This document shows, piece by piece, positions 1 through 64,000 of a DNA stretch of 64,000 nt. The DNA comes from an uncultured bacterium (GTDB lineage: Bacteria; Chloroflexota; UBA5177; JANWHV01): positions 512,001 to 576,000 of the forward strand of contig CAWHAE010000009.1 in the NCBI GenBank assembly GCA_963827235.1, in the 5' to 3' direction. Position numbers and translations under genes: made by a program. Below the pieces are notes generated by a model. The model worked only from the letters and a program-made list of their open reading frames with translations. It did no database searches and was not told the DNA's origin. The first letter of the stretch is position 1. Each line of letters starts with the position of its first letter.

Positions 1-5
1 CGACG

Positions 6-1298
6 GTGGCCACTCTCGGCGTCAATTTGCTGCGCCATCTTATCGCCCTGATCGATCCGGCCGGACCGGGCATGGTGCTCCCGGCGGCTGGCGATTGGCT
101 GTACCGGCACGTGGGAGACCTGCACTCGTGGCTCGCGACGATCACCGGCGCGAGCCACTCCAGCCCTGCCCTCGATTGGCCGGGCTGGTCATATTCGGCT
201 GCCGTGTTTCCTCACTTCAATGAGCTCAGGACCTGGTTTGGCTTTACCGGCGGGCTGGCTGTGTACGGAGCACTTGCCGCTGCTCTCTGGGCCGCGCTCC
301 GCCGCCGGGCAGGTATTGCCGCCCTCTGCGCCGCGGGGGCGACCTCGTTCCTGTTGCTCACTGCTCTTCTCTTGCGCTGGCAGCCATGGCAGGGGCATCT
401 CCTGGCCACCCTGCCGGCACTCTGCTGCCCGGTCATTGCCGTGGCCGCGGATTGGTTGGCGGCGTGTCGCGCCGGCTCCTTGGTGCTGTGCGCGGTCGCC
501 ATGTACGCAGCGGCGGGTGGACCAACCGCCGCCGTGCTCAACCAGCAGCGCCCGCTCTCCGCCTGGACGGAGAGCTACGACGACCAGCAGGCGGCATGGT
601 TCACGCAGATCACACCCGTGCTCACGGCCGCAGACCGCCTGCTGCCGTCGCAGGCGCGCGCCGGCGTGCTTTTCCCGAGCGCCGACAACAACCACTGGGA
701 GCTGCCGTTCTTCGGCCCGAATCTGACTCGCACGCTCATACCGATCAGGCTCCCGGTGAGCGCGGGAAGCTACCCCGGAGCGGCGCCTTTCAGCTATGCC
801 GCGCCCTTTGGCTACCTGATCACCCAAGCTTCGGACGACATCGTCGCGGAATTCTTCGCGCGACAGCCTGCTTTGCGCTGCCTCACGCTCGCACGGGTGA
901 GCGCAGGGTGGCTCGGCCCATACGTGTTCTACCGCTGTACCGGAGTCACGCGCGACATGCTCTATCGCGCGGCGATCGGCGACCAGAATGCCGGCGACTT
1001 CTCGGACGATCTCGTGCAGCTGGACGAGATCGCGCGCGCCGATCCGACCTATCAGCAGCTTCTCTTCGCCCGCGGCTGGGCGGAATGGAACCTGGGCCGG
1101 CGCGCGGACGCCATAGCCGACTATCGCGCCTATTTGCGGATGCATCCGGACGATGCCCAGGCCCAGCTTAACCTGGGCTACAGCTTTGCCGTGATGAACC
1201 GCTGTAGCGAGGCAATTGGGCCGCTCCGGAAGGCTCTCGAGCTACGGCCATCGTGGCAGGCCGCGCGCCGGGATCTTGCCGTATGCGGGGTCAAGTGA
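6..1298 (+). CDS. Membrane protein (probable GT-C/ArnT-like glycosyltransferase 3' part) with C-terminal TPR repeats; probably 5'-truncated by window edge
   Basis: Several hydrophobic helices in the first ~180 aa; C-terminal TPR pattern (LFARGWAEWNLGRRADAIADYRAYLRMHPDDAQAQLNLGYSFAVMNRCSEAIGPLRKALELRP). Confidence 0.6.
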   Translation: MATLGVNLLRHLIALIDPAGPGMVLPAAGDWLYRHVGDLHSWLATITGASHSSPALDWPGWSYSAAVFPHFNELRTWFGFTGGLAVYGALAAALWAALRRRAGIAALCAAGATSFLLLTALLLRWQPWQGHLLATLPALCCPVIAVAADWLAACRAGSLVLCAVAMYAAAGGPTAAVLNQQRPLSAWTESYDDQQAAWFTQITPVLTAADRLLPSQARAGVLFPSADNNHWELPFFGPNLTRTLIPIRLPVSAGSYPGAAPFSYAAPFGYLITQASDDIVAEFFARQPALRCLTLARVSAGWLGPYVFYRCTGVTRDMLYRAAIGDQNAGDFSDDLVQLDEIARADPTYQQLLFARGWAEWNLGRRADAIADYRAYLRMHPDDAQAQLNLGYSFAVMNRCSEAIGPLRKALELRPSWQAARRDLAVCGVK

Positions 1299-1564
1299 GT
1301 CTGATTCAGTGCAGCTTGTATCAGGCGTGGTCGCCAATGAGCTACGGGTTACCAGGCACCCGCGTTCGAGCGGGCACCGGCCACGCGTGGATCTACAGAC
1401 AGTGCGGTGTCACGAAAGGGCTGCCTGAATGGAGAGGTCCGTCGAGTGCGCCATCCCTGTCCCACCGGTCCTACCTTACACTGTATGCTGAGAATCGAGG
1501 CCGGGAAGCCGCCGGGCGCGCCCGGCGAAGCACCCTCAGCCGCGGATCGAGGCACGACGACGCC

Positions 1565-3229
1565 ATGCAGAGTACCTGTAGCCATTGCGGAGCAACGGTA
1601 TCGGGCAACCACCGTTATTGCCCGGTCTGCGGCGCCCGCCTGGGTGGTCCTGCGCCGGCGGCGCCGGTGCGGCGTCCGAGTGCGGTAGTACCCGGCGCGC
1701 CGGTCGGCGGCGGCCTCGTGCTGGGCGATCGGTATGCGGTCGATCACGTGCTCGGACGCGGCGGCATGAGTACCGTCTACCGCGCCTACGATACGCACTT
1801 CTCCAACCGCGTGGTCGCCGTGAAGGAGATGGTCGATACGTTCGCCACGCCCGAGGAGCGCGCCGAAGCCGAGCGGGACTTCTTGCGCGAGGCGGATCTG
1901 CTGGCAGGTCTCCGCCATGCCGCCATTCCCGCGGTCTTCGATCGCTTCAGCGCCAACAGCCGCCACTACCTCGTCATGGAGTACATCGCCGGGGAGAACC
2001 TGGAGAAGGCAGTGGCGGCGCGTTCCGAGCCTTACTCGGAGGTGCAGGTTCGCACCTGGGCGCAGGCACTGTGTGGCGTGCTGCGTTACCTCCACGATCA
2101 GCAGCCTGCCATCATCTTCCGCGACCTCAAGCCGGGCAACATTCTCGTGGAGCCGGGCGGCCGCCTGCGGCTGATCGACTTCGGCATCGCTCGCTTCTTC
2201 AAACACAGCCAGACCACCGACACTACGGCCCTTGGCACGAGCGGCTATGCATCACCGGAGCACTACACCGGACAAACCGACGCCCGATCCGACATCTACT
2301 CGCTGGCAGCAACCATGCACCATCTGCTGACCCTGCGCGATCCCTCGCGGCAGCCTCCCTTCCAGTTCCCGGCCGTGCGAAGCCTCAACCCGGCCGTCTC
2401 GCCCGAGCTGGACCAGATCATCGCCAGGGGATTGGATCCGGATCGAGGCAAGCGCTTTGCCAACGTGCCCGAGTTCGAGGCAGCGTTGCAGGGCAAGGCG
2501 CGCCCGGCCCGCCAGAGGCCCGCCGCAGGCGGCGGTCCCGGGAATACTGCCACGGCAGATCCGGCGCAGCCTGCCGCTTCCCCGATGAACGGAAGCAAGC
2601 AGGCGGCCGCCACGACCATGCTCATGCCCGGAACGCTGGTGCTGGTGATCACCCGCGTCCGGCGTGGAGCCGATCTGAACGCCGTTGCCAACGAGATGGC
2701 GCCGCTGACCGACCAGACTCCTCCCGAGGCGCAGCAGCTACTGCGCCGCCTGCCGGTGGTGACCCCGCTCGCGACCATCGCCCAGCTCGGCACGCGGCTC
2801 AAGCGGCTTCGCGAGCTGGGAACTGACGCGCAGCAGGTAGTGCCTGCCACCGAGTCGGTCCACCTCGACCCCACGCTGAGACAGGAGCTGCTGACCAACC
2901 ATCAGATCGTGATCTGGGACGTCAAGGTCGGCGCCGGGCGCACCTGCTACTGCCGGCGCTGCGGGCATCGCTGGTTGACCAGCAAGGCGGTGGGCGATAG
3001 CGTGCCACAGCAGTGCTATCGTTGCGGCGCCAAGGACTGGAGCCGGCGTCGCCTCTGCAAGTGCGCCTGGTGCGGTCACGAGTTCGAGGTGCACGACTAC
3101 CGGCAAAGTCCAGATCGGCTGAGGCCGGTGTGCGAGTGCTGTGGCTTGCGCGACTGGCTGCTGGGCCGCAGGAGCGGCTGGCAGGGCCTGGTGCAGTCGT
3201 TCCGCGAGCTGCTGGGATTGCCCGGATAA
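1565..3229 (+). CDS. Hanks-type Ser/Thr protein kinase with N-terminal Zn ribbon and C-terminal Zn-ribbon repeats
   Basis: LGRGGMSTVY, VAVKEM, FRDLKPGN, DFG, GTSGYASPE, SDIYSL motifs; ATG 1565 begins MQSTCSHCG...CPVCG. Confidence 0.92.
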   Translation: MQSTCSHCGATVSGNHRYCPVCGARLGGPAPAAPVRRPSAVVPGAPVGGGLVLGDRYAVDHVLGRGGMSTVYRAYDTHFSNRVVAVKEMVDTFATPEERAEAERDFLREADLLAGLRHAAIPAVFDRFSANSRHYLVMEYIAGENLEKAVAARSEPYSEVQVRTWAQALCGVLRYLHDQQPAIIFRDLKPGNILVEPGGRLRLIDFGIARFFKHSQTTDTTALGTSGYASPEHYTGQTDARSDIYSLAATMHHLLTLRDPSRQPPFQFPAVRSLNPAVSPELDQIIARGLDPDRGKRFANVPEFEAALQGKARPARQRPAAGGGPGNTATADPAQPAASPMNGSKQAAATTMLMPGTLVLVITRVRRGADLNAVANEMAPLTDQTPPEAQQLLRRLPVVTPLATIAQLGTRLKRLRELGTDAQQVVPATESVHLDPTLRQELLTNHQIVIWDVKVGAGRTCYCRRCGHRWLTSKAVGDSVPQQCYRCGAKDWSRRRLCKCAWCGHEFEVHDYRQSPDRLRPVCECCGLRDWLLGRRSGWQGLVQSFRELLGLPG

Positions 3230-3672
3230 GGCGCTTTCGCCCTAGTGCTCGCAGGCAGATCTGCCGATACCTCTATATAGAGGTAGAGGCCGCTCGGGGC
3301 CTCGTCCACTCCAGCCAGTCGTGGTCGCCGCGACAAGAGGTGGCAAAACGGCAGCATCGCACCGATCCCGCGCGCAGCGCGCCGCATGGCGCTCCGGCGG
3401 GACTCCCTGCCTTGGTACTATCGGGCGGTATGGCACGCGGTCCCGTTGGACTAGAATGGGACCAATCCTGGGTGCCCAGCCGGAGGTGAGCGTGGTGGCG
3501 TGCGTTCGACACGCGGAAGCGCTCGTGGATCGTTGTCTCCGATCAGGCAGCTATTGGGTGGGCATCCGGCGGCCCGTTAATCGTGGCGAGGTCCGGCACG
3601 AGCCGGGTTGGCGGCTCGGAGAAGTTGTGCCGCCACGCCGGTGGCGGACGCGAATCAAACAGGAGACCAGAC

Positions 3673-4239
3673 ATGATCGCTGAAGAACCGGTAGGCCAGG
3701 AGGAAGCGACGGTACCGGACTCCGAGTGGTGCTACCTGGTGTCGCTCGGCGGCAGCCTTTTCGCGGTGCCGGACAATAGTCGCACGGTCTTGCTCCCCTA
3801 CATCAGTGGCGTTCCCACCATTACCCCCCTGCCCAAAGGCCTCGTCCCCGCCTACGTCCTTGGTCTGATCAACGTCGCGCAGCACGGTGAGCTGCTGATC
3901 GACCTGCCCCGCCTGCTTGGCCTGCGCAGCGGTCCCGTGGGACCGACGGTCGCCGAGAGCCGCCGCGTGCTGGTGATCGGCGAGTCCGTCCCACCCGAGG
4001 TCGGCGAGTATCGACTCGCCTTTGCCGTGGACTACGGCTATGAGCTGTTTCAGGTCGCCCAGGCTACGCCAAGCGTGTCCCATCCGCTCGGCTCGTTCAT
4101 CACCTCGATAGTCGAGACGCCCCATGGAGAGGCAGCCAGGCTGGATATGGAAGAGGTCTGTAACGCAGCGCTCAAGGATATGGGAGCCGAGCGACTGTGG
4201 AATCAGCCAGCGCGTATTCATGATGAGGTAGATGAATAG
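3673..4239 (+). CDS. CheW-like (PilI-like) coupling protein
   Basis: RBS AGGAG; ITPLP..VPAYVLGLINV...LIDLPRLLGL and LAFAVD motifs typical of CheW. Confidence 0.8.
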   Translation: MIAEEPVGQEEATVPDSEWCYLVSLGGSLFAVPDNSRTVLLPYISGVPTITPLPKGLVPAYVLGLINVAQHGELLIDLPRLLGLRSGPVGPTVAESRRVLVIGESVPPEVGEYRLAFAVDYGYELFQVAQATPSVSHPLGSFITSIVETPHGEAARLDMEEVCNAALKDMGAERLWNQPARIHDEVDE

Positions 4240-4586
4240 ATAGGGCGATTACCGCGATTAGCACGGTTCTTGGCTCCGGTCAGACTGATGACACAATTGT
4301 GGGGTGGTACCAATAGGCTATGTCGTAGCAGGAGGCAGCGGACTATACTGGGCTACGCGGGCGTATGCGCGTTTTTTGCAGTCCTGCCCCTCGTGTAGCA
4401 GGCATGGTGCGCCCGGCAAAACGTTCTGAGATCTCGAAGCCTTTCTCCTTGGAGCCAATGCTACCAGGAGATAGGTTGCACATCACGAAAGCTGGCTCGA
4501 GGATACGCCGACGATCAGAGGGTTAAGAGAGTCGAAGGGGAGCACGCGCCGGGGAGGCGCACCCGGATACCACGATTGGAGGACCG

Positions 4587-5741
4587 ATGTTAGCAACCCT
4601 ATTCGTTATCGTTCTCATAGCGATTCTCGCGCTGGCTATCTGGATGTACGCCACGAGGAGGATCCGGGAGAGCGTCGAGCAGAGTGAAGCGCAGATGCGC
4701 GAGAAGTCCGAAGCGCTGGCGGAAGACATTGTCGCCGTATCGCAGGCTTTGGCAAACGCCCGAGAGGGCGATCTCACGGTGCAGGTGCCGGATAGCGAGT
4801 CCGAAGTAGGGCTCCTCTCCCTCTCTCTCAACGGCCTGATCAACGACTACGGGCAGATCGTGGGCGGCATCATTCACGCCTCCCAAGCAGTCCAGGAAGG
4901 CGCGGCCCGCGTAGACGAGGGCGTGCGGCGTATCGTGGACGTAGCGACGAGCCAGGCTGAGTCGGTCGCCCAGGTAGCTTCGAGTGTCGACGTCGTGGCC
5001 TCCTCCGCCGTGGACGTGCAGCATGACACCGAGACGGCAACCACCCTGGCGGCAAACTCGCGCCTCGCCGTGAACTCCGGCCAGGAATCCGTGGGCCGCA
5101 TCGCGGAGGCCGTCGACGCTATCAAGGAAGCGGCTATCGGCACCACACGCGAGTTCAAGCGCCTGCAGGAAGACTCGATCCGACTGACCGCCCTCGTGGC
5201 ATCGGTCAAGAGCAACGCCGAGAACCTCGACATGCAGGCCGCGAACGCCACCCTCGAAGCCCGCCACCTGGGCACGGAATCCGGCTCCGCGTTCGCCACC
5301 AACATCGGCCGTCTGGCCCGCCAGGCGCAGGACACGCTCGCCGACGCGGAAGGCGCGGTCCGCAGTGTGGTAACGTCCATCGACGAGGTCAACCGGCGTA
5401 TCGAGCGCATTTCGGAACAGGTACGGCGCGGCGTCGAGGAAGTGCGCACCGTGCGCACCACGTTCGATCAGATCACCCAGACCAACACTTCGCTGGTACA
5501 GTTCATCGACAACGTGGCCGATGCGGCCGGTGCCCAGGCGCACTCCGCCCAGCAGGCTGCACGGTCGATCGGCGAAATCGCCCAGGTGTTCGAGCAGTTC
5601 ACCGAGCTGCTGATTACCTCCGGCGACGAGATTGCGAACATGCGCCTCGTCGTAGCCGGTTTGCGCGAGTCGGTCGCCGATCTCAAGGTAAGCCCCGAGG
5701 TCGATCGTAGACCTGCTTTGTCCGCGGAAAGCGCGGCATGA
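4587..5741 (+). CDS. Divergent methyl-accepting chemotaxis protein (single TM, HAMP, signalling domain; no sensory domain)
   Basis: RBS GGAGG; N-terminal TM; HAMP (GDLTVQVP...EVGLLSLSLNGL); heptad MA domain with degenerate tip NAENLDMQAANATLEARHLG. Confidence 0.85.
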   Translation: MLATLFVIVLIAILALAIWMYATRRIRESVEQSEAQMREKSEALAEDIVAVSQALANAREGDLTVQVPDSESEVGLLSLSLNGLINDYGQIVGGIIHASQAVQEGAARVDEGVRRIVDVATSQAESVAQVASSVDVVASSAVDVQHDTETATTLAANSRLAVNSGQESVGRIAEAVDAIKEAAIGTTREFKRLQEDSIRLTALVASVKSNAENLDMQAANATLEARHLGTESGSAFATNIGRLARQAQDTLADAEGAVRSVVTSIDEVNRRIERISEQVRRGVEEVRTVRTTFDQITQTNTSLVQFIDNVADAAGAQAHSAQQAARSIGEIAQVFEQFTELLITSGDEIANMRLVVAGLRESVADLKVSPEVDRRPALSAESAA

Positions 5742-6427
5742 ACGCCACAGAGCTGCTCGCGCAGGGCGGAGAGCGTGATTCAACGTCCGCCGATCCCGTG
5801 CTCAGCCACCTATTGGAGCGGATGCTCGAGGCGAGCCAGGGCAACGCCGACCAGTTGATCGGCGCCGTGCAGCGGGTGACGCGCGAGCTGTCCTCGCTCA
5901 CCTTCAATTTCAACGGGCACGCCATTCGCTCCGGCATACGCAGCGCTGAGCTGCAGGCTCTCGACCATCAGCTCGACGAGGCGAGCTCCGTGCTCAATCG
6001 CACCGTCTTCGATCTGCAGCAGCGTCTGCTTCGCGACAGCCAAACCTTGCAGCCGCTCACGCGCATCTTCGAGGTCGTCGATCTCGAAGATGAGCGACCG
6101 GCACCTCTACGGCTGCGCGAGCGGATTGATGGCTACTGCGAGGCGCTCGAGCGGGAGTACGAGGGCATCCGCGAGACCCTGGCGGCGTTGAGCTTCCGCC
6201 TGGCGCTGATGGGCAACAACATCGAGATCGCGGCCTGCCGGGCCGGCAGCGCGGATGTCTCCGCGCCCGTCGATCTCTTCTGCGTGATGGCCAACCAGCT
6301 CCGCTTACTGGCCGACCGCTTGAGAAACGCTACCGCCGATCTGCGCATCTTCCAGCAGTCGCAGAACGGCTATGCCGAGTCACTTCGGGTGACCCTGGCC
6401 AACTACAGTCGGGGGACGGCAGCGTGA
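5738..6427 (+). CDS. Short soluble MCP-tip-like helical protein
   Basis: LALMGNNIEIAACRAG...FCVMANQLRLLA resembles the MCP hairpin LLALNAAIEAARAG...[12 protein letters not shown]; ATGA and GTGA overlaps with neighbours. Confidence 0.65.
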   Translation: MNATELLAQGGERDSTSADPVLSHLLERMLEASQGNADQLIGAVQRVTRELSSLTFNFNGHAIRSGIRSAELQALDHQLDEASSVLNRTVFDLQQRLLRDSQTLQPLTRIFEVVDLEDERPAPLRLRERIDGYCEALEREYEGIRETLAALSFRLALMGNNIEIAACRAGSADVSAPVDLFCVMANQLRLLADRLRNATADLRIFQQSQNGYAESLRVTLANYSRGTAA

Positions 6428-9400
6428 GTGATTCTGTAGACCGCCTGCAAGCAGCCCTGGCGGCGGCGCTGGCCGCGCCGCCGGCCGCGCCGGGCAGCCC
6501 CGAGGAAGAGGAAGGCGCCGACATCGCCACGCCGCGCGCCAAGGCTGCCTCGGCTCTTGAGGCCGCCCTGCGCGATCGCCTGGAATGGCACTGGGACCGC
6601 GATCAGCACCAGGGCGAGCAATTGTGCCGCGTCCTGGCAGACATGTGCATGTGGCATGAGCACACCACGCTGCGCGACAAGGTGCTCGATCTGCAGCGCA
6701 AAGGCATCGCCTTGCTCGCAGCCGTTCCCGATGGGGAGCCGAGCGCGGGCGACGTGGGCGATATCGAAGACGAGTATCAGGCGATAAAGCCGCGCGAGGA
6801 TGACGCAGCGGCTATTGCCGCCGCGCTCGGCATGACGCTGGAAGAAGCGAAGGCGTTCGGCCTCGTGGGTACGCTCACCAGCGTCGGTTTCGAGGAAGAA
6901 GGACCGGTTCCGGTCGCAGCGGGCGTCTCCGCCGAGGCCGAGCAGCCCGAAGAGGATCTCGAGACGCTCTTCCGGCGCGAGGCAAAGAACCGCGCCTCCA
7001 AGGATCTGCCGTCTGCCTTGCAGAATTTCTGGGGCAATCAGCAGTCGATGGACCTCATGCTGACGGTCCGTCGCGGCTTCCACACGATCAAGGGCGACGC
7101 CCGCATGACCGCGGTCTCCGCTCCTCCGGAGGTTGCCGAGGAGCTCGAGGGATTGGCGGTGCTCTCGGAAGCGGCGGAAGACATCGTCGACTACTTGCTC
7201 GGCGATGACTACGATCCGTCGCAGCCCGCGCCTCCGCTGCCTCCCGGCGCCTTCAGCCTGATGAACGAGGTCGCCAATGCCCTCGTTCGGCGGCTCGAGC
7301 TACGCCGTCCGCTGGACAATGAAGTTACCCTGCTCAAGCGGCTGGCTGCTATGCAGCGGAAGGCCGCGGCGCAAGCCGGCGTGGTGATCGACGAGGCGTC
7401 GCTGGCCGCCAAGATCCCGCTCCCCACCATGCCCGCCGCAGCACCGAAGGTGCAGCGGCAAGAACCGGTTTCCACCACGGGACATTCACTGCTGCCCACC
7501 TTCTTGGACGAGGCGAAACGCTTGATGCCCGATCTGCATCGCGCTCTCGGCATTCTGAGCACCACGCCGTCCGACGAAGCATCGCTGCTCCTGGCTCGCC
7601 GCAAGCTGCACACCCTCAAAGGTGGCGCTGCCCTCATTGGCGCTGAGGCGGTCGACATCCAGATGATCGCGCATCATGCCGAGGATCTCTTCGAGCTGAT
7701 CGAAGACGTCCAGCTCCGTGGCGAGCTGAATGAAGTGCCGAAAGATGTGCTCGACGGTGTGCTCGACGCCGAAGACGCCCTGCAGACTCTCCTGGATAAC
7801 CTGGAGCATGTGAACTCGGGCGGGCGCAGTCCCGTGCAGCCGCTGCTGCAGGATCCGGCGGAGCTCGTCACGCGTCTCCAGCAGATCACCGAGCGCGTTC
7901 GCACCGGCGACGTTGCACCGGCGGCGCCTGTGGCCGTGTCCGAGGAGCCCGCCGCCATGCCGGCGGCCAAGGCGGCCGCGCCAATCGCGGAAGCGGGCGC
8001 CGAAGTACCGGCGCAACCGATCACGGACCCTGCTCTCTTGCAGCGCGTGGTGATACCACCGCCGGTCGCACGGCCGCCGGCTCGCATGGTCAGCCTGCGC
8101 GACCTGAGCTTCCGGCGGTTCATCGAGAAGAGCGAGCAGGGCCAGGTGCGCAGCCGTACGGCCGTGATCGACCGCCTGGCAGCCGTCGAGGAACGCGCCC
8201 GTATGACAAGCGGCGCGTTCTCCCTGTTCATCGGCGTGCAGCAAATGTCCCAGTATATAGAGGAGCAGGCCCGATATCACGATCTGGTTGGCGAGAAGGG
8301 CCAGCTCTACATCTTCGGCGCGCTCGACCAGGTGCCGTCGCCCCTGTCCCGCGTTACCCTCGTGCCGCTCGTCGAAGGCGACGAGCTGCTGCGCGAGCGC
8401 TTCGCCATCTTCGAATCGCCGGAGTTCAGCACGGGATTCGTCGCCCATGACACTGCCGACGACGTAGAGGGCAGCGGCAGACGCTTCCTTTGCCTGGCGA
8501 TCGAAGAACACGTGACCCTGGCCGAGATGTCGGACCTGCTTCGCACGGCCATCCGCCGCGGTGGCGCCCTGGTGGCGGCGAGGCGCACGGCGCTGCACAG
8601 CATGTCGGCGCTCAAGCCGCTGCCTCGGCTGCAGCCGCCCATCACCCGCCGGGACCGCGCACTGCCGGTAGAGATCACGCCGCGGCGACAGCAGGACTTT
8701 GGCAAGGACGTCAGCGTGCGCAATGCCCTGACGGCGCTGGAAGATCTCTCGGTCACACGCGACTCCCTGCAAGGCCTCGTGACGCGCATGTCACAGCAAC
8801 GCGTAGAGGGTCGTCGCAGCGGCGTGCGCCTGCGCACACTGATCGAGCGGGTGGGCTCGGAGCTGGCAGGTCTGCGATCGGAGCTGGTGCGCACGACTCG
8901 CCGCACTGGTGATTGGGATCTGCTTGAAAAGGAAGAGTTCACCACGGTCGACGTGCTGCTCGGTCAGCTCGACGAAGCCCTCGCCGACCTCGAGGAGTCC
9001 GACACTAACCTGCGTCGGGATCTCGCCGAAGCGACCGCGCAGGTCGAGATCCAGGCCGACAAGGCGCTGAGCGCCCAGCGCGCTCTGCTCGATATCAGCA
9101 TGATTCCGCTTTCGCAGATCAAGGATCGTTTGGCCCATGCCGTGCGCTCCGCCAGCAGGCGGCTGCGCAAGCAGGTCGAGTTCGCGCTCGAAGGCGGCGA
9201 TCTGGTGCTCGACGGGCGGATCGCCGAGGCCGTGTTCGAGCCGATCATGCACCTGATCAATAATGCGCTCGACCATGGCATTGAGACGAGCACCGGTGAG
9301 CGTGTCGAGGCCGGAAAGACGATCGAGGGTCACCTGACCATCCGCGGGCGCTCCACGGGCGACGGCGTGGCTATCGACGTCAGCGACGACGGCCGTGGGA

Positions 9401-10500
9401 TAGATCCCGACGCCGTGGCTGCTGCGGCGCTTGGACGCGGTCTCGTTTCAGCGGACGAGATCGCATCGATGTCCACGGATGACAAGATCGCGCTGATCTG
9501 GCGGCCCGGCTTCAGCACTGCCTCCTCCGTGACCTCAATGTCTGGTCGCGGTATCGGCATGAAGAGTGCGCAGGACGCCGTGGCCGCCCTGAACGGCCGT
9601 ATCGAGATTCACTCCGTGCTCCGCCAGGGCACGACGTTCAGCATCATCTTGCCACGCTCGCTCGCCATGATGCGCGTCGAGGTGGTACGTGAAGGGCAGA
9701 ATGTGATCGCCATTCCGATCACGCAAATGGTTGCCACGCATTCCGTTCCCTATTCGGAGCTCGACGACCTCGAGCCGGGACACAGCATTCAGGCAGGCGG
9801 TAAGGAGCTGCCCGTGTTCGCGGTGACGCTTGCAGACGGACCGGCGGGCGACGGCGAGGCCGGGCGCGCCACCCTTCTGGAGGTGGCCGCCAGGAACGGC
9901 GCCATCGTGGTCGACGAGGTCCAGGGTAGCCAATACCTGCCGGTGCGATCCGCGCCGGAGTATCTCCGCCGGCACTGCGGCCTGCTTGGCTATGCCGTGG
10001 GCGGCGGCGGCCAGATCCTGCCCATACTCGACCTGCCGACGCTCATAGACCGCTCGCGCGCCCTCGTGATCGATGCGCCCAAGGCTACCGTCGCCCGGGT
10101 CGCCTACAGCATTCTGGTAGTCGACGACAGCCAGACGATGCGGCGAGCCCTTCGCGATACGCTCAGCAAGGCCGGCTTCAGCGTGCAGGAGGCAGTCGAC
10201 GGCCACGATGCGCTGAACATCTGCATACGGCAGATGCCCGACTTGATCACGCTAGACATGGAGATGCCCGGCATGGACGGCCTGGAGGCACTGACGGCGC
10301 TACGATTGCTGCCGAACGGTGGGGCTACCGTGCCCGTGTTCATGATCACCTCTCGCCAGCAGGCGCGCCATCGCGCCGCCGCGCTCGCCGCGGGCGTTAC
10401 GCGGTACTTCACGAAGCCCTTCGATACAGACGAGTTGCTCAGCGCCACGAATCTGGTGCTGGCCGAAGGCACCGGCCAGGCGCGGGAGGTGGCGTCATGA
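6424..10500 (+). CDS. cheA: CheA/ChpA-like hybrid kinase: Hpt-Hpt-DICT-like-dimerisation-HATPase-CheW-REC
   Basis: FHTIKG and LHTLKG Hpt histidines; HLINNALDHG, DDGRG, PGFST..SGRGIGM; C-terminal REC (ILVVDDS, TLDMEMPGMDG, FTKPF). Confidence 0.92.
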   Translation: MSDSVDRLQAALAAALAAPPAAPGSPEEEEGADIATPRAKAASALEAALRDRLEWHWDRDQHQGEQLCRVLADMCMWHEHTTLRDKVLDLQRKGIALLAAVPDGEPSAGDVGDIEDEYQAIKPREDDAAAIAAALGMTLEEAKAFGLVGTLTSVGFEEEGPVPVAAGVSAEAEQPEEDLETLFRREAKNRASKDLPSALQNFWGNQQSMDLMLTVRRGFHTIKGDARMTAVSAPPEVAEELEGLAVLSEAAEDIVDYLLGDDYDPSQPAPPLPPGAFSLMNEVANALVRRLELRRPLDNEVTLLKRLAAMQRKAAAQAGVVIDEASLAAKIPLPTMPAAAPKVQRQEPVSTTGHSLLPTFLDEAKRLMPDLHRALGILSTTPSDEASLLLARRKLHTLKGGAALIGAEAVDIQMIAHHAEDLFELIEDVQLRGELNEVPKDVLDGVLDAEDALQTLLDNLEHVNSGGRSPVQPLLQDPAELVTRLQQITERVRTGDVAPAAPVAVSEEPAAMPAAKAAAPIAEAGAEVPAQPITDPALLQRVVIPPPVARPPARMVSLRDLSFRRFIEKSEQGQVRSRTAVIDRLAAVEERARMTSGAFSLFIGVQQMSQYIEEQARYHDLVGEKGQLYIFGALDQVPSPLSRVTLVPLVEGDELLRERFAIFESPEFSTGFVAHDTADDVEGSGRRFLCLAIEEHVTLAEMSDLLRTAIRRGGALVAARRTALHSMSALKPLPRLQPPITRRDRALPVEITPRRQQDFGKDVSVRNALTALEDLSVTRDSLQGLVTRMSQQRVEGRRSGVRLRTLIERVGSELAGLRSELVRTTRRTGDWDLLEKEEFTTVDVLLGQLDEALADLEESDTNLRRDLAEATAQVEIQADKALSAQRALLDISMIPLSQIKDRLAHAVRSASRRLRKQVEFALEGGDLVLDGRIAEAVFEPIMHLINNALDHGIETSTGERVEAGKTIEGHLTIRGRSTGDGVAIDVSDDGRGIDPDAVAAAALGRGLVSADEIASMSTDDKIALIWRPGFSTASSVTSMSGRGIGMKSAQDAVAALNGRIEIHSVLRQGTTFSIILPRSLAMMRVEVVREGQNVIAIPITQMVATHSVPYSELDDLEPGHSIQAGGKELPVFAVTLADGPAGDGEAGRATLLEVAARNGAIVVDEVQGSQYLPVRSAPEYLRRHCGLLGYAVGGGGQILPILDLPTLIDRSRALVIDAPKATVARVAYSILVVDDSQTMRRALRDTLSKAGFSVQEAVDGHDALNICIRQMPDLITLDMEMPGMDGLEALTALRLLPNGGATVPVFMITSRQQARHRAAALAAGVTRYFTKPFDTDELLSATNLVLAEGTGQAREVAS

Positions 10501-10883
10501 GCGTCGAGATCGATGTCTACGTTGCCACGAGTGGGCCCTATCGGATGGCGTTCGCTGCGGATCAGATAGAGTCCACCAGGCCCTGCCCGGCGTTCACCCT
10601 GCCCGAGGGTGAGCAGCCCGGTGTTCTTGGCACTCGCGACGGACTGCGGGTGCTCCACCCAGGGTGGTTCTGGGGAGATGCCGAGGTGAAAGAGCAGCCA
10701 CAATACCTGTTGGTTGTGCGCTCCGGCATATGCGCACTGGCAGTCGACACGTGCCAGCTGCAGCGTCTGCTCATCGATCCACCTCCACCGGTATTGGCGG
10801 GGAGCGGCATGGTCTTTGGCCTGGCAAACACGACCGGCGAGCTGACACCGGTCCTCGACCTTGCCTGTATTCCTCTGGCATAG
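10497..10883 (+). CDS. Small divergent CheW-like protein (ChpC-like)
   Basis: ALAVD and GELTPVLDL CheW motifs; ATGA overlap with cheA. Confidence 0.65.
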   Translation: MSVEIDVYVATSGPYRMAFAADQIESTRPCPAFTLPEGEQPGVLGTRDGLRVLHPGWFWGDAEVKEQPQYLLVVRSGICALAVDTCQLQRLLIDPPPPVLAGSGMVFGLANTTGELTPVLDLACIPLA

Positions 10884-10964
10884 GGGTAGGAGCGAGCGAT
10901 GATCGGCGCGGCAACGTTGAAGCCTTCTGAGGCAGCGACAGATTGACTTCAAAGGAGAACTGAA

Positions 10965-11432
10965 ATGCTTTTCGGCGGGCGCAAGCAGGTGTCGCAGCAA
11001 GCTGAAGAATCGGAAGGGGATCGGTACACGACCGTCAAACCGCATACCGGTCCATTGATCATGGCAGTTGATGACGACGCTACGTCCCGCGCCGCGATTA
11101 TCAACACGCTGGAGGCTGCCGGGTATCGCGTCCACGCCGTCAGCAACTATGCCGATTGGGACGCCGCGCGGCAAGGCGGCATGAGCCCGGCACTGATGGT
11201 GCTCGACATCATGCTTGCAGAGCCGCGCCGAGGGGGCTATGAGATCCTGCGTGCGCTGCGCAAAGAGGATCGCAGGACGCCTGTCATTATGCTTAGCTCG
11301 CGCAACACACCCAGCGACGAGGCCTTCGCCAAGGCGAACCAGGCGAATGCATTCGTAAGCAAGGTTCGGGGAGAGTTCGACCATCCGGCACATGGGCTAG
11401 TGGCGACGGTGGACAGACTTCTGTCCTCTTGA
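10965..11432 (+). CDS. Single-domain response regulator (CheY/PilH-like)
   Basis: IMAVDDD, MVLDIML, PVIMLSSRNTPSDEAFAKANQANAFVSK; RBS AAGGAG. Confidence 0.85.
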   Translation: MLFGGRKQVSQQAEESEGDRYTTVKPHTGPLIMAVDDDATSRAAIINTLEAAGYRVHAVSNYADWDAARQGGMSPALMVLDIMLAEPRRGGYEILRALRKEDRRTPVIMLSSRNTPSDEAFAKANQANAFVSKVRGEFDHPAHGLVATVDRLLSS

Positions 11433-11538
11433 AGCCTCCTGTTGAACGGTGCTACGGAGTAGAAGAAGGGGGTATGACCTTGGCCCATGGCGCGAGCGCT
11501 GTAATTCGTATTCCTACAGGCTTAAGGAGACATCGACT

Positions 11539-12045
11539 ATGAACAGCATGGCTGGGTCAGGCCCCGAGCGGCAAAGAATCCTAATCGTCGAAGACTCGAA
11601 GACGCACCGCCGCAACCTTCGCGACGCCCTTGCAGAGGAGTATGAGCTGCACTGGGCGATCAACGCGCGAGATGCTCTTGCCCTTGCCTTCACCAAGCGG
11701 CCCAACTTGATCCTGCTCGACATCAATATCGAGCCACCGCCAACAGACGAGGTCGACAAGGAGGGCAATCCCATACTGGGCAAGAATATCAGCGGTCTGG
11801 AAGTCTGCCGGCAGCTGAAGAAGAGCATTCTGAAGGACACGCCGATTATCGTGCTCACCGCGTCCAAAGGATTCATTCCCAGAATCAAAGGCAAGCTCGC
11901 GCATGCTAATGAGTACCTCACAAAGCCTATCGAGACGCAGCAGCTGCTTGACTTCATCTATAAATACCTGGGTAGCCCGCGTGTTCGAGGCCGGCTCGAC
12001 AAGATCGAGAGGGACTACGGCGAGCGTGCTGCGCAATCACGCTAG
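11539..12045 (+). CDS. Single-domain response regulator (PilG/PatA-REC-like)
   Basis: ILIVEDS, ILLDIN, PIIVLTASKGFIPRIKGKLAHANEYLTKP; RBS AAGGAG before ATG 11539. Confidence 0.85.
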   Translation: MNSMAGSGPERQRILIVEDSKTHRRNLRDALAEEYELHWAINARDALALAFTKRPNLILLDINIEPPPTDEVDKEGNPILGKNISGLEVCRQLKKSILKDTPIIVLTASKGFIPRIKGKLAHANEYLTKPIETQQLLDFIYKYLGSPRVRGRLDKIERDYGERAAQSR

Positions 12046-12096
12046 CACGTTCCTGTGCGAGCGTGGCCCAACGAGCAACAAGAAGTGTGATCCCGT

Positions 12097-13113
12097 ATGA
12101 AACTCTTTGGTCGCCGGTCGCACGGCGGGAGCGCCGACCTGGCGCGCATCGCCTCGTTCGAGAACCTGGCAGAGCAGCAGAAAGAGGTCGAGGACGAAGA
12201 CCGGCCGAACTCGCAGCCGCAGATCCGGGTGCTCAGCGATGAGGAGTTGTTCGGTAAAGGCGATACCGGTCCGGGGCACGATGGCCCCGCCGGTGCCCGG
12301 GACGCGGAGCAGTTCAGGCCGCTGACGGATGACATGCCCGCGGCACGTCCGTCTTCTCTCGGCTTGCGCTCGCTCACGTCGATCTCCGGCGCAGGCGTGC
12401 CGGCTGATCTGGAGATGACGTCCGAGAGACTGGACGACACTGGATCGGAAGCCGGTTGGGTCAAGAGCGGCCGTGGATCGCTCGCGACGAGCGGTGACGC
12501 GCCAGCCATCATTGGTGCGGACATCCTGATCGGCGGAGAAGAAGCAGATCTGGTGCCGCTCATTCCAGATACCAAGCCGGAGGCCGAGAGCGCGGATCTC
12601 GATGACGAGACCTCTGCCGCCGCGGCCGTCGACGCGCTGCGAGGAGCCTGCGATTTGCTGGTCGATCGCATTCAGCGCATGCGCGCTTTACGTGACGGCG
12701 CGCGCTTCATATCCGCGATGATTTCAGTGGTGACTGAGCTCGACGCCAAGTACGCCGAGGACTGGGGCATTGTGCGCCGCAACGGCCTCGAGGAAGTGCT
12801 CGACGACGTGCGTGCCGCCGTTGCCGAGGGAGATCGCTTCATTCTGGAATCGCTCGAGAACGGCCAGGGCGGCATGACCGACGAAGCCTTCGTGCGCGAT
12901 CTCAAGACCGTTGCGATGAAGGACCGGCCCCGGATCATCGCCGAATATACGATCTTCCTTGTGTTTGTCTATCGCTGCGTGCTTCTCCAGTACCTGCGCC
13001 CGCTCGAGCAGGACGCCGGTCGCCTGAATGAGATGATGAGCAGGCTCGACTACCTCATCGATGGCGTGCGCGAAATCCTCATTCAGCACGTCAACGCCCA
13101 CGTCCAGGGTTAA
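12097..13113 (+). CDS. Hypothetical protein (acidic low-complexity N-half, helical C-domain), last gene of the chemosensory cluster
   Basis: Long ORF with genome-like codon usage, co-oriented 52 bp after the PilG-like gene. Confidence 0.7.
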   Translation: MKLFGRRSHGGSADLARIASFENLAEQQKEVEDEDRPNSQPQIRVLSDEELFGKGDTGPGHDGPAGARDAEQFRPLTDDMPAARPSSLGLRSLTSISGAGVPADLEMTSERLDDTGSEAGWVKSGRGSLATSGDAPAIIGADILIGGEEADLVPLIPDTKPEAESADLDDETSAAAAVDALRGACDLLVDRIQRMRALRDGARFISAMISVVTELDAKYAEDWGIVRRNGLEEVLDDVRAAVAEGDRFILESLENGQGGMTDEAFVRDLKTVAMKDRPRIIAEYTIFLVFVYRCVLLQYLRPLEQDAGRLNEMMSRLDYLIDGVREILIQHVNAHVQG

Positions 13114-13466
13114 CCGCTGGCGCTGGTGCCCCGGACAGAGCATGCTCGCGGCGATGAATTGCGCGATGCGATGAGATTTGGGCGTCTCCACTAGTAGCGT
13201 AATAAGCGATGCTACATTACAATAGGAATCACCGTAGTACGCTCTATCAGCCGGAGATGCCGCTGAGCTTCGTGTGAAGCGTTTGCAGAAGGCACAATGC
13301 TTCTAGGGGGTGCAGCGCTTCTCTCACGATCATGCTGGGCAAACGGCGCAGTCGCATCTGATCGGCTGATGGCCCAGGATGGCCTAGGGATGGGAGTAAA
13401 CTGGCAAGCAGTCTTGAGTAGCAATACGCTTACTCTAAGGAGCGGCCTGAAGGAGTGGGTGAATAC

Positions 13467-13871
13467 ATGAGTAAGACACTTGCGCAGAAGGTTGATTGGC
13501 TCTTCAATACGCGACGCAACGCGCAAGGCCGGCAGTTCACCTACGGCCAAGTCCAGCGCGCCACGGGGAACCGTATCACAGCGAGCTACGTCTGGAAGCT
13601 GCGGACAGGTGCGATGAGCAACCCCGGTCTCAGCGCCCTTGAAGCACTGGCCTCGTTCTTCGAGGTGCCCCTGGACTATTTCGCCGAAGGCGGAGAGTAT
13701 CTGGAGCCAAGCCTGAGCGTTGTGAAGCTGCCGCTGGAAGACAAGGTGGCCCGCGAAGACGCCCTGCAAATGGTCAAGGAAGGCGCGAGCAAGCTTCCAG
13801 ATGATAAGCTTCGGGCAGTGATCGAGGTCGTCGAGTATTTGCGTGCTCACGAGGAGCCTGCGAAGATCTAG
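13467..13871 (+). CDS. XRE-family HTH regulator, EspR-like
   Basis: TLAQKVDWLF...ITASYVWKLRTGAMSNPGLSALEALASFFEVPLDYF matches the EspR/XRE pattern. Confidence 0.85.
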   Translation: MSKTLAQKVDWLFNTRRNAQGRQFTYGQVQRATGNRITASYVWKLRTGAMSNPGLSALEALASFFEVPLDYFAEGGEYLEPSLSVVKLPLEDKVAREDALQMVKEGASKLPDDKLRAVIEVVEYLRAHEEPAKI

Positions 13872-13939
13872 ACAGTCCCCCCTGTTGGAGCCGAGTCGGG
13901 GGAGAGCGCGCTTGAGTCCGCGGTGCTCGCCACGACGCG

Positions 13940-13983
13940 AAAAGCAGGAAGGGTGCCCGCCTGGAGCACCCTTCCTGCTTTAT
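13940..13983. terminator. Bidirectional intrinsic terminator
   Basis: AAAGCAGGAAGGGTGC / GCACCCTTCCTGCTTT 16-bp perfect inverted repeat between convergent genes. Confidence 0.8.
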
Positions 13984-14035
13984 GGTGTGTGTTCTCGCTG
14001 CCTGGTCGCCGCGCGACCAGATGCCGGACCGCCAA

Positions 14036-14686
14036 CTACTTCGGACGCCTGCGTGCGACCGCGATCACCGGGACGTCTTCGCGAGCGGGTAACGCCGCGC
14101 CGTCGCCCCCGCGTGCCGGGTCGAATACGGAACGCAGAAAGCCTGTTTTCGTCAGTTGCGATGTCTTGCTGGGCACCGGGGCCTTTTCGATGAAGACAGG
14201 CTCCCGCCTCTCGACGTGCGCGCTGCCCTTCACCCGCACCCCGGGCCCGCTGTGCTCGGCAAGCGTGAAGCGGGACTTCAGTATTGAGACTTCCGGGGTC
14301 TGTACGGGCGCCGCTGCAGCCTGCGCGTTCGCGTTGTCGAGCACGCCGCGCAGTATACGCGAGATCTCACCCGGCCTGGCGTCAAAGGCAAGGCTTCCGG
14401 CGATAGGCAGCACGTGCCCGACCGGCACGCCCTCCCGGTGCACGTTCACGAACACGATGGCCGGCAGCGGCTTCGCGAGTCGCCCGAGGGCCGGATTAAG
14501 CACCATCTCGCGATCGACCAACACGATCGGCGGGTGCTGGAGCGCGATCTCCTCCGCGGCTTTGGCGGCATTGTCCGTGTCGCAGAGTATGAGAATGTCG
14601 GGATCTCTGGCCAGCTCAGCCCGCAAACGGGCGTGAATCAGGGGAGAAGCGAGCGCCAGGATGAGAGAAACATTGGCCACGATCAT
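14036..14686 (-). CDS. Degenerate receiver (pseudo-REC) domain protein with low-complexity basic tail
   Basis: NarL-type REC spacing (LRAELARDPDILILCDTDNAAKAAEEIALQHPPIVLVDREM) but lacks the beta1 acidic pair and the conserved Lys. Confidence 0.6.
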   Translation of the reverse strand: MIVANVSLILALASPLIHARLRAELARDPDILILCDTDNAAKAAEEIALQHPPIVLVDREMVLNPALGRLAKPLPAIVFVNVHREGVPVGHVLPIAGSLAFDARPGEISRILRGVLDNANAQAAAAPVQTPEVSILKSRFTLAEHSGPGVRVKGSAHVERREPVFIEKAPVPSKTSQLTKTGFLRSVFDPARGGDGAALPAREDVPVIAVARRRPK

Positions 14687-14876
14687 TCCTTCGCATGTGC
14701 GACCGTCTGCCGGGGGGCGAGTTTGCCGGGGGGTCTCGGCAGCGCTCGACTCACCACCATATTCTAGCGTAGGAGGTTGTGGCATGCCATCACCCGACTT
14801 TCTCCAAAGAAGCATCCATTTGGGGGATACCTGTCCCGCCGGCGACTTGACGGCACTCTATCGGCTCGCGCCAGTT

Positions 14877-15041
14877 TCAGGGCTCTCGGTAGATATCGTG
14901 ACCGCCGATGCGGCGCCACACGATATGGGCATCAGCACCGCGCCCCTCCGTGCCGTAGTGGGACGTCGCCCGGCCGGAGGCGGAAAAGTGGAATTCGACC
15001 ACCCGCTCGAGCTGCTCGTGCATGTCTGCTGGCAGTGCCAT
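14877..15041 (-). pseudogene. 54-codon ORF resembling the C-terminal half of a RelE/ParE-superfamily toxin
   Basis: Manual translation MALPADMHEQLERVVEFHFSASGRATSHYGTEGRGADAHIVWRRIGGHDIYREP; RBS AGGAG; in-frame TAG just upstream. Confidence 0.55.
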
Positions 15042-15226
15042 ACATGGATTCTCCTATCGTCGATTGCACAGCCGCCAAGCGGCTCGCATTCGCCTGTAAC
15101 CAGCGCCGGCGGCGAAGGTGGGCATGGTAGCCCGATCTGTGTGTGGCATGTGTTCCGCGCTCGCAGTAGATTGATAGAGCACATCATTGTGCCTTGCTGC
15201 CTTGCGGAACAGGACCGCAGGACAGA

Positions 15227-15370
15227 GCACTGAACACGTGACGCGAGAACAGTCAGGAGCCTCGATACCTTCATGCAGATAGTGATAACTTGCGCCGCAA
15301 GCTCGGCGACGACTCTGCCCAATCCTGGAGCGATCGCCTGGGATTGGGCACGGAATACCGGCTGCTCGAC
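15227..15370 (+). pseudogene. Relic of a KdpE/OmpR winged-helix C-terminus
   Basis: ALNT*RENSQEPRYLHADSDNLRRKLGDDSAQSWSDRLGLGTEYRLLD versus KdpE VWG.EY..E.HYLRVY..NLRRKLEDDP..P...TEPGVGYRL. Confidence 0.6.
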
Positions 15371-15515
15371 CATGCTACATCCGGCCGACCGTTCACTCCG
15401 ATTCTCTACAAGATCGTGTCGGCTCAACGCGCGGCTCCTCAGGACGCCGCTAGTGGGTGCTGCGCATCATGCATAGGGGGCTTTGTCCGCTCCTTGAGGC
15501 ACTGCGGAGTCCAGA

Positions 15516-17996
15516 ATGATTCAAGAGATATCTGCGGACGAGGCACGCTTGGCCGAGTTGCGCGCCGCCGGTGCCGGCTGGGCCGAAGAGGAGGAGCGGG
15601 CGCAAGAGGAGCGCTCGGGCGTCAGCGCCGATCTGCTGATGGCCAAAGAGGTCCATGGCAGCCATCCCGGCGACAAGTACGTGCGAGTGGTTCGCACCGG
15701 CCGAGGCGCGTTCCGGCACAGCGGCCCCGAGAGCGTACGCGCCACCGCGGCCCTGCCGCGCGCCCGAGGACCCCTCGGCCGCCTACTGTTCGCCATCAGA
15801 GAGAGACTGGTCGGTGACCCGCTGGCCAATGAGCAGTCCAGGCACGAGCGCCTGACCAAGCTCAAAGCGCTGGCAGTCCTTTCTTCGGATGCGATCAGCT
15901 CGGTGGCCTATGCTACCGGCGCTATGCTCTCCGTGCTGCTCGTAGCAGGGACCGGCAGCTTCAGCGTGTCGCTCGGCATCGCGGCCGCCATCTCCACGTT
16001 GTTCGCCATCGTCGTTCTTTCTTACCGGCAGACCGTCAAGGCCTATCCACGCGGCGGCGGCTCGTACATCGTGGCCAGCGACAACCTTGGAGCGGTGTTC
16101 GGCCTGATCGCCGGCTCCTCCCTGATGATCGACTACGTGCTGACGGTAGCGGTCAGCATCACGCAGGGCGTTGCCAACCTCGTCTCCATCGATCCCGGCC
16201 TGTCTGCGTATCAGTTTGCCTTCGACATCGCGGCAATCCTCGTGCTTCTGCTTGGCAACCTGCGGGGTATTCGTGAATCCGGCTCGATCTTCATGATCCC
16301 GTCGTACCTGTTCATCGGCTTTGTCTACCTGATGCTTACGGTCGGCACCGTGCACTTCTTCACCACGGGCATGCACGTCGTATCGCCGCACCCCCAGTTC
16401 GGCGTCACCGCGGTGAAGGCCACGGAGACGTTAGGACTATTCCTGGTCCTGCGCGCCTTTGCCGGCGGCTGTACCGCGCTCACCGGCGTGGAAGCAATCT
16501 CGGACGGCGTGCCGGCTTTCAAGCCGCCCGAGTGGCGCAACGCGCGCTTCACGCTGACGGCGCTGGGATGCATTGCCATTACCATGTTCAGCGGTATCTC
16601 ACTGCTCTCGCACACCTACGGCTTGGTGCCGAACGCGGGCGACAACCCCCCTACCCTGATCTCGCAGCTGAACGCCTCGACGCTTGGCAACGGCAGCGTG
16701 CTCTTCTACTTCGGCCAGATCGCGACCGCGCTCATTCTCTTGCTGGCGGCCAATACCGCGTACTCCGATTTCCCGCGCCTGGCCTACTTCATGGCCCGCG
16801 ACAGCTTTCTGCCGCATCAGTTCACGCACCGTGGCGACAGGCTCTCCTACTCGAACGGCATCATCATTCTCACCAGCCTGGCAACGCTGCTCATCCTGCG
16901 CTACTGGGCGGACGCGAGCCAGTTGTTCAATCTGTACGTGATCGGCGTATTTGCCTCGTTCACACTTTCGCAGTCGGGCATGGTACGGCGCTGGTGGACG
17001 CGGCGGGAAGCCGGTTGGACGAAGGGCATCGCCATCAACGGCGCCGGCGCCACGGTCACCCTGATCGTGCTCGGCATTACCGCCTATACCAAGTTCCTGG
17101 CAGGCGCGTGGATGGTCGTCGTGCTGGTTCCGGTCATGGTCACCGGGTTCCTGTGCATCCGTGGGCACTACATGGAGGCAAAGGAAGCGACTCGACCTCG
17201 GCCGATATCGGCACCCACGCACCTGTACCACACCATACTGATCTCCGCCTTCCACGCGCAGGAGCACGAGCTGTTTAGCGCCCTCGCCTATATGCGCGTG
17301 CTCAACAATCCGCGCGTGATCGTGGTCGGTCCATCGGCTTCCCTGGCAGCAACGCATGGGCCCGACGCCGAGAACATGCTCATAGACGGCCGCCGTGAGT
17401 ATCCCGCGCTCGCGGAGGCGATTGCGCGGGTGCGCGCGCAAGATCCAGAGGCGAAGATTACCGTGATGCTTCCCTCGCATCACTACGGGCCCTCGTGGCT
17501 GCTCTCGCACTGGCTCCTGCGCCGAAGGCTCCTGCGCCGCCATTCGGCTGCGATCGCCCAGATGTCGCGCCAGGTTGACACCGGCTTGTTGCATGGGCAT
17601 TACTCCAGCCTGGTATCCGTCTCGTCGCTCAGCCAGGCGTCGCTGGATGCCCTGGCCTACTGCCGCTCGCTCTTCACCGGGCGGCTTCTGGCAGTCCACG
17701 TGGTGGCCGAGGACGACCCGGATAAGGCACGCCGTGAGTGGGATGCCTGGGGGAACCACATCCCGCTGGTGACCATCGACTCGCCATACCGGGCCATCGT
17801 AGCGCCGCTACGCGCCTACGTCGAGGCGCTGGGCGAGCGCGAGGGCGGTGAGATCATCACCATGGCGCTGCCTCTCGTGTGCGCTCGCGGCATCCTTGGC
17901 CGATTCCTGCACAACCATACGGCCAACCATCTCCGGCGCCTGCTGCTGGATCAATCCAACATGGTGGTCGTCAGCGTGCCGCACGAGATTCCCTAA
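15516..17996 (+). CDS. APC-superfamily permease, KimA/YdaO-like (probable K+ transporter)
   Basis: ALAVLSSDAISSVAYA, YPRGGGSY, DYVLTVAVS, ALTGVEAISDGVPAFK, ANTAYSDFPRL, SPYR, LHNHTA motifs. Confidence 0.88.
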   Translation: MIQEISADEARLAELRAAGAGWAEEEERAQEERSGVSADLLMAKEVHGSHPGDKYVRVVRTGRGAFRHSGPESVRATAALPRARGPLGRLLFAIRERLVGDPLANEQSRHERLTKLKALAVLSSDAISSVAYATGAMLSVLLVAGTGSFSVSLGIAAAISTLFAIVVLSYRQTVKAYPRGGGSYIVASDNLGAVFGLIAGSSLMIDYVLTVAVSITQGVANLVSIDPGLSAYQFAFDIAAILVLLLGNLRGIRESGSIFMIPSYLFIGFVYLMLTVGTVHFFTTGMHVVSPHPQFGVTAVKATETLGLFLVLRAFAGGCTALTGVEAISDGVPAFKPPEWRNARFTLTALGCIAITMFSGISLLSHTYGLVPNAGDNPPTLISQLNASTLGNGSVLFYFGQIATALILLLAANTAYSDFPRLAYFMARDSFLPHQFTHRGDRLSYSNGIIILTSLATLLILRYWADASQLFNLYVIGVFASFTLSQSGMVRRWWTRREAGWTKGIAINGAGATVTLIVLGITAYTKFLAGAWMVVVLVPVMVTGFLCIRGHYMEAKEATRPRPISAPTHLYHTILISAFHAQEHELFSALAYMRVLNNPRVIVVGPSASLAATHGPDAENMLIDGRREYPALAEAIARVRAQDPEAKITVMLPSHHYGPSWLLSHWLLRRRLLRRHSAAIAQMSRQVDTGLLHGHYSSLVSVSSLSQASLDALAYCRSLFTGRLLAVHVVAEDDPDKARREWDAWGNHIPLVTIDSPYRAIVAPLRAYVEALGEREGGEIITMALPLVCARGILGRFLHNHTANHLRRLLLDQSNMVVVSVPHEIP

Positions 17997-18085
17997 CATT
18001 CGGGCTTGACGAGTGCAGCAGGCACGCCACGTGCCCGGCGCCTGCTACCATTCACCCAGTGATCTGTGACCATGGGAGGGTAGAG

Positions 18086-19165
18086 GTGGACGGTTCCTAC
18101 CGGCGAGTAGCGACGACCGTGCTCCATGCCTATACGACGCGCATTCTCGAGGGAGCCGGCATGACCGGCGAGGGCGCCGGCGTCACGGCCTCGGTGCTGA
18201 TCATGAGCGATGCGCGGGGCATCGAAAGTCATGGTCTGGCCCGTCTGCCGCAGTACGTCAAGCTTATCGACAGCGGCGTCGTCGCCCCGTCGGCCGTTCC
18301 GATCGTGGAGCGCGAAAGCGCGACCACGGCGCTGGTGAACGCGCAAAATGGGATGGGCCAGGTGGCAGGTGATTACGCCATGCGCCTGGCGATCGCCAAG
18401 GCGCGCCGGGCGGACATCGGCGTGGTCGCCGTTCGCTATTCCAACCACTACGGTATCGCCGGCTACTATGCCATGCTCGCCCTCGAGCACGAGTTGATCG
18501 GCCTTTCGCTGACGAACTCCTCGCCGCTCGTGGCGCCGACCCGTGGCCGCCAGGCGATGGTGGGCACGAATCCCATTGCACTGGCCGTACCCACCGGCGA
18601 CGACCGACCGTTCGTCCTGGACATGGCCACCAGCACCGTGCCCATCGGCCGCATAGAGGTCTATAAGCGGATCAGTAAGGCACTGCAACCGGGCTGGGCC
18701 ATCGACGAGAGCGGGCATCAGACACTGGAGGCTGTTCGAGCGCACGCCCTGCTGCCGCTTGGCGGCGTCGAAGAGACCGGCGGCTATAAGGGTTATGGCT
18801 TGGGAGTTCTGGTCGAGATGTTGACCGGCGTGCTGTCCGGCGCGCTCTACGGGCCGCTGATCGGGGGCCTGTGGGACACGACGTCCGAGAGCAACCTGGG
18901 ACATTGCTTCATGGCCATCAATCCGGCGGCGTTCGGTCCACTCGAGGAATTCCAGGCGCGGGCACGCGATCTGCGCCGGCTGCTCGAGGAAAGCGAGCGC
19001 ATGGTGGGCGCCGAGGAGATCCTGAGTGCCGGGGAGAAGGAGCGCCGGGCCGAGCACGACGCCCGGCTCCACGGCGTTCGCCTGCACCGCACGATATTCG
19101 AGCCGCTCGTGGGCCTTGGCCGGCGCTTCGGAGCTGGCGATCTGCCCGTTCTCGGCGTCGAATAA
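18086..19165 (+). CDS. Ldh_2-family (malate/L-lactate/sulfolactate) dehydrogenase
   Basis: RGIESHG, SNHYGIAGYY, GTNPIA, LDMATS, GGYKGYGL motifs. Confidence 0.9.
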   Translation: MDGSYRRVATTVLHAYTTRILEGAGMTGEGAGVTASVLIMSDARGIESHGLARLPQYVKLIDSGVVAPSAVPIVERESATTALVNAQNGMGQVAGDYAMRLAIAKARRADIGVVAVRYSNHYGIAGYYAMLALEHELIGLSLTNSSPLVAPTRGRQAMVGTNPIALAVPTGDDRPFVLDMATSTVPIGRIEVYKRISKALQPGWAIDESGHQTLEAVRAHALLPLGGVEETGGYKGYGLGVLVEMLTGVLSGALYGPLIGGLWDTTSESNLGHCFMAINPAAFGPLEEFQARARDLRRLLEESERMVGAEEILSAGEKERRAEHDARLHGVRLHRTIFEPLVGLGRRFGAGDLPVLGVE

Positions 19166-19360
19166 GGCCATCAACCGCCGTCGAGCACGAGCGTCCTGAG
19201 CTATACGTCTCCCGCTCAGTGCATGGCGCGCATGCAGGTTGCATGCAACAGTGAGTGGATTGTATGGTCATTGCATGGTTAGGCAGCTAGAGAGACCTGC
19301 AGCCTCACCAAGCCGCCCGCCCGCGATCGGAACGGCGGCATCGTGCCGGCTCACGGAGGG

Positions 19361-19879
19361 ATGCCGATGGATATCGAACGTCTCGACGCCATCCAGGCAC
19401 GAAGTGCGGTGCCGCTGCTCGTCGAATTGCTGCATGACGCGCTGGACGACGGCGCGTGCCTCGGGTTTCTGCCGCCTATCACCGGCGAGGAAGCGCGGAG
19501 CTACTGGCAGGGCGTGGTCACCGCACTGCAGGGCCAGTCACGCCTGCTGTTTGTCGCCTGGCACGACGACCAGATCGTCGGTACCGTACAGCTCGATCTG
19601 GCGCTGAGGCCGAACGCCCGTCACCGCGCCGAGGTGATGAAGCTGATGGTGCACCGCTCCGTCCGCCGCCAGGGGATCGGCCGGGCACTCATGGTCGCGG
19701 TGGAGGAAGCGGCGCTCGAGCACGGCCGCACCCTGCTCGTGCTGGACACTCGTCGAGACGATGCGGGCGAGCACCTCTACCGCGCATGCGGCTATACGGC
19801 ATACGGCGTCGTTCCCAAATACACGCTGGACAGTGACGGGACGTTCCACGACACCGTATTCTTCTACCGGCAGTTGTAG
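19361..19879 (+). CDS. GNAT N-acetyltransferase
   Basis: HRAEVMKLMVHRSVRRQGIGRALM, LLVLDT, LY...GY. Confidence 0.9.
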   Translation: MPMDIERLDAIQARSAVPLLVELLHDALDDGACLGFLPPITGEEARSYWQGVVTALQGQSRLLFVAWHDDQIVGTVQLDLALRPNARHRAEVMKLMVHRSVRRQGIGRALMVAVEEAALEHGRTLLVLDTRRDDAGEHLYRACGYTAYGVVPKYTLDSDGTFHDTVFFYRQL

Positions 19880-20268
19880 GGCTCAGGCCCTGCTGCCCGG
19901 CAGCCATGGCCGGCACATCGGGAGGCGACCGAGACGGTCGCAGCCCCGGGGTTGCCGGAGCGGCGCCCTGGATCATAGCCAAGGTATACTCTGGGAGCGG
20001 TGAGCGAGTTGCCGACTATGCAACTCCGGCCTGAGCTACACTGAGTTGTGGAGCCGGACGGCTCCTCCGCGTAGCTATCCGCCGTGGCCTGCTGGAGAGG
20101 GATGCTACGCGGGCCACACCCCCTGCCCCAGGGTGCCGGCCACGCTAGAGAAGTGGTGCTGGACGCTCGCCATCCGCCGGTCGGACGGATGGTCACCGTA
20201 CCGAGCAGGATCGCGCCGGCGGCGGCGCGTCCCATGTGCGCCGATTGATGAGGAAGGGCCTGGAGGCA

Positions 20269-21999
20269 ATGCCGCGCACTCGCCGGGCGCTGCTGGAGAT
20301 TCCCCGCCGTACGCTTGTAGTTGCCGTCGCGTTTTCCCTCCTGGCGACCGCGATCGCCATTGCCCAGATGGCGCTGATCGCCCATGTGACCGCCGCCGTG
20401 TTCCTGCATCACCGGCAGATGCGCGACGAAGGCGCATCGCTCGCGGTGCTGGCCGGCCTGGCCTTGCTGCAAGCGTGCGCGGTGTTCGGGCGAGAGGTTG
20501 CCTCTCAGTACGCCGCCGTGCGCAGCAAGGCGGCCCTGCGCACGCGGCTATTCGCCAAGCTCCTGCGGCTCGGCCCCGGCTACCTGCGCGGCGAGCGAAC
20601 CGGAAGCCTGGTCGCCACGGCCACCGAGGGCATTGAGCGCATCGATCCCTACGTGGGCCGCTATCTGCCGCAAGTAATTCTGAGCGTGGCCGTGCCGCTG
20701 CTGATCGGCGTCGCGGTGTGGTCGCAGGACTGGATCAGCGGCGTGATTCTGCTGGCAACCGCACCCGTCCTTCCCTTGCTCATGATCCTCGTAGGCAGCT
20801 ATGCCGGGAGCCATATCCAGGCGCAGTGGACCGCGCTCGCCCGGCTGCACGCGCACATGCTGGACGCGGTGCAGGGCCTGACGACCCTGATCTCTTTCGG
20901 CCGGGTGCCGACGGAGCGTGCCCGCCTCCAGCGGGTCGGGCGTGACTATCGGGACAAGACGTTGCAGACGCTGCGCTACGCGTTCCTCTCCAGTCTGGTG
21001 CTGGAGTTCATCACCGCCGGTGCTATCGCGTTGGTCGCGGTGATGCTGGGCCTCCGGTTGCTCTCCGGCTCTATCTCCTTCGAGCGCGCCTTCTTCGTCC
21101 TGCTCCTCACACCCGAGTTCTACCGCCCCCTGCGGGAGCTCGGCCTGCACCGCCACGCGGCCATGGAGGGTGCCGCGGCGGCAGGCCGCGTGCAGGAAAT
21201 CCTCAGCCAGCCCGAGCCGATCCGGATCTCTCCTGTGCAGCAGGCCCGTCTCGACGCCTGTCCGCCGGCAATCTGCTTCCAAGCTGTCCGCTTCACCTAT
21301 CCGGGCAGCGAGCAACCGGCGATTCCGGGCGTCGATCTCACGCTGCCGCCCGGCACGCGCACGGCGCTCGTGGGCAGGAGCGGCTCGGGCAAGACGACAC
21401 TGGTCAACCTGCTTCTGCGCTACCAGGATCCGGATGCCGGCCGGATCCTGGCCGGAGAGACGCCCATACACGCGATCGCCGTCGAAGAGTGGCGCAGCCG
21501 GGTTGCCGCCGTGCCCCAGCGGCCGTATCTCTTCGCCGGCACCGTGCGCGACAACATCTGCCTCGGCAAGCCGCGGGCACCGCGGGAAGAGGTCGAGCAG
21601 GCGGCCGGCCTGGCCGGGGCCGCGGAGTTCATCGAGCGTCTGCCACGCGGGTACGACACGCTCGTGGGCGAGCGGGGCGCGCGACTCTCGGGCGGCGAGA
21701 TGCAACGGATCGCCGTTGCCCGCGCCTTCCTCAAAGATGCACCGATCCTGGTGCTAGACGAGCCGACATCGAGCCTCGATCCGCTCAGCGAGGGGCTGAT
21801 CCGCGCCGCGCTGGCGCGGTTGATGCAGCATCGTACCGTGCTCATCGTGGCGCACCGTCTGAACACCGTGTTTACCGCAGAGCAGATCGTCGTGCTCGAC
21901 GCCGGGTGCGTGGTCGAGAGCGGCACCCACGCCTCGTTGCTCGCCCGCGGGGGGCTCTACAGCCGGCTGCTATCCGTGCGCAGCGGGGTAGCAGTATGA
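20269..21999 (+). CDS. cydD: Thiol reductant/heme ABC exporter subunit CydD
   Basis: RYLPQ, LLLTPEFYRPLRELG, GRSGSGKTT, LSGGE, LDEPTSSLD. Confidence 0.9.
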   Translation: MPRTRRALLEIPRRTLVVAVAFSLLATAIAIAQMALIAHVTAAVFLHHRQMRDEGASLAVLAGLALLQACAVFGREVASQYAAVRSKAALRTRLFAKLLRLGPGYLRGERTGSLVATATEGIERIDPYVGRYLPQVILSVAVPLLIGVAVWSQDWISGVILLATAPVLPLLMILVGSYAGSHIQAQWTALARLHAHMLDAVQGLTTLISFGRVPTERARLQRVGRDYRDKTLQTLRYAFLSSLVLEFITAGAIALVAVMLGLRLLSGSISFERAFFVLLLTPEFYRPLRELGLHRHAAMEGAAAAGRVQEILSQPEPIRISPVQQARLDACPPAICFQAVRFTYPGSEQPAIPGVDLTLPPGTRTALVGRSGSGKTTLVNLLLRYQDPDAGRILAGETPIHAIAVEEWRSRVAAVPQRPYLFAGTVRDNICLGKPRAPREEVEQAAGLAGAAEFIERLPRGYDTLVGERGARLSGGEMQRIAVARAFLKDAPILVLDEPTSSLDPLSEGLIRAALARLMQHRTVLIVAHRLNTVFTAEQIVVLDAGCVVESGTHASLLARGGLYSRLLSVRSGVAV

Positions 22000-23723
22000 G
22001 CACACGACTCATCCACGCCCTGCGGCCGTACCGGCGACAACTGGCCCTAGCGCTCGTTCTGAGTTGTGCGGCCCTGGCGGCCAACGTCGGGCTGCTGGCC
22101 ATTGCCGGTTACCTCGTGGCGGCGGCGGCTTTGAAGCCGCTTCTGGAGACCCTGGCCTTTCCCATGTATGCCGTGCGCGTTCTGGGCGTTGGGAGGGCCC
22201 TGCTGCGCTACGGCGAGCGATTGGTTTCCCATCGTACCGTGCTGAGCCTGCTGGCCGACCTGCGAGTCTGGCTGTTCAGCCGGCTCGCACCCCTGATGCC
22301 CGCTGCCGGCGCGAGGCGCGGCAGCGGCGATCTGCTGGTCCGTTTGACCTCCGATCTCGACGAGCTTCAGCACCTCTATCTGCGCATCATCTCGCCCCTC
22401 GCCGTGGCCGCCTGTGCGCTCTGCGCCATCGCGGCAGTGTTCGCGGTCTTCAGCCCGCTCCTGGCGCTCTGCGCGGCGCTGTTGCTGCTGGCGGCGGGCG
22501 TGGGCGTGCCGCTCCTGGCGCTCCGGTGCGCGCGCGGACTGGGAGATCGGCACCTGGCCACGCGCGGCGCCCTGTTCGACCGCCTGGTGGAAGGCGTCCA
22601 GGGTATGGCCGATCTGCTGATCTGCGGACGAGCGGAGGACCACGCGGAACGCCTCGGCCGGATAGATTGCGAGGCCGGACGCCTGCAGATGCGCCAGGCA
22701 CGGATCAGCGGCCTGCAAGCGGCCCTGGCCACCTTGCTGACAGCCCTCGCGGTCGTGATCATCCTGGCGCTCGGCGTCTCGCAGGTCGACGCCGGGCAGG
22801 TTGGCGGGATGTACCTCGGCTTTCTCGTGCTGCTCATGCTGGCCGGCTTCGAGGCGGTACAGCCGCTGGGCGTCGCCTTCGCCACCATGGGACGCAGTCT
22901 CGCCGCCGCACACCGTCTGCTCGAAGTCGTCAATGCCGAGCCCGTGGTGCGCGATCCATGGCACCCGTTGGCGGTCCCCGTTCAGCCCTCGCTGTGCTTC
23001 GAACGCGTGTGCTTCTCCTACCACGAGACGGAAGGCCGGGTGCTCGACGACGTCGATCTGCTCGTCCAGCCGGGCCGGTGGATCGCGGTCGTAGGCCCGA
23101 GTGGGGCCGGGAAGAGCACGATTGCCGGCCTTGCCCTGCGCTTCTGGGAAGCGGATGCCGGTACCGTGCTGCTCGGCGGCGCTCCGGTGAGCGACTATCT
23201 GCTCGACGATCTGCGCGCCTCCTTCGCGTTGGTCGCTCAGGACACGATGCTGTTCACCGACACCTTGCGCAACAATCTGCGCATCGCCCGGCCCGATGCC
23301 ACGGACGAGCAGATCCTCGACGCGCTTGCCGTCGCCCAGCTCAGCGATTTGCCGGCAGCGCTACCCGGCGGCCTCGACGGCTGGATGGGCGAGCAGGGGC
23401 TCACGCTCTCGGGCGGCGAGCGCCAGCGGCTTGCCGTGGCACGTGCCGTGCTCAAGGACGCGCCCATCCTCATCCTCGACGAAGCGACGGCAAACCTGGA
23501 TCCCGACATGGAGGAGCGGCTTCTCGCGGCCATCCATGCCCGCATGCGCGAGCGATCGGTTCTGGTGATCACCCACCGGCTGGTCGGCATGGAGCGCATG
23601 GCGGAGATCGTGGTGCTGGATCGCGGACGCGTGGCCCAGCGCGGCACGCACGCCCAGCTCAGCGAGCGCGCTGGGCTGTACCGGGAGATGCTGGAGGCGC
23701 AAGAAGAAGTCTTCCTGACCTGA
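21996..23723 (+). CDS. cydC: ABC exporter subunit CydC
   Basis: VRVLGVGRALLRYGERLVSH, GPSGAGKST, LSGGERQRL; ATGA overlap with cydD. Confidence 0.9.
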   Translation: MSTRLIHALRPYRRQLALALVLSCAALAANVGLLAIAGYLVAAAALKPLLETLAFPMYAVRVLGVGRALLRYGERLVSHRTVLSLLADLRVWLFSRLAPLMPAAGARRGSGDLLVRLTSDLDELQHLYLRIISPLAVAACALCAIAAVFAVFSPLLALCAALLLLAAGVGVPLLALRCARGLGDRHLATRGALFDRLVEGVQGMADLLICGRAEDHAERLGRIDCEAGRLQMRQARISGLQAALATLLTALAVVIILALGVSQVDAGQVGGMYLGFLVLLMLAGFEAVQPLGVAFATMGRSLAAAHRLLEVVNAEPVVRDPWHPLAVPVQPSLCFERVCFSYHETEGRVLDDVDLLVQPGRWIAVVGPSGAGKSTIAGLALRFWEADAGTVLLGGAPVSDYLLDDLRASFALVAQDTMLFTDTLRNNLRIARPDATDEQILDALAVAQLSDLPAALPGGLDGWMGEQGLTLSGGERQRLAVARAVLKDAPILILDEATANLDPDMEERLLAAIHARMRERSVLVITHRLVGMERMAEIVVLDRGRVAQRGTHAQLSERAGLYREMLEAQEEVFLT

Positions 23724-23779
23724 TAATAACGAGGAGTGCCGTAGAAGCTCAGAAGAGAAAGGAAGGTTGGGAAGGGTCC

Positions 23780-25138
23780 ATGGACGATCCGACGTCTGCC
23801 TCGCGACTGCAGTTCGCGTTCACCATCACCTACCACTATCTATTCCCACAGCTGACCATGGGTCTGGCCCTTCTGCTTGTGGTCTTCAAGACGCTGTATA
23901 TGCGCACGCACAAAGACGCCTACAACGACGCCGCGCGCTTCTGGGCCAGGCTGTTCGCCATCAACTTCGTGCTCGGCGTGGTCACCGGCATCCCCATGGA
24001 GTTCCAGTTCGGCACCAACTGGGCCCGGTTCTCCGCCTCGACCGGCCAGATCATCGCGCAGACGCTGGCCATGGAGGGTGCGTTCGCCTTCTTTCTGGAG
24101 TCGGCTTTCCTGGGCATCTTTCTATTCGGCGAGCGGCTGTTCGGCCAGCGGTTGCACTGGCTGTCGGCCGTGCTGGTCTGGCTGGGCACCTGGCTTTCCG
24201 GAGGGTTCATCATCGCCACCAATGCCTGGATGCAGCATCCGGTCGGCTATACCACCAGCAACGGCAAGTTCGTGCTCCACGACTATTGGGCCGTGCTCTT
24301 CAACTCATGGATCCTGCCGCAATACCTGCACACGATGAGCGGCGCGGTGATCACGGCCAGCTTCGTGCTGGCCGGCCTTGGTGCCTACTACGCGCTGGCG
24401 AACCAGCATGTCGACTTCGGCAAGATGTTCCTCACCATCGGCGTGATCGCCGGCTTCCTGGCCAGTGCCTTCCAGCTCTTCCCCAGCGGCGACATGGAAG
24501 GCAGGCAGGTAGCGGAGCATCAGCCGGCCAAGCTGGCGGCGATGGAAGGCCTCTTCAAGTCCGAGCACGGCGCAGGCATTGCTATCCTGGGCCAGCCGGA
24601 TGTCGGCAAGCAGGTGCTAGATAACCCGCTGATCGTGCCGAACGTGCTCAGCTTCCTTACCTACCGGAGCTGGAACGCCAACGTGGTCGGGCTGGATGCC
24701 ATTCCACGCGACCAGTGGCCGGACAGCGTGGCCTTCGTCTATTTCGTCTATCACATCATGGTGGGCCTGGGCACGATCTTCATCGCCATCATGGCCCTGT
24801 CCCTCCTCCTCCTCTGGCGCCGTCGATTGTTCGCCAGCCGCCCCATGCTCTGGATCCTGATGCTTGCCACGCCCTTCCCCTTCATCGCCAACTCCGCGGG
24901 ATGGCTCACCGCCGAGCTGGGCAGGCAGCCCTGGGCAGTCTACGGTCTGCAGCGCGTGGCCCAGGGCACATCGCCCACCCTATCGGGCGGCAACGTGTTG
25001 TTCACGCTGCTTGGATTTGCCGGGATCTATCTCGTGCTCGGCCTGCTGTTCGTGATCCTGGTGGTGCAGGAAGCGGTGCGGGGGCCGTCGGCCGACGAGA
25101 GTGCGCCTTCGGGAACAGAAGGCTTGATCTCGTACTAG
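23780..25138 (+). CDS. cydA: Cytochrome bd ubiquinol oxidase subunit I
   Basis: SRLQFAFTITYHYLFP, GIPMEFQFGTNW, QPAKLAAMEG, GWLTAELGRQPW. Confidence 0.95.
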   Translation: MDDPTSASRLQFAFTITYHYLFPQLTMGLALLLVVFKTLYMRTHKDAYNDAARFWARLFAINFVLGVVTGIPMEFQFGTNWARFSASTGQIIAQTLAMEGAFAFFLESAFLGIFLFGERLFGQRLHWLSAVLVWLGTWLSGGFIIATNAWMQHPVGYTTSNGKFVLHDYWAVLFNSWILPQYLHTMSGAVITASFVLAGLGAYYALANQHVDFGKMFLTIGVIAGFLASAFQLFPSGDMEGRQVAEHQPAKLAAMEGLFKSEHGAGIAILGQPDVGKQVLDNPLIVPNVLSFLTYRSWNANVVGLDAIPRDQWPDSVAFVYFVYHIMVGLGTIFIAIMALSLLLLWRRRLFASRPMLWILMLATPFPFIANSAGWLTAELGRQPWAVYGLQRVAQGTSPTLSGGNVLFTLLGFAGIYLVLGLLFVILVVQEAVRGPSADESAPSGTEGLISY

Positions 25139-25159
25139 CAGCGTCAGAGGAGGCTCACG

Positions 25160-26203
25160 GTGACCACGCTTTGGTTCATCCTGGTGGCGTTCATGCTTGC
25201 CGTCTACGTCGTGCTGGACGGCTTCGATCTCGGCGCCGGCGCGCTGCACCTCGTCATTGCCCGCGACGACGGCGAGCGACGAACGGTTCTGCGCACGATC
25301 GGCCCGGTATGGGACGGCAACGAAGTCTGGCTGATTGCCGCCGGCGGCACGCTGTTCTTCGCCTTCCCCATGCTCTACGCCTCGTCGTTCAGCGGCTTCT
25401 ACTTGCCGCTGATCGTCGTGCTGTGGCTGCTGATGGGCCGCGGTGTGGCGATCGAGCTGCGATCCCGGATCGACAACCCGATCTGGGCATCGCTCTGGGA
25501 TGGCATCTTCTCGGTTTCCAGTATCCTGCTGGCCATCTTCTACGGCGCCGCCCTGGCCAACGTGGTGCGCGGTGTTCCGTTCAGCGGGCACGGATACTTC
25601 TTCGAGCCGCTGTGGACGAACTTCGATCCCAAGAACAGCACGCCGGGCATTCTCGATTGGTACACCATGCTGATCGGGCTGCTGGCCCTGGCCGCGCTGG
25701 CGATGCACGGCGCAACTTACGTGGCGATGAAGACCGTCGATCCGGTGCGACAGGCTGCCCGGCGCGTGATTCCGCAATTCTGGCTGGCCACGGCCGTGCT
25801 GACCGTGCTCGGCACCATCGCCACCTTCTGGCTGCGATCTAGCATGGGTGGCCGTTTCGGCGACCAGCCCTGGGGCGTCGTATTTCCCCTGCTCGCCGTC
25901 TGCGGACTGATTGGCGTGCCCTATTTCACGCGCGGCGGACGCGAGGTAGCGGCGTTCCTGGCGTCGGGCGCCTATTTGGCCGGCATGCTGGCGGCCACGG
26001 CATTCGCGCTCTATCCCGACGTGCTGCCCGGCGTGGTGAAAGCAGACAGCCTGACCATCTACAACGCCTCGGCATCCGACTATGGGCTTAAGGTCGGACT
26101 GATCTGGTGGCTGATCGGCATCGGTCTGGCCCTCGTGTACGTCGTGGTGGCCTACCGGCTGTTTCGCGGCAAGGTCAGCGCGGCGACGGCGAGATCGCAC
26201 TGA
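25160..26203 (+). CDS. cydB: Cytochrome bd ubiquinol oxidase subunit II
   Basis: LDGFDLGAG, IGPVWDGNEVWLI motifs. Confidence 0.95.
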   Translation: MTTLWFILVAFMLAVYVVLDGFDLGAGALHLVIARDDGERRTVLRTIGPVWDGNEVWLIAAGGTLFFAFPMLYASSFSGFYLPLIVVLWLLMGRGVAIELRSRIDNPIWASLWDGIFSVSSILLAIFYGAALANVVRGVPFSGHGYFFEPLWTNFDPKNSTPGILDWYTMLIGLLALAALAMHGATYVAMKTVDPVRQAARRVIPQFWLATAVLTVLGTIATFWLRSSMGGRFGDQPWGVVFPLLAVCGLIGVPYFTRGGREVAAFLASGAYLAGMLAATAFALYPDVLPGVVKADSLTIYNASASDYGLKVGLIWWLIGIGLALVYVVVAYRLFRGKVSAATARSH

Positions 26204-26353
26204 GGCACGGCGTCGTTGCTCGTGGGACGGCGCCCCACCTCGAAGATCGCCTCCGCACTGCTCCGGGGCAGGCGCGGTCTCACGTACGATCACGTCGGCC
26301 GGCTGGCACGCTTCTTCCATGTCTCGCCCACGGTGTTCTACCACGGGGTATGA
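26204..26353 (+). pseudogene. Relic of a HigA-type antitoxin HTH C-terminus
   Basis: Manual translation ...PTSKIASALLRGRRGLTYDHVGRLARFFHVSPTVFY versus HigA SIVSEVLSGKR.LT..HI..L...FHVSP.VF. Confidence 0.55.
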
Positions 26354-26510
26354 CGGGATCGGCCGCATAACACCTGGGCCAGGCATCGATCGGCCAGCGG
26401 GGCCGGGCTAGCGCGATCACGGCGATGGGTATGAGCATGCAGGGTACGGTAGGGCCGGCCGGCGCCGGACCGACGTGTAGCATGGCGTGCTGCTCCGCTT
26501 CATCTGCGCC

Positions 26511-27929
26511 TCACGCGGCAGTGCGCAGGCGGCGCAGCGGCCGCGGAACAGGTAGTGCCGGATAGAGTGTGAGCAGCAGATTGGCGGCGACCACTAGAAT
26601 GGTCGCCAGCTCGATGCCGGAGACGAACGGCACGTAGGTGACCTGGATGTTCAGCAGGTACGGCAAGTAGCACAGCAGGGACGCGCCCTCCACGGCAATC
26701 GCTACGAAGAACAAGCGCGGGAACCGGCAGGCGAAGCTGATGGACAACACGTCCGCCAGGTAGAAGTAGCGCTCGTGCATCTCCGGCAACAGGAATGGGA
26801 TGACCAGGGCGGTGAGCAGCGCGAATCGCAGCAGCATGTCCGGAGTTAGTCGCTGGCGCCGTAGAACGGCGAGCGCGGCCAGGGCAAGAACTGCGAGCGC
26901 GGCGAGCAGGATACCTATCCACTTCCATCTGCCGGAGGCTCCAGCCGGCAGCCACTGATAGAACGTGGCTGCCCCGTAGACGAGTGATGCGCTCCCGCCG
27001 CCGCCAGGCCCGCCGCCGAAGTGGGGCCCGCCCGGCTGCGGACCCGCACTCTGGGATGCGCTGCCGTTCCCCCTGCCGGATGGTTGCCCTTGCGGCGCGC
27101 TGCCGCTCGGCCCGAATCCCCCTGCTGCTCCGGGCTGGCCCGGCGATGCTTGGCCGCCACGGCCGGCCGCTTGTTGTGGACCGGGGCCGAGCCCACCGCC
27201 GCCCGGCCCTGCGCCCGGCCCCATGCCGCCGGTCTGCGCTTGACTGACATACACGTTGGCCAGGCTACCTATGTCGCGGCCAGCCAGGAGAGCAGGCGTG
27301 AGCATCAGCAGGAAGACAGCGGGCACGAGGATCAGGGTGCGCACCGGAAACATGCGCCGGAGAAACGGCAGCGCCAGGACGGGGAGGAAGAAGATGGCTT
27401 GCAGCTTGAACGATATGGCCACGCCGTACAAGACGCATGCCCATGCCGGACGGTCGCTGACCAGGAAATACAGGCTGCCAAGGCAGAACGCCGTATAGAT
27501 GCCGTCGGACTGCCCCCACGCCGCGCTGTTGAGGATGATCGTCGGCGCGAACAGGATGAGGAGAGCTCCAACCACGGGCACCAATCGCGTCCCCACAAGC
27601 CGCCTGAGCAGCAGATAGGTGAACAGGCTGAGCACACCGTCGAACAGCACGGAGATGGACTTGATGGCCACGATCCGGGCTATCGGCATGTAGGTAGATA
27701 CCGCGATGAGATACAGATAGGGCGGGTTGTAGTTCGAGAACGCGTACTTGAATGCCGCGAAGCCGCCGTGGCCGGCGATGAAGTCGTACCACTGGCTGAG
27801 AAAGAAGGTGTAGTCGCTGGTCACGGCGGGATAGAGCGCGATCCGGATCCCCATCGCCACCGCGACGAGCACGGCGACGATCGGCACTCTCCACCCGCAC
27901 CTGCGGGCGAACGGTATTCTCATCGCCAT
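26511..27929 (-). CDS. Integral-membrane GT-C family glycosyltransferase (mannosyltransferase-like) with Gly/Gln-rich insertion
   Basis: SDYTFFL, NYNPPYLY, NSAAWGQSDGIY, KLQAIFF, PEMHERYFY motifs; many TM helices. Confidence 0.8.
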   Translation of the reverse strand: MAMRIPFARRCGWRVPIVAVLVAVAMGIRIALYPAVTSDYTFFLSQWYDFIAGHGGFAAFKYAFSNYNPPYLYLIAVSTYMPIARIVAIKSISVLFDGVLSLFTYLLLRRLVGTRLVPVVGALLILFAPTIILNSAAWGQSDGIYTAFCLGSLYFLVSDRPAWACVLYGVAISFKLQAIFFLPVLALPFLRRMFPVRTLILVPAVFLLMLTPALLAGRDIGSLANVYVSQAQTGGMGPGAGPGGGGLGPGPQQAAGRGGQASPGQPGAAGGFGPSGSAPQGQPSGRGNGSASQSAGPQPGGPHFGGGPGGGGSASLVYGAATFYQWLPAGASGRWKWIGILLAALAVLALAALAVLRRQRLTPDMLLRFALLTALVIPFLLPEMHERYFYLADVLSISFACRFPRLFFVAIAVEGASLLCYLPYLLNIQVTYVPFVSGIELATILVVAANLLLTLYPALPVPRPLRRLRTAA

Positions 27930-28234
27930 CTTCAGTTGCCCATATCCCTCGGCGGCGCATATCTGCTGCTCCGGCGGCGATGCTAGACGACGCCCGGCGC
28001 GGACGACCGCATCTCTTCTGCTTCGGCCCTGTTCCCGTCCAGCTGCCAGTATCGGGCGCACAGATGAGAGCGGCGTAAGCACAAGATGAGAGCACGCCAA
28101 GAGAATCATGAGTGTTTGCTAAGAACGCAGAGCGCGTGAATGCCCTCAGGGCGTATGTCGCTCCGCGCAGGGCGACTGGAATCCGGTGGGCACCTGCGTG
28201 CAGCACGTGCCCACCGGAAGCGTGTCGCAGGCCG

Positions 28235-29020
28235 CTAGGCGGAGAGCGTCTCCCCGGTTTCCAGCAGCGTCTTGAGGTCCGAGAGGACCCTCGGCCAGCC
28301 GCCGCCGACACTCTCCAGCACGGGGCTCTCGGGCTCGAAGTCGTCGTGGACCACCGTCAGCTTGACCATTTGCCCGAGCGGCTCGATGTCGAAGGTGACC
28401 TTCGACCGCCGCTCAGTAGAGACTTTTGCCAGGAATTCCGGGCTGAAGCCGTGGAGCGCGGCCCACTCAGGCGTAAAGGTGTGCCAGGTGTATGCCAGGC
28501 GGCGATAGGGATCCGACTCCAGAATGACCTGTGCCGGATCGGAGATGGTTACAGCGCCCTGCTCCAGCGTGAACGTCGAGCCCGGTTTCCAGTCCGAGAG
28601 GAACGCCACACCCCAATACCGCCGGGTGAACGCGGGCTCGGTCAGCGCCTGCCAGAGCTGCTCGGGTGTGGTCTTGATATACGTCGTGTAGACAAACTCG
28701 GGCTTGGACATCCGTGTCCCCTCCAGTGCTCGCTTCAGGTCGGCCAGGGCATGGACCCGCGCCTGGTGGTAACGGTCAATCCACCGGTCGGAGATTTCGT
28801 TGATCGGCGCCGCGTTGAGGTAGTGCAGCTTTTCCCTGCCCCTGCGCACCGTCGCGACGAGACCGGCTGCCTCCAGCACCGCGAGATGCTTACTCACGGA
28901 CTGCCGAGCCATCTCCAGCCCCTCGCACAGCTCGCGCAGGCTCTGGCCGCCCCTGGCGTTCAAGCTGTCCAGCAACCGGCGGCGGCTCGGGTCGGCCAGG
29001 GCCTTGAATACCTCATCCAT
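28235..29020 (-). CDS. ArsR/SmtB HTH fused to SRPBCC (AHSA1) domain
   Basis: VFKALADPSRRRLLD...SKHLAVLEAAGLV, then FVYTTYIKTTPEQLWQALT...GWPRVLSDLKTLLETG. Confidence 0.92.
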   Translation of the reverse strand: MDEVFKALADPSRRRLLDSLNARGGQSLRELCEGLEMARQSVSKHLAVLEAAGLVATVRRGREKLHYLNAAPINEISDRWIDRYHQARVHALADLKRALEGTRMSKPEFVYTTYIKTTPEQLWQALTEPAFTRRYWGVAFLSDWKPGSTFTLEQGAVTISDPAQVILESDPYRRLAYTWHTFTPEWAALHGFSPEFLAKVSTERRSKVTFDIEPLGQMVKLTVVHDDFEPESPVLESVGGGWPRVLSDLKTLLETGETLSA

Positions 29021-29054
29021 GGCATGCCGTCCTCGTTATACGGCGCGCCGTGTC

Positions 29055-29501
29055 TCAGCCCCAGCTGCTGATCTGCAGCTCGCCGGGATAAGGTGTCGCC
29101 CGGCCGCCCTCGAGCGACGCCTTCAATCCGAGCAGAAAGAGTGCCCACTTGGTACTGCAATGGGCCTGCATCTCGGTCGGCTCGCGCCAGCCCGCATGGT
29201 CGAACAGCAACACGGTCTCATTCTCGGACGATGCGAGCTCAAAGGCGATCGTCGTGCCGACCCAGTCATCCGGACCGACTACGCAGCGCCAGGCGACGCG
29301 ATCGGCCGGAGCTGCCTCGGTGACCTCCATGACGACGGCCGGCTCGGGCCCGCCGAAAAAGAAGCTCAGCCTGCCGCCTACGGCCGGGTCGCCGTCGAGC
29401 TGGCGTGTCCACCATTGGGAAAGACCGTCCAGGGTCGTCAGTGTTTCGTATACCCGCCCTTGCGGCGCGGCAATGCCCACCCGATGCCTGATCTCGGCCA
29501 C
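29055..29501 (-). CDS. SRPBCC (AHSA1/START) domain protein
   Basis: IRHRVGIAAP, GLSQWWT, FDHAGW, CSTKWALFLLGLKASLEGG. Confidence 0.9.
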   Translation of the reverse strand: MAEIRHRVGIAAPQGRVYETLTTLDGLSQWWTRQLDGDPAVGGRLSFFFGGPEPAVVMEVTEAAPADRVAWRCVVGPDDWVGTTIAFELASSENETVLLFDHAGWREPTEMQAHCSTKWALFLLGLKASLEGGRATPYPGELQISSWG

Positions 29502-29528
29502 GTCTCACTCCGTTCGCCCACTACACAT

Positions 29529-29580
29529 GCAGCCGAATGGCTGCCTTTTTAGTATAGGTAGCCGAATGGCTGCATGTCAA
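29529..29580 (-). promoter_or_regulatory. Sigma70 promoter (TTGACA-18-TATACT) overlapped by two palindromic ArsR-type operators
   Basis: -35 at 29575-80, -10 at 29551-56; GCAGCCGAATGGCTGC at 29529-44 and GTAGCCGAATGGCTGC at 29558-73. Confidence 0.8.
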
Positions 29581-29712
29581 GACGATCTCTTCGCTGGCGG
29601 CGATCGTGAACGCGACGCGCGGGCGGTGCCGGCGGCACGATCCGTCGTTCTGTCGAGGACGGGGCCGTACCGGGGTTATCGAGAGCTCACGCTATCCGGC
29701 GAGCAAGCCGCT

Positions 29713-29964
29713 TCAGGCAGCGTGGCGCTCGCGGGTGGCGACGCCTGTCGCGTGCGCGTGCCCGGTCTCGGCGCGCCGTCTGAAGGCACTGCGCACGCGA
29801 TCCAGGCCGTAGCTGAAGAGGCCGGGCTGATTCCGGCAGCCTTCCACGACTTCGCGGTACTCCTCGTAGGAGCTTTCGCCGCGCTGGTAGTCTTTGCGGG
29901 CCATGTAGAGCATGAAAGCGCGATCCTCGGCGGTGAGCCGGGCCGGCTTCTGTGTTGCGTTCAT
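29713..29964 (-). CDS. Small hypothetical protein (83 aa)
   Basis: ATG with GGAG RBS; protein-like composition; no family recognised. Confidence 0.45.
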   Translation of the reverse strand: MNATQKPARLTAEDRAFMLYMARKDYQRGESSYEEYREVVEGCRNQPGLFSYGLDRVRSAFRRRAETGHAHATGVATRERHAA

Positions 29965-30442
29965 GTGATACTCCGACGTGGTTGGTCCAGGCCGGTGCGG
30001 CCATGCAGCGCGCGGCCGGCATCCGGCATGAACAGAGCTAGCCGGCCCCGGTGGAGGGACGGCGTCTCAGATGGGGACGGGGACCAACCAGCCGAAGCGG
30101 GCGCCGGCAGACCATACGGCGTGCCGGGCATAGGCAGATTACAGGGCGTCGGCGGTGACGGGACTCGCGTAGCAGCCTGCCATGGACCGCGGCGCCCTGG
30201 AAGGAGCGGCGTCTCGTGCGCCGTTGCACGTCTACGCCCCTACTGATGTCATCGTAGCAGTAGAGAGACGTGGTATCGCAGAGGCGAAGGTCGGCCATGG
30301 CACAGTCCTTGTGACGCCCATGCGGCAGGGCTTTCTCCCTGCCGGGCGCGCCATTCGGCATGTCCGGCAGCGAGGCCTGCCGCCTCATAGGCGCAGCAGG
30401 ACGACGCTGGTAGCGCGAGCAGCCGGACATTGCCGGCGTTCT

Positions 30443-31255
30443 TCAGCAAGCCGCTGAGCGGCCGGCTGTCTTGACCGCCTCTATATAGAAGTAGTGTCCG
30501 CGCACGTGCAGGCCGCCGTGCAGCACGATCTGCTCGTGCAACAGAATCAGGCGATCGCGATAGGTGTCCAGGCTGTAGTCGGGCACTGCCCACGGGATGG
30601 CCTTGAGGTAATAGGCAACCGCGCCGACATCCATGAACACGGTCTCCGGGTACTCTTCTCTCTGCTCAGCTACAAGAAAGCCGGCGTGCTCCAGCTGCCG
30701 GACCGCGAAGGCGCAATCCCAGGCGGTCGTGTGCCGGGGCGCGCCAAGCGCGTCGGCGAGCGTCTCCAGATGCCTGCCGCCCACTTGCTGGGTGACGAAT
30801 CGGCCGCCGGCGCCCAACACACGCAGTACCTCGCGCGGCACGTAGCTTTCGTGCCGGTTGATCACCAGCGAGAAGCTCGCAATGGGAAAGGGCAGCACGC
30901 CGCTCTCGCACTTCGGTGTGAGGTCGAGGTTGTCGGGCGCGCCCGCGACATGCACGACCTCCACGCCCAGCGGTGCCAGGCGTGCCCGCGCGATGGGCAC
31001 GTTGGGTGCATAGGCTTCCGTGGCGGCCGTCCGCACCGGCAGCGGCGCCAGCGAGGCGAGCATCTCGCCGCCGCCCGTGCCCATGTCGAGCAGCGTGGCT
31101 GTCGACGAGAGCCGTTGCCGCACGTGAGCCGGATAGTCCCAGGTCGGCTGTTCTTCCAGCATCCGCCCCTGAAGATAGGAAAAGTCCCAGCCCGAGAACG
31201 GCTGCCGGATCGCCGCCTCGACGAGTGCGTCGCACGTACGTTCATAATCTGCCAT
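30443..31255 (-). CDS. Class I SAM-dependent methyltransferase
   Basis: FSGWDFSYL, LLDMGTGGGE, INRHESY, FVTQQVG. Confidence 0.88.
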   Translation of the reverse strand: MADYERTCDALVEAAIRQPFSGWDFSYLQGRMLEEQPTWDYPAHVRQRLSSTATLLDMGTGGGEMLASLAPLPVRTAATEAYAPNVPIARARLAPLGVEVVHVAGAPDNLDLTPKCESGVLPFPIASFSLVINRHESYVPREVLRVLGAGGRFVTQQVGGRHLETLADALGAPRHTTAWDCAFAVRQLEHAGFLVAEQREEYPETVFMDVGAVAYYLKAIPWAVPDYSLDTYRDRLILLHEQIVLHGGLHVRGHYFYIEAVKTAGRSAAC

Positions 31256-31549
31256 GCGGCTATGGTACTCCGCGCGTACAACGCGTTGCGGCGGGACACG
31301 TGCCCGTCCGCCACTTGCCCCGCCGACAGAGCACGATCCGGCCGTTATTGTTAACATTACGATACTCAGGACGGGGCTCTTGCCGGAACACACCAGGCGG
31401 GTGGCCCGTGTCTGCCGTGCGTGGTCTTGGTGGAAAGGAATTCCAGGGCGAGCGACTGGACTGTACTCTCCGGACAGGTGCGTCAGCGCGAGATGGCCGG
31501 CGGCCTGCTACGACCCGGGGAGTGTGTCCGTTCGGTAGAGAGGGAGCTT

Positions 31550-33718
31550 ATGAGTACCGAGGTGACGGCCGGGAGTAGTGAGATGGGCGTGGCAGCCCAC
31601 CCTGAGGTCGTGCCGGCGCCCGACGTGGCCGCTCCGCATACAGGAGAGGAAGCTCCACTCTTCATCAACCGGGAGTTGAGCTGGCTCGACTTCAATCGGC
31701 GCGTCCTGGAAGACGCCGCGGATCCCCGGCATCCGCTGCTGGAACGGGTCAAGTTCCTCTCCATCTTCAATTCGAACCTGGACGAGTTCTTCATGATCCG
31801 GGTTTCCGGTCTCAAGGAGCAGGTCCAGGCCGGGTTGAGCGAAGAGGGGCCGGATGGCCTGACCGTCACCGAGCAGCTCCGAGAGATTCGCAAGGTAATC
31901 GTGCGGGATGTTGCCGAACAGCGTCGCCTGCTGACCTCCGAGCTGCTGCCGCGACTGGCCGAGCAGGGCATCCGCGTGGTCGAGTATTGGGATTTGCCCG
32001 AGCGGGATCGCGAGACGCTGAAGGAGTATTTCGAGCGCGAGGTATTCCCGGTGCTGACGCCGCTGGCCTTCGACCCGGGGCACCCGTTTCCGCACATCTC
32101 GAACCTCAGCCTGAACCTGGCCGTCACGGTGACCAACCCCGAGGAAGGCGAGCGTTTCGCGCGCGTGAAGATGCCCGACGTGCTGCCGCGGCTGGTGCCG
32201 GTCCAGTCGCCGGGATCGGACAGCCTGCTGGTGGGAACGCCCAGGCAGCCGCAGAGCTTCGTCTGGCTGGAGCAGTTGATTGCCGCCAACCTGCAGAAGC
32301 TGTTCCCGGGCCTCGAGGTAACGGAATCCTTTGCCTTCAGGGTGATCCGCGACGCCGACATCGAGATTCAGGAGGACGAGGCCGCGGACCTGTCGCGTAC
32401 CATCGAGGCGAGCCTGCTCGAGCGGCGATTCGGCTCCGTAGTGCAGCTCACGGTCGACAGCAGGATGCCGCAGCGCCTGCGCAGCCTGCTGATGAGCAAT
32501 CTGCAGATTGGCCCGGACGACGTCTATGCCGAAGAGTGCCCGCTGGGCCTCGTCGACCTGCGCCAGCTTCTGAAGATGGACCGGCCCGACCTCAAGGACG
32601 CACCGTTCGCGCCGCGTGTGCCGGTCACCCTGCGTACCTCCGGCGAAGACTTCTTTGCCGTGCTGCGCGGCCAGGACGTGTTTCTGCATCACCCCTACGA
32701 TTCCTTCACGCCGGTCATCGACTTCCTGCAGGCCGCGGCCCACGATCCCCAGGTGCTGGCGATCAAGCAAACCCTCTACCGCGTGGGAAGCCATGCGCCG
32801 GTCGTCGCCGCCTTGATGGAGGCGGCGACGGAGGGCAAGCAGGTGGCCGTGCTTGTCGAGCTCAAGGCGCGCTGGGACGAGGAGAATAACCTCGAGTGGG
32901 CGAGAGCGCTGGAGAAGGCGGGCGTGCACGTCGCCTACGGCATGCTGGGACTGAAGACACACGCCAAGATCGCCCTGGTGGTGCGCAAGGAGCCGGGTGG
33001 TATCCGGCGCTACGTGCACCTGGGAACCGGCAACTACAACGCCACCACGGCGCGTATCTACACGGACATGGGGCTGATGACCGCTCGACCGGAGATCGGG
33101 GCCGATGCCACGGAGCTGTTCAACTACCTGACCGGCTACTCGGTGCAATCGCGATTTCGCAAGCTGCTCGTGGGGCCGGTGAGCCTGCGGGCCAGTCTCC
33201 TCGAGCGCATCGAGCGCGAGATCGAAAGCCATGCCAGGACGGGAAACGGCCACTTGATCTTCAAGATGAACTCGCTGGTAGATCGCGCCATGATCAAGGC
33301 GATATACCGCGCCGCGCAGGCCGGGGTGCGCGTCGACCTGCTCATCCGCGGCGTGTGTTGCCTGCGTCCCGGTATTCCGGGCGTCAGCGCGGGCGTGCAC
33401 GTCACCAGTGTCGTGGGCAGATATCTCGAGCATAGTCGGGTCTACTACTTCCACAACGGCGGCAACGAAGAGATCTACCTGGGCAGTGCCGACCTTATGC
33501 CGCGCAACCTGGACCGCCGCGTTGAGGTGCTGTTCCCGATTGACGACCCCAGTCTGCGCGCCTATCTGCGCAACGACGTGCTCGAGGCATGCATGCGTGA
33601 TACGGTCAACGCCCGCGAATTGCGCGCCGACGGCACCTACATACGCGTGCGACCCGTTCCCGGCGAGCAACCGTTCGATAGCCAGGCTTACTTTATGCAG
33701 CAGGCGCGCACGCAGTAG
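31550..33718 (+). CDS. ppk1: Polyphosphate kinase 1
   Basis: FINRELSWLDFNRRVL, NLDEFFMIRV, HHPYDSF, HLGTGNYN, YLEHSR, SADLMPRNLDRRVE. Confidence 0.97.
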   Translation: MSTEVTAGSSEMGVAAHPEVVPAPDVAAPHTGEEAPLFINRELSWLDFNRRVLEDAADPRHPLLERVKFLSIFNSNLDEFFMIRVSGLKEQVQAGLSEEGPDGLTVTEQLREIRKVIVRDVAEQRRLLTSELLPRLAEQGIRVVEYWDLPERDRETLKEYFEREVFPVLTPLAFDPGHPFPHISNLSLNLAVTVTNPEEGERFARVKMPDVLPRLVPVQSPGSDSLLVGTPRQPQSFVWLEQLIAANLQKLFPGLEVTESFAFRVIRDADIEIQEDEAADLSRTIEASLLERRFGSVVQLTVDSRMPQRLRSLLMSNLQIGPDDVYAEECPLGLVDLRQLLKMDRPDLKDAPFAPRVPVTLRTSGEDFFAVLRGQDVFLHHPYDSFTPVIDFLQAAAHDPQVLAIKQTLYRVGSHAPVVAALMEAATEGKQVAVLVELKARWDEENNLEWARALEKAGVHVAYGMLGLKTHAKIALVVRKEPGGIRRYVHLGTGNYNATTARIYTDMGLMTARPEIGADATELFNYLTGYSVQSRFRKLLVGPVSLRASLLERIEREIESHARTGNGHLIFKMNSLVDRAMIKAIYRAAQAGVRVDLLIRGVCCLRPGIPGVSAGVHVTSVVGRYLEHSRVYYFHNGGNEEIYLGSADLMPRNLDRRVEVLFPIDDPSLRAYLRNDVLEACMRDTVNARELRADGTYIRVRPVPGEQPFDSQAYFMQQARTQ

Positions 33719-33730
33719 GCCGGCACCGAA

Positions 33731-34846
33731 TCACGCGTGCACGAAGAAGGCGGCAGCCAGGATGGCGTAGACCGCCAGCAGCTGCGCCCCTTCCAGCCAG
33801 GTGCTCTCGCCATCGGCGATCAGCAGGTTTGCCAGGCTCACGGCGATGATCACGGCGGCGACTTCGAAGGTGTCGAAGAGCAGATCCAGCGGATGCCCGA
33901 TCAGGGAGCCGGTGATCACCAGCGCGGGCGCTACGAAGAGCGCGATCTGGGTCGCGCTGCCGAGCGCGATGGACAGCGCGAGATCCATTTGATCGTGAAT
34001 GGCTGCCGTCACCGCGCTAGTGTGTTCGGCCGCATTGCCGAGTAGCGCGATCAGAATCACGCCGACGAACATCTGGGTCCAGCCCAGATGCCCGGTCACG
34101 CCTTTGACGCCGTCGACCAGCAGCTCGGAGAGCACGGCCACGATCACCGTCGAGACGAGCAAAACGATCACGGCCCTGCGCATATTGACGCCGCCCTCTT
34201 GCAGCACCGACGATTGCTCTTCGGTATAGAGGTGCGCGTGCGTGCGCAGGGTGAAGAAGAGGCCCGCGGCATAGGCGGCAAGGAGCACAAAGGCGGTCAT
34301 CATGCTCAGATGGCTCAACGTGATATTGGAGACCGGCGACGTAGCCGCCAGCACCGCGGGAACGAGCAGGGCGCCGCCCGCCAGCGTCAACTGCGCCCCG
34401 GCGGCACTGGCAGCGGTGCGGTTGAAGTACTGCCGCTCACGCCTCCAGCCTCCGACCAGAAACGACAGGCCCAGCACGGCCAGGATGTTGCCCAGAATAG
34501 AGCCGACCAGGGACGCCTTGACCACTTCGTAGAGGCCGGCCTGAAGCGCGAAGATGCCGATGATCAGCTCCGTGGCATTGCCGAACGTCGCGTTCAGCAG
34601 TCCGCCGGCGGCAGGGCCGATACGGCTCGCCAATTCCTCTGTAGACAGGCCGATGTAGCGTGCCAGCGGCACGATGGCGAAGCCGCTGGTGAAGAACAGC
34701 AGGGCCGGGCTCCAGTGCAGGATCTCGGCCAGGATCGCCAGCGGCGCGCCGATCAGCAACACGTCGAGGGGGTGGAATGGCCACCGTCGTGCCGGTGGGG
34801 AAGGCGATGCTGCGGGAGGAGAGCTCCCTTGCTCCGGAGGCGCCAC
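33731..34846 (-). CDS. cax: Ca2+/H+ antiporter (CAX/ChaA); start approximate
   Basis: LLNATFGNATELI, GSILGN, GNAAEH, GSATQIALFVAP, TWLEGAQLL. Confidence 0.92.
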   Translation of the reverse strand: MAPPEQGSSPPAASPSPPARRWPFHPLDVLLIGAPLAILAEILHWSPALLFFTSGFAIVPLARYIGLSTEELASRIGPAAGGLLNATFGNATELIIGIFALQAGLYEVVKASLVGSILGNILAVLGLSFLVGGWRRERQYFNRTAASAAGAQLTLAGGALLVPAVLAATSPVSNITLSHLSMMTAFVLLAAYAAGLFFTLRTHAHLYTEEQSSVLQEGGVNMRRAVIVLLVSTVIVAVLSELLVDGVKGVTGHLGWTQMFVGVILIALLGNAAEHTSAVTAAIHDQMDLALSIALGSATQIALFVAPALVITGSLIGHPLDLLFDTFEVAAVIIAVSLANLLIADGESTWLEGAQLLAVYAILAAAFFVHA

Positions 34847-35143
34847 GTCCAAGCCGGCAATCCCTTCCCGGGCAGCGCATGCTGTGCCGAACACAGTCCG
34901 AAGGGAACTCTCTGCCTTGCTGCCCGGATCTAACTATAGGGGATCTGCCGCGATCCGGCCCATGCGCGCGGGCCGCGCTGCACACCATTCCGCGGCCGTG
35001 GGCCACGGCCCGCCAGGGTGCCGGGCGTTCTCACTGAAGCACGCGGTGCTATACTCTGTCGCGAAGAAGAGCCGGCAAGGCGGTCTTCCCGGCGGGAGAA
35101 CTCGATCGGGAAGTGAGCGGAAGGACGTGGGCGGAACCAGGGC

Positions 35144-35845
35144 ATGATAGTGCTCGGCGATGTTCACGGCCGCTGGCATGACGTGGTCGGCCTGATCGTG
35201 CGTGCGGGGATCCGGGGTCGAGACATACTGCAGCTCGGCGATTTCGGCATCGGTTTTGCCCCGCCCGGACCGGAGGCGCGGTTGCTGGCTCTGCTGGACG
35301 ACGTGCTTGCGTCGCGCGGCTGCCGGCTCTGGGTCATACGCGGGAACCACGATCGACCCGATCGTTGGGCGCCGGAGGCGCCTCGGCCCTGGACCGCGAT
35401 TCATCTCGTGCCCGACTACACCGTGCTGCACTTGGAAGGTCAGGCCGTGCTGTGCGCCGGCGGGGCGGTCTCCGTCGATCGGCGCGCCCGTGTGGTCGGT
35501 GCCTACTGGCCGAATGAAGGCTTCGTCCTCGATGCCGAGCGGTTGGACCGGCTCGATCTCACGGGCCTGTCCATCGTGGCAACACATACGGCGCCGGAGG
35601 GTGCCCACCCTCGCGAGCTCGGTCCCCTGGTCGCTCACTTCGCCCGCAACGATCCCTCGCTGCTGGAGGAGCTGGCGGCGGAGCGGCGGGCCATGGCGGC
35701 CCTGGCAGCCTTGGTCGCCAAACGGGCCGTGCCCCGATTCTGGTGCTACGGGCACTTTCACGACCGCCGGATCGAGCAGATCGGCCCCACGTGCTATCTC
35801 CTGCTCGACGTGCTCGAGTTTGCCGAGGTGCCGCTCATCCGGTAG
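35144..35845 (+). CDS. Calcineurin-like metallophosphoesterase
   Basis: GDVHG, LGDFG, RGNHD, THTAP, GHFH motifs. Confidence 0.88.
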   Translation: MIVLGDVHGRWHDVVGLIVRAGIRGRDILQLGDFGIGFAPPGPEARLLALLDDVLASRGCRLWVIRGNHDRPDRWAPEAPRPWTAIHLVPDYTVLHLEGQAVLCAGGAVSVDRRARVVGAYWPNEGFVLDAERLDRLDLTGLSIVATHTAPEGAHPRELGPLVAHFARNDPSLLEELAAERRAMAALAALVAKRAVPRFWCYGHFHDRRIEQIGPTCYLLLDVLEFAEVPLIR

Positions 35846-36200
35846 CCGCGCCAGCCGGACGGACAGGAACGTCATGGGCCTGGAACAGTTTTGCCGCGCC
35901 GATCTGCGCACAAACCGGACGTCTCAGGCGCGGGTATGCCCTCACGGCACCAGTCCAGCAAGGCAGAGAATGCTGCATCAAGATCTGGCTCGATTGTTGC
36001 TCGAGAGCCCTGGTAGCCATGTGTAGTGCCGGCCTGATTCCAGCTTGCGTGGCTGACCCCGGGGCACTTGGCGACCCGTGCCGGCGCGTCGAGCCACCCG
36101 CGGGTGGCACAGCCGGACATTCGCCTGGCCGATTGGAGACGGCAAAGGCGGCCGCAGTGCTACGATACAGTAACGATCCACTATCGGGAAGGACGCCTGC

Positions 36201-37346
36201 ATGTCCGGGCACGAGCGCGGCAATCTGCTGCTCATCTCTGAAAGCTATAACAACGCCGCTATGTACTATGCCATCGGCTTCCTCTTCGGCGATGAGGTGA
36301 TGTACCTGCACCACGCAGCCGGGGAGACGCTGGTGTGCTCGAACTTCGAGCGCGACGAGGCGGCGCGCCGCAGCAAGATCCGCGATGTGCTGAGCCCGGA
36401 CGATCTCGGCTATTTGGAGCTTGCCCGCCGAGAGTCGGACCAGCACCGCGCGTATGCCGAGCTGGTGCTGCGCCTGCTGGAGCGTTACGGCGTCCACGAG
36501 GTCACCGTCGGTCCCGTAATCCCCCTGCACGTGGTCGACCATCTGCGTGCCCGCGGCGTCTCCGTCACCTGCGATCCCGCCGCCCTCGAGGGCGAGCGTT
36601 TGGTTAAGAGCGCGGACGAGATCGCCGCCGTGGAGACGGCACAGCGCGCCACCGAGCGCGCGATGGACAAAGCAATCGAGGTGGTGGCGGGCAGCGAGTC
36701 GCGAGACGGCGTGCTCGTTCACGAGGGCAGCCCGCTCACCTCTGAACGGCTCCGGGCGATCGTGGACGTTGTCCTGCTCGAGGAGGGCTGTTTCGGCGAA
36801 GGCACGATCATAGCCTGCGGCACCGACGGCGCCGCGCCGCACAACCGTGGGGCGGGTGCTCTGCGGCCCAATCAGCCGATCATCCTCGACCTGTTCCCGC
36901 GCCATCGCGAGCTCCGCTATTTCGCCGACATGACCCGCACCGTGAGCAAAGGAGATCCAGGGCCGGAGATCCGGCGCATGTACGACGTCACGCTTAGGGC
37001 GCAGGAGCTAGCCCTCGGCCTGATCCGGCCCGGCGCCAACGGCAGAGTGGTCTACGAAGCGGTGTGCAGGCACTATGAAGAGGCCGGCTATGCCACGTCG
37101 CTACGCGACGGCGCCTTCCCAGCCAAGGGCTTCATCCACGGCCTGGGTCACGGCGTAGGTCTGGAAATCCACGAGCGACCGAGCCTGAATCGAGTCGACT
37201 CTCCGCTCGAAGCCGGCCACGTGGTGACCGTCGAGCCGGGACTCTACGATCCACGCATCGGCGGCGTGCGCATTGAGGATCTGGTAGTCGTGACCGAGGA
37301 TGGCTGCCGCGATCTCACCCATGGCGAAAGGCGACTGGTGTACTGA
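36201..37346 (+). CDS. M24 family Xaa-Pro peptidase
   Basis: ADMTRT, HGLGHGVGLEIHE, TVEPGLY, GGVRIED. Confidence 0.93.
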   Translation: MSGHERGNLLLISESYNNAAMYYAIGFLFGDEVMYLHHAAGETLVCSNFERDEAARRSKIRDVLSPDDLGYLELARRESDQHRAYAELVLRLLERYGVHEVTVGPVIPLHVVDHLRARGVSVTCDPAALEGERLVKSADEIAAVETAQRATERAMDKAIEVVAGSESRDGVLVHEGSPLTSERLRAIVDVVLLEEGCFGEGTIIACGTDGAAPHNRGAGALRPNQPIILDLFPRHRELRYFADMTRTVSKGDPGPEIRRMYDVTLRAQELALGLIRPGANGRVVYEAVCRHYEEAGYATSLRDGAFPAKGFIHGLGHGVGLEIHERPSLNRVDSPLEAGHVVTVEPGLYDPRIGGVRIEDLVVVTEDGCRDLTHGERRLVY

Positions 37347-37348
37347 GC

Positions 37349-37921
37349 GTGCTGCGCAAGTTTCTCACCTTCTACTTCCGAAACATGCGCCGGGGGCCCG
37401 AGCCCCGGGTCAGCAACCGCTACGTGGCGGCTCACCTGGATCGCCAGGCTCTGCCGCGCACGGCACTGACGTTGTTGGCGCTGCTGTGCGTGCTCGTGCT
37501 GATCTTCTTCCTGCACGAGCTGGCGCCGCTGCTTATCATCATGTGCGTGCCGGTCTGCGCCGCCCCGGCCATGGCCTACGCGGCGTCCCCCCTAGGGTAT
37601 GCCATAGACAATCACGGGCTCTATGTAGAGCGGAAGGCGCTCAAGACGGTGAAGATCCCGCTCAGCCAGATCACCAAAGTGCGCTATCTTCCCCGGCCTG
37701 CCCTCCAGGGAGCTATACGGGTCTATGGCACGGGAGGGCTCTTCGGCTGGGCAGGGCGCTATCGCATTCCTAATCTGGGCACCGTGACCATGCACGCGAC
37801 CAATCTGGACCAGCTGATCATCATTCAGCGCCGCTATCGAAAGCCGATCGTGATCAGCCCTGCCGACTCGGAGGCGTTTCTCGCCGGCCTTCGGCAGCAG
37901 TACATGACGCTACAGGCCTGA
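37349..37921 (+). CDS. Membrane protein with bacterial PH domain
   Basis: Two TM helices then IRVYGTGGLFGWAGRY...VISP motif. Confidence 0.75.
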   Translation: MLRKFLTFYFRNMRRGPEPRVSNRYVAAHLDRQALPRTALTLLALLCVLVLIFFLHELAPLLIIMCVPVCAAPAMAYAASPLGYAIDNHGLYVERKALKTVKIPLSQITKVRYLPRPALQGAIRVYGTGGLFGWAGRYRIPNLGTVTMHATNLDQLIIIQRRYRKPIVISPADSEAFLAGLRQQYMTLQA

Positions 37922-38214
37922 GCGCAATCGGCAGGACCTCCAATACGGTGTCAGCACGGACCACGGTGGGTGCCGCGAACCTCTGTCGCATACTCCGGCA
38001 CGGGCGGCAGACGACGAATGCAGATCGCCCGACTGCCGTCAACGGGTGTCGCCGGCTCGACTGCGCCCGAGAAGCTGCATCGGCTGCTATCCCCTGTCTA
38101 CATTGCTCCGATACCGCAAGGAAGGTGCCGTGCTATACATCATCCGCCGGTGCGCGGTGGTAGGATTGTTGGGCTTGAATCGTGTGCTATGCCGTGCCGC
38201 GAGTGAGGTGCCGG

Positions 38215-39603
38215 ATGAGTCAAGTGGTGGTTGAACACAACCGGATCGCAGAGCCGTCGCCAGAGGATCAGGCGTACCAGCGCGACCTGGGCGATGGACT
38301 GCGCCTGCGCTGGTCCACGCCGGCTGACCTCGAACGTCTCGTCGCCCTCTACTCCAACGTCTTTCGCTCGAAGGAGGATTCACCTCCCAACGTCACGCTA
38401 GGGTATTGGGTGAGAGACATGGCCAGCGGGCGCCACCCCCGTATCACCGGATACGATTTTGCCCTGGTCGAGGACAGGAGGACGGGCAAGGTCGTCGCCG
38501 CGACCTGCCTGCTCGCCAATCAAGCGCGGTACGGGCATATCCGCTTCATGATGGGCAGACCTGAGATCGTGGCTACCGAGATTCCCTACCGTCATCGGTC
38601 CCTGCAGCGCGCGATCTTCGGCCTCATCCACGCGCGCAGCGCGGCTCGCGGGCACTTGGCACAGGGTATTACCGGCATTCCCAACTTCTACCGCCAATTC
38701 GGCTACGAATTCGCCATCCCGCTGGAGGACTCGCGACACGTTCACTTCTCCGCCCTTCCCTTGCCGAAAGCAGGGGAACCCACTTCCTACGCGCTTCGCC
38801 CTGCCGTGAAGGAGGATATCCCGCTGTTGCTCGCGCTGTCGGCGCGCGAGCAAGCGTGCTGGCAGATCGCGAGTGTGCTGGATGAAGCGGCGTGGCGCTG
38901 GATGGCCTTTGACTGCGATCCGGCGACGGGAAATCTCGGCGCGACCTACATGATCACCAGGGCTGCCGGCGGCGATACCATCGGCTACCTCATGCTCAGC
39001 CGCATTCGCAGCGGCGACTCGGCGGGCCTCTGGGGCATGGCAGTCAACGAGGGTCAATCTCTGGCCGAGGCTGCACCGCACGCCCTTCGCGCGGCGCGAG
39101 ACGTCGTGGCGACGTTTCCGTGCCGTCCCCAGGATGCGCCGCCTGCCACTCGTTTCAGGCTGGAGATGGGACCGGGGCACGCGATCTTCGATGCGCTCGG
39201 CCCCTACCTGGCACCGCAGAGCGGCGGCCGTTATGCCTGGTGGATGCGCATTCCGGATGTGCCCGCGTTCATCCGGCACATCGCGCCCGTGCTGGAGCAG
39301 CGCCTGGAGCACTCGGTCCTGGCCGGACGGAGCGGCGACTTCTGCATCGGCTTCTATCGCGGCGGGCTGCGTCTCTCCTTCGTGCAAGGCAAGCTGGTCA
39401 CCGTAGAGCCCTGGCAGAAACCCCTCTGGGGAGAATGCCAGGCGGCGTTCCCGCCGTTGATCTTCACGCAGCTTCTTCTGGGATACCGCAGCTTTGCCGA
39501 TCTGGCGTATGCGCACATCGACGTGCGGGCTGATGGAGTAGATCGGACCATGCTGGAAACGCTCTTCCCGCCCCGGCCGTCTTTTATGCTGCCGTTGGAT
39601 TAG
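38215..39603 (+). CDS. Eis-like multi-domain GNAT acetyltransferase
   Basis: GRPEIVAT..YRHRSL, GIPNFYRQFGYEFA; SCP2-like C-terminus. Confidence 0.8.
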   Translation: MSQVVVEHNRIAEPSPEDQAYQRDLGDGLRLRWSTPADLERLVALYSNVFRSKEDSPPNVTLGYWVRDMASGRHPRITGYDFALVEDRRTGKVVAATCLLANQARYGHIRFMMGRPEIVATEIPYRHRSLQRAIFGLIHARSAARGHLAQGITGIPNFYRQFGYEFAIPLEDSRHVHFSALPLPKAGEPTSYALRPAVKEDIPLLLALSAREQACWQIASVLDEAAWRWMAFDCDPATGNLGATYMITRAAGGDTIGYLMLSRIRSGDSAGLWGMAVNEGQSLAEAAPHALRAARDVVATFPCRPQDAPPATRFRLEMGPGHAIFDALGPYLAPQSGGRYAWWMRIPDVPAFIRHIAPVLEQRLEHSVLAGRSGDFCIGFYRGGLRLSFVQGKLVTVEPWQKPLWGECQAAFPPLIFTQLLLGYRSFADLAYAHIDVRADGVDRTMLETLFPPRPSFMLPLD

Positions 39604-39607
39604 CGCG

Positions 39608-40819
39608 CTAGAGGCCGGTGCCGGTCAAGGCAAGCGCCAGCATGGCATTGCCGGCCAGGGCACGTTCCATCTGCTCGATGCTGATGCGCTCGTCCGCGAT
39701 GTGACAGTGCTCTTCCAGGCCGGGTCCATAGCCCACGGGCGGTATGCCCGCGTCATGCAGATGCCCTCCGTCGGTGGCGAAGGGCCAGAATCCGGCCGGC
39801 TCGCCACCCAGCGCTTCCTCCGCTTGTCGCACGACCCAGTGGTCCGGCGGCAGGGAGTAGGGACGGAAAATGGACGGCAGGTGCATGCTCATGCCCGCGT
39901 AGCTGAGCATGTCGTCGTGCTCGACGGCCACCGTGCCGCGGCTGCCCGGCAGCAACACCGCATCCAGACGCGTCTGAAGCTCTCGCACCATGGCCTCCGG
40001 CACCTCGCCGGGCACCGTGCGCCAATCCAGGTGGATGCTCACGCTCTCGGGTATGACGTTGATGCTCTCGTTATCGGAGCGGTAGACGGTAGGAGTGAGC
40101 GTTGCCGTCTTAAAATCGGTACGCGTGGCCATCGGCAGATCGCGCAGGGAGAGCAAGAACGCCGCGGCAACCGGGTGCGGATTGACGGCGCGATCTGGCG
40201 TGCTTGCATGTCCCGCCCGCCCGGTGATGGTCACGCGCAGTCCCGTGCGACCGCGGTGCCCGCGCTTGAGCAGGCAGTTGCTTGGCTCACCCACCACCGC
40301 GCAGTCTGCTGTGAGATGAGTCGCCAGGTGCTGCGTACCCAGGCCGCCGATTTCTTCCATCACCACGGCCGTGACGAACACGTCTCCGGCAGGGAGCATG
40401 CCCGCAGCGCGCAGGAGGGGCACGACATAGACCTGGCAGGCCAGCGGGCCTTTCATGTCGGTGGCGCCGCGTCCCCACAGATAGCCGCCGGCGATGTGGC
40501 CGGAAAACGGGTCGGCATGCCAATGCGCCCGATCCCCGGCCGAGACCATATCCATGTGCCCGTTGAACACAAGGCTCCGTCCTGAGCCGGAGCCTCGAAG
40601 GAAGCCAATCACGTTGCCGGCGGCGTCCACCTGCACGTCGTCGTAGGCCAGACTTTCCATCTCTTGCCTGAGCAACTGCGCGACCCGGCCCTCTTCACCG
40701 GGCATGCTGGGAGTCTGTACCAGCCGCGCGGCAAACTGAACCGCCGCATCACGCTGCGCTGCAGCGTGGTTGTGAATGCGTTGACGAGCCTCCAAGACCT
40801 GGCTTCCCTCTGGTCTCAT
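39608..40819 (-). CDS. M20 metallopeptidase/deacylase (ArgE/DapE/YgeY-like)
   Basis: GHMDMV, GRGATDMKG, MEEIGG, GEPS, TDGGH, HIADE. Confidence 0.9.
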   Translation of the reverse strand: MRPEGSQVLEARQRIHNHAAAQRDAAVQFAARLVQTPSMPGEEGRVAQLLRQEMESLAYDDVQVDAAGNVIGFLRGSGSGRSLVFNGHMDMVSAGDRAHWHADPFSGHIAGGYLWGRGATDMKGPLACQVYVVPLLRAAGMLPAGDVFVTAVVMEEIGGLGTQHLATHLTADCAVVGEPSNCLLKRGHRGRTGLRVTITGRAGHASTPDRAVNPHPVAAAFLLSLRDLPMATRTDFKTATLTPTVYRSDNESINVIPESVSIHLDWRTVPGEVPEAMVRELQTRLDAVLLPGSRGTVAVEHDDMLSYAGMSMHLPSIFRPYSLPPDHWVVRQAEEALGGEPAGFWPFATDGGHLHDAGIPPVGYGPGLEEHCHIADERISIEQMERALAGNAMLALALTGTGL

Positions 40820-40939
40820 CTTTTATTGAGAGTATAGCGTGCCCACCCGGACCGTTCACCACCCGGAACGAGTTGGCAAGTGCTGCCCCTCAGATTTCCG
40901 CGGGCCAGGTGGCCAGGTGGCGAAGTAGCCAAATGGGCC

Positions 40940-40969
40940 TTGACATCACGGCCCGAGTCGGCCTATACT
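40940..40969 (+). promoter_or_regulatory. Sigma70 promoter upstream of the glpX relic and rho
   Basis: TTGACA (40940-45), 18 bp spacer, TATACT (40964-69). Confidence 0.7.
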
Positions 40970-41291
40970 CCATCATCCCATACGACTTCCTCGTTATCTC
41001 TTGCCCTGGGCGGCGAGTTTCCACGCGTCCGGACCGCATGGGGATGCCTGCATGCACTACGTCACTCCGGCTGCCGGCATGTGGTGCCTTTGGAGGTTGC
41101 TAGCTACTCAAATCCCATGGTGCTTTCGTCAAAGTCCTTGCCGGCATGGGTCTGCCTTGCTGCCGGTACGGCCGAGACGGCACGGCGCTGAGGAGTGCTG
41201 AGAACTTTATCCATGAGTGACCATCTCGATCATCTCCTCGAGCCAGAGCTCGTACGCTTGCCTCGAGCGACGGCGCCGGCTGCCGGATGGA

Positions 41292-41765
41292 CTACGGTGC
41301 GAATTGGCGCGCGAATTGCCTGAAGCCGGGACAAAACCGCTGCTCATTTTGGATGGCGATATCTCAGGCGCCTCGACGGCGCCGATGGAAGACTATTTTC
41401 GTGTCTCTATGTTGATGGGAATTGGCGGGTCGCCCGTGATCGAGCTCGCGACATGTGCGCCGAAACGTTGGGAGTGAGTGAATGTCGATTGTGGCCAAGC
41501 AGTGAGGGGGAAGAAGCAGACAGCGCTGAATGCCGAACTAGACTTCCGCGAGTTTCCGCGCATTTTGACAACCGATGACCTCGAAAAGAATGACAATGTG
41601 TTCTTTACCGCAAGCGGCATCACATATGAAGGGCTATTTCGCGGCGTGCAGTAGACCGGTTATGGCGCGCGCACCCATAGCATCTCTATGCGGCAGCGAT
41701 CAGGCACGACGCGTTGGATTGAGGCGGTGCACCATTGGACGAGATTGACGGATATAGACTCAACG
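41292..41765 (+). pseudogene. glpX: Degraded class II fructose-1,6-bisphosphatase (3' half)
   Basis: One frame with stops at 41475 and 41652: ELPEAG..LILDGDI..MLMGIGGSP..*..RILTTDDL..DNVFFTASGIT..GLFRGV.*..GARTHSISMRQRSGTTRWIEAVH. Confidence 0.85.
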
Positions 41766-43294
41766 ACCTGCCTTCCCCGAATCTCCAGGGATCGAGCGAA
41801 GGGAGGGAAATCGCAGAAACGAACGGCCACGCAACGCCGGTTGCCCTGGCAGAACCGCCGCGCGAGACGCTCGACATCGAGCCTGAGCCGGTGCTGCAGG
41901 ACCTGCTGTCCTGCCCACCGGCGGACCTGATCGTGACGGTTCCCGAGCCGGCCGAGATCGATCAGCAGGCTGCAGGCCTTGACCGCGACGCACGCGAGCA
42001 GGATCGCGGCTCCGCCGTTCCGGGCGGCAAGCGCGCGAACCTGGCCGAGCTGGAAGGGAAGACGCTTCACGAGCTGCGCGAGATGGCCAAGAGCCTGGAG
42101 GTGACCGGCTATACCGCCCTCAAGAAAGGCGATCTGATCTTCAGGCTTTTGCAGGCACAGACCGAACAGCAGGGAAATCTCTTCCGTGATGGCGTGCTCG
42201 ATATCGTGGAAGAAGGCTTCGGTTTCCTTCGCAAGGACCGCTATCTGCCCGGGAGCGACGACATCTACGTCTCCCTCTCTCAGATCCGTCGCTTTGGTCT
42301 GCGCACCGGAGACCGTGTCAGTGGTCAGGTGCGCGCGCCAAAAGAAAGCGAGAAGTACTACGGCCTGCTGCGCGTGGAGGCGGTCAACGGCGTGGACCCG
42401 GAGACGGCCAAACGCCGGCCTCATTTCGACCGCTTGACTCCCATCTACCCCAATCAGCAGCTCACGCTGGAAACCACGCCCGCCATCGTCGCCACGCGGC
42501 TGCTGGATATCGTGGCGCCTATTGGACGGGGCCAGCGCGGCATGATCGTCGCCCCCCCCAAAGCCGGCAAGACGATAATCCTCAAGCAGATAGCCAACGC
42601 CATCAACACGAACCATCCGGATGTGCACCTGATGGTCGTGCTGGTCGGAGAGCGCCCCGAGGAAGTCACCGACATGGAGCGCTCGGTCAAGTGCGCCGAG
42701 GTGCTCAGCGCGACGTTTGACGAGCAAGCCGATCATCACACCCGCGTGGCAGAGATGGCCCTGGAACGGGCCAAGCGCCTGGTGGAAAGCGGCAAAGACG
42801 TCGTCCTCTTGCTGGATAGCATTACGCGGCTCACCCGCGCCTACAACACGGCCATCCCCTCGAGTGGTCGCACGCTGTCCGGCGGTATCGACCCCAACGC
42901 GATCTTCCCGCCCAAACGCTTCTTCGGCGCAGCGCGCAAAATCGAAGGCGCCGGCAGCCTCACCATCATCGCCACCTGTCTGATCGAGACGGGTAGCCGC
43001 ATGGACGACGTGATCTACGAGGAGTTCAAGGGCACCGGCAACATGGAGGTGATTCTGGAGCGCAAGCTGGCGGAAAAGCGCGTCTTCCCCGCGGTAGACG
43101 TGCTGCGCTCGGGCACGCGTCACGAGGAGCTGCTGATGGACGAACAGACGCTTCAGCGCGTCTGGCTCATGCGCAGAATGGTCAATGCCCTGGGCGGTAC
43201 CGAGGGCACTGAGCTATTGCTCAATTACCTGGCGAAGACGGCGACCAACAGGGAGTTTCTTGCTTCTCTGCACAAGGGCGATGTGCAGCCCTAA
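41735..43294 (+). CDS. rho: Transcription termination factor Rho with ~100-aa acidic N-terminal extension (start uncertain)
   Basis: [49 protein letters not shown]. Confidence 0.96.
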
Positions 43295-43303
43295 GATCAA
43301 TCG

Positions 43304-43783
43304 TCACATATCCCTATACATCATTGGAGGCTCATCGACCAGGCTGAATTTCTCACCCTGCGCGTTACACTCGGTGCAGTGATCGGGAGGGTTGGCGCCA
43401 TACTGTTGGGCGCCGCAGACCGTGCAGGTCCAGCGTTGCGCTATGCGCTTGAGCAGATCCGTGCGGGTGACCAGACCCACCAGCTTCCCGGCCCGCACCA
43501 CGAGGACGCGGTGCATGCGCTTCAAGATATAGCCGACGTCCTCGAGATCGTAATCCGGCGAGACCGTGATCATCTGCGTGCTCATGATGTCGCCGACACT
43601 CCGGCCCTGCTTGCCGATCATGTCTGCGTCGCTCACGGTGCCCACGATATTTCCGTCGGCGGCGATCACCGGCAAGCACGCGAGGTGACGGCGCACCAGC
43701 TCGGCCGCTGCCGCTTCGACTGAGGTTTCGGGCGCCACGGTGATGACTTCCGGGGTCATGACATCTTGGGCAGTAAGGTTCAT
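43304..43783 (-). CDS. CBS-pair protein with C-terminal rubredoxin-like metal site
   Basis: Two CBS motifs then WTCTVCG....PPDHCTECNA..EKF. Confidence 0.85.
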   Translation of the reverse strand: MNLTAQDVMTPEVITVAPETSVEAAAAELVRRHLACLPVIAADGNIVGTVSDADMIGKQGRSVGDIMSTQMITVSPDYDLEDVGYILKRMHRVLVVRAGKLVGLVTRTDLLKRIAQRWTCTVCGAQQYGANPPDHCTECNAQGEKFSLVDEPPMMYRDM

Positions 43784-44020
43784 GGTTCCTCTACTTTATG
43801 CATACGGCGCATCACGCCTGGCGGGCTCCGGCCCCTGAGCAGGTGACGCCGGCACACCAGGCGATCGTGCCGCCAGCTCACTACGAGCAGGATACCGCAC
43901 TGGCGTGGCGCCGGAACGAGGGTAGGCGAGCGGGCGCGACGGGCTGATACTGCAGCCGTCTCAGACCGATACACTAAGTGATGAGGGCTTGCGCGAGTTT
44001 GCTATGAAGGAGCCAGCTGA

Positions 44021-45583
44021 TTGCGTATTTTTGATACCAGGAGTGCCCAGAAACTGGAGTTCGAGCCGGAGCACGACCCGGTTTTGATGTATATGTGCGG
44101 GCTGACGCCGAAGAATGAGCCGCATATCGGACACGCCAAGCTGTTTGTCACGGCTGACCTCATCCGCCGGCACCTGGAGTATCGGGGCTACAACGTGCGC
44201 TATATCCAGAACGTCACGGATATAGACGACAAGATCATCGCGCGTGCCCAAATGGAGGGGATATCTCCGGAGCAGGTGGCGGCCAAGTATAGCGCTTCCT
44301 ACTTCGCCAGCGTCGACGCCCTCTATTGCCGCCCCGCCGATCACTATCCGACCGTTACCACGACGATGCCAAAGATCATCGCCATGATCGAGGGTCTGGT
44401 AGCCAGCGGCCACGCGTACCGGGTGGGCGACGACGTGTACTTTCGCGTAGCCAGGTTTCCCGACTACGGAAAGCTCTCCAAGCGAAATACAGCGGTCGAC
44501 AACACCGTGGGTCGCGGCCTGCAGGCCCGCGGGAAGGAGGCCATACCCATCGCCGTGGACGGCGGCGGATCGGAGGAGGGTGAGCGCGGCAAGGAGGACC
44601 CGCGCGACTTTGCCCTCTGGAAGGCGGCCAAGCCGGGAGAGCCACAGTGGGAAAGCCCCTGGGGCTACGGTCGCCCCGGCTGGCATATCGAATGCTCGGC
44701 CATGGCAAGAGCGGAGCTTGCCGACAGGATCGACATCCATGGCGGCGGATCAGATCTCATCTTTCCGCACCATGAAAACGAGATTGCGCAGAGTGAGTCG
44801 TTTACAGGGAAGTCGCCCTTCGCCAAATACTGGGCGCATATCGGCGCCCTGATGGTCTATGTTACGGATGAGAATGGCGAGCAGGTCTTGCAGAAGATGT
44901 CGCATTCGCTCGGCAACTTCGTGGCGATCAAAGACATTCTCGCCCGCTATGAGCCGTCCGTGCTCCGGTTGTACCTCTTGTCTCAGCAGTACCGCTCTCC
45001 CGTGGCCTATACCGAGGACTCACTGGCGGAGATAGAAGTAGGTTGGGAACGCCTCTGCACCGCCACGAGGAATCTCGACCTGCTGCTGAGCTGGCAGCCG
45101 GTACGGGCGGTACAGCCGGATGAGCCGGTGGAGCTGGAGATGCGCAAGGAAACGCGCCAGCTCCTCAATCAGATCGATACGTCCGTTGAAGCGTTCCATG
45201 CCGGTATGGACGACGACTTCAACACTGCCCAGGCCATTGCCGCTCTCTATGACCTGGCAGGCCAGGTTAACCGGTATAAGGATTTCCTCCGCGATCCGAA
45301 GCTGGTGAACCCGACGGTCAAGGGCGCCCTCCTGCGCGCTTTGGAGGCGTTCAACACGATTATGGGCGTACTCGGGTTAGTGGTAGCGCCGGAAGGTCCG
45401 GCAGTCGAGTCCCCCGAATTCACCGCGAAGGTGGAGGGGATGATCGAGCGACGGCGTGAGCTGCGTGCAGCACGCGATTTTGCCGGTGCGGACGCCGTTC
45501 GCGATGAGCTCAAGGCGATGGGCGTGATTGTGGAAGATCACCCACAGGGCGTGCGCTGGCGAAGAGATCGGCACGCCAAGTAG
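44021..45583 (+). CDS. cysS: Cysteine--tRNA ligase
   Basis: CGLTP..HIGH, DFALWK, GRPGWHIECS, HGGGSDLIFPHHENE, KMSHSLGN. Confidence 0.97.
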   Translation: MRIFDTRSAQKLEFEPEHDPVLMYMCGLTPKNEPHIGHAKLFVTADLIRRHLEYRGYNVRYIQNVTDIDDKIIARAQMEGISPEQVAAKYSASYFASVDALYCRPADHYPTVTTTMPKIIAMIEGLVASGHAYRVGDDVYFRVARFPDYGKLSKRNTAVDNTVGRGLQARGKEAIPIAVDGGGSEEGERGKEDPRDFALWKAAKPGEPQWESPWGYGRPGWHIECSAMARAELADRIDIHGGGSDLIFPHHENEIAQSESFTGKSPFAKYWAHIGALMVYVTDENGEQVLQKMSHSLGNFVAIKDILARYEPSVLRLYLLSQQYRSPVAYTEDSLAEIEVGWERLCTATRNLDLLLSWQPVRAVQPDEPVELEMRKETRQLLNQIDTSVEAFHAGMDDDFNTAQAIAALYDLAGQVNRYKDFLRDPKLVNPTVKGALLRALEAFNTIMGVLGLVVAPEGPAVESPEFTAKVEGMIERRRELRAARDFAGADAVRDELKAMGVIVEDHPQGVRWRRDRHAK

Positions 45584-45749
45584 GTCCGGCTGTTAGAGCC
45601 CGCCACGCACGAGCGTGGGCGGGTCGAGTTGATAGAACGAACTCCGCGTTCAGACGCGGAACCGGCGTGGGCTAGAAGCGCGCGCCACGCCGGATGTAAG
45701 TGCAGCCGTCTTTGTCGAGCATCTACGGCTGAGAGAATAGGCAGATTTC

Positions 45750-47549
45750 ATGGCACACGACGATACACGAGGACGCCGCGGCTTCGAGAGCCGTGGCAGG
45801 CAGGACGACCGCCCCTACGGTGGCTTCCAGAAGCGAGAACGAGATACGCGGCCCGGCCAGCCTAGCTTTGGCGGCGACCAGCGCGAGCGCACACCGTGGC
45901 GCGGCGAGAGGGGCAGCGGCGGGTCCGATACGCGGCCGGGCCGCTCCGCTCGGCCTCCATTCGCGCGCGAGACCCGCGAAGAAGGCTGGACGCCCTTTCA
46001 CGGCCGCGGCGAGCGCGACGGCGAGAGACGACCCAGCGATGATCGCGGCTTCCGTCCGGCGCCCGAGGGCGAGCGGCCGCCCTTCCGCGAGCAGCAGCGC
46101 TACAATGAGCGGCCGCCTTTCCGCTCCGATCGCCCCTCCTCCTTCGAGAACAGAGGAGACAACGATCGCCCATGGCAGAGAGAGCGTCGTGACGAAGGTC
46201 GCCCGAGCTTTGCCGATCGCGGTCAGAGCTCCGGTCGCAACGAACGACCAACCTACCGGCAGGGTCGTGGAGGCTATCGCCCATTCGACCAGGACCTTCC
46301 GCATAGCGAGCGCCCACAGTCTTCCTACCGCGGCGACCGACCCTTCCAGGGCCGTAGAGATGAGGGCGACCGCGGCTTTCGTCGCCCAGACGGCGACCGC
46401 CCGGCCTACCAGGACCGGCGTCCCTCCTATAGCAGTGACCGCCCCTTCGAGCGGCGCGAGGCAGACGGGGCGCCGTTTGCCGATGCCGGGCGCCCGCTCG
46501 GCACCGTCACCAGGGCAGGACGTAGCCCGGTCAGCCAGTTCGAGCGCATTCAGGCAGACGTCTACGGTCGCTGGCCCGTCCTGGAGTCCCTGCGGGCCGG
46601 CAATGTGGCCAAGATCTACATTGCAGCGGGTGTGAGAGATTCCGCCGACCACCTGCAAGAGATTCAGGCGATTGCCGCGGAAAAGCATGTCACCATCGTG
46701 CGCGTGGACCGCTTCGATCTGGACCGCGTGCTCGGTAACGTCAATCATCAGGGGATAGCCGCTGCTTGCCGCCCATACCAGTACACGGACTTTGAGGACA
46801 TCGTCGCGGCCGCCGGAAAGTCGGCGGAGAAGCCGCTGATCGTGCTCTTCGACGGCGTGCAGGATCCGCAGAACGTGGGCTCGATTCTTCGCACCGGCGA
46901 GGCGGTAGGTATCGACGGCGCCGTGCTGCCCAAGCACAACCAAGCGGCCGTCACCCCGGCGGTCGTTCGAGCCTCCGCGGGGGCGGTCGAGCACCTGCCG
47001 GTGGCCGAAGTGTCGAATCTACGCCAGAGCATTGCCACTCTCAAGGAGGCCGGCTACTGGATCGTCGGTCTCGACATGGAGGGAGGCACCGACTACGACA
47101 ACTTCGACGTCGATAGTGCGCTCGCCTTGATCGTGGGCGGCGAAGGGCGCGGCTTGAGCCGGATGATCTCGGAAGAATGCGACTACCTCGTGCGGCTGCC
47201 GATGCGCGGCAAGGTGGGCAGCCTCAATGCGTCGGTCGCCGCCGGCATCGTGCTCTACGAAATCGCTCGCCGGCGTGGTACAGCCGGACTACCGAAGAGC
47301 AAGCCGGCTGTCGAAGATAGCGTCGACGTCGTAGAGATTGTGGAAGCGCTTGCCGGCGAGGATCTCGATCTGCAAGAGGAGCTCGAGGCGGCCATCGACG
47401 CCGGCGACGCGGAAGGGACGGAGTCTCTCGTATTTGAGGAGATCTTCGAGGACGAATCCGACGAGGAACCTGACGTCCCCGGCGATGAGGTCCTCGAAGA
47501 CCAGGAGCAGGACGCTACGGACAGCGCCGAGGAGAACGACCAGCCCTGA
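45750..47549 (+). CDS. rlmB: 23S rRNA Gm2251 2'-O-methyltransferase (TrmH family) with long low-complexity N- and C-terminal tails
   Basis: NHQGIAA, DGVQDPQNVGSILRT, GGEGRGL, SLNASVAAG; follows cysS. Confidence 0.92.
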   Translation: MAHDDTRGRRGFESRGRQDDRPYGGFQKRERDTRPGQPSFGGDQRERTPWRGERGSGGSDTRPGRSARPPFARETREEGWTPFHGRGERDGERRPSDDRGFRPAPEGERPPFREQQRYNERPPFRSDRPSSFENRGDNDRPWQRERRDEGRPSFADRGQSSGRNERPTYRQGRGGYRPFDQDLPHSERPQSSYRGDRPFQGRRDEGDRGFRRPDGDRPAYQDRRPSYSSDRPFERREADGAPFADAGRPLGTVTRAGRSPVSQFERIQADVYGRWPVLESLRAGNVAKIYIAAGVRDSADHLQEIQAIAAEKHVTIVRVDRFDLDRVLGNVNHQGIAAACRPYQYTDFEDIVAAAGKSAEKPLIVLFDGVQDPQNVGSILRTGEAVGIDGAVLPKHNQAAVTPAVVRASAGAVEHLPVAEVSNLRQSIATLKEAGYWIVGLDMEGGTDYDNFDVDSALALIVGGEGRGLSRMISEECDYLVRLPMRGKVGSLNASVAAGIVLYEIARRRGTAGLPKSKPAVEDSVDVVEIVEALAGEDLDLQEELEAAIDAGDAEGTESLVFEEIFEDESDEEPDVPGDEVLEDQEQDATDSAEENDQP

Positions 47550-47575
47550 CCGACCGGTCCACCGATTGGTTCAGC

Positions 47576-47616
47576 CAGCAGAGGGCATTCCATCTGGAAC
47601 GCCCTCTGCTGTTGTT
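47576..47616 (+). terminator. Intrinsic terminator-like hairpin after rlmB
   Basis: CAGCAGAGGGC...GCCCTCTGCTG followed by TTGTT. Confidence 0.65.
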
Positions 47617-47657
47617 GTATCGACGTACATACCGGCACAGCTAAACGAGGAGGAGTC

Positions 47658-48227
47658 GTGACGAGAGAAGAAGCACTGGCCATCGTGCGAGAGTACATCC
47701 AGAATGAGGGCCTGGTCCGGCATTGCCTGGCCGTCGAAGCGGCTATGCGGGCCTATGCCACGAAGTACGAGGAAGACGTGGAATCGTGGGGCCTGGCAGG
47801 ACTGCTTCATGACTTCGATTGGGAGATCCATCCGTCCGCCGAATCCCATCCTCATATGGGTGCGCCCATTCTGCGCGAGCGCGGAGTGCCGGAGCCGATC
47901 ATCCAGTGCATCCTCACCCATGCCGATTACCTGGGCTATCAGCGCGTTACCCCCATGGAAAAGACCCTCTCGGCGGTCGACGAGCTGACGGGCATGATCA
48001 CGGCTGCAGCCCTGGTCAGGCCGACCAAGTCTCTGCATGACATCGAGGCTCCAGCCGTGCGCAAGAAGATGAAGGACAAGGCCTTCGCACGCCAGGTCAA
48101 TCGTGAGGAGATCGCGCGGGGTGCCGAAGAGCTGGGCATCGGTCTGGATGAACACATCGCGTTCGTGATCCAGGCGATGCGGTCCATAGCACCCGAGCTC
48201 GGCCTGGACGGATCGCTCGCCGTCTGA
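47658..48227 (+). CDS. HD/HDIG-domain metal-dependent hydrolase
   Basis: LVRHCLAVEAAM, GLLHDFD, DELTG, KDKAFARQVNREEI. Confidence 0.9.
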   Translation: MTREEALAIVREYIQNEGLVRHCLAVEAAMRAYATKYEEDVESWGLAGLLHDFDWEIHPSAESHPHMGAPILRERGVPEPIIQCILTHADYLGYQRVTPMEKTLSAVDELTGMITAAALVRPTKSLHDIEAPAVRKKMKDKAFARQVNREEIARGAEELGIGLDEHIAFVIQAMRSIAPELGLDGSLAV

Positions 48228-48229
48228 TG

Positions 48230-48585
48230 TTATCCCCGTCCCTACCTCGTATACGATCTATATCCAAGATATGTATGTAAAGATCGCCGTAGTGGTAGTA
48301 GAGGCGGGGAGAGAGGGGATAAGTACCGTGTCTCCAGAGAGAGCGGCTAGGCCGGCGACTGGGAGGAACTGTGGAGGAGCTGCGGACGAGATCGGGAGGA
48401 GCTGCGGATAAACCCGGATACCTCCCGGCACAGCTCCCCCGTCCGTCCGATTCATCCAGAACTTTCCCCAGAGGCGATCGGAATCACCCCCGGATTTGTC
48501 CGCCGCGGAGGCAGGATATCCGCAGGGAAAGCCCGGCTTTTCCACACCTCCCAGACTGCTCATGCGTGCTCGAGATTGTGGACAA
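48230..48585. other. oriC-like element: degenerate DnaA-box arrays, DnaA-trio-like repeats and AT-rich tract
   Basis: 8/9 boxes at 48403 (TTATCCGCA, -), 48538 (TTTTCCACA, +) and 48577 (TTGTCCACA, -); several 7/9 boxes; minus strand reads TTATCCCCT-CTCTCCCCG-CCT-CTACTACCACTACG then AT-rich. Confidence 0.55.
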
Positions 48586-49231
48586 TCAGCTGCTGCCACC
48601 ACTCGTTGAGCAGAGCGCAGGAGGCAAGGGCCCTTCCCGTCTCGGCATCGCCGTTGCGCCCGTGGCCGAAGTCGTTGACGAGTGCAACGGTCCAGCGCGG
48701 ATAGGGGCGATCGACGAGCAGGACAGGAAGCTGGGGCTGCAGCGATCCCTCCTGGAGGACGCGGCAGTACCAGCCCGTGCGGCCGGTCCTCGCTACCCGT
48801 GCCGTCAGTCCCTCGATGCCCCAACGGCGCTCGATTTTCCAGCACGGGTAGCGAGGACCGGTAACCTGGACACGCGCTTCGCCGAGCGCGTAAACATCGC
48901 CAATGCAGGCCGTCTCCTCGGAGAGGTCGTCGAGAGTGAGATTTTCGGCGAAGCCGCCCGGCCCCATCTCGGGCCGCCGCAGCTCTTCCCGCCAGAGCGG
49001 ATAGTGTTTCGCCGCGTAGAGCAGCACAGCCTGATGCGGCCGGCCGTGATTCTTCGTATCGGCCTGTACGTTGCCTTCCAGGTGCGTCGTGTAGAGCCAG
49101 CGTGGCCGCGGATCGGGCGTGCGAAAGAACGACGAGATCCACGGGCGGCCAGATTCCTCGGCGGCTGCCTGCTCGCCGTACTGCCGGGGCGCCCCTACCT
49201 GGAGGGCACTAATCACTCCTAGCTGCTGCAT
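48560..49231 (-). CDS. MOSC-domain protein (YiiM-like)
   Basis: ADTKNHGRP..AVLLY, GFAENLT, PRYPCWKI, GRTGWYCRVL. Confidence 0.92.
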   Translation of the reverse strand: MQQLGVISALQVGAPRQYGEQAAAEESGRPWISSFFRTPDPRPRWLYTTHLEGNVQADTKNHGRPHQAVLLYAAKHYPLWREELRRPEMGPGGFAENLTLDDLSEETACIGDVYALGEARVQVTGPRYPCWKIERRWGIEGLTARVARTGRTGWYCRVLQEGSLQPQLPVLLVDRPYPRWTVALVNDFGHGRNGDAETGRALASCALLNEWWQQLIVHNLEHA

Positions 49232-49257
49232 GTATGCTCCTCGTGGGCGAACGCGCG

Positions 49258-50439
49258 CTATCCTTCCTTGGTCGGAGGCACCGCTACCCAGCGCTCCTCG
49301 CGCGCGCTGCGCAGCAGGCTGTCGGCGATCACGTTCTCGCGATGGCCCGCGGCAAAGGTCGGGAAGTTCGGCTGGCGTCCGGAGGCGTAGCCACCGGCGC
49401 GGATGAACTCGAAGATAGCCCGCTGAATGGCCGTGTGAGAATCGGCAAACCCCTCGTCATGGCCGGCGGGGTAGCGGGCGACGGACTGTGCCGCCGGCTC
49501 GAGCAGGGCCGGATCCTTGATCAACACGCCATTGGCTCGCTCGCGGTAGCCGAGCCACAGCTCGTTCGGGCGCTCGGCGTCCCAGGCCAGAGATCCGCGA
49601 GAGCCATTGACCTCGATTGCCAGGTGGTTCTTGCGCCCCGCGGCCACCTGTGAGACCTGCATCGTGCCGTGGGCGCCACGGTCGAGCCGCAGCAGTACGG
49701 AGGCAGCGTCCTCGGTATCCATGGTTACCGGAGTGCGCTCTACGTCGGCCGTAGCGAAAGCCTGGACCGGTTTCGACGGCTTCTGGCGTACCGGAATGAA
49801 GGTGGCGAAGTCGGACATCACGCGCGTCACCGCCTGGCCGGTCAGAAACTGAGCGACGTCGAGCCAGTGCGATCCGATATCGCCCACCGCGCGGAGCATA
49901 CCTCCCTGGGCGCTTTCGACGCGCCAGTTGTAGTCGGTGTCCAGGAGCAGCCAGTCCTGCCAGTATCCGCCATGGACGCTGTACACGGTGCCGAGATCGC
50001 CTCGCTGAATCAGAGCGCGGGCATGCTGGACAAGGGGGTAGAAGCGAACGTTGAAGAGCACGGCATGGACGAGCCCGCTGGCTTCGGCCAGGGCAAGCAG
50101 CTCGGCGGATTCCGTGCTGTTCATGCCCAGCGGCTTGTCGCACACCACGTGCTTGCCCGCCGCCAGCGCGGCCTTGGCGGCCGGGTAATGCGTGGCGTTG
50201 GGTGAGGCGATGTCTATCACGTCGACGTCCGGGTCGGCAATCATCTCGAGGTAGTTCCCGTAGGCACGGGGCACGAACAGATCCGCGGCCTTGCGGACGG
50301 CCGATTCCTGCGACGAGCCGGCCAGGGCGACGATCTCCACGAAACCGAGACGCCGCATCGACTCGATATGAGCAGGACCGATGAAGCCTGCGCCTATGAT
50401 GCCGACGCGAATGGGGAGCCGAGAAGCACTGGCTGCCAT
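49258..50439 (-). CDS. Gfo/Idh/MocA family oxidoreductase
   Basis: IIGAGFIG, KHVVCDKPL, YWQDWLL..DYNWRV, DIGSHW; RBS GGAGG. Confidence 0.92.
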   Translation of the reverse strand: MAASASRLPIRVGIIGAGFIGPAHIESMRRLGFVEIVALAGSSQESAVRKAADLFVPRAYGNYLEMIADPDVDVIDIASPNATHYPAAKAALAAGKHVVCDKPLGMNSTESAELLALAEASGLVHAVLFNVRFYPLVQHARALIQRGDLGTVYSVHGGYWQDWLLLDTDYNWRVESAQGGMLRAVGDIGSHWLDVAQFLTGQAVTRVMSDFATFIPVRQKPSKPVQAFATADVERTPVTMDTEDAASVLLRLDRGAHGTMQVSQVAAGRKNHLAIEVNGSRGSLAWDAERPNELWLGYRERANGVLIKDPALLEPAAQSVARYPAGHDEGFADSHTAIQRAIFEFIRAGGYASGRQPNFPTFAAGHRENVIADSLLRSAREERWVAVPPTKEG

Positions 50440-50687
50440 AGAAGTACCTCCAGGGGAGACACAACAATTACTCATGCGGGACCGTCTGTGCTTCAACGTA
50501 GCAAAATACGCCGCACTGATGCACGGTGCAGGTACCGCCCCCGCCTCCCCAGGAGGGTGCATCGCGTACCATGAGTTGTGTTCTGTGCGCTCTGCGCGTC
50601 CGCATCCGGTACGCTCAGATAAGTCTCCAGGAGACGGCGCGAGCAGGGAGACGATAGAGGTATTGGGTCGGTGAGAAATGCAATCCG

Positions 50688-52133
50688 GTGACTGAGCCCC
50701 TTTTTGCCGGCGTCGACCTCGGCACGGCGAGGGTGAAAGTAGGTATCTTCGACGCCGCGGGCAGGCAGCACGCACTGCGCATTCTGCCGCACGCGGGACT
50801 GCTGACGGCGGAGCGCGGCGAAGTCGTGCAAGATGCCGCGCTGTGGTGGCGCGCCGTCTGCAAGGCCTTGCGGGCGGTCTGCGCCGAGGTCGACCTGGCG
50901 GCGATCAAGGCAATCGCGGTCAGCGGGCAGGGCCCCACGCTGGTCACTACCGATGCCCGGCTCCATCCACGCGGCCCGGCGCTCACCTGGATGGACAAGG
51001 ATAGCGCGAGCGAGGAAGCCGCGCTGCTGGGCAAGCAAATCGGCCGCGCGGTCGACCCGGGCCATCTCATTGCCAAGGCGCTGTACCTCAATCGCGTCGA
51101 TCCGGACCCGCATCGCTGCTGGTATTTCCAAGCCTGGGACTATATCGGCGCGCGGCTGTGCGGGGTGCCGCATGCTTCGGCCGCCTGGTTTGACGACGAG
51201 CTGAGCGCCTCCGGATTGCCGCGCGATCAGTTCCCACCGTACGTGCCGCCGGGAAGCGTGATCGGCGCCGTGAGCGACGAAGCGTCGGACGTCTGCGGCA
51301 TGCCGCCGGGGATACCCGTGGTGTCGGGCACCAACGATAGCATTGCCTCCTGTATCGGCAGCGGCCTCACGGAGAGAGGCGATGCGGTGATTCTCGGCGG
51401 CACCTCGGGCGGCTTCGTGCTCTGCTGGGATTCGGTGCCGGGGGCCTGGGCGCCGCCGCCCAACACCTACCCGGAGCCGCCGGGGCGCCGCTATCTCGGC
51501 GCGACCATTTCGTCCAGCGGCCTGGCCCTGGATTGGCTGGCCTCGATCCTTGGCGCTCACGACCTGGAGACGCTGCTCGTGCATGCCGCGGACGTGCCCG
51601 CGGGGAGCGACGGTCTCCTGCTCCTGCCCTACATTGCCGGCCTCTTTCTGCCGTATACCACCGACGAGCGGGCGCCGCTCGCGGACCCCTGGGCCCGCGG
51701 CGTGTTCTTCGGCCTGCGGGCGGCCCACGGGAGATCGCACCTGGTGCGCGCGGTGCTGGAGGGAGTCGCCCTGGCCATACGCCAGGTACGCGACGTGACC
51801 GTCGCCCAGGGCGGAGAGTGCACGGCCACGCTGACCGTGGGCGGGCAGGCGCATAGCAGGCTCTGGAACGAGATCAAGGCAGCAGTGCTGGGCGTTCCCT
51901 TGCTGGTGCCCGAAGTGATCGAAGCCGGCGCCCTCGGCTCGGCCTGCCTGGCAGCCACGGGAAGCGGCTACTATCCCGACGTGTGGACGGCCGCGCGGCA
52001 CATGGTGCACGTGGCCGTCAGGCTGGAGCCCGACCCCACAATGCAGGAGCGGTACGATCGCCTCTACAGAGACGTCTTCCTACCCCTCTACCCGCGCGTG
52101 AGAGACCTATTCCCTCGCCATAGCGCTCTATAG
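50688..52133 (+). CDS. FGGY-family carbohydrate kinase (xylulokinase-like)
   Basis: GVDLGT, GTND, LGGTSG, ERAP..DP.ARGVFFGL, RAVLEGVA. Confidence 0.9.
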   Translation: MTEPLFAGVDLGTARVKVGIFDAAGRQHALRILPHAGLLTAERGEVVQDAALWWRAVCKALRAVCAEVDLAAIKAIAVSGQGPTLVTTDARLHPRGPALTWMDKDSASEEAALLGKQIGRAVDPGHLIAKALYLNRVDPDPHRCWYFQAWDYIGARLCGVPHASAAWFDDELSASGLPRDQFPPYVPPGSVIGAVSDEASDVCGMPPGIPVVSGTNDSIASCIGSGLTERGDAVILGGTSGGFVLCWDSVPGAWAPPPNTYPEPPGRRYLGATISSSGLALDWLASILGAHDLETLLVHAADVPAGSDGLLLLPYIAGLFLPYTTDERAPLADPWARGVFFGLRAAHGRSHLVRAVLEGVALAIRQVRDVTVAQGGECTATLTVGGQAHSRLWNEIKAAVLGVPLLVPEVIEAGALGSACLAATGSGYYPDVWTAARHMVHVAVRLEPDPTMQERYDRLYRDVFLPLYPRVRDLFPRHSAL

Positions 52134-52153
52134 AACAGAGACGGGCAACCGCG

Positions 52154-52765
52154 TCAGAAGATGCCCAGCCAGCGCCGGCGGCCGCGGCTTTGCTCAGCCT
52201 GGCTTGCCTGTTGCGCCTCGGCCATGTAGCGGGCAAGCGCTACGGCTTCCTCGTGCTGCTTGAGTGACTGCGCATGCATTTCCTCAATGCGGCACTGCAG
52301 CGTGTCGATACGCTGCTCAAGGTGAAGCACGCGCGACTCGCGTTCCTCCAGACGGGTGCGATACTGGTCGGCGAGATCGTGCCACTCGTCGGCCGCCTGG
52401 CTGAGCGGGGCCAGCAGTGCCTGGAGCTGGTCGCTGAGCACCAGCGACGTGCTCTGATCGTTCGCCACCATCAGCTCGTGGCTCAGGTCAGAGGTATCCT
52501 TCTTCTGCTCCACGGCGTGCGCGCCCTGCGCCAGCCGCTCCTTGATCTCGCTGTAGGGAAGGTGATTGACGCGAAGGTCCCGCACAGTGCGTAGCACCCG
52601 CATGTCGTCTTCGGTGAAGAATCGAGGCTTGCCCGGCTCAGGATTGGCGGAGCTACCGAGATACTCCTTGAACTCTTCAACCCAGCTTCGCAGAGTATTG
52701 CTGTTCTTGTCCTGCAAGCCAAGCTGTGCCGAGGCCTCGCCGATTCGATAAAGGACTGGCTCCAT
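52154..52765 (-). CDS. MerR-like HTH + coiled coil + C-terminal amphipathic helix (RacA/RocS-like architecture)
   Basis: YRIGEAS.QLG...NTLRSW..EF...RFFTEDD; heptad region; ends GRRRWLGIF. Confidence 0.8.
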   Translation of the reverse strand: MEPVLYRIGEASAQLGLQDKNSNTLRSWVEEFKEYLGSSANPEPGKPRFFTEDDMRVLRTVRDLRVNHLPYSEIKERLAQGAHAVEQKKDTSDLSHELMVANDQSTSLVLSDQLQALLAPLSQAADEWHDLADQYRTRLEERESRVLHLEQRIDTLQCRIEEMHAQSLKQHEEAVALARYMAEAQQASQAEQSRGRRRWLGIF

Positions 52766-53015
52766 GTGCCTGACTATCCCCTCGCTTCCTGTACCTCAGC
52801 GAGTATAGCATAGGCGGCTATAGGTAGGGGTAGAATGCCTACCCTAGGGTGCGCAGAGCTGCTCCACCAGCGGCTTGGCAGCGCCATGGGCCAAATACAG
52901 CCGGCCCAGCCCTCATGCTCCTGCGAGCCCGCGGCGCGGAGCATGCCAAGTCCACCCCTGAAAGGACCGTGGCGACTGCCCCGTGGCCGCGCGCCGGCAC
53001 GCGAAGGGGCGTATA

Positions 53016-53031
53016 CGTTTCACGTGGAACG
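53016..53031. promoter_or_regulatory. parS centromere-like site
   Basis: CGTTTCACGTGGAACG; core GTTTCACGTGGAAC matches the bacterial parS consensus; intergenic. Confidence 0.8.
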
Positions 53032-53131
53032 TAGAGCACCCCAGGAGGCGAGTCACGTTGTACTATTGGAGGTGACCAAGCGTCATGATATAGTTGATGC
53101 GATTCTCATGCACGTGGCAGAAGGAGGGCTC

Positions 53132-53590
53132 ATGGCTGCCCGTATCCTCGTGGTCGACGACGACGAGCTGATTTGCGATCTGGTAAGTGAGACCCTGAAC
53201 TTCGAGGGCTACGACGTCGAGGCCGCATACAGTGGCGAGCAAGCTCTCAAGCGGCTGGAGACGAGCAAGCCGGATCTGATACTGCTGGATATCATGATGT
53301 CCGGCATCGACGGCTTTGAAGTCTGCCGCAGGGTGCTGAACAACGAGGCGACCAGGTACATCCCAATCATCTTCCTGACTGCAAAGGGCCAGTTCGAGGA
53401 TGAGCTGCGTGGCTATGAAGAGGGCGCCTTCGACTACATTACGAAGCCGTTCCATCCCCTGAGCCTGGCACCGACCATCAGGGAGACACTGGAGGCGCAG
53501 GGACAAAGCGAGCTGGAAGGAAAGCGGCAGAACAGAATCGAGAAGTTGCGCAGCCTGCTCAATCTGCGAGGCAGCACCGAAGCCAGCTAG
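53132..53590 (+). CDS. Response regulator receiver protein with short helical tail
   Basis: ILVVDDD, LLDIMMSGIDGFEVC, IIFLTA, DYITKPF. Confidence 0.92.
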   Translation: MAARILVVDDDELICDLVSETLNFEGYDVEAAYSGEQALKRLETSKPDLILLDIMMSGIDGFEVCRRVLNNEATRYIPIIFLTAKGQFEDELRGYEEGAFDYITKPFHPLSLAPTIRETLEAQGQSELEGKRQNRIEKLRSLLNLRGSTEAS

Positions 53591-53711
53591 ACCGCCGGTT
53601 TCGCATCGGCGGCGAGCCCGATCTGCCCTGCTGGGTACGGCTTGAGCGGAGTCCAGGAGAACGCCTTCAGTACACGGTGGTCCTTGCCGCCGCAGCGGGG
53701 AGTGGGGAAAC

Positions 53712-54992
53712 ATGGCCGCTATAGCGCCTGAAGAACTTCAGGAAATGATTCCGCCTCGTGTCAACTCGATCGAGGATACCGGGATCGACAGCAGCTTCAT
53801 CTCCGAATTGCTGCTCAAGCACATCTACTATGGCGGCGTTGTCGCCGGCGCGACCGTGGCCGCCAACATGTGCCTGCCCTTCTACCAGGTGGTCGAGACG
53901 CTGCTCGAGAGCCTCAAGACGCAGAACTACATCGAGGTACGCGGCAGCGCCGGCGTGCTCTCCACCACCTACCGCTACGCGCTGACCGATAAGGGACAGA
54001 ACAAGGTCAAGGAAGCGTTCGAGCGCAATACCTACGCCGGCCCGTGCCCTGTCACCCTGCAGGACTACACGTTCGCGGTGAAGCGGCAATCCATCCGCAA
54101 CGTGCTGATCACTCGCGAGCAGCTGGCGGTCGCGTTCAGCGGGCTGGTATTCAGCCAGGACACGCTCGATCAGATCGGCCCGGCAATCAACTCCGGCCGC
54201 TCCATCTTCCTTTTCGGCCCTCCCGGCAACGGGAAGACGACCATCGCCGAGGTGTCGGCTACGCTGCTCGGCGGCAACATCTACGTACCGTACGCGGTCC
54301 TGGTAGAGGGCCAGATCATCCGCGTATTCGACGAGGCGCACCACCATCGGGTAGGGGATACCGATCCGGAGCTGGTGGATCAGCGGTGGGTCTTCTCCCG
54401 GCGGCCCGTCGTGGTGGTGGGCGGCGAGCTCACGCTCAATGAGCTGGACCTGCAGCTATCCGAGGAAAGCAGGGTCTACGAAGCGCCTCTGCAGATGAAG
54501 GCGAATGCCGGCATGTTCTTGATCGACGACTTTGGGCGGCAGCAGATCTCTCCTCGCGCCCTGCTCAACCGGTGGATCATTCCGCTGGAGCGCCGCGTGG
54601 ACTACCTGACGCTGATCACTGGCAACAAGCTGCAGATCCCCTTCGACGAGCTGCTCATCTTCTCTACCAACCTGGACCCCAAGGACCTGATGGACGACGC
54701 GTTCCTGCGCCGCATTCGCTACAAGATCCACATCGTGCCGCCCACGATCGACGAGTTTCGCGAGATCTTCAAGCGCACCTGCGCGCAGCGCAGCATCGAG
54801 TACAACGAAGCGGCGCTCGGCTACATCTACAACGAATACTACGTGAAGCTCGGCATGCAGCTCCGGTCCTGCCATCCACGGGACCTGCTCGATCAGCTCA
54901 TGGACATCGCCCGCTACCTGCGCGTGAAGCCTATGCTGGCCAAAGAGCTTATCGACCTTGCCTGCAAGAGCTACTTCGTCAAGCTCGGATAG
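53712..54992 (+). CDS. AAA+ ATPase with N-terminal winged-helix-like region
   Basis: FGPPGNGKTT Walker A, IDDFGRQ Walker B, FSTNL, AFLRRI. Confidence 0.88.
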   Translation: MAAIAPEELQEMIPPRVNSIEDTGIDSSFISELLLKHIYYGGVVAGATVAANMCLPFYQVVETLLESLKTQNYIEVRGSAGVLSTTYRYALTDKGQNKVKEAFERNTYAGPCPVTLQDYTFAVKRQSIRNVLITREQLAVAFSGLVFSQDTLDQIGPAINSGRSIFLFGPPGNGKTTIAEVSATLLGGNIYVPYAVLVEGQIIRVFDEAHHHRVGDTDPELVDQRWVFSRRPVVVVGGELTLNELDLQLSEESRVYEAPLQMKANAGMFLIDDFGRQQISPRALLNRWIIPLERRVDYLTLITGNKLQIPFDELLIFSTNLDPKDLMDDAFLRRIRYKIHIVPPTIDEFREIFKRTCAQRSIEYNEAALGYIYNEYYVKLGMQLRSCHPRDLLDQLMDIARYLRVKPMLAKELIDLACKSYFVKLG

Positions 54993-55036
54993 AGCATGGA
55001 GCAGCGCCTCTCGAGCGCTGCGGCCCGGCTGGTGTG

Positions 55037-56335
55037 CTACACGGTGGGAAGCCCCAGCCGCCGGTAGGCCTCGTCGATGTGCTCCAGGTGGTACTGCACG
55101 TCGAACAGCGCGTCGAGCTCCGGCTCATCCAGGTGCTCGGTAATCTCGGGGTCGTCCCGCAGCAGCTGGCGGAAGCTGAGCTCCTCGTCCCAGGCTCGTA
55201 AGGCGTGCCGCTGCACGAGCTTATAGGCCTCCTGCCGGCTCACGCCGTGCTCGATCAGGGCCAGCAGCACGCGCTGCGAGAAGATGAGCCCGCCCGACGA
55301 GTTCAGATTGTGCCGCATGCGCTCCGCGTCGACGCGCAACGCCGAGATCACACCGCGCAGCACATCCAGCATGTAGTCCGTGACCAGGCAGACATCCGGG
55401 AAGATCACTCGCTCGGCCGAGGAGTGACTGATATCGCGTTCGTGCCAGAGCGTCACGTTCTCCAGCGCCGTCAGGGCGTAACCGCGCACGAGCCGGGCCA
55501 TGCCGCTGACGCGCTCGCAGAGGATGGGGTTGCGCTTGTGGGGCATGGCCGACGATCCCTGCTGCCCCTCGGCGAACGGCTCGGCGGCCTCCCTGACCTC
55601 CGTGCGCTGCAGATGGCGGATCTCGGTAGCCATGTTGTCGAGCGCGGAGGCCAGCACCGCCAGCACGCAGAGGAAGTTGGCGTGACGATCCCGGCCCACG
55701 ATCTGGGTGCCTACCGGCAGCGTGCGCAGACCGAGGGCGGCCAGGGCCTGCTCCTCCACCGAGGGCGGCACGTTCGCGTGAGTACCCACGGCCCCGGCGA
55801 GCTTGCCCACTCGCAGCTCGTCGATCGCCGCCGAGAGCCGCTGCCTGGCATTGCGCAGCGCATCGACCCAGACGAGCAGCTTGAAGCCAAAGGTCGTCGG
55901 CTCCGCGTGGATGCCGTGCGTGCGCCCGATCATCACCGTGCGGCGATGCGCCAGCGCCTGCGTGGTGATCGCTTCCTCGAGCGCGTCGATATCCCGTGCG
56001 AGCAGCTCGCCCGCCTGCACGATCTGCAGGGCGAGCGCGGTATCTACCACGTCCGAGCTGGTCAAGCCGAGGTGGATGAAGCGCGCCTCGTCGCCGATGC
56101 TCTCGCCGACCGCGCGCAAAAAGGCGATCACGTCGTGCCCGGTCTCCTGCTCGATGGTGTGCATGCGCGCGAGATCGAGGCGAGCGCGCCGGATCTCCGG
56201 GAGGGCTTCCTCGGGAATGGCACCCTGCTCTGCCCATGCTTCGCAGACGGCGATTTCCACTCGCAGCCACTGGTCGTACTTTGCCTGCTCCGACCAGATT
56301 GCGGCCATCTCAGGGCGGCTGTAGCGCTCGATCAC
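55037..56335 (-). CDS. purB: Adenylosuccinate lyase
   Basis: IERYSRPEM, GRTHGIHAEPTTFG, GSSAMPHKRNP, WHERDISHSS. Confidence 0.97.
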   Translation of the reverse strand: MIERYSRPEMAAIWSEQAKYDQWLRVEIAVCEAWAEQGAIPEEALPEIRRARLDLARMHTIEQETGHDVIAFLRAVGESIGDEARFIHLGLTSSDVVDTALALQIVQAGELLARDIDALEEAITTQALAHRRTVMIGRTHGIHAEPTTFGFKLLVWVDALRNARQRLSAAIDELRVGKLAGAVGTHANVPPSVEEQALAALGLRTLPVGTQIVGRDRHANFLCVLAVLASALDNMATEIRHLQRTEVREAAEPFAEGQQGSSAMPHKRNPILCERVSGMARLVRGYALTALENVTLWHERDISHSSAERVIFPDVCLVTDYMLDVLRGVISALRVDAERMRHNLNSSGGLIFSQRVLLALIEHGVSRQEAYKLVQRHALRAWDEELSFRQLLRDDPEITEHLDEPELDALFDVQYHLEHIDEAYRRLGLPTV

Positions 56336-56440
56336 GGTGGCTCCTCACGTAGTAGTGCGCGAAATACCTTCTATAACTTCACCATCGAGTGTAATACCAA
56401 TCTCCGACTCAGGCAGCACGATCCGTGTACGGCGCCACGC

Positions 56441-56469
56441 TTGACAGTCGCTCGGCAACAGTATAGGAT
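56441..56469 (+). promoter_or_regulatory. Sigma70-like promoter
   Basis: TTGACA-17-TAGGAT upstream of the wHTH regulator. Confidence 0.55.
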
Positions 56470-56637
56470 GACGTAGAGTAGTTTACATCGCAGACCAGTC
56501 TGCAGAGGATTGCATGCACGTGTACCACTGATCATCCTGCCGCCCTTTGCTCTGCTCCTGGCCGCCGCCGGCATTCAGGAGCACCAGCAGTTTGGGCGGC
56601 TGGCCGACCAGTTGCGCGCACGCGGCGGAGTTGGGAC

Positions 56638-57042
56638 ATGAGCGACGACGAGGCGTCCGGCGCCGAAGCCGCCGCGGCCACGGAGGGCCCGCTGCGCGAT
56701 CTGCTCGCGCTGGATCGCATCGTGCACGAGCCGGCGCGCCTGATCATCCTGGCCGTGCTGGCCAATGCCGAGGAGGTAGATTTCGCCTTTCTGCAGACGG
56801 CGAGCGGCCTCACCAAGGGCAATCTGAGCCGGCACGCCGCGAAGCTGGAGGAGGCCGGCTACATCGAGATCCGCAAGTACTTCAAGGGCAAGATTCCCGC
56901 TACGGGCTATCGCATCACGCCGCCCGGCAAGTCCGCCTTCGCTACGTATTGGGGGCAGATGCGCACCATCCAGCAGAGCGTGGCGCACGAGACGGCGCAA
57001 CCCGCCGCGCTGCCCCTGGCTGCCCCACTACCCGCGCATTGA
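56638..57042 (+). CDS. Winged-helix transcriptional regulator (MarR/ArsR-like, HTH_34 type)
   Basis: LDRIVHEPARLIIL..TKGNLSRH..KLEEAGYI. Confidence 0.88.
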   Translation: MSDDEASGAEAAAATEGPLRDLLALDRIVHEPARLIILAVLANAEEVDFAFLQTASGLTKGNLSRHAAKLEEAGYIEIRKYFKGKIPATGYRITPPGKSAFATYWGQMRTIQQSVAHETAQPAALPLAAPLPAH

Positions 57043-57083
57043 GCTTCTCTTACCGCCTACCTCACTGCCAAAGGATACAGACG

Positions 57084-58595
57084 ATGAAGCTAGCTCCCCG
57101 CTATCGGCGTGCCGTGCGGCTCCTTGCCGCCGTGGTGCTGGTGTTCTCCGGCACGCTGGCCGGCCGCTCGGCGCAGGCGGCCGCGATCACACCCGAAGCT
57201 GCCCTGGTGCGCGTGCTCACCGTGACGCCGATACAGGCCGGCTGGTTTGCCCCTTCGTTCCTGGCGCAGGTAAGCCTGGCGCAGATACGGCAGGCCACGG
57301 CCAGTATTCTGACCGACCTGGGACCCTACAAGAGCGTGTCGGCGGAGACAAACGGCAGCTACCTTATCCGGTTCGCGCGCGGTACGGCGACCGCGCAGAT
57401 CCACCTGGACGGCGAGTCGCGTATCGATGAGCTGCTGATCAACAATATCCACCTGACCGGCGCGCCGCCCTCTACCGCGATCGGTCCGAAAGCGGCGCTG
57501 GCCCGCCTCTTCACCTCGGTGCTTATTCTGCCGACGTGGTTCGCGCCGGCGTTCCTGGCGCAAGCCAGCGTGGATCAGGTCAGGCAGGCGATTGCGCAGG
57601 TCGAGGCGGCCTACGGGCCATACCAGGGTATCGACTCCCTCACCGCGGGGGCCTATCGGGTCCGCTTCAAGTACGGCATCGCCACGGTAGCGCTGCATCT
57701 CGACGCCGCGCATCGTATCGACGGCCTTGTCTTCACCGGACTACAGTATTCTCCGCTCACGCGAGCGGCCGCCCTCGCGGCGTTTCAGCATCTGCCCGGG
57801 CACGTCAGCCTGCTGGCGCTGAAAAACGGCGGCGCGCAACTGGAGCTCAACGCCGATTCTCCGCTGGCGGTGGCCTCGGCGTTCAAGCTGGCGGTGATGG
57901 CGGCCCTGCAGCAGCAGGTGGCTGCCCATCGCCTGTCGTGGAACCAAAAGATCACCCTGCTGGCGAGCGACAAGAGCCTGCCGAGCGGCGTGCTGCAGAC
58001 GCATGCCACCGGCTCTACCTATACCCTCACCGAGGTAGCAGGCTACATGATCTCGATCAGCGACAATACGGCAGCCAACATGTTGATCCGCGTGGTTGGG
58101 CGGGCCGCGATCGATACGCTCATTCCCGTGGCCGATCAGCCGATTCTCACCACGCGTGAGGTCTTTATTCTCAAGGATCCGGCCAACAGCGCGCTGCGCA
58201 CGCGATACCTGGCCGCCGGGACCGCGGCAGCACGGCTGAAGCTGTTGCCGCAGGTTGACCGCCTGCCGCTGCCTCCGGTCACCATATTCGCCGGGGGGAA
58301 TCCGATCTCGCCGGCGATCGAGTGGTTTTTCAGCACCAGGCAGCTCTGCTCCCTGATCGGCAAGGTCGCCATGCTCCCCGAGCTGAGCATCAACCCGGGC
58401 GTGGCGACGCCGGGGGATTGGAAGCATATCGCCTACAAGGGCGGATCGGATAGGGGCGTCATCAACCTGACGACCGAGGTCACGGCGAAGAGCGGGGCGA
58501 CGTATTGCGTCTCGGCCACCTGGAACGACACCGCTGCCCTGAACGAGCCGTATTTCGAGGCACTCTATGCCAATATCCTGAAGTCGTTCCACTGA
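57084..58595 (+). CDS. Secreted class A beta-lactamase-fold serine hydrolase (LpqF/Orf12-like) with duplicated N-terminal domain
   Basis: Signal peptide (...AQA); SAFK, ISISDN, YKGGS motifs. Confidence 0.85.
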   Translation: MKLAPRYRRAVRLLAAVVLVFSGTLAGRSAQAAAITPEAALVRVLTVTPIQAGWFAPSFLAQVSLAQIRQATASILTDLGPYKSVSAETNGSYLIRFARGTATAQIHLDGESRIDELLINNIHLTGAPPSTAIGPKAALARLFTSVLILPTWFAPAFLAQASVDQVRQAIAQVEAAYGPYQGIDSLTAGAYRVRFKYGIATVALHLDAAHRIDGLVFTGLQYSPLTRAAALAAFQHLPGHVSLLALKNGGAQLELNADSPLAVASAFKLAVMAALQQQVAAHRLSWNQKITLLASDKSLPSGVLQTHATGSTYTLTEVAGYMISISDNTAANMLIRVVGRAAIDTLIPVADQPILTTREVFILKDPANSALRTRYLAAGTAAARLKLLPQVDRLPLPPVTIFAGGNPISPAIEWFFSTRQLCSLIGKVAMLPELSINPGVATPGDWKHIAYKGGSDRGVINLTTEVTAKSGATYCVSATWNDTAALNEPYFEALYANILKSFH

Positions 58596-58687
58596 GCGCG
58601 GCGCCAGGGCGCGAACGGCAGGGCGCAACGGAAAGCCATGGAGGGCTGTTCCTGCCGCGAGAGCAGTCGCCGCGGCCTACCCCGCGT

Positions 58688-59572
58688 TCAGTCGGCCGGC
58701 TCGTCGTCCTCGCGGCTGCCTCGCAGGAATTCCTCGACCTCCGAGACGATAGACTCCGCGTTGGGAAGGCTCTCGGTGCGAGTCTCCTTGTCGTACCGGC
58801 GCTCGTACTCGTCGACCTGCTGCTGCAGCTCGGCGTCCGATTCCACCAGACGATCCAGCAGCGCGTCGACCTTGTCGGACTGCTCCCGCAGCTCCCGCAG
58901 ATCGATGTCCAGGTGCAACAGTCCAAGCACCGTCTCCAGGAGAGCCAGGGTCACGCGCGGGCTCCAGCCGATCTGCGCGTAGGCAGGCACGTGCCCCCAA
59001 AAGCTGGCGGCCGGCACGCGCTGGCCCCGGCAGGCCTGCAACAGGGCGGTATGCACGCTGCTTGGGCCCTCGTAGTGGATCAGCGCCAGGCCGAGGTGGG
59101 CGAGCGTGCGCTGCAGCCCTCCCTGAGCGACCGCCATGGAGACACGCGGGCGCCGCGTGTGCGGCACGCCATCGAACATGCTGCCGAAGCTGTAGACGGC
59201 CTCGACCTCGTACTGCCGCACCAGCTCCATGATCGCGGTCGTGTAGGCGGTCCAGCGAAGATCGGGCTCCGCGGCCTCCAGGAGGAGCAGATCCCTGCCG
59301 CCCTCCTGGGGATTGTGCCAGGCGTACAGCGTCGTGCCCGGATACTGCAGCGAGCGCAGCACGCCGCCCACCAGCACCACTCGCGGGCGCGTGCTTGCCA
59401 GGTCGTAGTAGTCGTCCGCGCGGATGCTGCCGATGCGTCCGGCATGCAACGTGTCGCGCAGGAACCCCACCACGCGGCTCGACGCCTCCATGGCGTCGCA
59501 CCAGCCGGTGAAGCTCGCCAGCAGGACGGGTCGTTTGACCGACGGCTCGAGGTCCAGAATGAGATCGCTCAT
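58688..59572 (-). CDS. PAC2 (proteasome assembly chaperone) family protein
   Basis: FTGWCDA, YYDLASTRP, EPDLRW, VPHTR, YEGP, WGHVPAY. Confidence 0.88.
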   Translation of the reverse strand: MSDLILDLEPSVKRPVLLASFTGWCDAMEASSRVVGFLRDTLHAGRIGSIRADDYYDLASTRPRVVLVGGVLRSLQYPGTTLYAWHNPQEGGRDLLLLEAAEPDLRWTAYTTAIMELVRQYEVEAVYSFGSMFDGVPHTRRPRVSMAVAQGGLQRTLAHLGLALIHYEGPSSVHTALLQACRGQRVPAASFWGHVPAYAQIGWSPRVTLALLETVLGLLHLDIDLRELREQSDKVDALLDRLVESDAELQQQVDEYERRYDKETRTESLPNAESIVSEVEEFLRGSREDDEPAD

Positions 59573-61626
59573 TCGTCCGCCGGGTGTGGCTCGGCCCAGC
59601 GCCCATGCGCGCGGATCAGGTCGATCAGCCGCTGGTCGGCTTCTGCCTCGGGCACTCCCCGCTCCATGCATTCTTTGCCGACGTAGAGGTTCACGTGGCC
59701 GGGGCTGCCGCCCATGTAGCCGAAGTCGGCGTCGGCCATCTCGCCCGGTCCGTTGACCACGCAGCCCATGACGGCGATCTTCACGCCCTGCAGGTGCGAC
59801 GTGCGCGCCTTGATGCGGTCGGTCGTCGTCTGCAAATCGAAGAGGGTTCTTCCGCACGAGGGGCAGGCGACATAGTCGGTTCTCGTCAAGCGGGCCCCGG
59901 CACCCTGTAGCAGGTCGAACGCCAGGGGAACCGACCCGGCCTGCACGAGGTCGCCGATGCCGTCGCAGAGCAGCGAGCCGAGAGTGGCCGCGCCGGCGAG
60001 CAGCGGGTCCCCTTCGGTAGGTGCCTGCAGGGCAAGCGGGCAGTGCACGTCCGCGAGAGCCAGGCGCATTGCCAGCAGTCGCGTGGCGTGCACGACGGTG
60101 GCAGGCTCCGTCGCGCGCAGACCGGCGATCACATTGGGTTGGCCGGCAGCCACGCAGTCGGCGACCAGCCCGGCCGCCACGGCGGCAGCGACGCCGGCCG
60201 CGTCCCGCACGTCGACCTGCAGCCAGAGGGCCACACCCCCGGCGGCACTCCGGCGCGCCAGATCGACCGCCGCCGCCGCGCCGTCCGCCCGTTCGTCGAC
60301 GCTCAGGCGCACGGCCTGTACCATCGCCAGCGCCTCGCGCAGCAGACCGGCGTCACCGGATGCGGCGACAAGGGCGCGCGGCGCCGGTTCCTCGCCCTTC
60401 CAGGAGAGGGCTGCCAGCCGCTCCAGGTCCTCCCGATCGGCCAGATCCACGATCATGAGCTCGGGCCGCTGCGCCTTCAAGCCTCGGCTCGCCCGCGCGG
60501 GAAGCGCCGGGGCGTTCCGATCGGGCACCTGTCCGGCCACGGCAATCGTGGCATCGCCACCCACTGTCACGCCGCCGAGTGTGACGGCTTGTGACCTGCG
60601 CCGCCGGTAATGGAACGGATCCCAGGGCAGATCCACGTCCTGCGTACTGGAAAGCGGCGCCCCGTCGCTCCGCGCGGCTGCCGTACCGGCGCTCAACTCG
60701 GCAAGAGGCCGGGCGCAGAGGGCGGCGATCCGCCGCGCTACCGGGATCTCCGCTTCCGGCTCCTCGGCCAGGGAGACGCGGATGGTATCGCCAAGCCCAT
60801 CGAGCAGCAGGCTGCCGATGCCCGTGGCGGACTTGACGCGCGCGTCGTCGCCGTTTCCGGCCTCCGTCACGCCCAGGTGGAGCGGGTAGTCCATGCCCTC
60901 GGCATTCATGCGCGCTACCAGGAGCCGGTAGGCGGCAATCATCACCTTGGGGTTCGACGCCTTCATGGACAGAATGATCTGGTGGAAATCCAGCCTCTCG
61001 CAGATGCGCACGAATTCCAGCGCCGATTCCACCATGCCTTCCGGCGTATCGCCAAAGCGATTCATCACCCGATCGCTGAGCGAGCCGTGGTTGGTGCCGA
61101 TGCGCAGCGCCACGCCGCGCTCCTTGCAGGCCTGGACGACCGGGATGAAGCGCGCTGCTACCCGTTCCAGCTCCGCCGCGTACTCGTCGTCGCTGTATTC
61201 GCGCACCGCGAAACGCCGCGAATCGGCGAAGTTGCCGGGATTCACGCGCACCTTATCCGCGTGCTCAGCCGCGGCCAGAGCGACGGCAGGCGCGAAGTGG
61301 ATGTCCGCTACCAGGGGAGTGGTGATGCCGCGGGCACGCAGCCGTGCGCGTACCTCGCCGATAGCCCGGGCGTCGGCGAGCGTGGGTGCCGTAATGCGCA
61401 CGATCTCGCAGCCGGCCTCGACGAGTCGTACCGCCTGCGCCGTGGTGGCGTCCACGTCCTGCGTGCGCGTCGTGGTCATGGATTGCACGCGGATAGGGTT
61501 GCCGCCGCCCACGCCCACGTTGCCGACCATCACCTCGCGGGTGCGCCGGCGGAACGGGCGGAACGGATCGCGCACGTAGGCCGGTCCGTTATCGAGAAGA
61601 GGCGCCGCGGGGGAAGGAGAGATCAT
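59569..61626 (-). CDS. ispG: HMBPP synthase, long three-domain form
   Basis: PIRVQSMT, LVADIHF, RIGTNHGSLS, HLGVTEAG, GDTIRVSL, ACPSCGRT, VMGCVVNGPGEMADAD. Confidence 0.95.
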   Translation of the reverse strand: MISPSPAAPLLDNGPAYVRDPFRPFRRRTREVMVGNVGVGGGNPIRVQSMTTTRTQDVDATTAQAVRLVEAGCEIVRITAPTLADARAIGEVRARLRARGITTPLVADIHFAPAVALAAAEHADKVRVNPGNFADSRRFAVREYSDDEYAAELERVAARFIPVVQACKERGVALRIGTNHGSLSDRVMNRFGDTPEGMVESALEFVRICERLDFHQIILSMKASNPKVMIAAYRLLVARMNAEGMDYPLHLGVTEAGNGDDARVKSATGIGSLLLDGLGDTIRVSLAEEPEAEIPVARRIAALCARPLAELSAGTAAARSDGAPLSSTQDVDLPWDPFHYRRRRSQAVTLGGVTVGGDATIAVAGQVPDRNAPALPARASRGLKAQRPELMIVDLADREDLERLAALSWKGEEPAPRALVAASGDAGLLREALAMVQAVRLSVDERADGAAAAVDLARRSAAGGVALWLQVDVRDAAGVAAAVAAGLVADCVAAGQPNVIAGLRATEPATVVHATRLLAMRLALADVHCPLALQAPTEGDPLLAGAATLGSLLCDGIGDLVQAGSVPLAFDLLQGAGARLTRTDYVACPSCGRTLFDLQTTTDRIKARTSHLQGVKIAVMGCVVNGPGEMADADFGYMGGSPGHVNLYVGKECMERGVPEAEADQRLIDLIRAHGRWAEPHPADE

Positions 61627-61670
61627 AGAAGGGGACTCCTTTCTTGAGTGTAGCACGTGCTTCGCCACAC

Positions 61671-62654
61671 TCAGTCGGGCGCGCCGAGCAGCGCTGCCCC
61701 GACGATGCCGGCATTATCGGCCAGCTTGGCGCGCACGATCTTGACTTTGTTCCTGGCCACGGTCATCGAATCGTCGAGCGCCTTCTCGGCAGCCACCTTG
61801 AAATAGAGGTCGACGGCGCTGACCAGGCCGCCGCCGAGGATGATGCGGGGCGGATTGTAGAAGTTGATGATGGCGGTGAGTCCGGCGGCCAGGTAGTGCG
61901 CGCCTTCGGTGACTGCTTCGACGGCGAGGTCGTCTCCCTCCTCGATCGCCTGTGCGATGGCCTGCGAGCGGATCATGCCGGCGAGGGGAACGTGGGGGAG
62001 GGGATTGGGCAGGCCGGCCCGCAACGACGTGCGCCGGCCGCGCAAGATCTCTTCCACGATCACGCGGGTGATGGCTGCACGGGAGGCGTAGGCCTCCAGA
62101 TGCCCCCGGCCGCCGCAGCTGCACACGCGCCCACCGTAGGCGATCACAGCATGGCCGATCTCGCCGGCGGAGTGGGAGGCGCCGGTAAGGTAGCGCCCCT
62201 CGTGAATGATGCCGCTGCCGATCCCGGTACCGATGAACACGCAGACGAACGTGTCCTGCCCCTTGCCGGCGCCGAAGCGCTGTTCGCCCAGGGTCGCCAC
62301 TTCCAGATCGTTGCCGATAGCCATGCGCAGCTTCAGCTCCTTGCCCAGCCATTCTGCCAGCGGCACGTTGACGACGCCGGCCAGGTTCGGACTGCCGAGC
62401 AGCACTCCGCGCTCGCGATCGATCACGCCGGTAATGCCGACGCCGCCGCAGTCCACCTCGATGCCCTTCTTGGCGCTCTGCGCCTGGGTCAGGGCATCCT
62501 GCCCGGCGTCGACGATGCGCTTGATCAGGTCCTCGGTGCCTCCGGTATGCTTCGTCCTCTTCTTCGCCGTGGAGACCGGGACGCCCGTGGTGAGATCGAT
62601 AACGCCTGCCAGGATCTTCGTGCCGCCGACGTCGATGCCCAGTGCATATGGCAA
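61671..62654 (-). CDS. ROK family sugar kinase (glucokinase-like)
   Basis: GIDVGGT, GTGIGSG, AGEIGH, CSCGGRGHLEAYAS; TTG start with GGAAGG RBS. Confidence 0.92.
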   Translation of the reverse strand: MPYALGIDVGGTKILAGVIDLTTGVPVSTAKKRTKHTGGTEDLIKRIVDAGQDALTQAQSAKKGIEVDCGGVGITGVIDRERGVLLGSPNLAGVVNVPLAEWLGKELKLRMAIGNDLEVATLGEQRFGAGKGQDTFVCVFIGTGIGSGIIHEGRYLTGASHSAGEIGHAVIAYGGRVCSCGGRGHLEAYASRAAITRVIVEEILRGRRTSLRAGLPNPLPHVPLAGMIRSQAIAQAIEEGDDLAVEAVTEGAHYLAAGLTAIINFYNPPRIILGGGLVSAVDLYFKVAAEKALDDSMTVARNKVKIVRAKLADNAGIVGAALLGAPD

Positions 62655-62834
62655 GGTGCTGGTCCTTCCCGCCCATCGTGACGATCGTGTAGAGGAGTCC
62701 GCGCACGCGGTCTCCCAACTCATGATCGCACACATCGCGCTGCCTGCACACAGCACGGGGCGTGCGATCGCGGTTGACGACCGCTGCCCGGCACTGTACT
62801 ACTTGAATACTTACAACGAGGAGAAAGTGCGATC

Positions 62835-63113
62835 ATGCCCCGAGTAGCCGTTCAAGACAACAGCCGGATTTCCCTGCGCATCCGGCCTGAAGACAAAGCC
62901 GTATTGCTCCGTGCAGCAGCGCTGCAGCACACCGACCTGACGGAGTTCGTCGTCAGGCATGCCTTGCGTGCCGCCACGGATGTCATCGTGGAAGCCGAGC
63001 ATCTGCAGCTCTCCGAGCGAGACAGCCTGCGGGTGCTCGATCTACTCGAGAACCCGCCACCACCAAACGCCAGGCTGCTGGCCCCCGCGCACGCGTTGCC
63101 GCGGCAACCGTGA
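62835..63113 (+). CDS. DUF1778 (TacA-like) RHH antitoxin
   Basis: RISLRI..EDKAVLLRAAAL..LTEFV..LSERDS..VLDLLENPPPPNARL. Confidence 0.9.
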   Translation: MPRVAVQDNSRISLRIRPEDKAVLLRAAALQHTDLTEFVVRHALRAATDVIVEAEHLQLSERDSLRVLDLLENPPPPNARLLAPAHALPRQP

Positions 63114-63637
63114 GCGTTCCGGCGTGGCATGAAGAGCCGATCAGCAAGCGACATGATCGGGAAGCATTCGACTGCGGCGAACCAGCGCTCCACGAGTTCC
63201 TGCGCCGTCATGCCCGCCGGAACCACGAGCTGGGGGGCGCAAAGACGTTTCTCGCCGTTGGCGATGTGGAGAGCCACGCCATTCTCGGCTTCTACAGCCT
63301 GTGTCCTGCGTCGATTGACTATGCCCGCACGCCGCAGCTCGTACGGCGTGGGCTGGCGCGCTACGACGTGCCCGCGTTTCGCCTGGTACGGCTCGCCGTG
63401 GACCGCAGAGTTCAGGGGCACGGTCTTGGCGGACAGCTCCTGCTGGCGGCTGGACAGCGCTGCCTGCGCGTCTCCGAGGAAGTAGGGGGCGTCACGCTGC
63501 TCGTCGACGCCAAGAACGCCCGAGTAGCAGCCTGGTATGCCGGCTACGGCGCCGAGCCGCTGGCAGACGCGCCGCTGTCGCTGGTGCTACCCCCGCGCAC
63601 GATCGAGGCAGCGTTGAGCGCGGCGGGAAAGCTGTGA
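63110..63637 (+). CDS. GNAT toxin (TacT/AtaT-like)
   Basis: HDREAFDCGE..L.EFL, GFYSL, RLAVD..QGHGLG..LL, VDAKN; GTGA overlap with the antitoxin. Confidence 0.9.
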   Translation: MSVPAWHEEPISKRHDREAFDCGEPALHEFLRRHARRNHELGGAKTFLAVGDVESHAILGFYSLCPASIDYARTPQLVRRGLARYDVPAFRLVRLAVDRRVQGHGLGGQLLLAAGQRCLRVSEEVGGVTLLVDAKNARVAAWYAGYGAEPLADAPLSLVLPPRTIEAALSAAGKL

Positions 63638-63660
63638 GAATCAGCCGGCACAGAAGCAGA

Positions 63661-63736
63661 GGTAGCGCATAGGGGATTCGAACCCCTGATCTCTGCCTTG
63701 AGAGGGCAGCGTCCTAGGCCGCTAGACGAATGCGCC
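63661..63736 (-). tRNA. tRNA-Glu (CTC)
   Basis: GGCGCAT acceptor, CTGCC-CT-CTC-AA-GGCAG anticodon arm, GGTTCGAATCC T-arm; ends ACC (full CCA not encoded); TATACT -10 at 63760-65. Confidence 0.96.
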
Positions 63737-63842
63737 GAGCAGTGCGGCAGTACCCCGCTAGTATAGCAGATGGCAGGGACAGGGACGAACCTCCAGCTGG
63801 AGGCTCTGTGGAGGCTCCCTATAGAGAACCGAGCCTGCGCGA

Positions 63843-64000
63843 CTAGAGGCCCAGAGCCGCCGCGACCGGGTAGGTGCCCTGGTCGGCGGTGACGACCTTG
63901 TAGCCGTTCTGGTTGGACAGGGACAGAGCGACGAAGGCCTCGCTCGAGCCGCTATAGCTGGGCACGACCTGGAAGATGCCGCCGACGGCACCCGACAGCG
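63843..64000 (-). CDS. 3' end of an unidentified gene running in from beyond the window
   Basis: Open frame ...GGIFQVVPSYSGSSEAFVALSLSNQNGYKVVTADQGTYPVAAALGL* with high GC3. Confidence 0.5.
   Translation of the reverse strand, partial: LSGAVGGIFQVVPSYSGSSEAFVALSLSNQNGYKVVTADQGTYPVAAALGL

Follow-up and report, generated by a model that had tools for sequence, protein, structure and literature searches.

A CheA-type histidine kinase encoded in the 64,000-nucleotide stretch of Chloroflexota DNA analysed here (the window) was found to contain a DICT domain between its second phosphotransfer (Hpt) domain and its dimerisation (P3) region. Our preferred reading, held at a probability of roughly 55%, is that this protein is a hybrid kinase in which an acquired DICT domain serves as a receptor-independent input module. 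Among histidine kinases, CheA is the usual example of one that lacks an input domain and depends on chemoreceptors; with a conserved, folded sensor-type domain inside it, signals would have a second way into the chemosensory array. The fusion would also offer a way to study the widespread DICT domain: autophosphorylation of the kinase with DICT present or deleted would be an easy assay, and concrete targets for mutation are given by the predicted phospholipase-D-like fold and by four invariant residues, which are acidic or aromatic. This significance is limited by the uncultured state of the organisms and the small size of the clade.

Layout of the hybrid CheA and identity of its DICT domain

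The cheA gene (6424..10500; all genes and domains described here are on the + strand) has a GTG start and, from the open reading frame list and translation, specifies 1,358 amino acids; at its 5' end it overlaps the stop of the preceding gene, and at its 3' end the start of the open reading frame that follows. From the N to the C terminus, the protein consists of an N-terminal region, two Hpt domains, DICT, an extended P3, HATPase_c, CheW and REC. NCBIfam CheA models matched residues 840 to 1207, and phmmer aligned the protein with Thermotoga maritima CheA (1b3q) at an E value of 2.2e-48. The N-terminal region (residues 1 to 175; 6424..6948) is 59 to 79% identical among orthologues, matched no Pfam family at E ≤ 10 and was unaligned in BLASTP comparisons with two paralogues from the same genome, which begin at residue 177 or 212. 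Hpt domain 1 (6949..7323) aligns to the paralogue Hpt and has the motif HTIKG, with H220 as the phospho-acceptor, while Hpt domain 2 (residues 356 to 460; 7489..7803) is the better of the two stretches making up the Pfam Hpt match of 44.4 bits and has the motif HTLKG, with H396.

The DICT domain (residues 556 to 728; 8089..8607) was delimited by Pfam, alignment with canonical DICT proteins and an AlphaFold2 model. It is preceded by linker 1 (residues 495 to 555; 7906..8088; 21% Pro and 30% Ala), the modelled portion of which has low pLDDT and is devoid of secondary structure and in which no meaningful Pfam family was detected at E ≤ 10. Linker 2 (residues 729 to 762; 8608..8709; 18% Pro) joins DICT to P3, and pLDDT is under 50 where the P3-P5 model begins. 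The initial annotation had placed the domain between the second Hpt and the dimerisation domain with Pro/Ala linkers on both flanks; the Pfam layout and AlphaFold models agree on this position, and the composition of the flanks, set beside 2% Pro in the domain itself, bears out the linkers. The span first proposed for the domain (8130-8555, residues 570 to 710, with the quoted peptide in frame +1) was too narrow, as the long C-terminal helix (residues 696 to 728) belongs to the structural domain (approximately residues 556 to 728, 8089-8607).

Beyond linker 2, the extended P3 region (8710..9123; about 128 residues) is predicted by AlphaFold2 to be a helical hairpin, with helices at about residues 761 to 825 and 833 to 888. 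Pfam H-kinase_dim was not detected in this region, nor was any meaningful family at E ≤ 10, and the phmmer alignment to 1b3q starts at residue 874, within the second P3 helix. The P4 HATPase_c domain (residues 941 to 1078; 9244..9657; Pfam, 57.3 bits) contains an N box (HLINNALDHG), a G1 box (DDGRG) and a G2 box (GRGIGM). The P5 CheW-like domain (residues 1088 to 1210; 9685..10053) was assigned from Pfam and alignment to T. maritima P5; the Pfam CheW score was 21.5 bits in hmmscan, below the 23.5-bit cut-off, and 26.2 bits in a six-frame search, above it, and the alignment runs through the P5 domains of 1b3q and 3ja6. A C-terminal receiver (residues 1230 to 1341; 10111..10446; Pfam, 97 bits) has the acidic pair DD 1234-1235, D1278 and K1331. 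The kinase is predicted to be competent, as it has both Hpt histidines, all three P4 boxes (N, G1 and G2) and the Asp and Lys residues of the receiver. For the protein as a whole, hmmscan at E ≤ 10 listed neither a P2 nor a CheY-binding family of Pfam, with the proviso that HMMER filters drop most weak matches.

The identification of DICT in the initial annotation was upheld by profile searches. In hmmscan against Pfam-A, DICT (PF10069) matched residues 572 to 676 (the Pfam-matched core, 8137-8451) over profile positions 18 to 128 of 129. The whole-protein score was 27.1 bits (E value of 4.5e-6), rising to 31.2 and 31.1 bits for isolated segments of 200 and 142 residues and to 32.2 bits in the six-frame search, against a curated gathering cut-off of 23.8 bits. 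A phmmer search with residues 545 to 735 against 1.84 billion representatives detected 51 proteins at E ≤ 1e-3, and PF10069 was above its cut-off on its own account in 46 of the 50 non-self matches. The four exceptions were P0048, a coiled-coil false positive (P0026) and two CheA relatives, P0006 (22.1 bits) and the fragment P0007. In G002 and G004, two other genomes, the orthologues independently passed the cut-off (L007, 33.6 bits; L006, 25.7 bits), and the precomputed Pfam column of the database listed PF10069 for P0002, P0003 and P0004; the orthologues P0005 and P0056 had no PF10069 match at E ≤ 1e-5. A DICT profile built here matched, in hmmsearch, all 66 sequences supplied, including every CheA relative.

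Four residues, E589, Y618, D635 and E658, were invariant across 26 to 27 aligned DICT sequences, and Q606, S609, L649 and L655 were nearly so. All 12 CheA-DICT sequences, some with as little as 37% identity to the query in the DICT region, kept the four invariant residues together with Q606 and L649, while S609 was kept in 10 and L655 in 11. The Trp of the family's EWF motif is an Arg in this CheA. Together, the sequence comparisons confirmed that the segment is a genuine DICT domain, and the CheA copy is the sole DICT of its genome.

Predicted fold

The AlphaFold2 model of DICT (pLDDT, 88.9; pTM, 0.83) comprises about 173 residues forming a 7- to 8-stranded sheet, with a C-terminal helix that leads into the Pro-rich linker. 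The best match in a structural search was the first subdomain of the TrmB effector domain (PDB 2f5t, chain residues 110 to 242), with a Z score of 11.4 and an rmsd of 3.4 Å over 128 residues, and this was followed by 3qph (Z of 10.5), TrmBL2 (10.1) and NucT (10.0). The best 24 rows were all phospholipase-D-type folds, after which scores dropped to a Z of 5.4 or lower. Foldseek agreed, and DICT is therefore predicted to adopt a phospholipase-D-like fold, an assignment absent from the literature searched, in which nothing relevant was found linking DICT with TrmB or phospholipase D. A search of PDB sequences with the DICT profile detected no solved structure (best E value of 0.26).

The HxK(x)4D (HKD) motif was present in none of seven CheA relatives and none of 27 aligned DICT sequences, indicating that DICT is not a phosphodiesterase. 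Taken with the models, this showed DICT to have a non-catalytic version of the predicted fold, outside the catalytic superfamily. The predicted fold is shared with the first subdomain only of the TrmB effector domain (2f5t, 3qph) and with single-domain phospholipase-D-fold proteins (NucT 6ehi, Nuc 1bys, Zucchini 4ggj, PPK1 C-domains and FAM83 DUF1669), at sequence identities of 4 to 14%. In TrmB, according to a review, sugar is bound mostly via a second, beta-barrel subdomain (PMC4158304). This C-terminal subdomain is lacking in DICT, which does not have the two-subdomain arrangement; the match therefore gives a fold and not a ligand, and sugar sensing, a candidate function raised by the TrmB match, was rejected.

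Conservation, distribution and genomic setting

Purifying selection on the DICT domain was shown by sequence comparison, with dN/dS values of 0.21 to 0.37 in 6/6 pairs. Among orthologues the domain is 44 to 74% identical and almost free of indels, versus 21 to 51% identity for linker 1, the least conserved part of the protein; DICT evolves faster than the CheA core domains. The genome also has two paralogous clusters in which the gene order is kept and the CheAs, of 1014 and 959 amino acids, lack DICT. In BLASTP, the Hpt domains and everything from residue 765 aligned to these paralogues, with nothing aligned between, and the Hpt-P3 stretch of both paralogues contains neither P2 nor DICT. These comparisons indicated an insertion of DICT into a Pro/Ala linker that had no P2. 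The initial description of the domain as sitting where P2 is normally found thus holds for its position but not in the sense of a P2 that was replaced.

The CheA DICTs formed one group (SH-aLRT of 100) on a tree of 66 DICT domains obtained by a quick IQ-TREE search. About a dozen sequences with the CheA-DICT architecture were found, all of one clade, and among 401 Chloroflexota genomes it was present only in the genus of the source organism. A word-index census of DICT in long proteins yielded 5 proteins in each of two runs, nearly all CheA relatives (four or five, with one DICT-B12 protein in the second run); this census scored only 8000 crowded candidates and missed known DICT kinases, making it weak evidence of rarity. 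One genome of the same genus (G003, 92% complete) had no orthologue, its best match being 36% identical. Judged from these sequences, the architecture is rare and was acquired in one small Chloroflexota lineage.

The two grounds on which the initial annotation could have been refuted, a missing DICT match and an architecture that is common and already characterised, do not apply: the profile match holds, the architecture is rare, and no description of a CheA with DICT was found in the literature searched. In a survey of 13,673 CheAs by Berry, Andrianova and Zhulin (2023; PMC10782961), CheA is said in the abstract to have no sensor domain, the auxiliary domains listed are only P2, receiver and CheC/CheX, and the terms "DICT" and "PF10069" are absent from the text and two supplements. 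A 2022 review places DICT among domains with "no discernible physiological purpose", and no characterised function for DICT was found in the literature searched. The 46 DICT matches were fused to HATPase_c kinases (12), GAF domains (6) or nucleotide cyclases (3), or had no other Pfam family (25), a sensor-type family context which supports an input role. Elsewhere in Chloroflexota, DICT lies beside photolyase, UvdE or carotenoid genes, the photolyase gene in one setting being the only one of its genome. It also occurs fused to B12-binding modules, including photoreceptor-type fusions with GAF and B12-binding domains.

The genes upstream of cheA encode a CheW (3583..4239; Pfam CheW, 24.4 bits; 61% identical to the G004 orthologue), a short methyl-accepting protein (MCP) of 384 amino acids (4587..5741; N-terminal membrane helix, HAMP and MCPsignal by Pfam) and a conserved protein of 229 amino acids and no assigned family (5738..6427; 59% identical to the G004 orthologue; no Pfam or NCBIfam match). 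The last of these genes overlaps its neighbours at both ends, the MCP gene at its stop and cheA at its start. Downstream lie genes for two single-domain response regulators, the first of 155 amino acids (10965..11432; Pfam Response_reg, 53.1 bits; conserved in G004) and the second of 198 amino acids (11449..12045; Pfam Response_reg, 62.3 bits; 91% identical to the G004 orthologue). A 128-residue open reading frame at 10497-10883 was considered as a CheW-like gene and set aside as doubtful, having no family and no counterpart in G004 or the paralogous clusters. No cheB or cheR was present in the cluster. Nor was a DICT-specific partner gene seen among the neighbours, which either recur in the two paralogous clusters that lack DICT or belong to no family.

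No sensor domain was recognisable by Pfam in the cluster MCP, which in both G000 and G001 has 384 residues and no such domain. The G004 open reading frame may reach up to 715 amino acids, with an extra 328 residues in which no Pfam family was detected, so that the lack of a sensor domain in this receptor does not hold throughout. With 24 MCPsignal matches in the genome, other MCPs might feed the DICT-CheA. Flagellin genes are present, and only one T2SSE-type ATPase was detected over the cut-off.

Proposed role and comparison with known kinases

From this evidence we infer a sensing role for DICT in CheA, and room for direct input is supported by the lack of a sensor domain in the cluster MCP (G000 and G001) and by the occurrence of DICT as a single copy in the genome. 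Acting as a receptor-independent cytoplasmic input module, DICT would bind a small molecule or a partner, and the signal would be relayed by both Hpt domains to the fused receiver and to the pair of single-domain response regulators encoded downstream. How DICT might act on the kinase is conjecture. Pro-rich linkers separate it from P3, which leaves no place for the rigid-helix coupling that sensor kinases typically use; with the domain tethered and no continuous helix, output would change either through an altered reach of the neighbouring Hpt to the ATP-binding P4 or because the two DICT domains of the CheA dimer pair with each other. A more specific version, which we regard as doubtful, is that the DICT-CheA takes a receptor-independent light or photo-oxidative-stress input, with DICT as a non-catalytic phospholipase-D-fold sensor module; it was suggested by the photolyase, UvdE and carotenoid neighbours and the GAF and B12-binding fusions of DICT in the phylum. 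If true, a DICT domain would have been captured by a CheA with a sensor-less receptor, and the kinase itself would be the sensing component of the pathway.

The principal alternative to an input module is a docking or scaffolding module which, in the manner of P2, would bring a response regulator or a different partner protein to the Hpt domains. The P2 position and P2-like flexible tethering of DICT, the lack of a P2 or CheY-binding match in the protein and the two response regulators encoded just downstream are all compatible with docking. Single-domain phospholipase-D-fold proteins, moreover, commonly act through protein-protein interfaces. Similar response regulators are, however, encoded in the paralogous clusters without DICT, no DICT-specific partner gene is visible, the best 24 structural matches were uniformly of the phospholipase-D type, and in other kinases, cyclases and GAF proteins DICT occupies the input end. 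A docking function is, on this balance, improbable.

Still less probable is a tolerated passenger, that is, a lineage-specific insert in a permissive linker which has remained folded but no longer signals. Such an insert would be in keeping with the faster evolution of DICT relative to the core domains, the confinement of the fusion to a small clade, the absence of the whole orthologue from one species' assembly and, according to the survey by Berry et al. (2023; PMC10782961), the occurrence of just an unstructured linker between Hpt and P3 in more than half of CheAs. It is difficult to reconcile with the low dN/dS values, the near absence of indels, the confident AlphaFold model and the retention of the four invariant residues, Q606 and L649 in every CheA-DICT sequence at such low identity. 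Finally, a chance or compositional likeness in a merely structured linker, for which a whole-protein score just 3.3 bits over the cut-off and the failures of P0005, P0056 and P0006 might be cited, is already contradicted by the canonical DICT proteins recovered in the reverse search, the alignment of the invariant motif residues and the performance of the home-built profile, and can be dismissed as most implausible on sequence grounds.

The preferred hybrid kinase, with DICT as its input module, can be compared with known systems. The P2 domains of Escherichia coli and T. maritima CheA resemble DICT in lying between P1 and P3 on flexible tethers; they differ from it in that the fold of DICT is phospholipase-D-type by structural search, with no match to Pfam P2 or CheY-binding families. 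In layout, this CheA resembles the Tfp or ACF class, being of the multi-Hpt, receiver-bearing, P2-less kind. CheAs of these classes, such as Pseudomonas aeruginosa ChpA, have in common with it a pair of Hpt domains, the lack of P2, a C-terminal receiver and an extended P3, here predicted to be helical, and they likewise have no cheB or cheR in the cluster. Both in-genome paralogues have this architecture. Very long dimerisation domains are described for Tfp-class CheAs of Chloroflexota and Cyanobacteria in the survey (PMC10782961). The difference is the folded DICT in the Hpt-P3 linker.

A further comparison is provided by class I sensor histidine kinases (for example P0021, P0023, P0030, P0036, P0046 and P0049), which consist of DICT, a helical linker, HisKA and HATPase_c. 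They share with the DICT-CheA the combination of DICT with a histidine kinase and the invariant E, Y, D and E residues. In the class I kinases, DICT is N-terminal, with about 80 residues between it and the DHp (HisKA) domain downstream, whereas in the DICT-CheA it is internal, between the phosphotransfer and dimerisation domains, and set apart by Pro-rich linkers, so that its coupling to the kinase must differ from that of the class I enzymes.

Domain architecture of the hybrid CheA

Translation of the window ORF at 6424 to 10500 (plus strand) yielded a protein of 1358 aa (DICT-CheA), in which the peptide quoted in the initial annotation was found at window positions 8130 to 8555. Pfam detected two stretches of Hpt (P1, phosphotransfer), a DICT domain (PF10069; aa 572 to 676), HATPase_c (P4, kinase; aa 941 to 1078), a CheW-like domain (P5; aa 1088 to 1210) and a receiver (aa 1230 to 1341). 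NCBIfam CheA models matched aa 840 to 1207, and a phmmer search of PDB sequences matched T. maritima CheA (1b3q and 3ja6) from aa 874 onward at an E value of about 1e-48. In a motif scan, the Hpt domains had their histidines (H220 and H396), HATPase_c its N, G1 and G2 boxes, and the receiver its Asp and Lys; judged from its motifs, the hybrid CheA looks catalytically competent. The dimerization domain (P3) was not recognized by Pfam and was predicted by AlphaFold2 as a helical hairpin of ~128 aa (helices at aa 761 to 825 and 833 to 888; pLDDT of 76.7 for the P3-P5 model), a length that fits the statement by Berry et al. (2023; PMC10782961) that the longest dimerization domains are those of Tfp-class CheAs of Chloroflexota and Cyanobacteria. 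The order of the Pfam domains and the predicted hairpin place the DICT domain between Hpt2 and P3, as had been proposed, and the Pro/Ala-rich flanks described with it were also present (21% Pro and 30% Ala in aa 495 to 555; 18% Pro in aa 729 to 762). The first 175 aa (window 6424 to 6948), with 59 to 79% identity among orthologues, had no Pfam family and did not align to the two in-genome paralogues; this region is a second lineage-specific addition.

The source genome, an 8.0-Mb Chloroflexota MAG (95.9% complete, 9% contaminated), contains 14 CheW-domain matches, corresponding to about six CheAs, as well as 24 MCPsignal matches and flagellin genes. Two further clusters, L086 (contig C18, 188500 to 199500) and L087 (contig C10, 820000 to 831500), keep the gene order of the DICT-CheA cluster: CheW, MCP, a small unknown protein and a CheA with two Hpt domains followed by HATPase_c, CheW and receiver domains. 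A response regulator lies 3′ of cheA in L087. No DICT domain was found in these paralogous CheAs of 1014 and 959 aa. In BLASTP comparisons, the Hpt domains and the whole C-terminal part starting at aa 765 or 830 aligned with 38 to 39% identity, nothing aligned between about aa 465 and 765, and Pfam detected no P2 or CheY-binding match in DICT-CheA, indicating that the DICT domain was inserted into a P2-less linker rather than exchanged for P2. The description of the domain as lying where P2 normally sits is, hence, right for its position but not if read as replacement. That DICT serves as a P2-like docking module would be in keeping with this position, but we consider it unlikely.

Conservation, family assignment and predicted fold

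Across orthologues, identity to DICT-CheA was 74, 69, 50 and 44% in the DICT region, 51, 43, 21 and 23% in linker 1, and 65 to 96% in the core domains; the DICT region contained almost no indels. Its dN/dS was 0.21 to 0.37 in all six pairs from four genomes (Nei-Gojobori method, with synonymous sites near saturation in some pairs). The domain thus evolves faster than the kinase core, yet under purifying selection. A tolerated passenger would be consistent with the faster evolution but not with the purifying selection, and this explanation was judged quite improbable.

The DICT profile scored 27.1 bits against the full-length protein and 31.2 bits against the segment alone, relative to a curated cut-off of 23.8 bits. 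Orthologues from genomes G004 (33.6 bits) and G002 (25.7 bits) passed the cut-off independently, and no PF10069 match was obtained for the more distant orthologues P0005 and P0056 in Pfam searches at E ≤ 1e-5. A reverse phmmer search of 1.84 billion cluster representatives with aa 545 to 735 (E ≤ 1e-3) returned 51 proteins; 46 of the 50 non-self matches passed the PF10069 cut-off when scanned individually with Pfam, the exceptions being the CheA relatives P0006 (22.1 bits) and P0007 (a fragment), a coiled-coil false positive (P0026) and P0048. Alignments with canonical DICT proteins showed E589, Y618, D635 and E658 to be invariant and Q606, S609, L649 and L655 nearly so; E589, Q606, Y618, D635, L649 and E658 were kept in 12 of 12 CheA-DICT sequences (11 distinct). 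In DICT-CheA, an Arg replaces the Trp of the family EWF motif. By sequence, the segment is divergent but clearly DICT, as the initial annotation had recognized, and a chance match is extremely improbable.

AlphaFold2 modeling of aa 545 to 735, using an alignment of 27 mostly canonical DICT sequences, produced an alpha/beta domain (mean pLDDT 88.9, pTM 0.83) that has seven main strands and, at its C terminus, a long helix (aa 696 to 728). When the model was compared exhaustively with 48,161 PDB representatives, all of the top 24 rows were phospholipase-D-type folds. The best match was the TrmB sugar-binding domain (2f5t, Z 11.4, rmsd 3.4 Å over 128 residues; 3qph, Z 10.5), followed by TrmBL2 (Z 10.1), NucT (Z 10.0), PPK1 (Z 9.7) and FAM83B DUF1669 (Z 9.6) and then by Nuc, Zucchini and BfiI; lower rows dropped to Z 5.4 or less. 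Foldseek concurred (NucT and Zucchini, E 8.5e-4, TM-scores of 0.35 to 0.48). The HxK(x)4D catalytic motif was absent from all 7 CheA relatives and all 27 aligned DICT sequences, and the model resembles only the first subdomain of TrmB, whereas the sugar is held mainly by a second, beta-barrel subdomain outside the match (PMC4158304); the predicted similarity, therefore, assigns a fold but not a ligand. No paper connecting DICT with this fold was found in the literature searched, and no solved DICT structure was found in the PDB by sequence. The DICT domain of CheA is conserved, is predicted to fold and sits on flexible linkers that join it to Hpt2 on one side and to P3 on the other.

Distribution and gene context

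A word-index search with the DICT region detected four proteins of 1353 to 1364 aa. Among the longer proteins in the matches listed by profile searches, only CheA relatives and one DICT-B12 protein were present, which is weak evidence as these results were crowded. In GTDB, taking a single genome for each species, a relative covering the DICT region was encoded on only two further contigs, each from a Chloroflexota MAG. A comparison of 41 relatives found the segment in three of the four further species in the genus, in none of 16 in the class and in one of 20 others in the phylum, there in a protein that is not a CheA. PF10069 was detected in 49 of 401 Chloroflexota genomes (60 match rows); every open frame of at least 1000 aa (four in all) belonged to the DICT-CheA genus, and the five examined of eight frames of 707 to 934 aa were DICT-(GAF)-B12-binding proteins. 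No orthologue was found in the G003 assembly of the same genus (best match, 36% identical). In a quick maximum-likelihood phylogeny of 66 DICT domains, the 12 from CheAs grouped together (SH-aLRT 100), compatible with a single fusion, and their nearest neighbors (support 80) included a stand-alone Chloroflexota DICT. One member is named plainly "chemotaxis protein histidine kinase CheA" in IMG. In the text examined of a survey of 13,673 CheAs, P2, receiver and CheC/CheX are the only auxiliary domains mentioned, its abstract describes CheA as having no sensor domain, and the strings "DICT" and "PF10069" do not occur in two of its supplements (Berry et al., 2023; PMC10782961). The DICT-bearing CheA, with its built-in sensor-type domain, is rare and lineage restricted and was not found described in the literature searched; CheAs elsewhere may carry a more canonical DICT.

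The cluster comprises CheW (window 3583 to 4239), MCP (4587 to 5741), a 229-aa protein without a family (5738 to 6427) that overlaps the MCP stop and cheA start and is conserved in G001 and G004, two other genomes with orthologues, cheA, two single-domain response regulators 3′ of cheA (10965 to 11432 and 11449 to 12045) and, after these, a 338-aa unknown protein. Overlapping start and stop codons run from the MCP gene through cheA, and the gene order is the same in G001 and G004, as is the upstream placement of a Ser/Thr protein kinase with an N-terminal zinc ribbon (1253 to 3229). In the window and G001, the 384-aa MCP combines a membrane helix with HAMP and MCPsignal and has no sensor domain; the G004 ORF may be 328 aa longer, the extra part having no Pfam family. 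No cheB or cheR was present within the cluster, and four CheB genes lie elsewhere in the genome. Type IV pilus output is doubtful because only one T2SSE-type ATPase in the genome passes the cut-off.

The MCPs of L086 and L087 carry Cache-type sensor domains, in contrast to the sensor-less MCP beside DICT-CheA, and similar-sized unknown proteins take the place of the 229-aa protein. In L087, the CheA ORF (5377 to 8256) begins inside a 356-aa ORF (4434 to 5504) that matches Hpt weakly and may be a split or frameshifted CheA N terminus. A 128-aa ORF (window 10497 to 10883) overlapping the cheA stop matches no family; G001 has an ORF of equal length, G004 and the paralogous clusters lack a counterpart, and its status as a gene is doubtful. 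Further downstream (20236 to 25138), an ABC transporter gene (ABC_membrane and ABC_tran) precedes a long ORF ending in cytochrome bd oxidase subunit I, an arrangement resembling a cydDC-cydAB-type region.

DICT in other proteins and its possible role in CheA

No function of DICT was given in the literature searched; a passage of a 2022 review places it among domains with "no discernible physiological purpose," and a role in light responses was predicted by Aravind et al. (2010), as cited in a preprint. Pfam detected HATPase_c in 12, GAF in 6, nucleotide cyclase in 3 and no other domain in 25 of the 46 DICT matches. Six DICT loci of other Chloroflexota were inspected. At three (L093, L094 and L098; genomes of one family, hence counted as one observation), a stand-alone DICT of ~190 to 220 aa lies beside or near the sole photolyase gene of each genome, with a UvdE UV endonuclease gene also nearby in L098. 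At the others (L095 to L097, from three other families), DICT lies within ~2.5 kb of genes for phytoene-desaturase-like amine oxidases; one of these is a DICT-STAS fusion, and in L095 P450 and lycopene cyclase genes also adjoin DICT. A recurrent architecture of 690 to 927 aa, DICT-(GAF)-B12-binding_2-B12-binding (L005:1339-3408, L099:2933-5713, L100:3443-5788, L101:3465-5621 and L102:3345-5492; protein P0057), joins DICT to a cobalamin photoreceptor-type module, with no DNA-binding domain detected. Within Chloroflexota, these neighbors and fusions link DICT to responses to light or UV. No light-related genes were seen adjoining the DICT-CheA cluster among its window neighbors, and its DICT is the only one in the genome.

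The domain may plausibly act as a sensor in CheA. The reading that we favor, with a probability of roughly 55%, is that DICT would supply a cytoplasmic input to CheA, bypassing the receptors. Single-domain proteins of the phospholipase D fold, Nuc among them, form homodimers whose pocket lies at the interface. In a CheA dimer, the two DICT copies might likewise pair, depending on a ligand or partner, and thereby restrict the neighboring Hpt domain; alternatively, DICT might dock onto Hpt2 or P4. Either mode would be likelier than the coupling of DICT-HisKA kinases, in which the signal passes through a continuous helix; DICT-CheA has Pro-rich linkers instead, and as these isolate the domain, continuous-helix signaling would be excluded.
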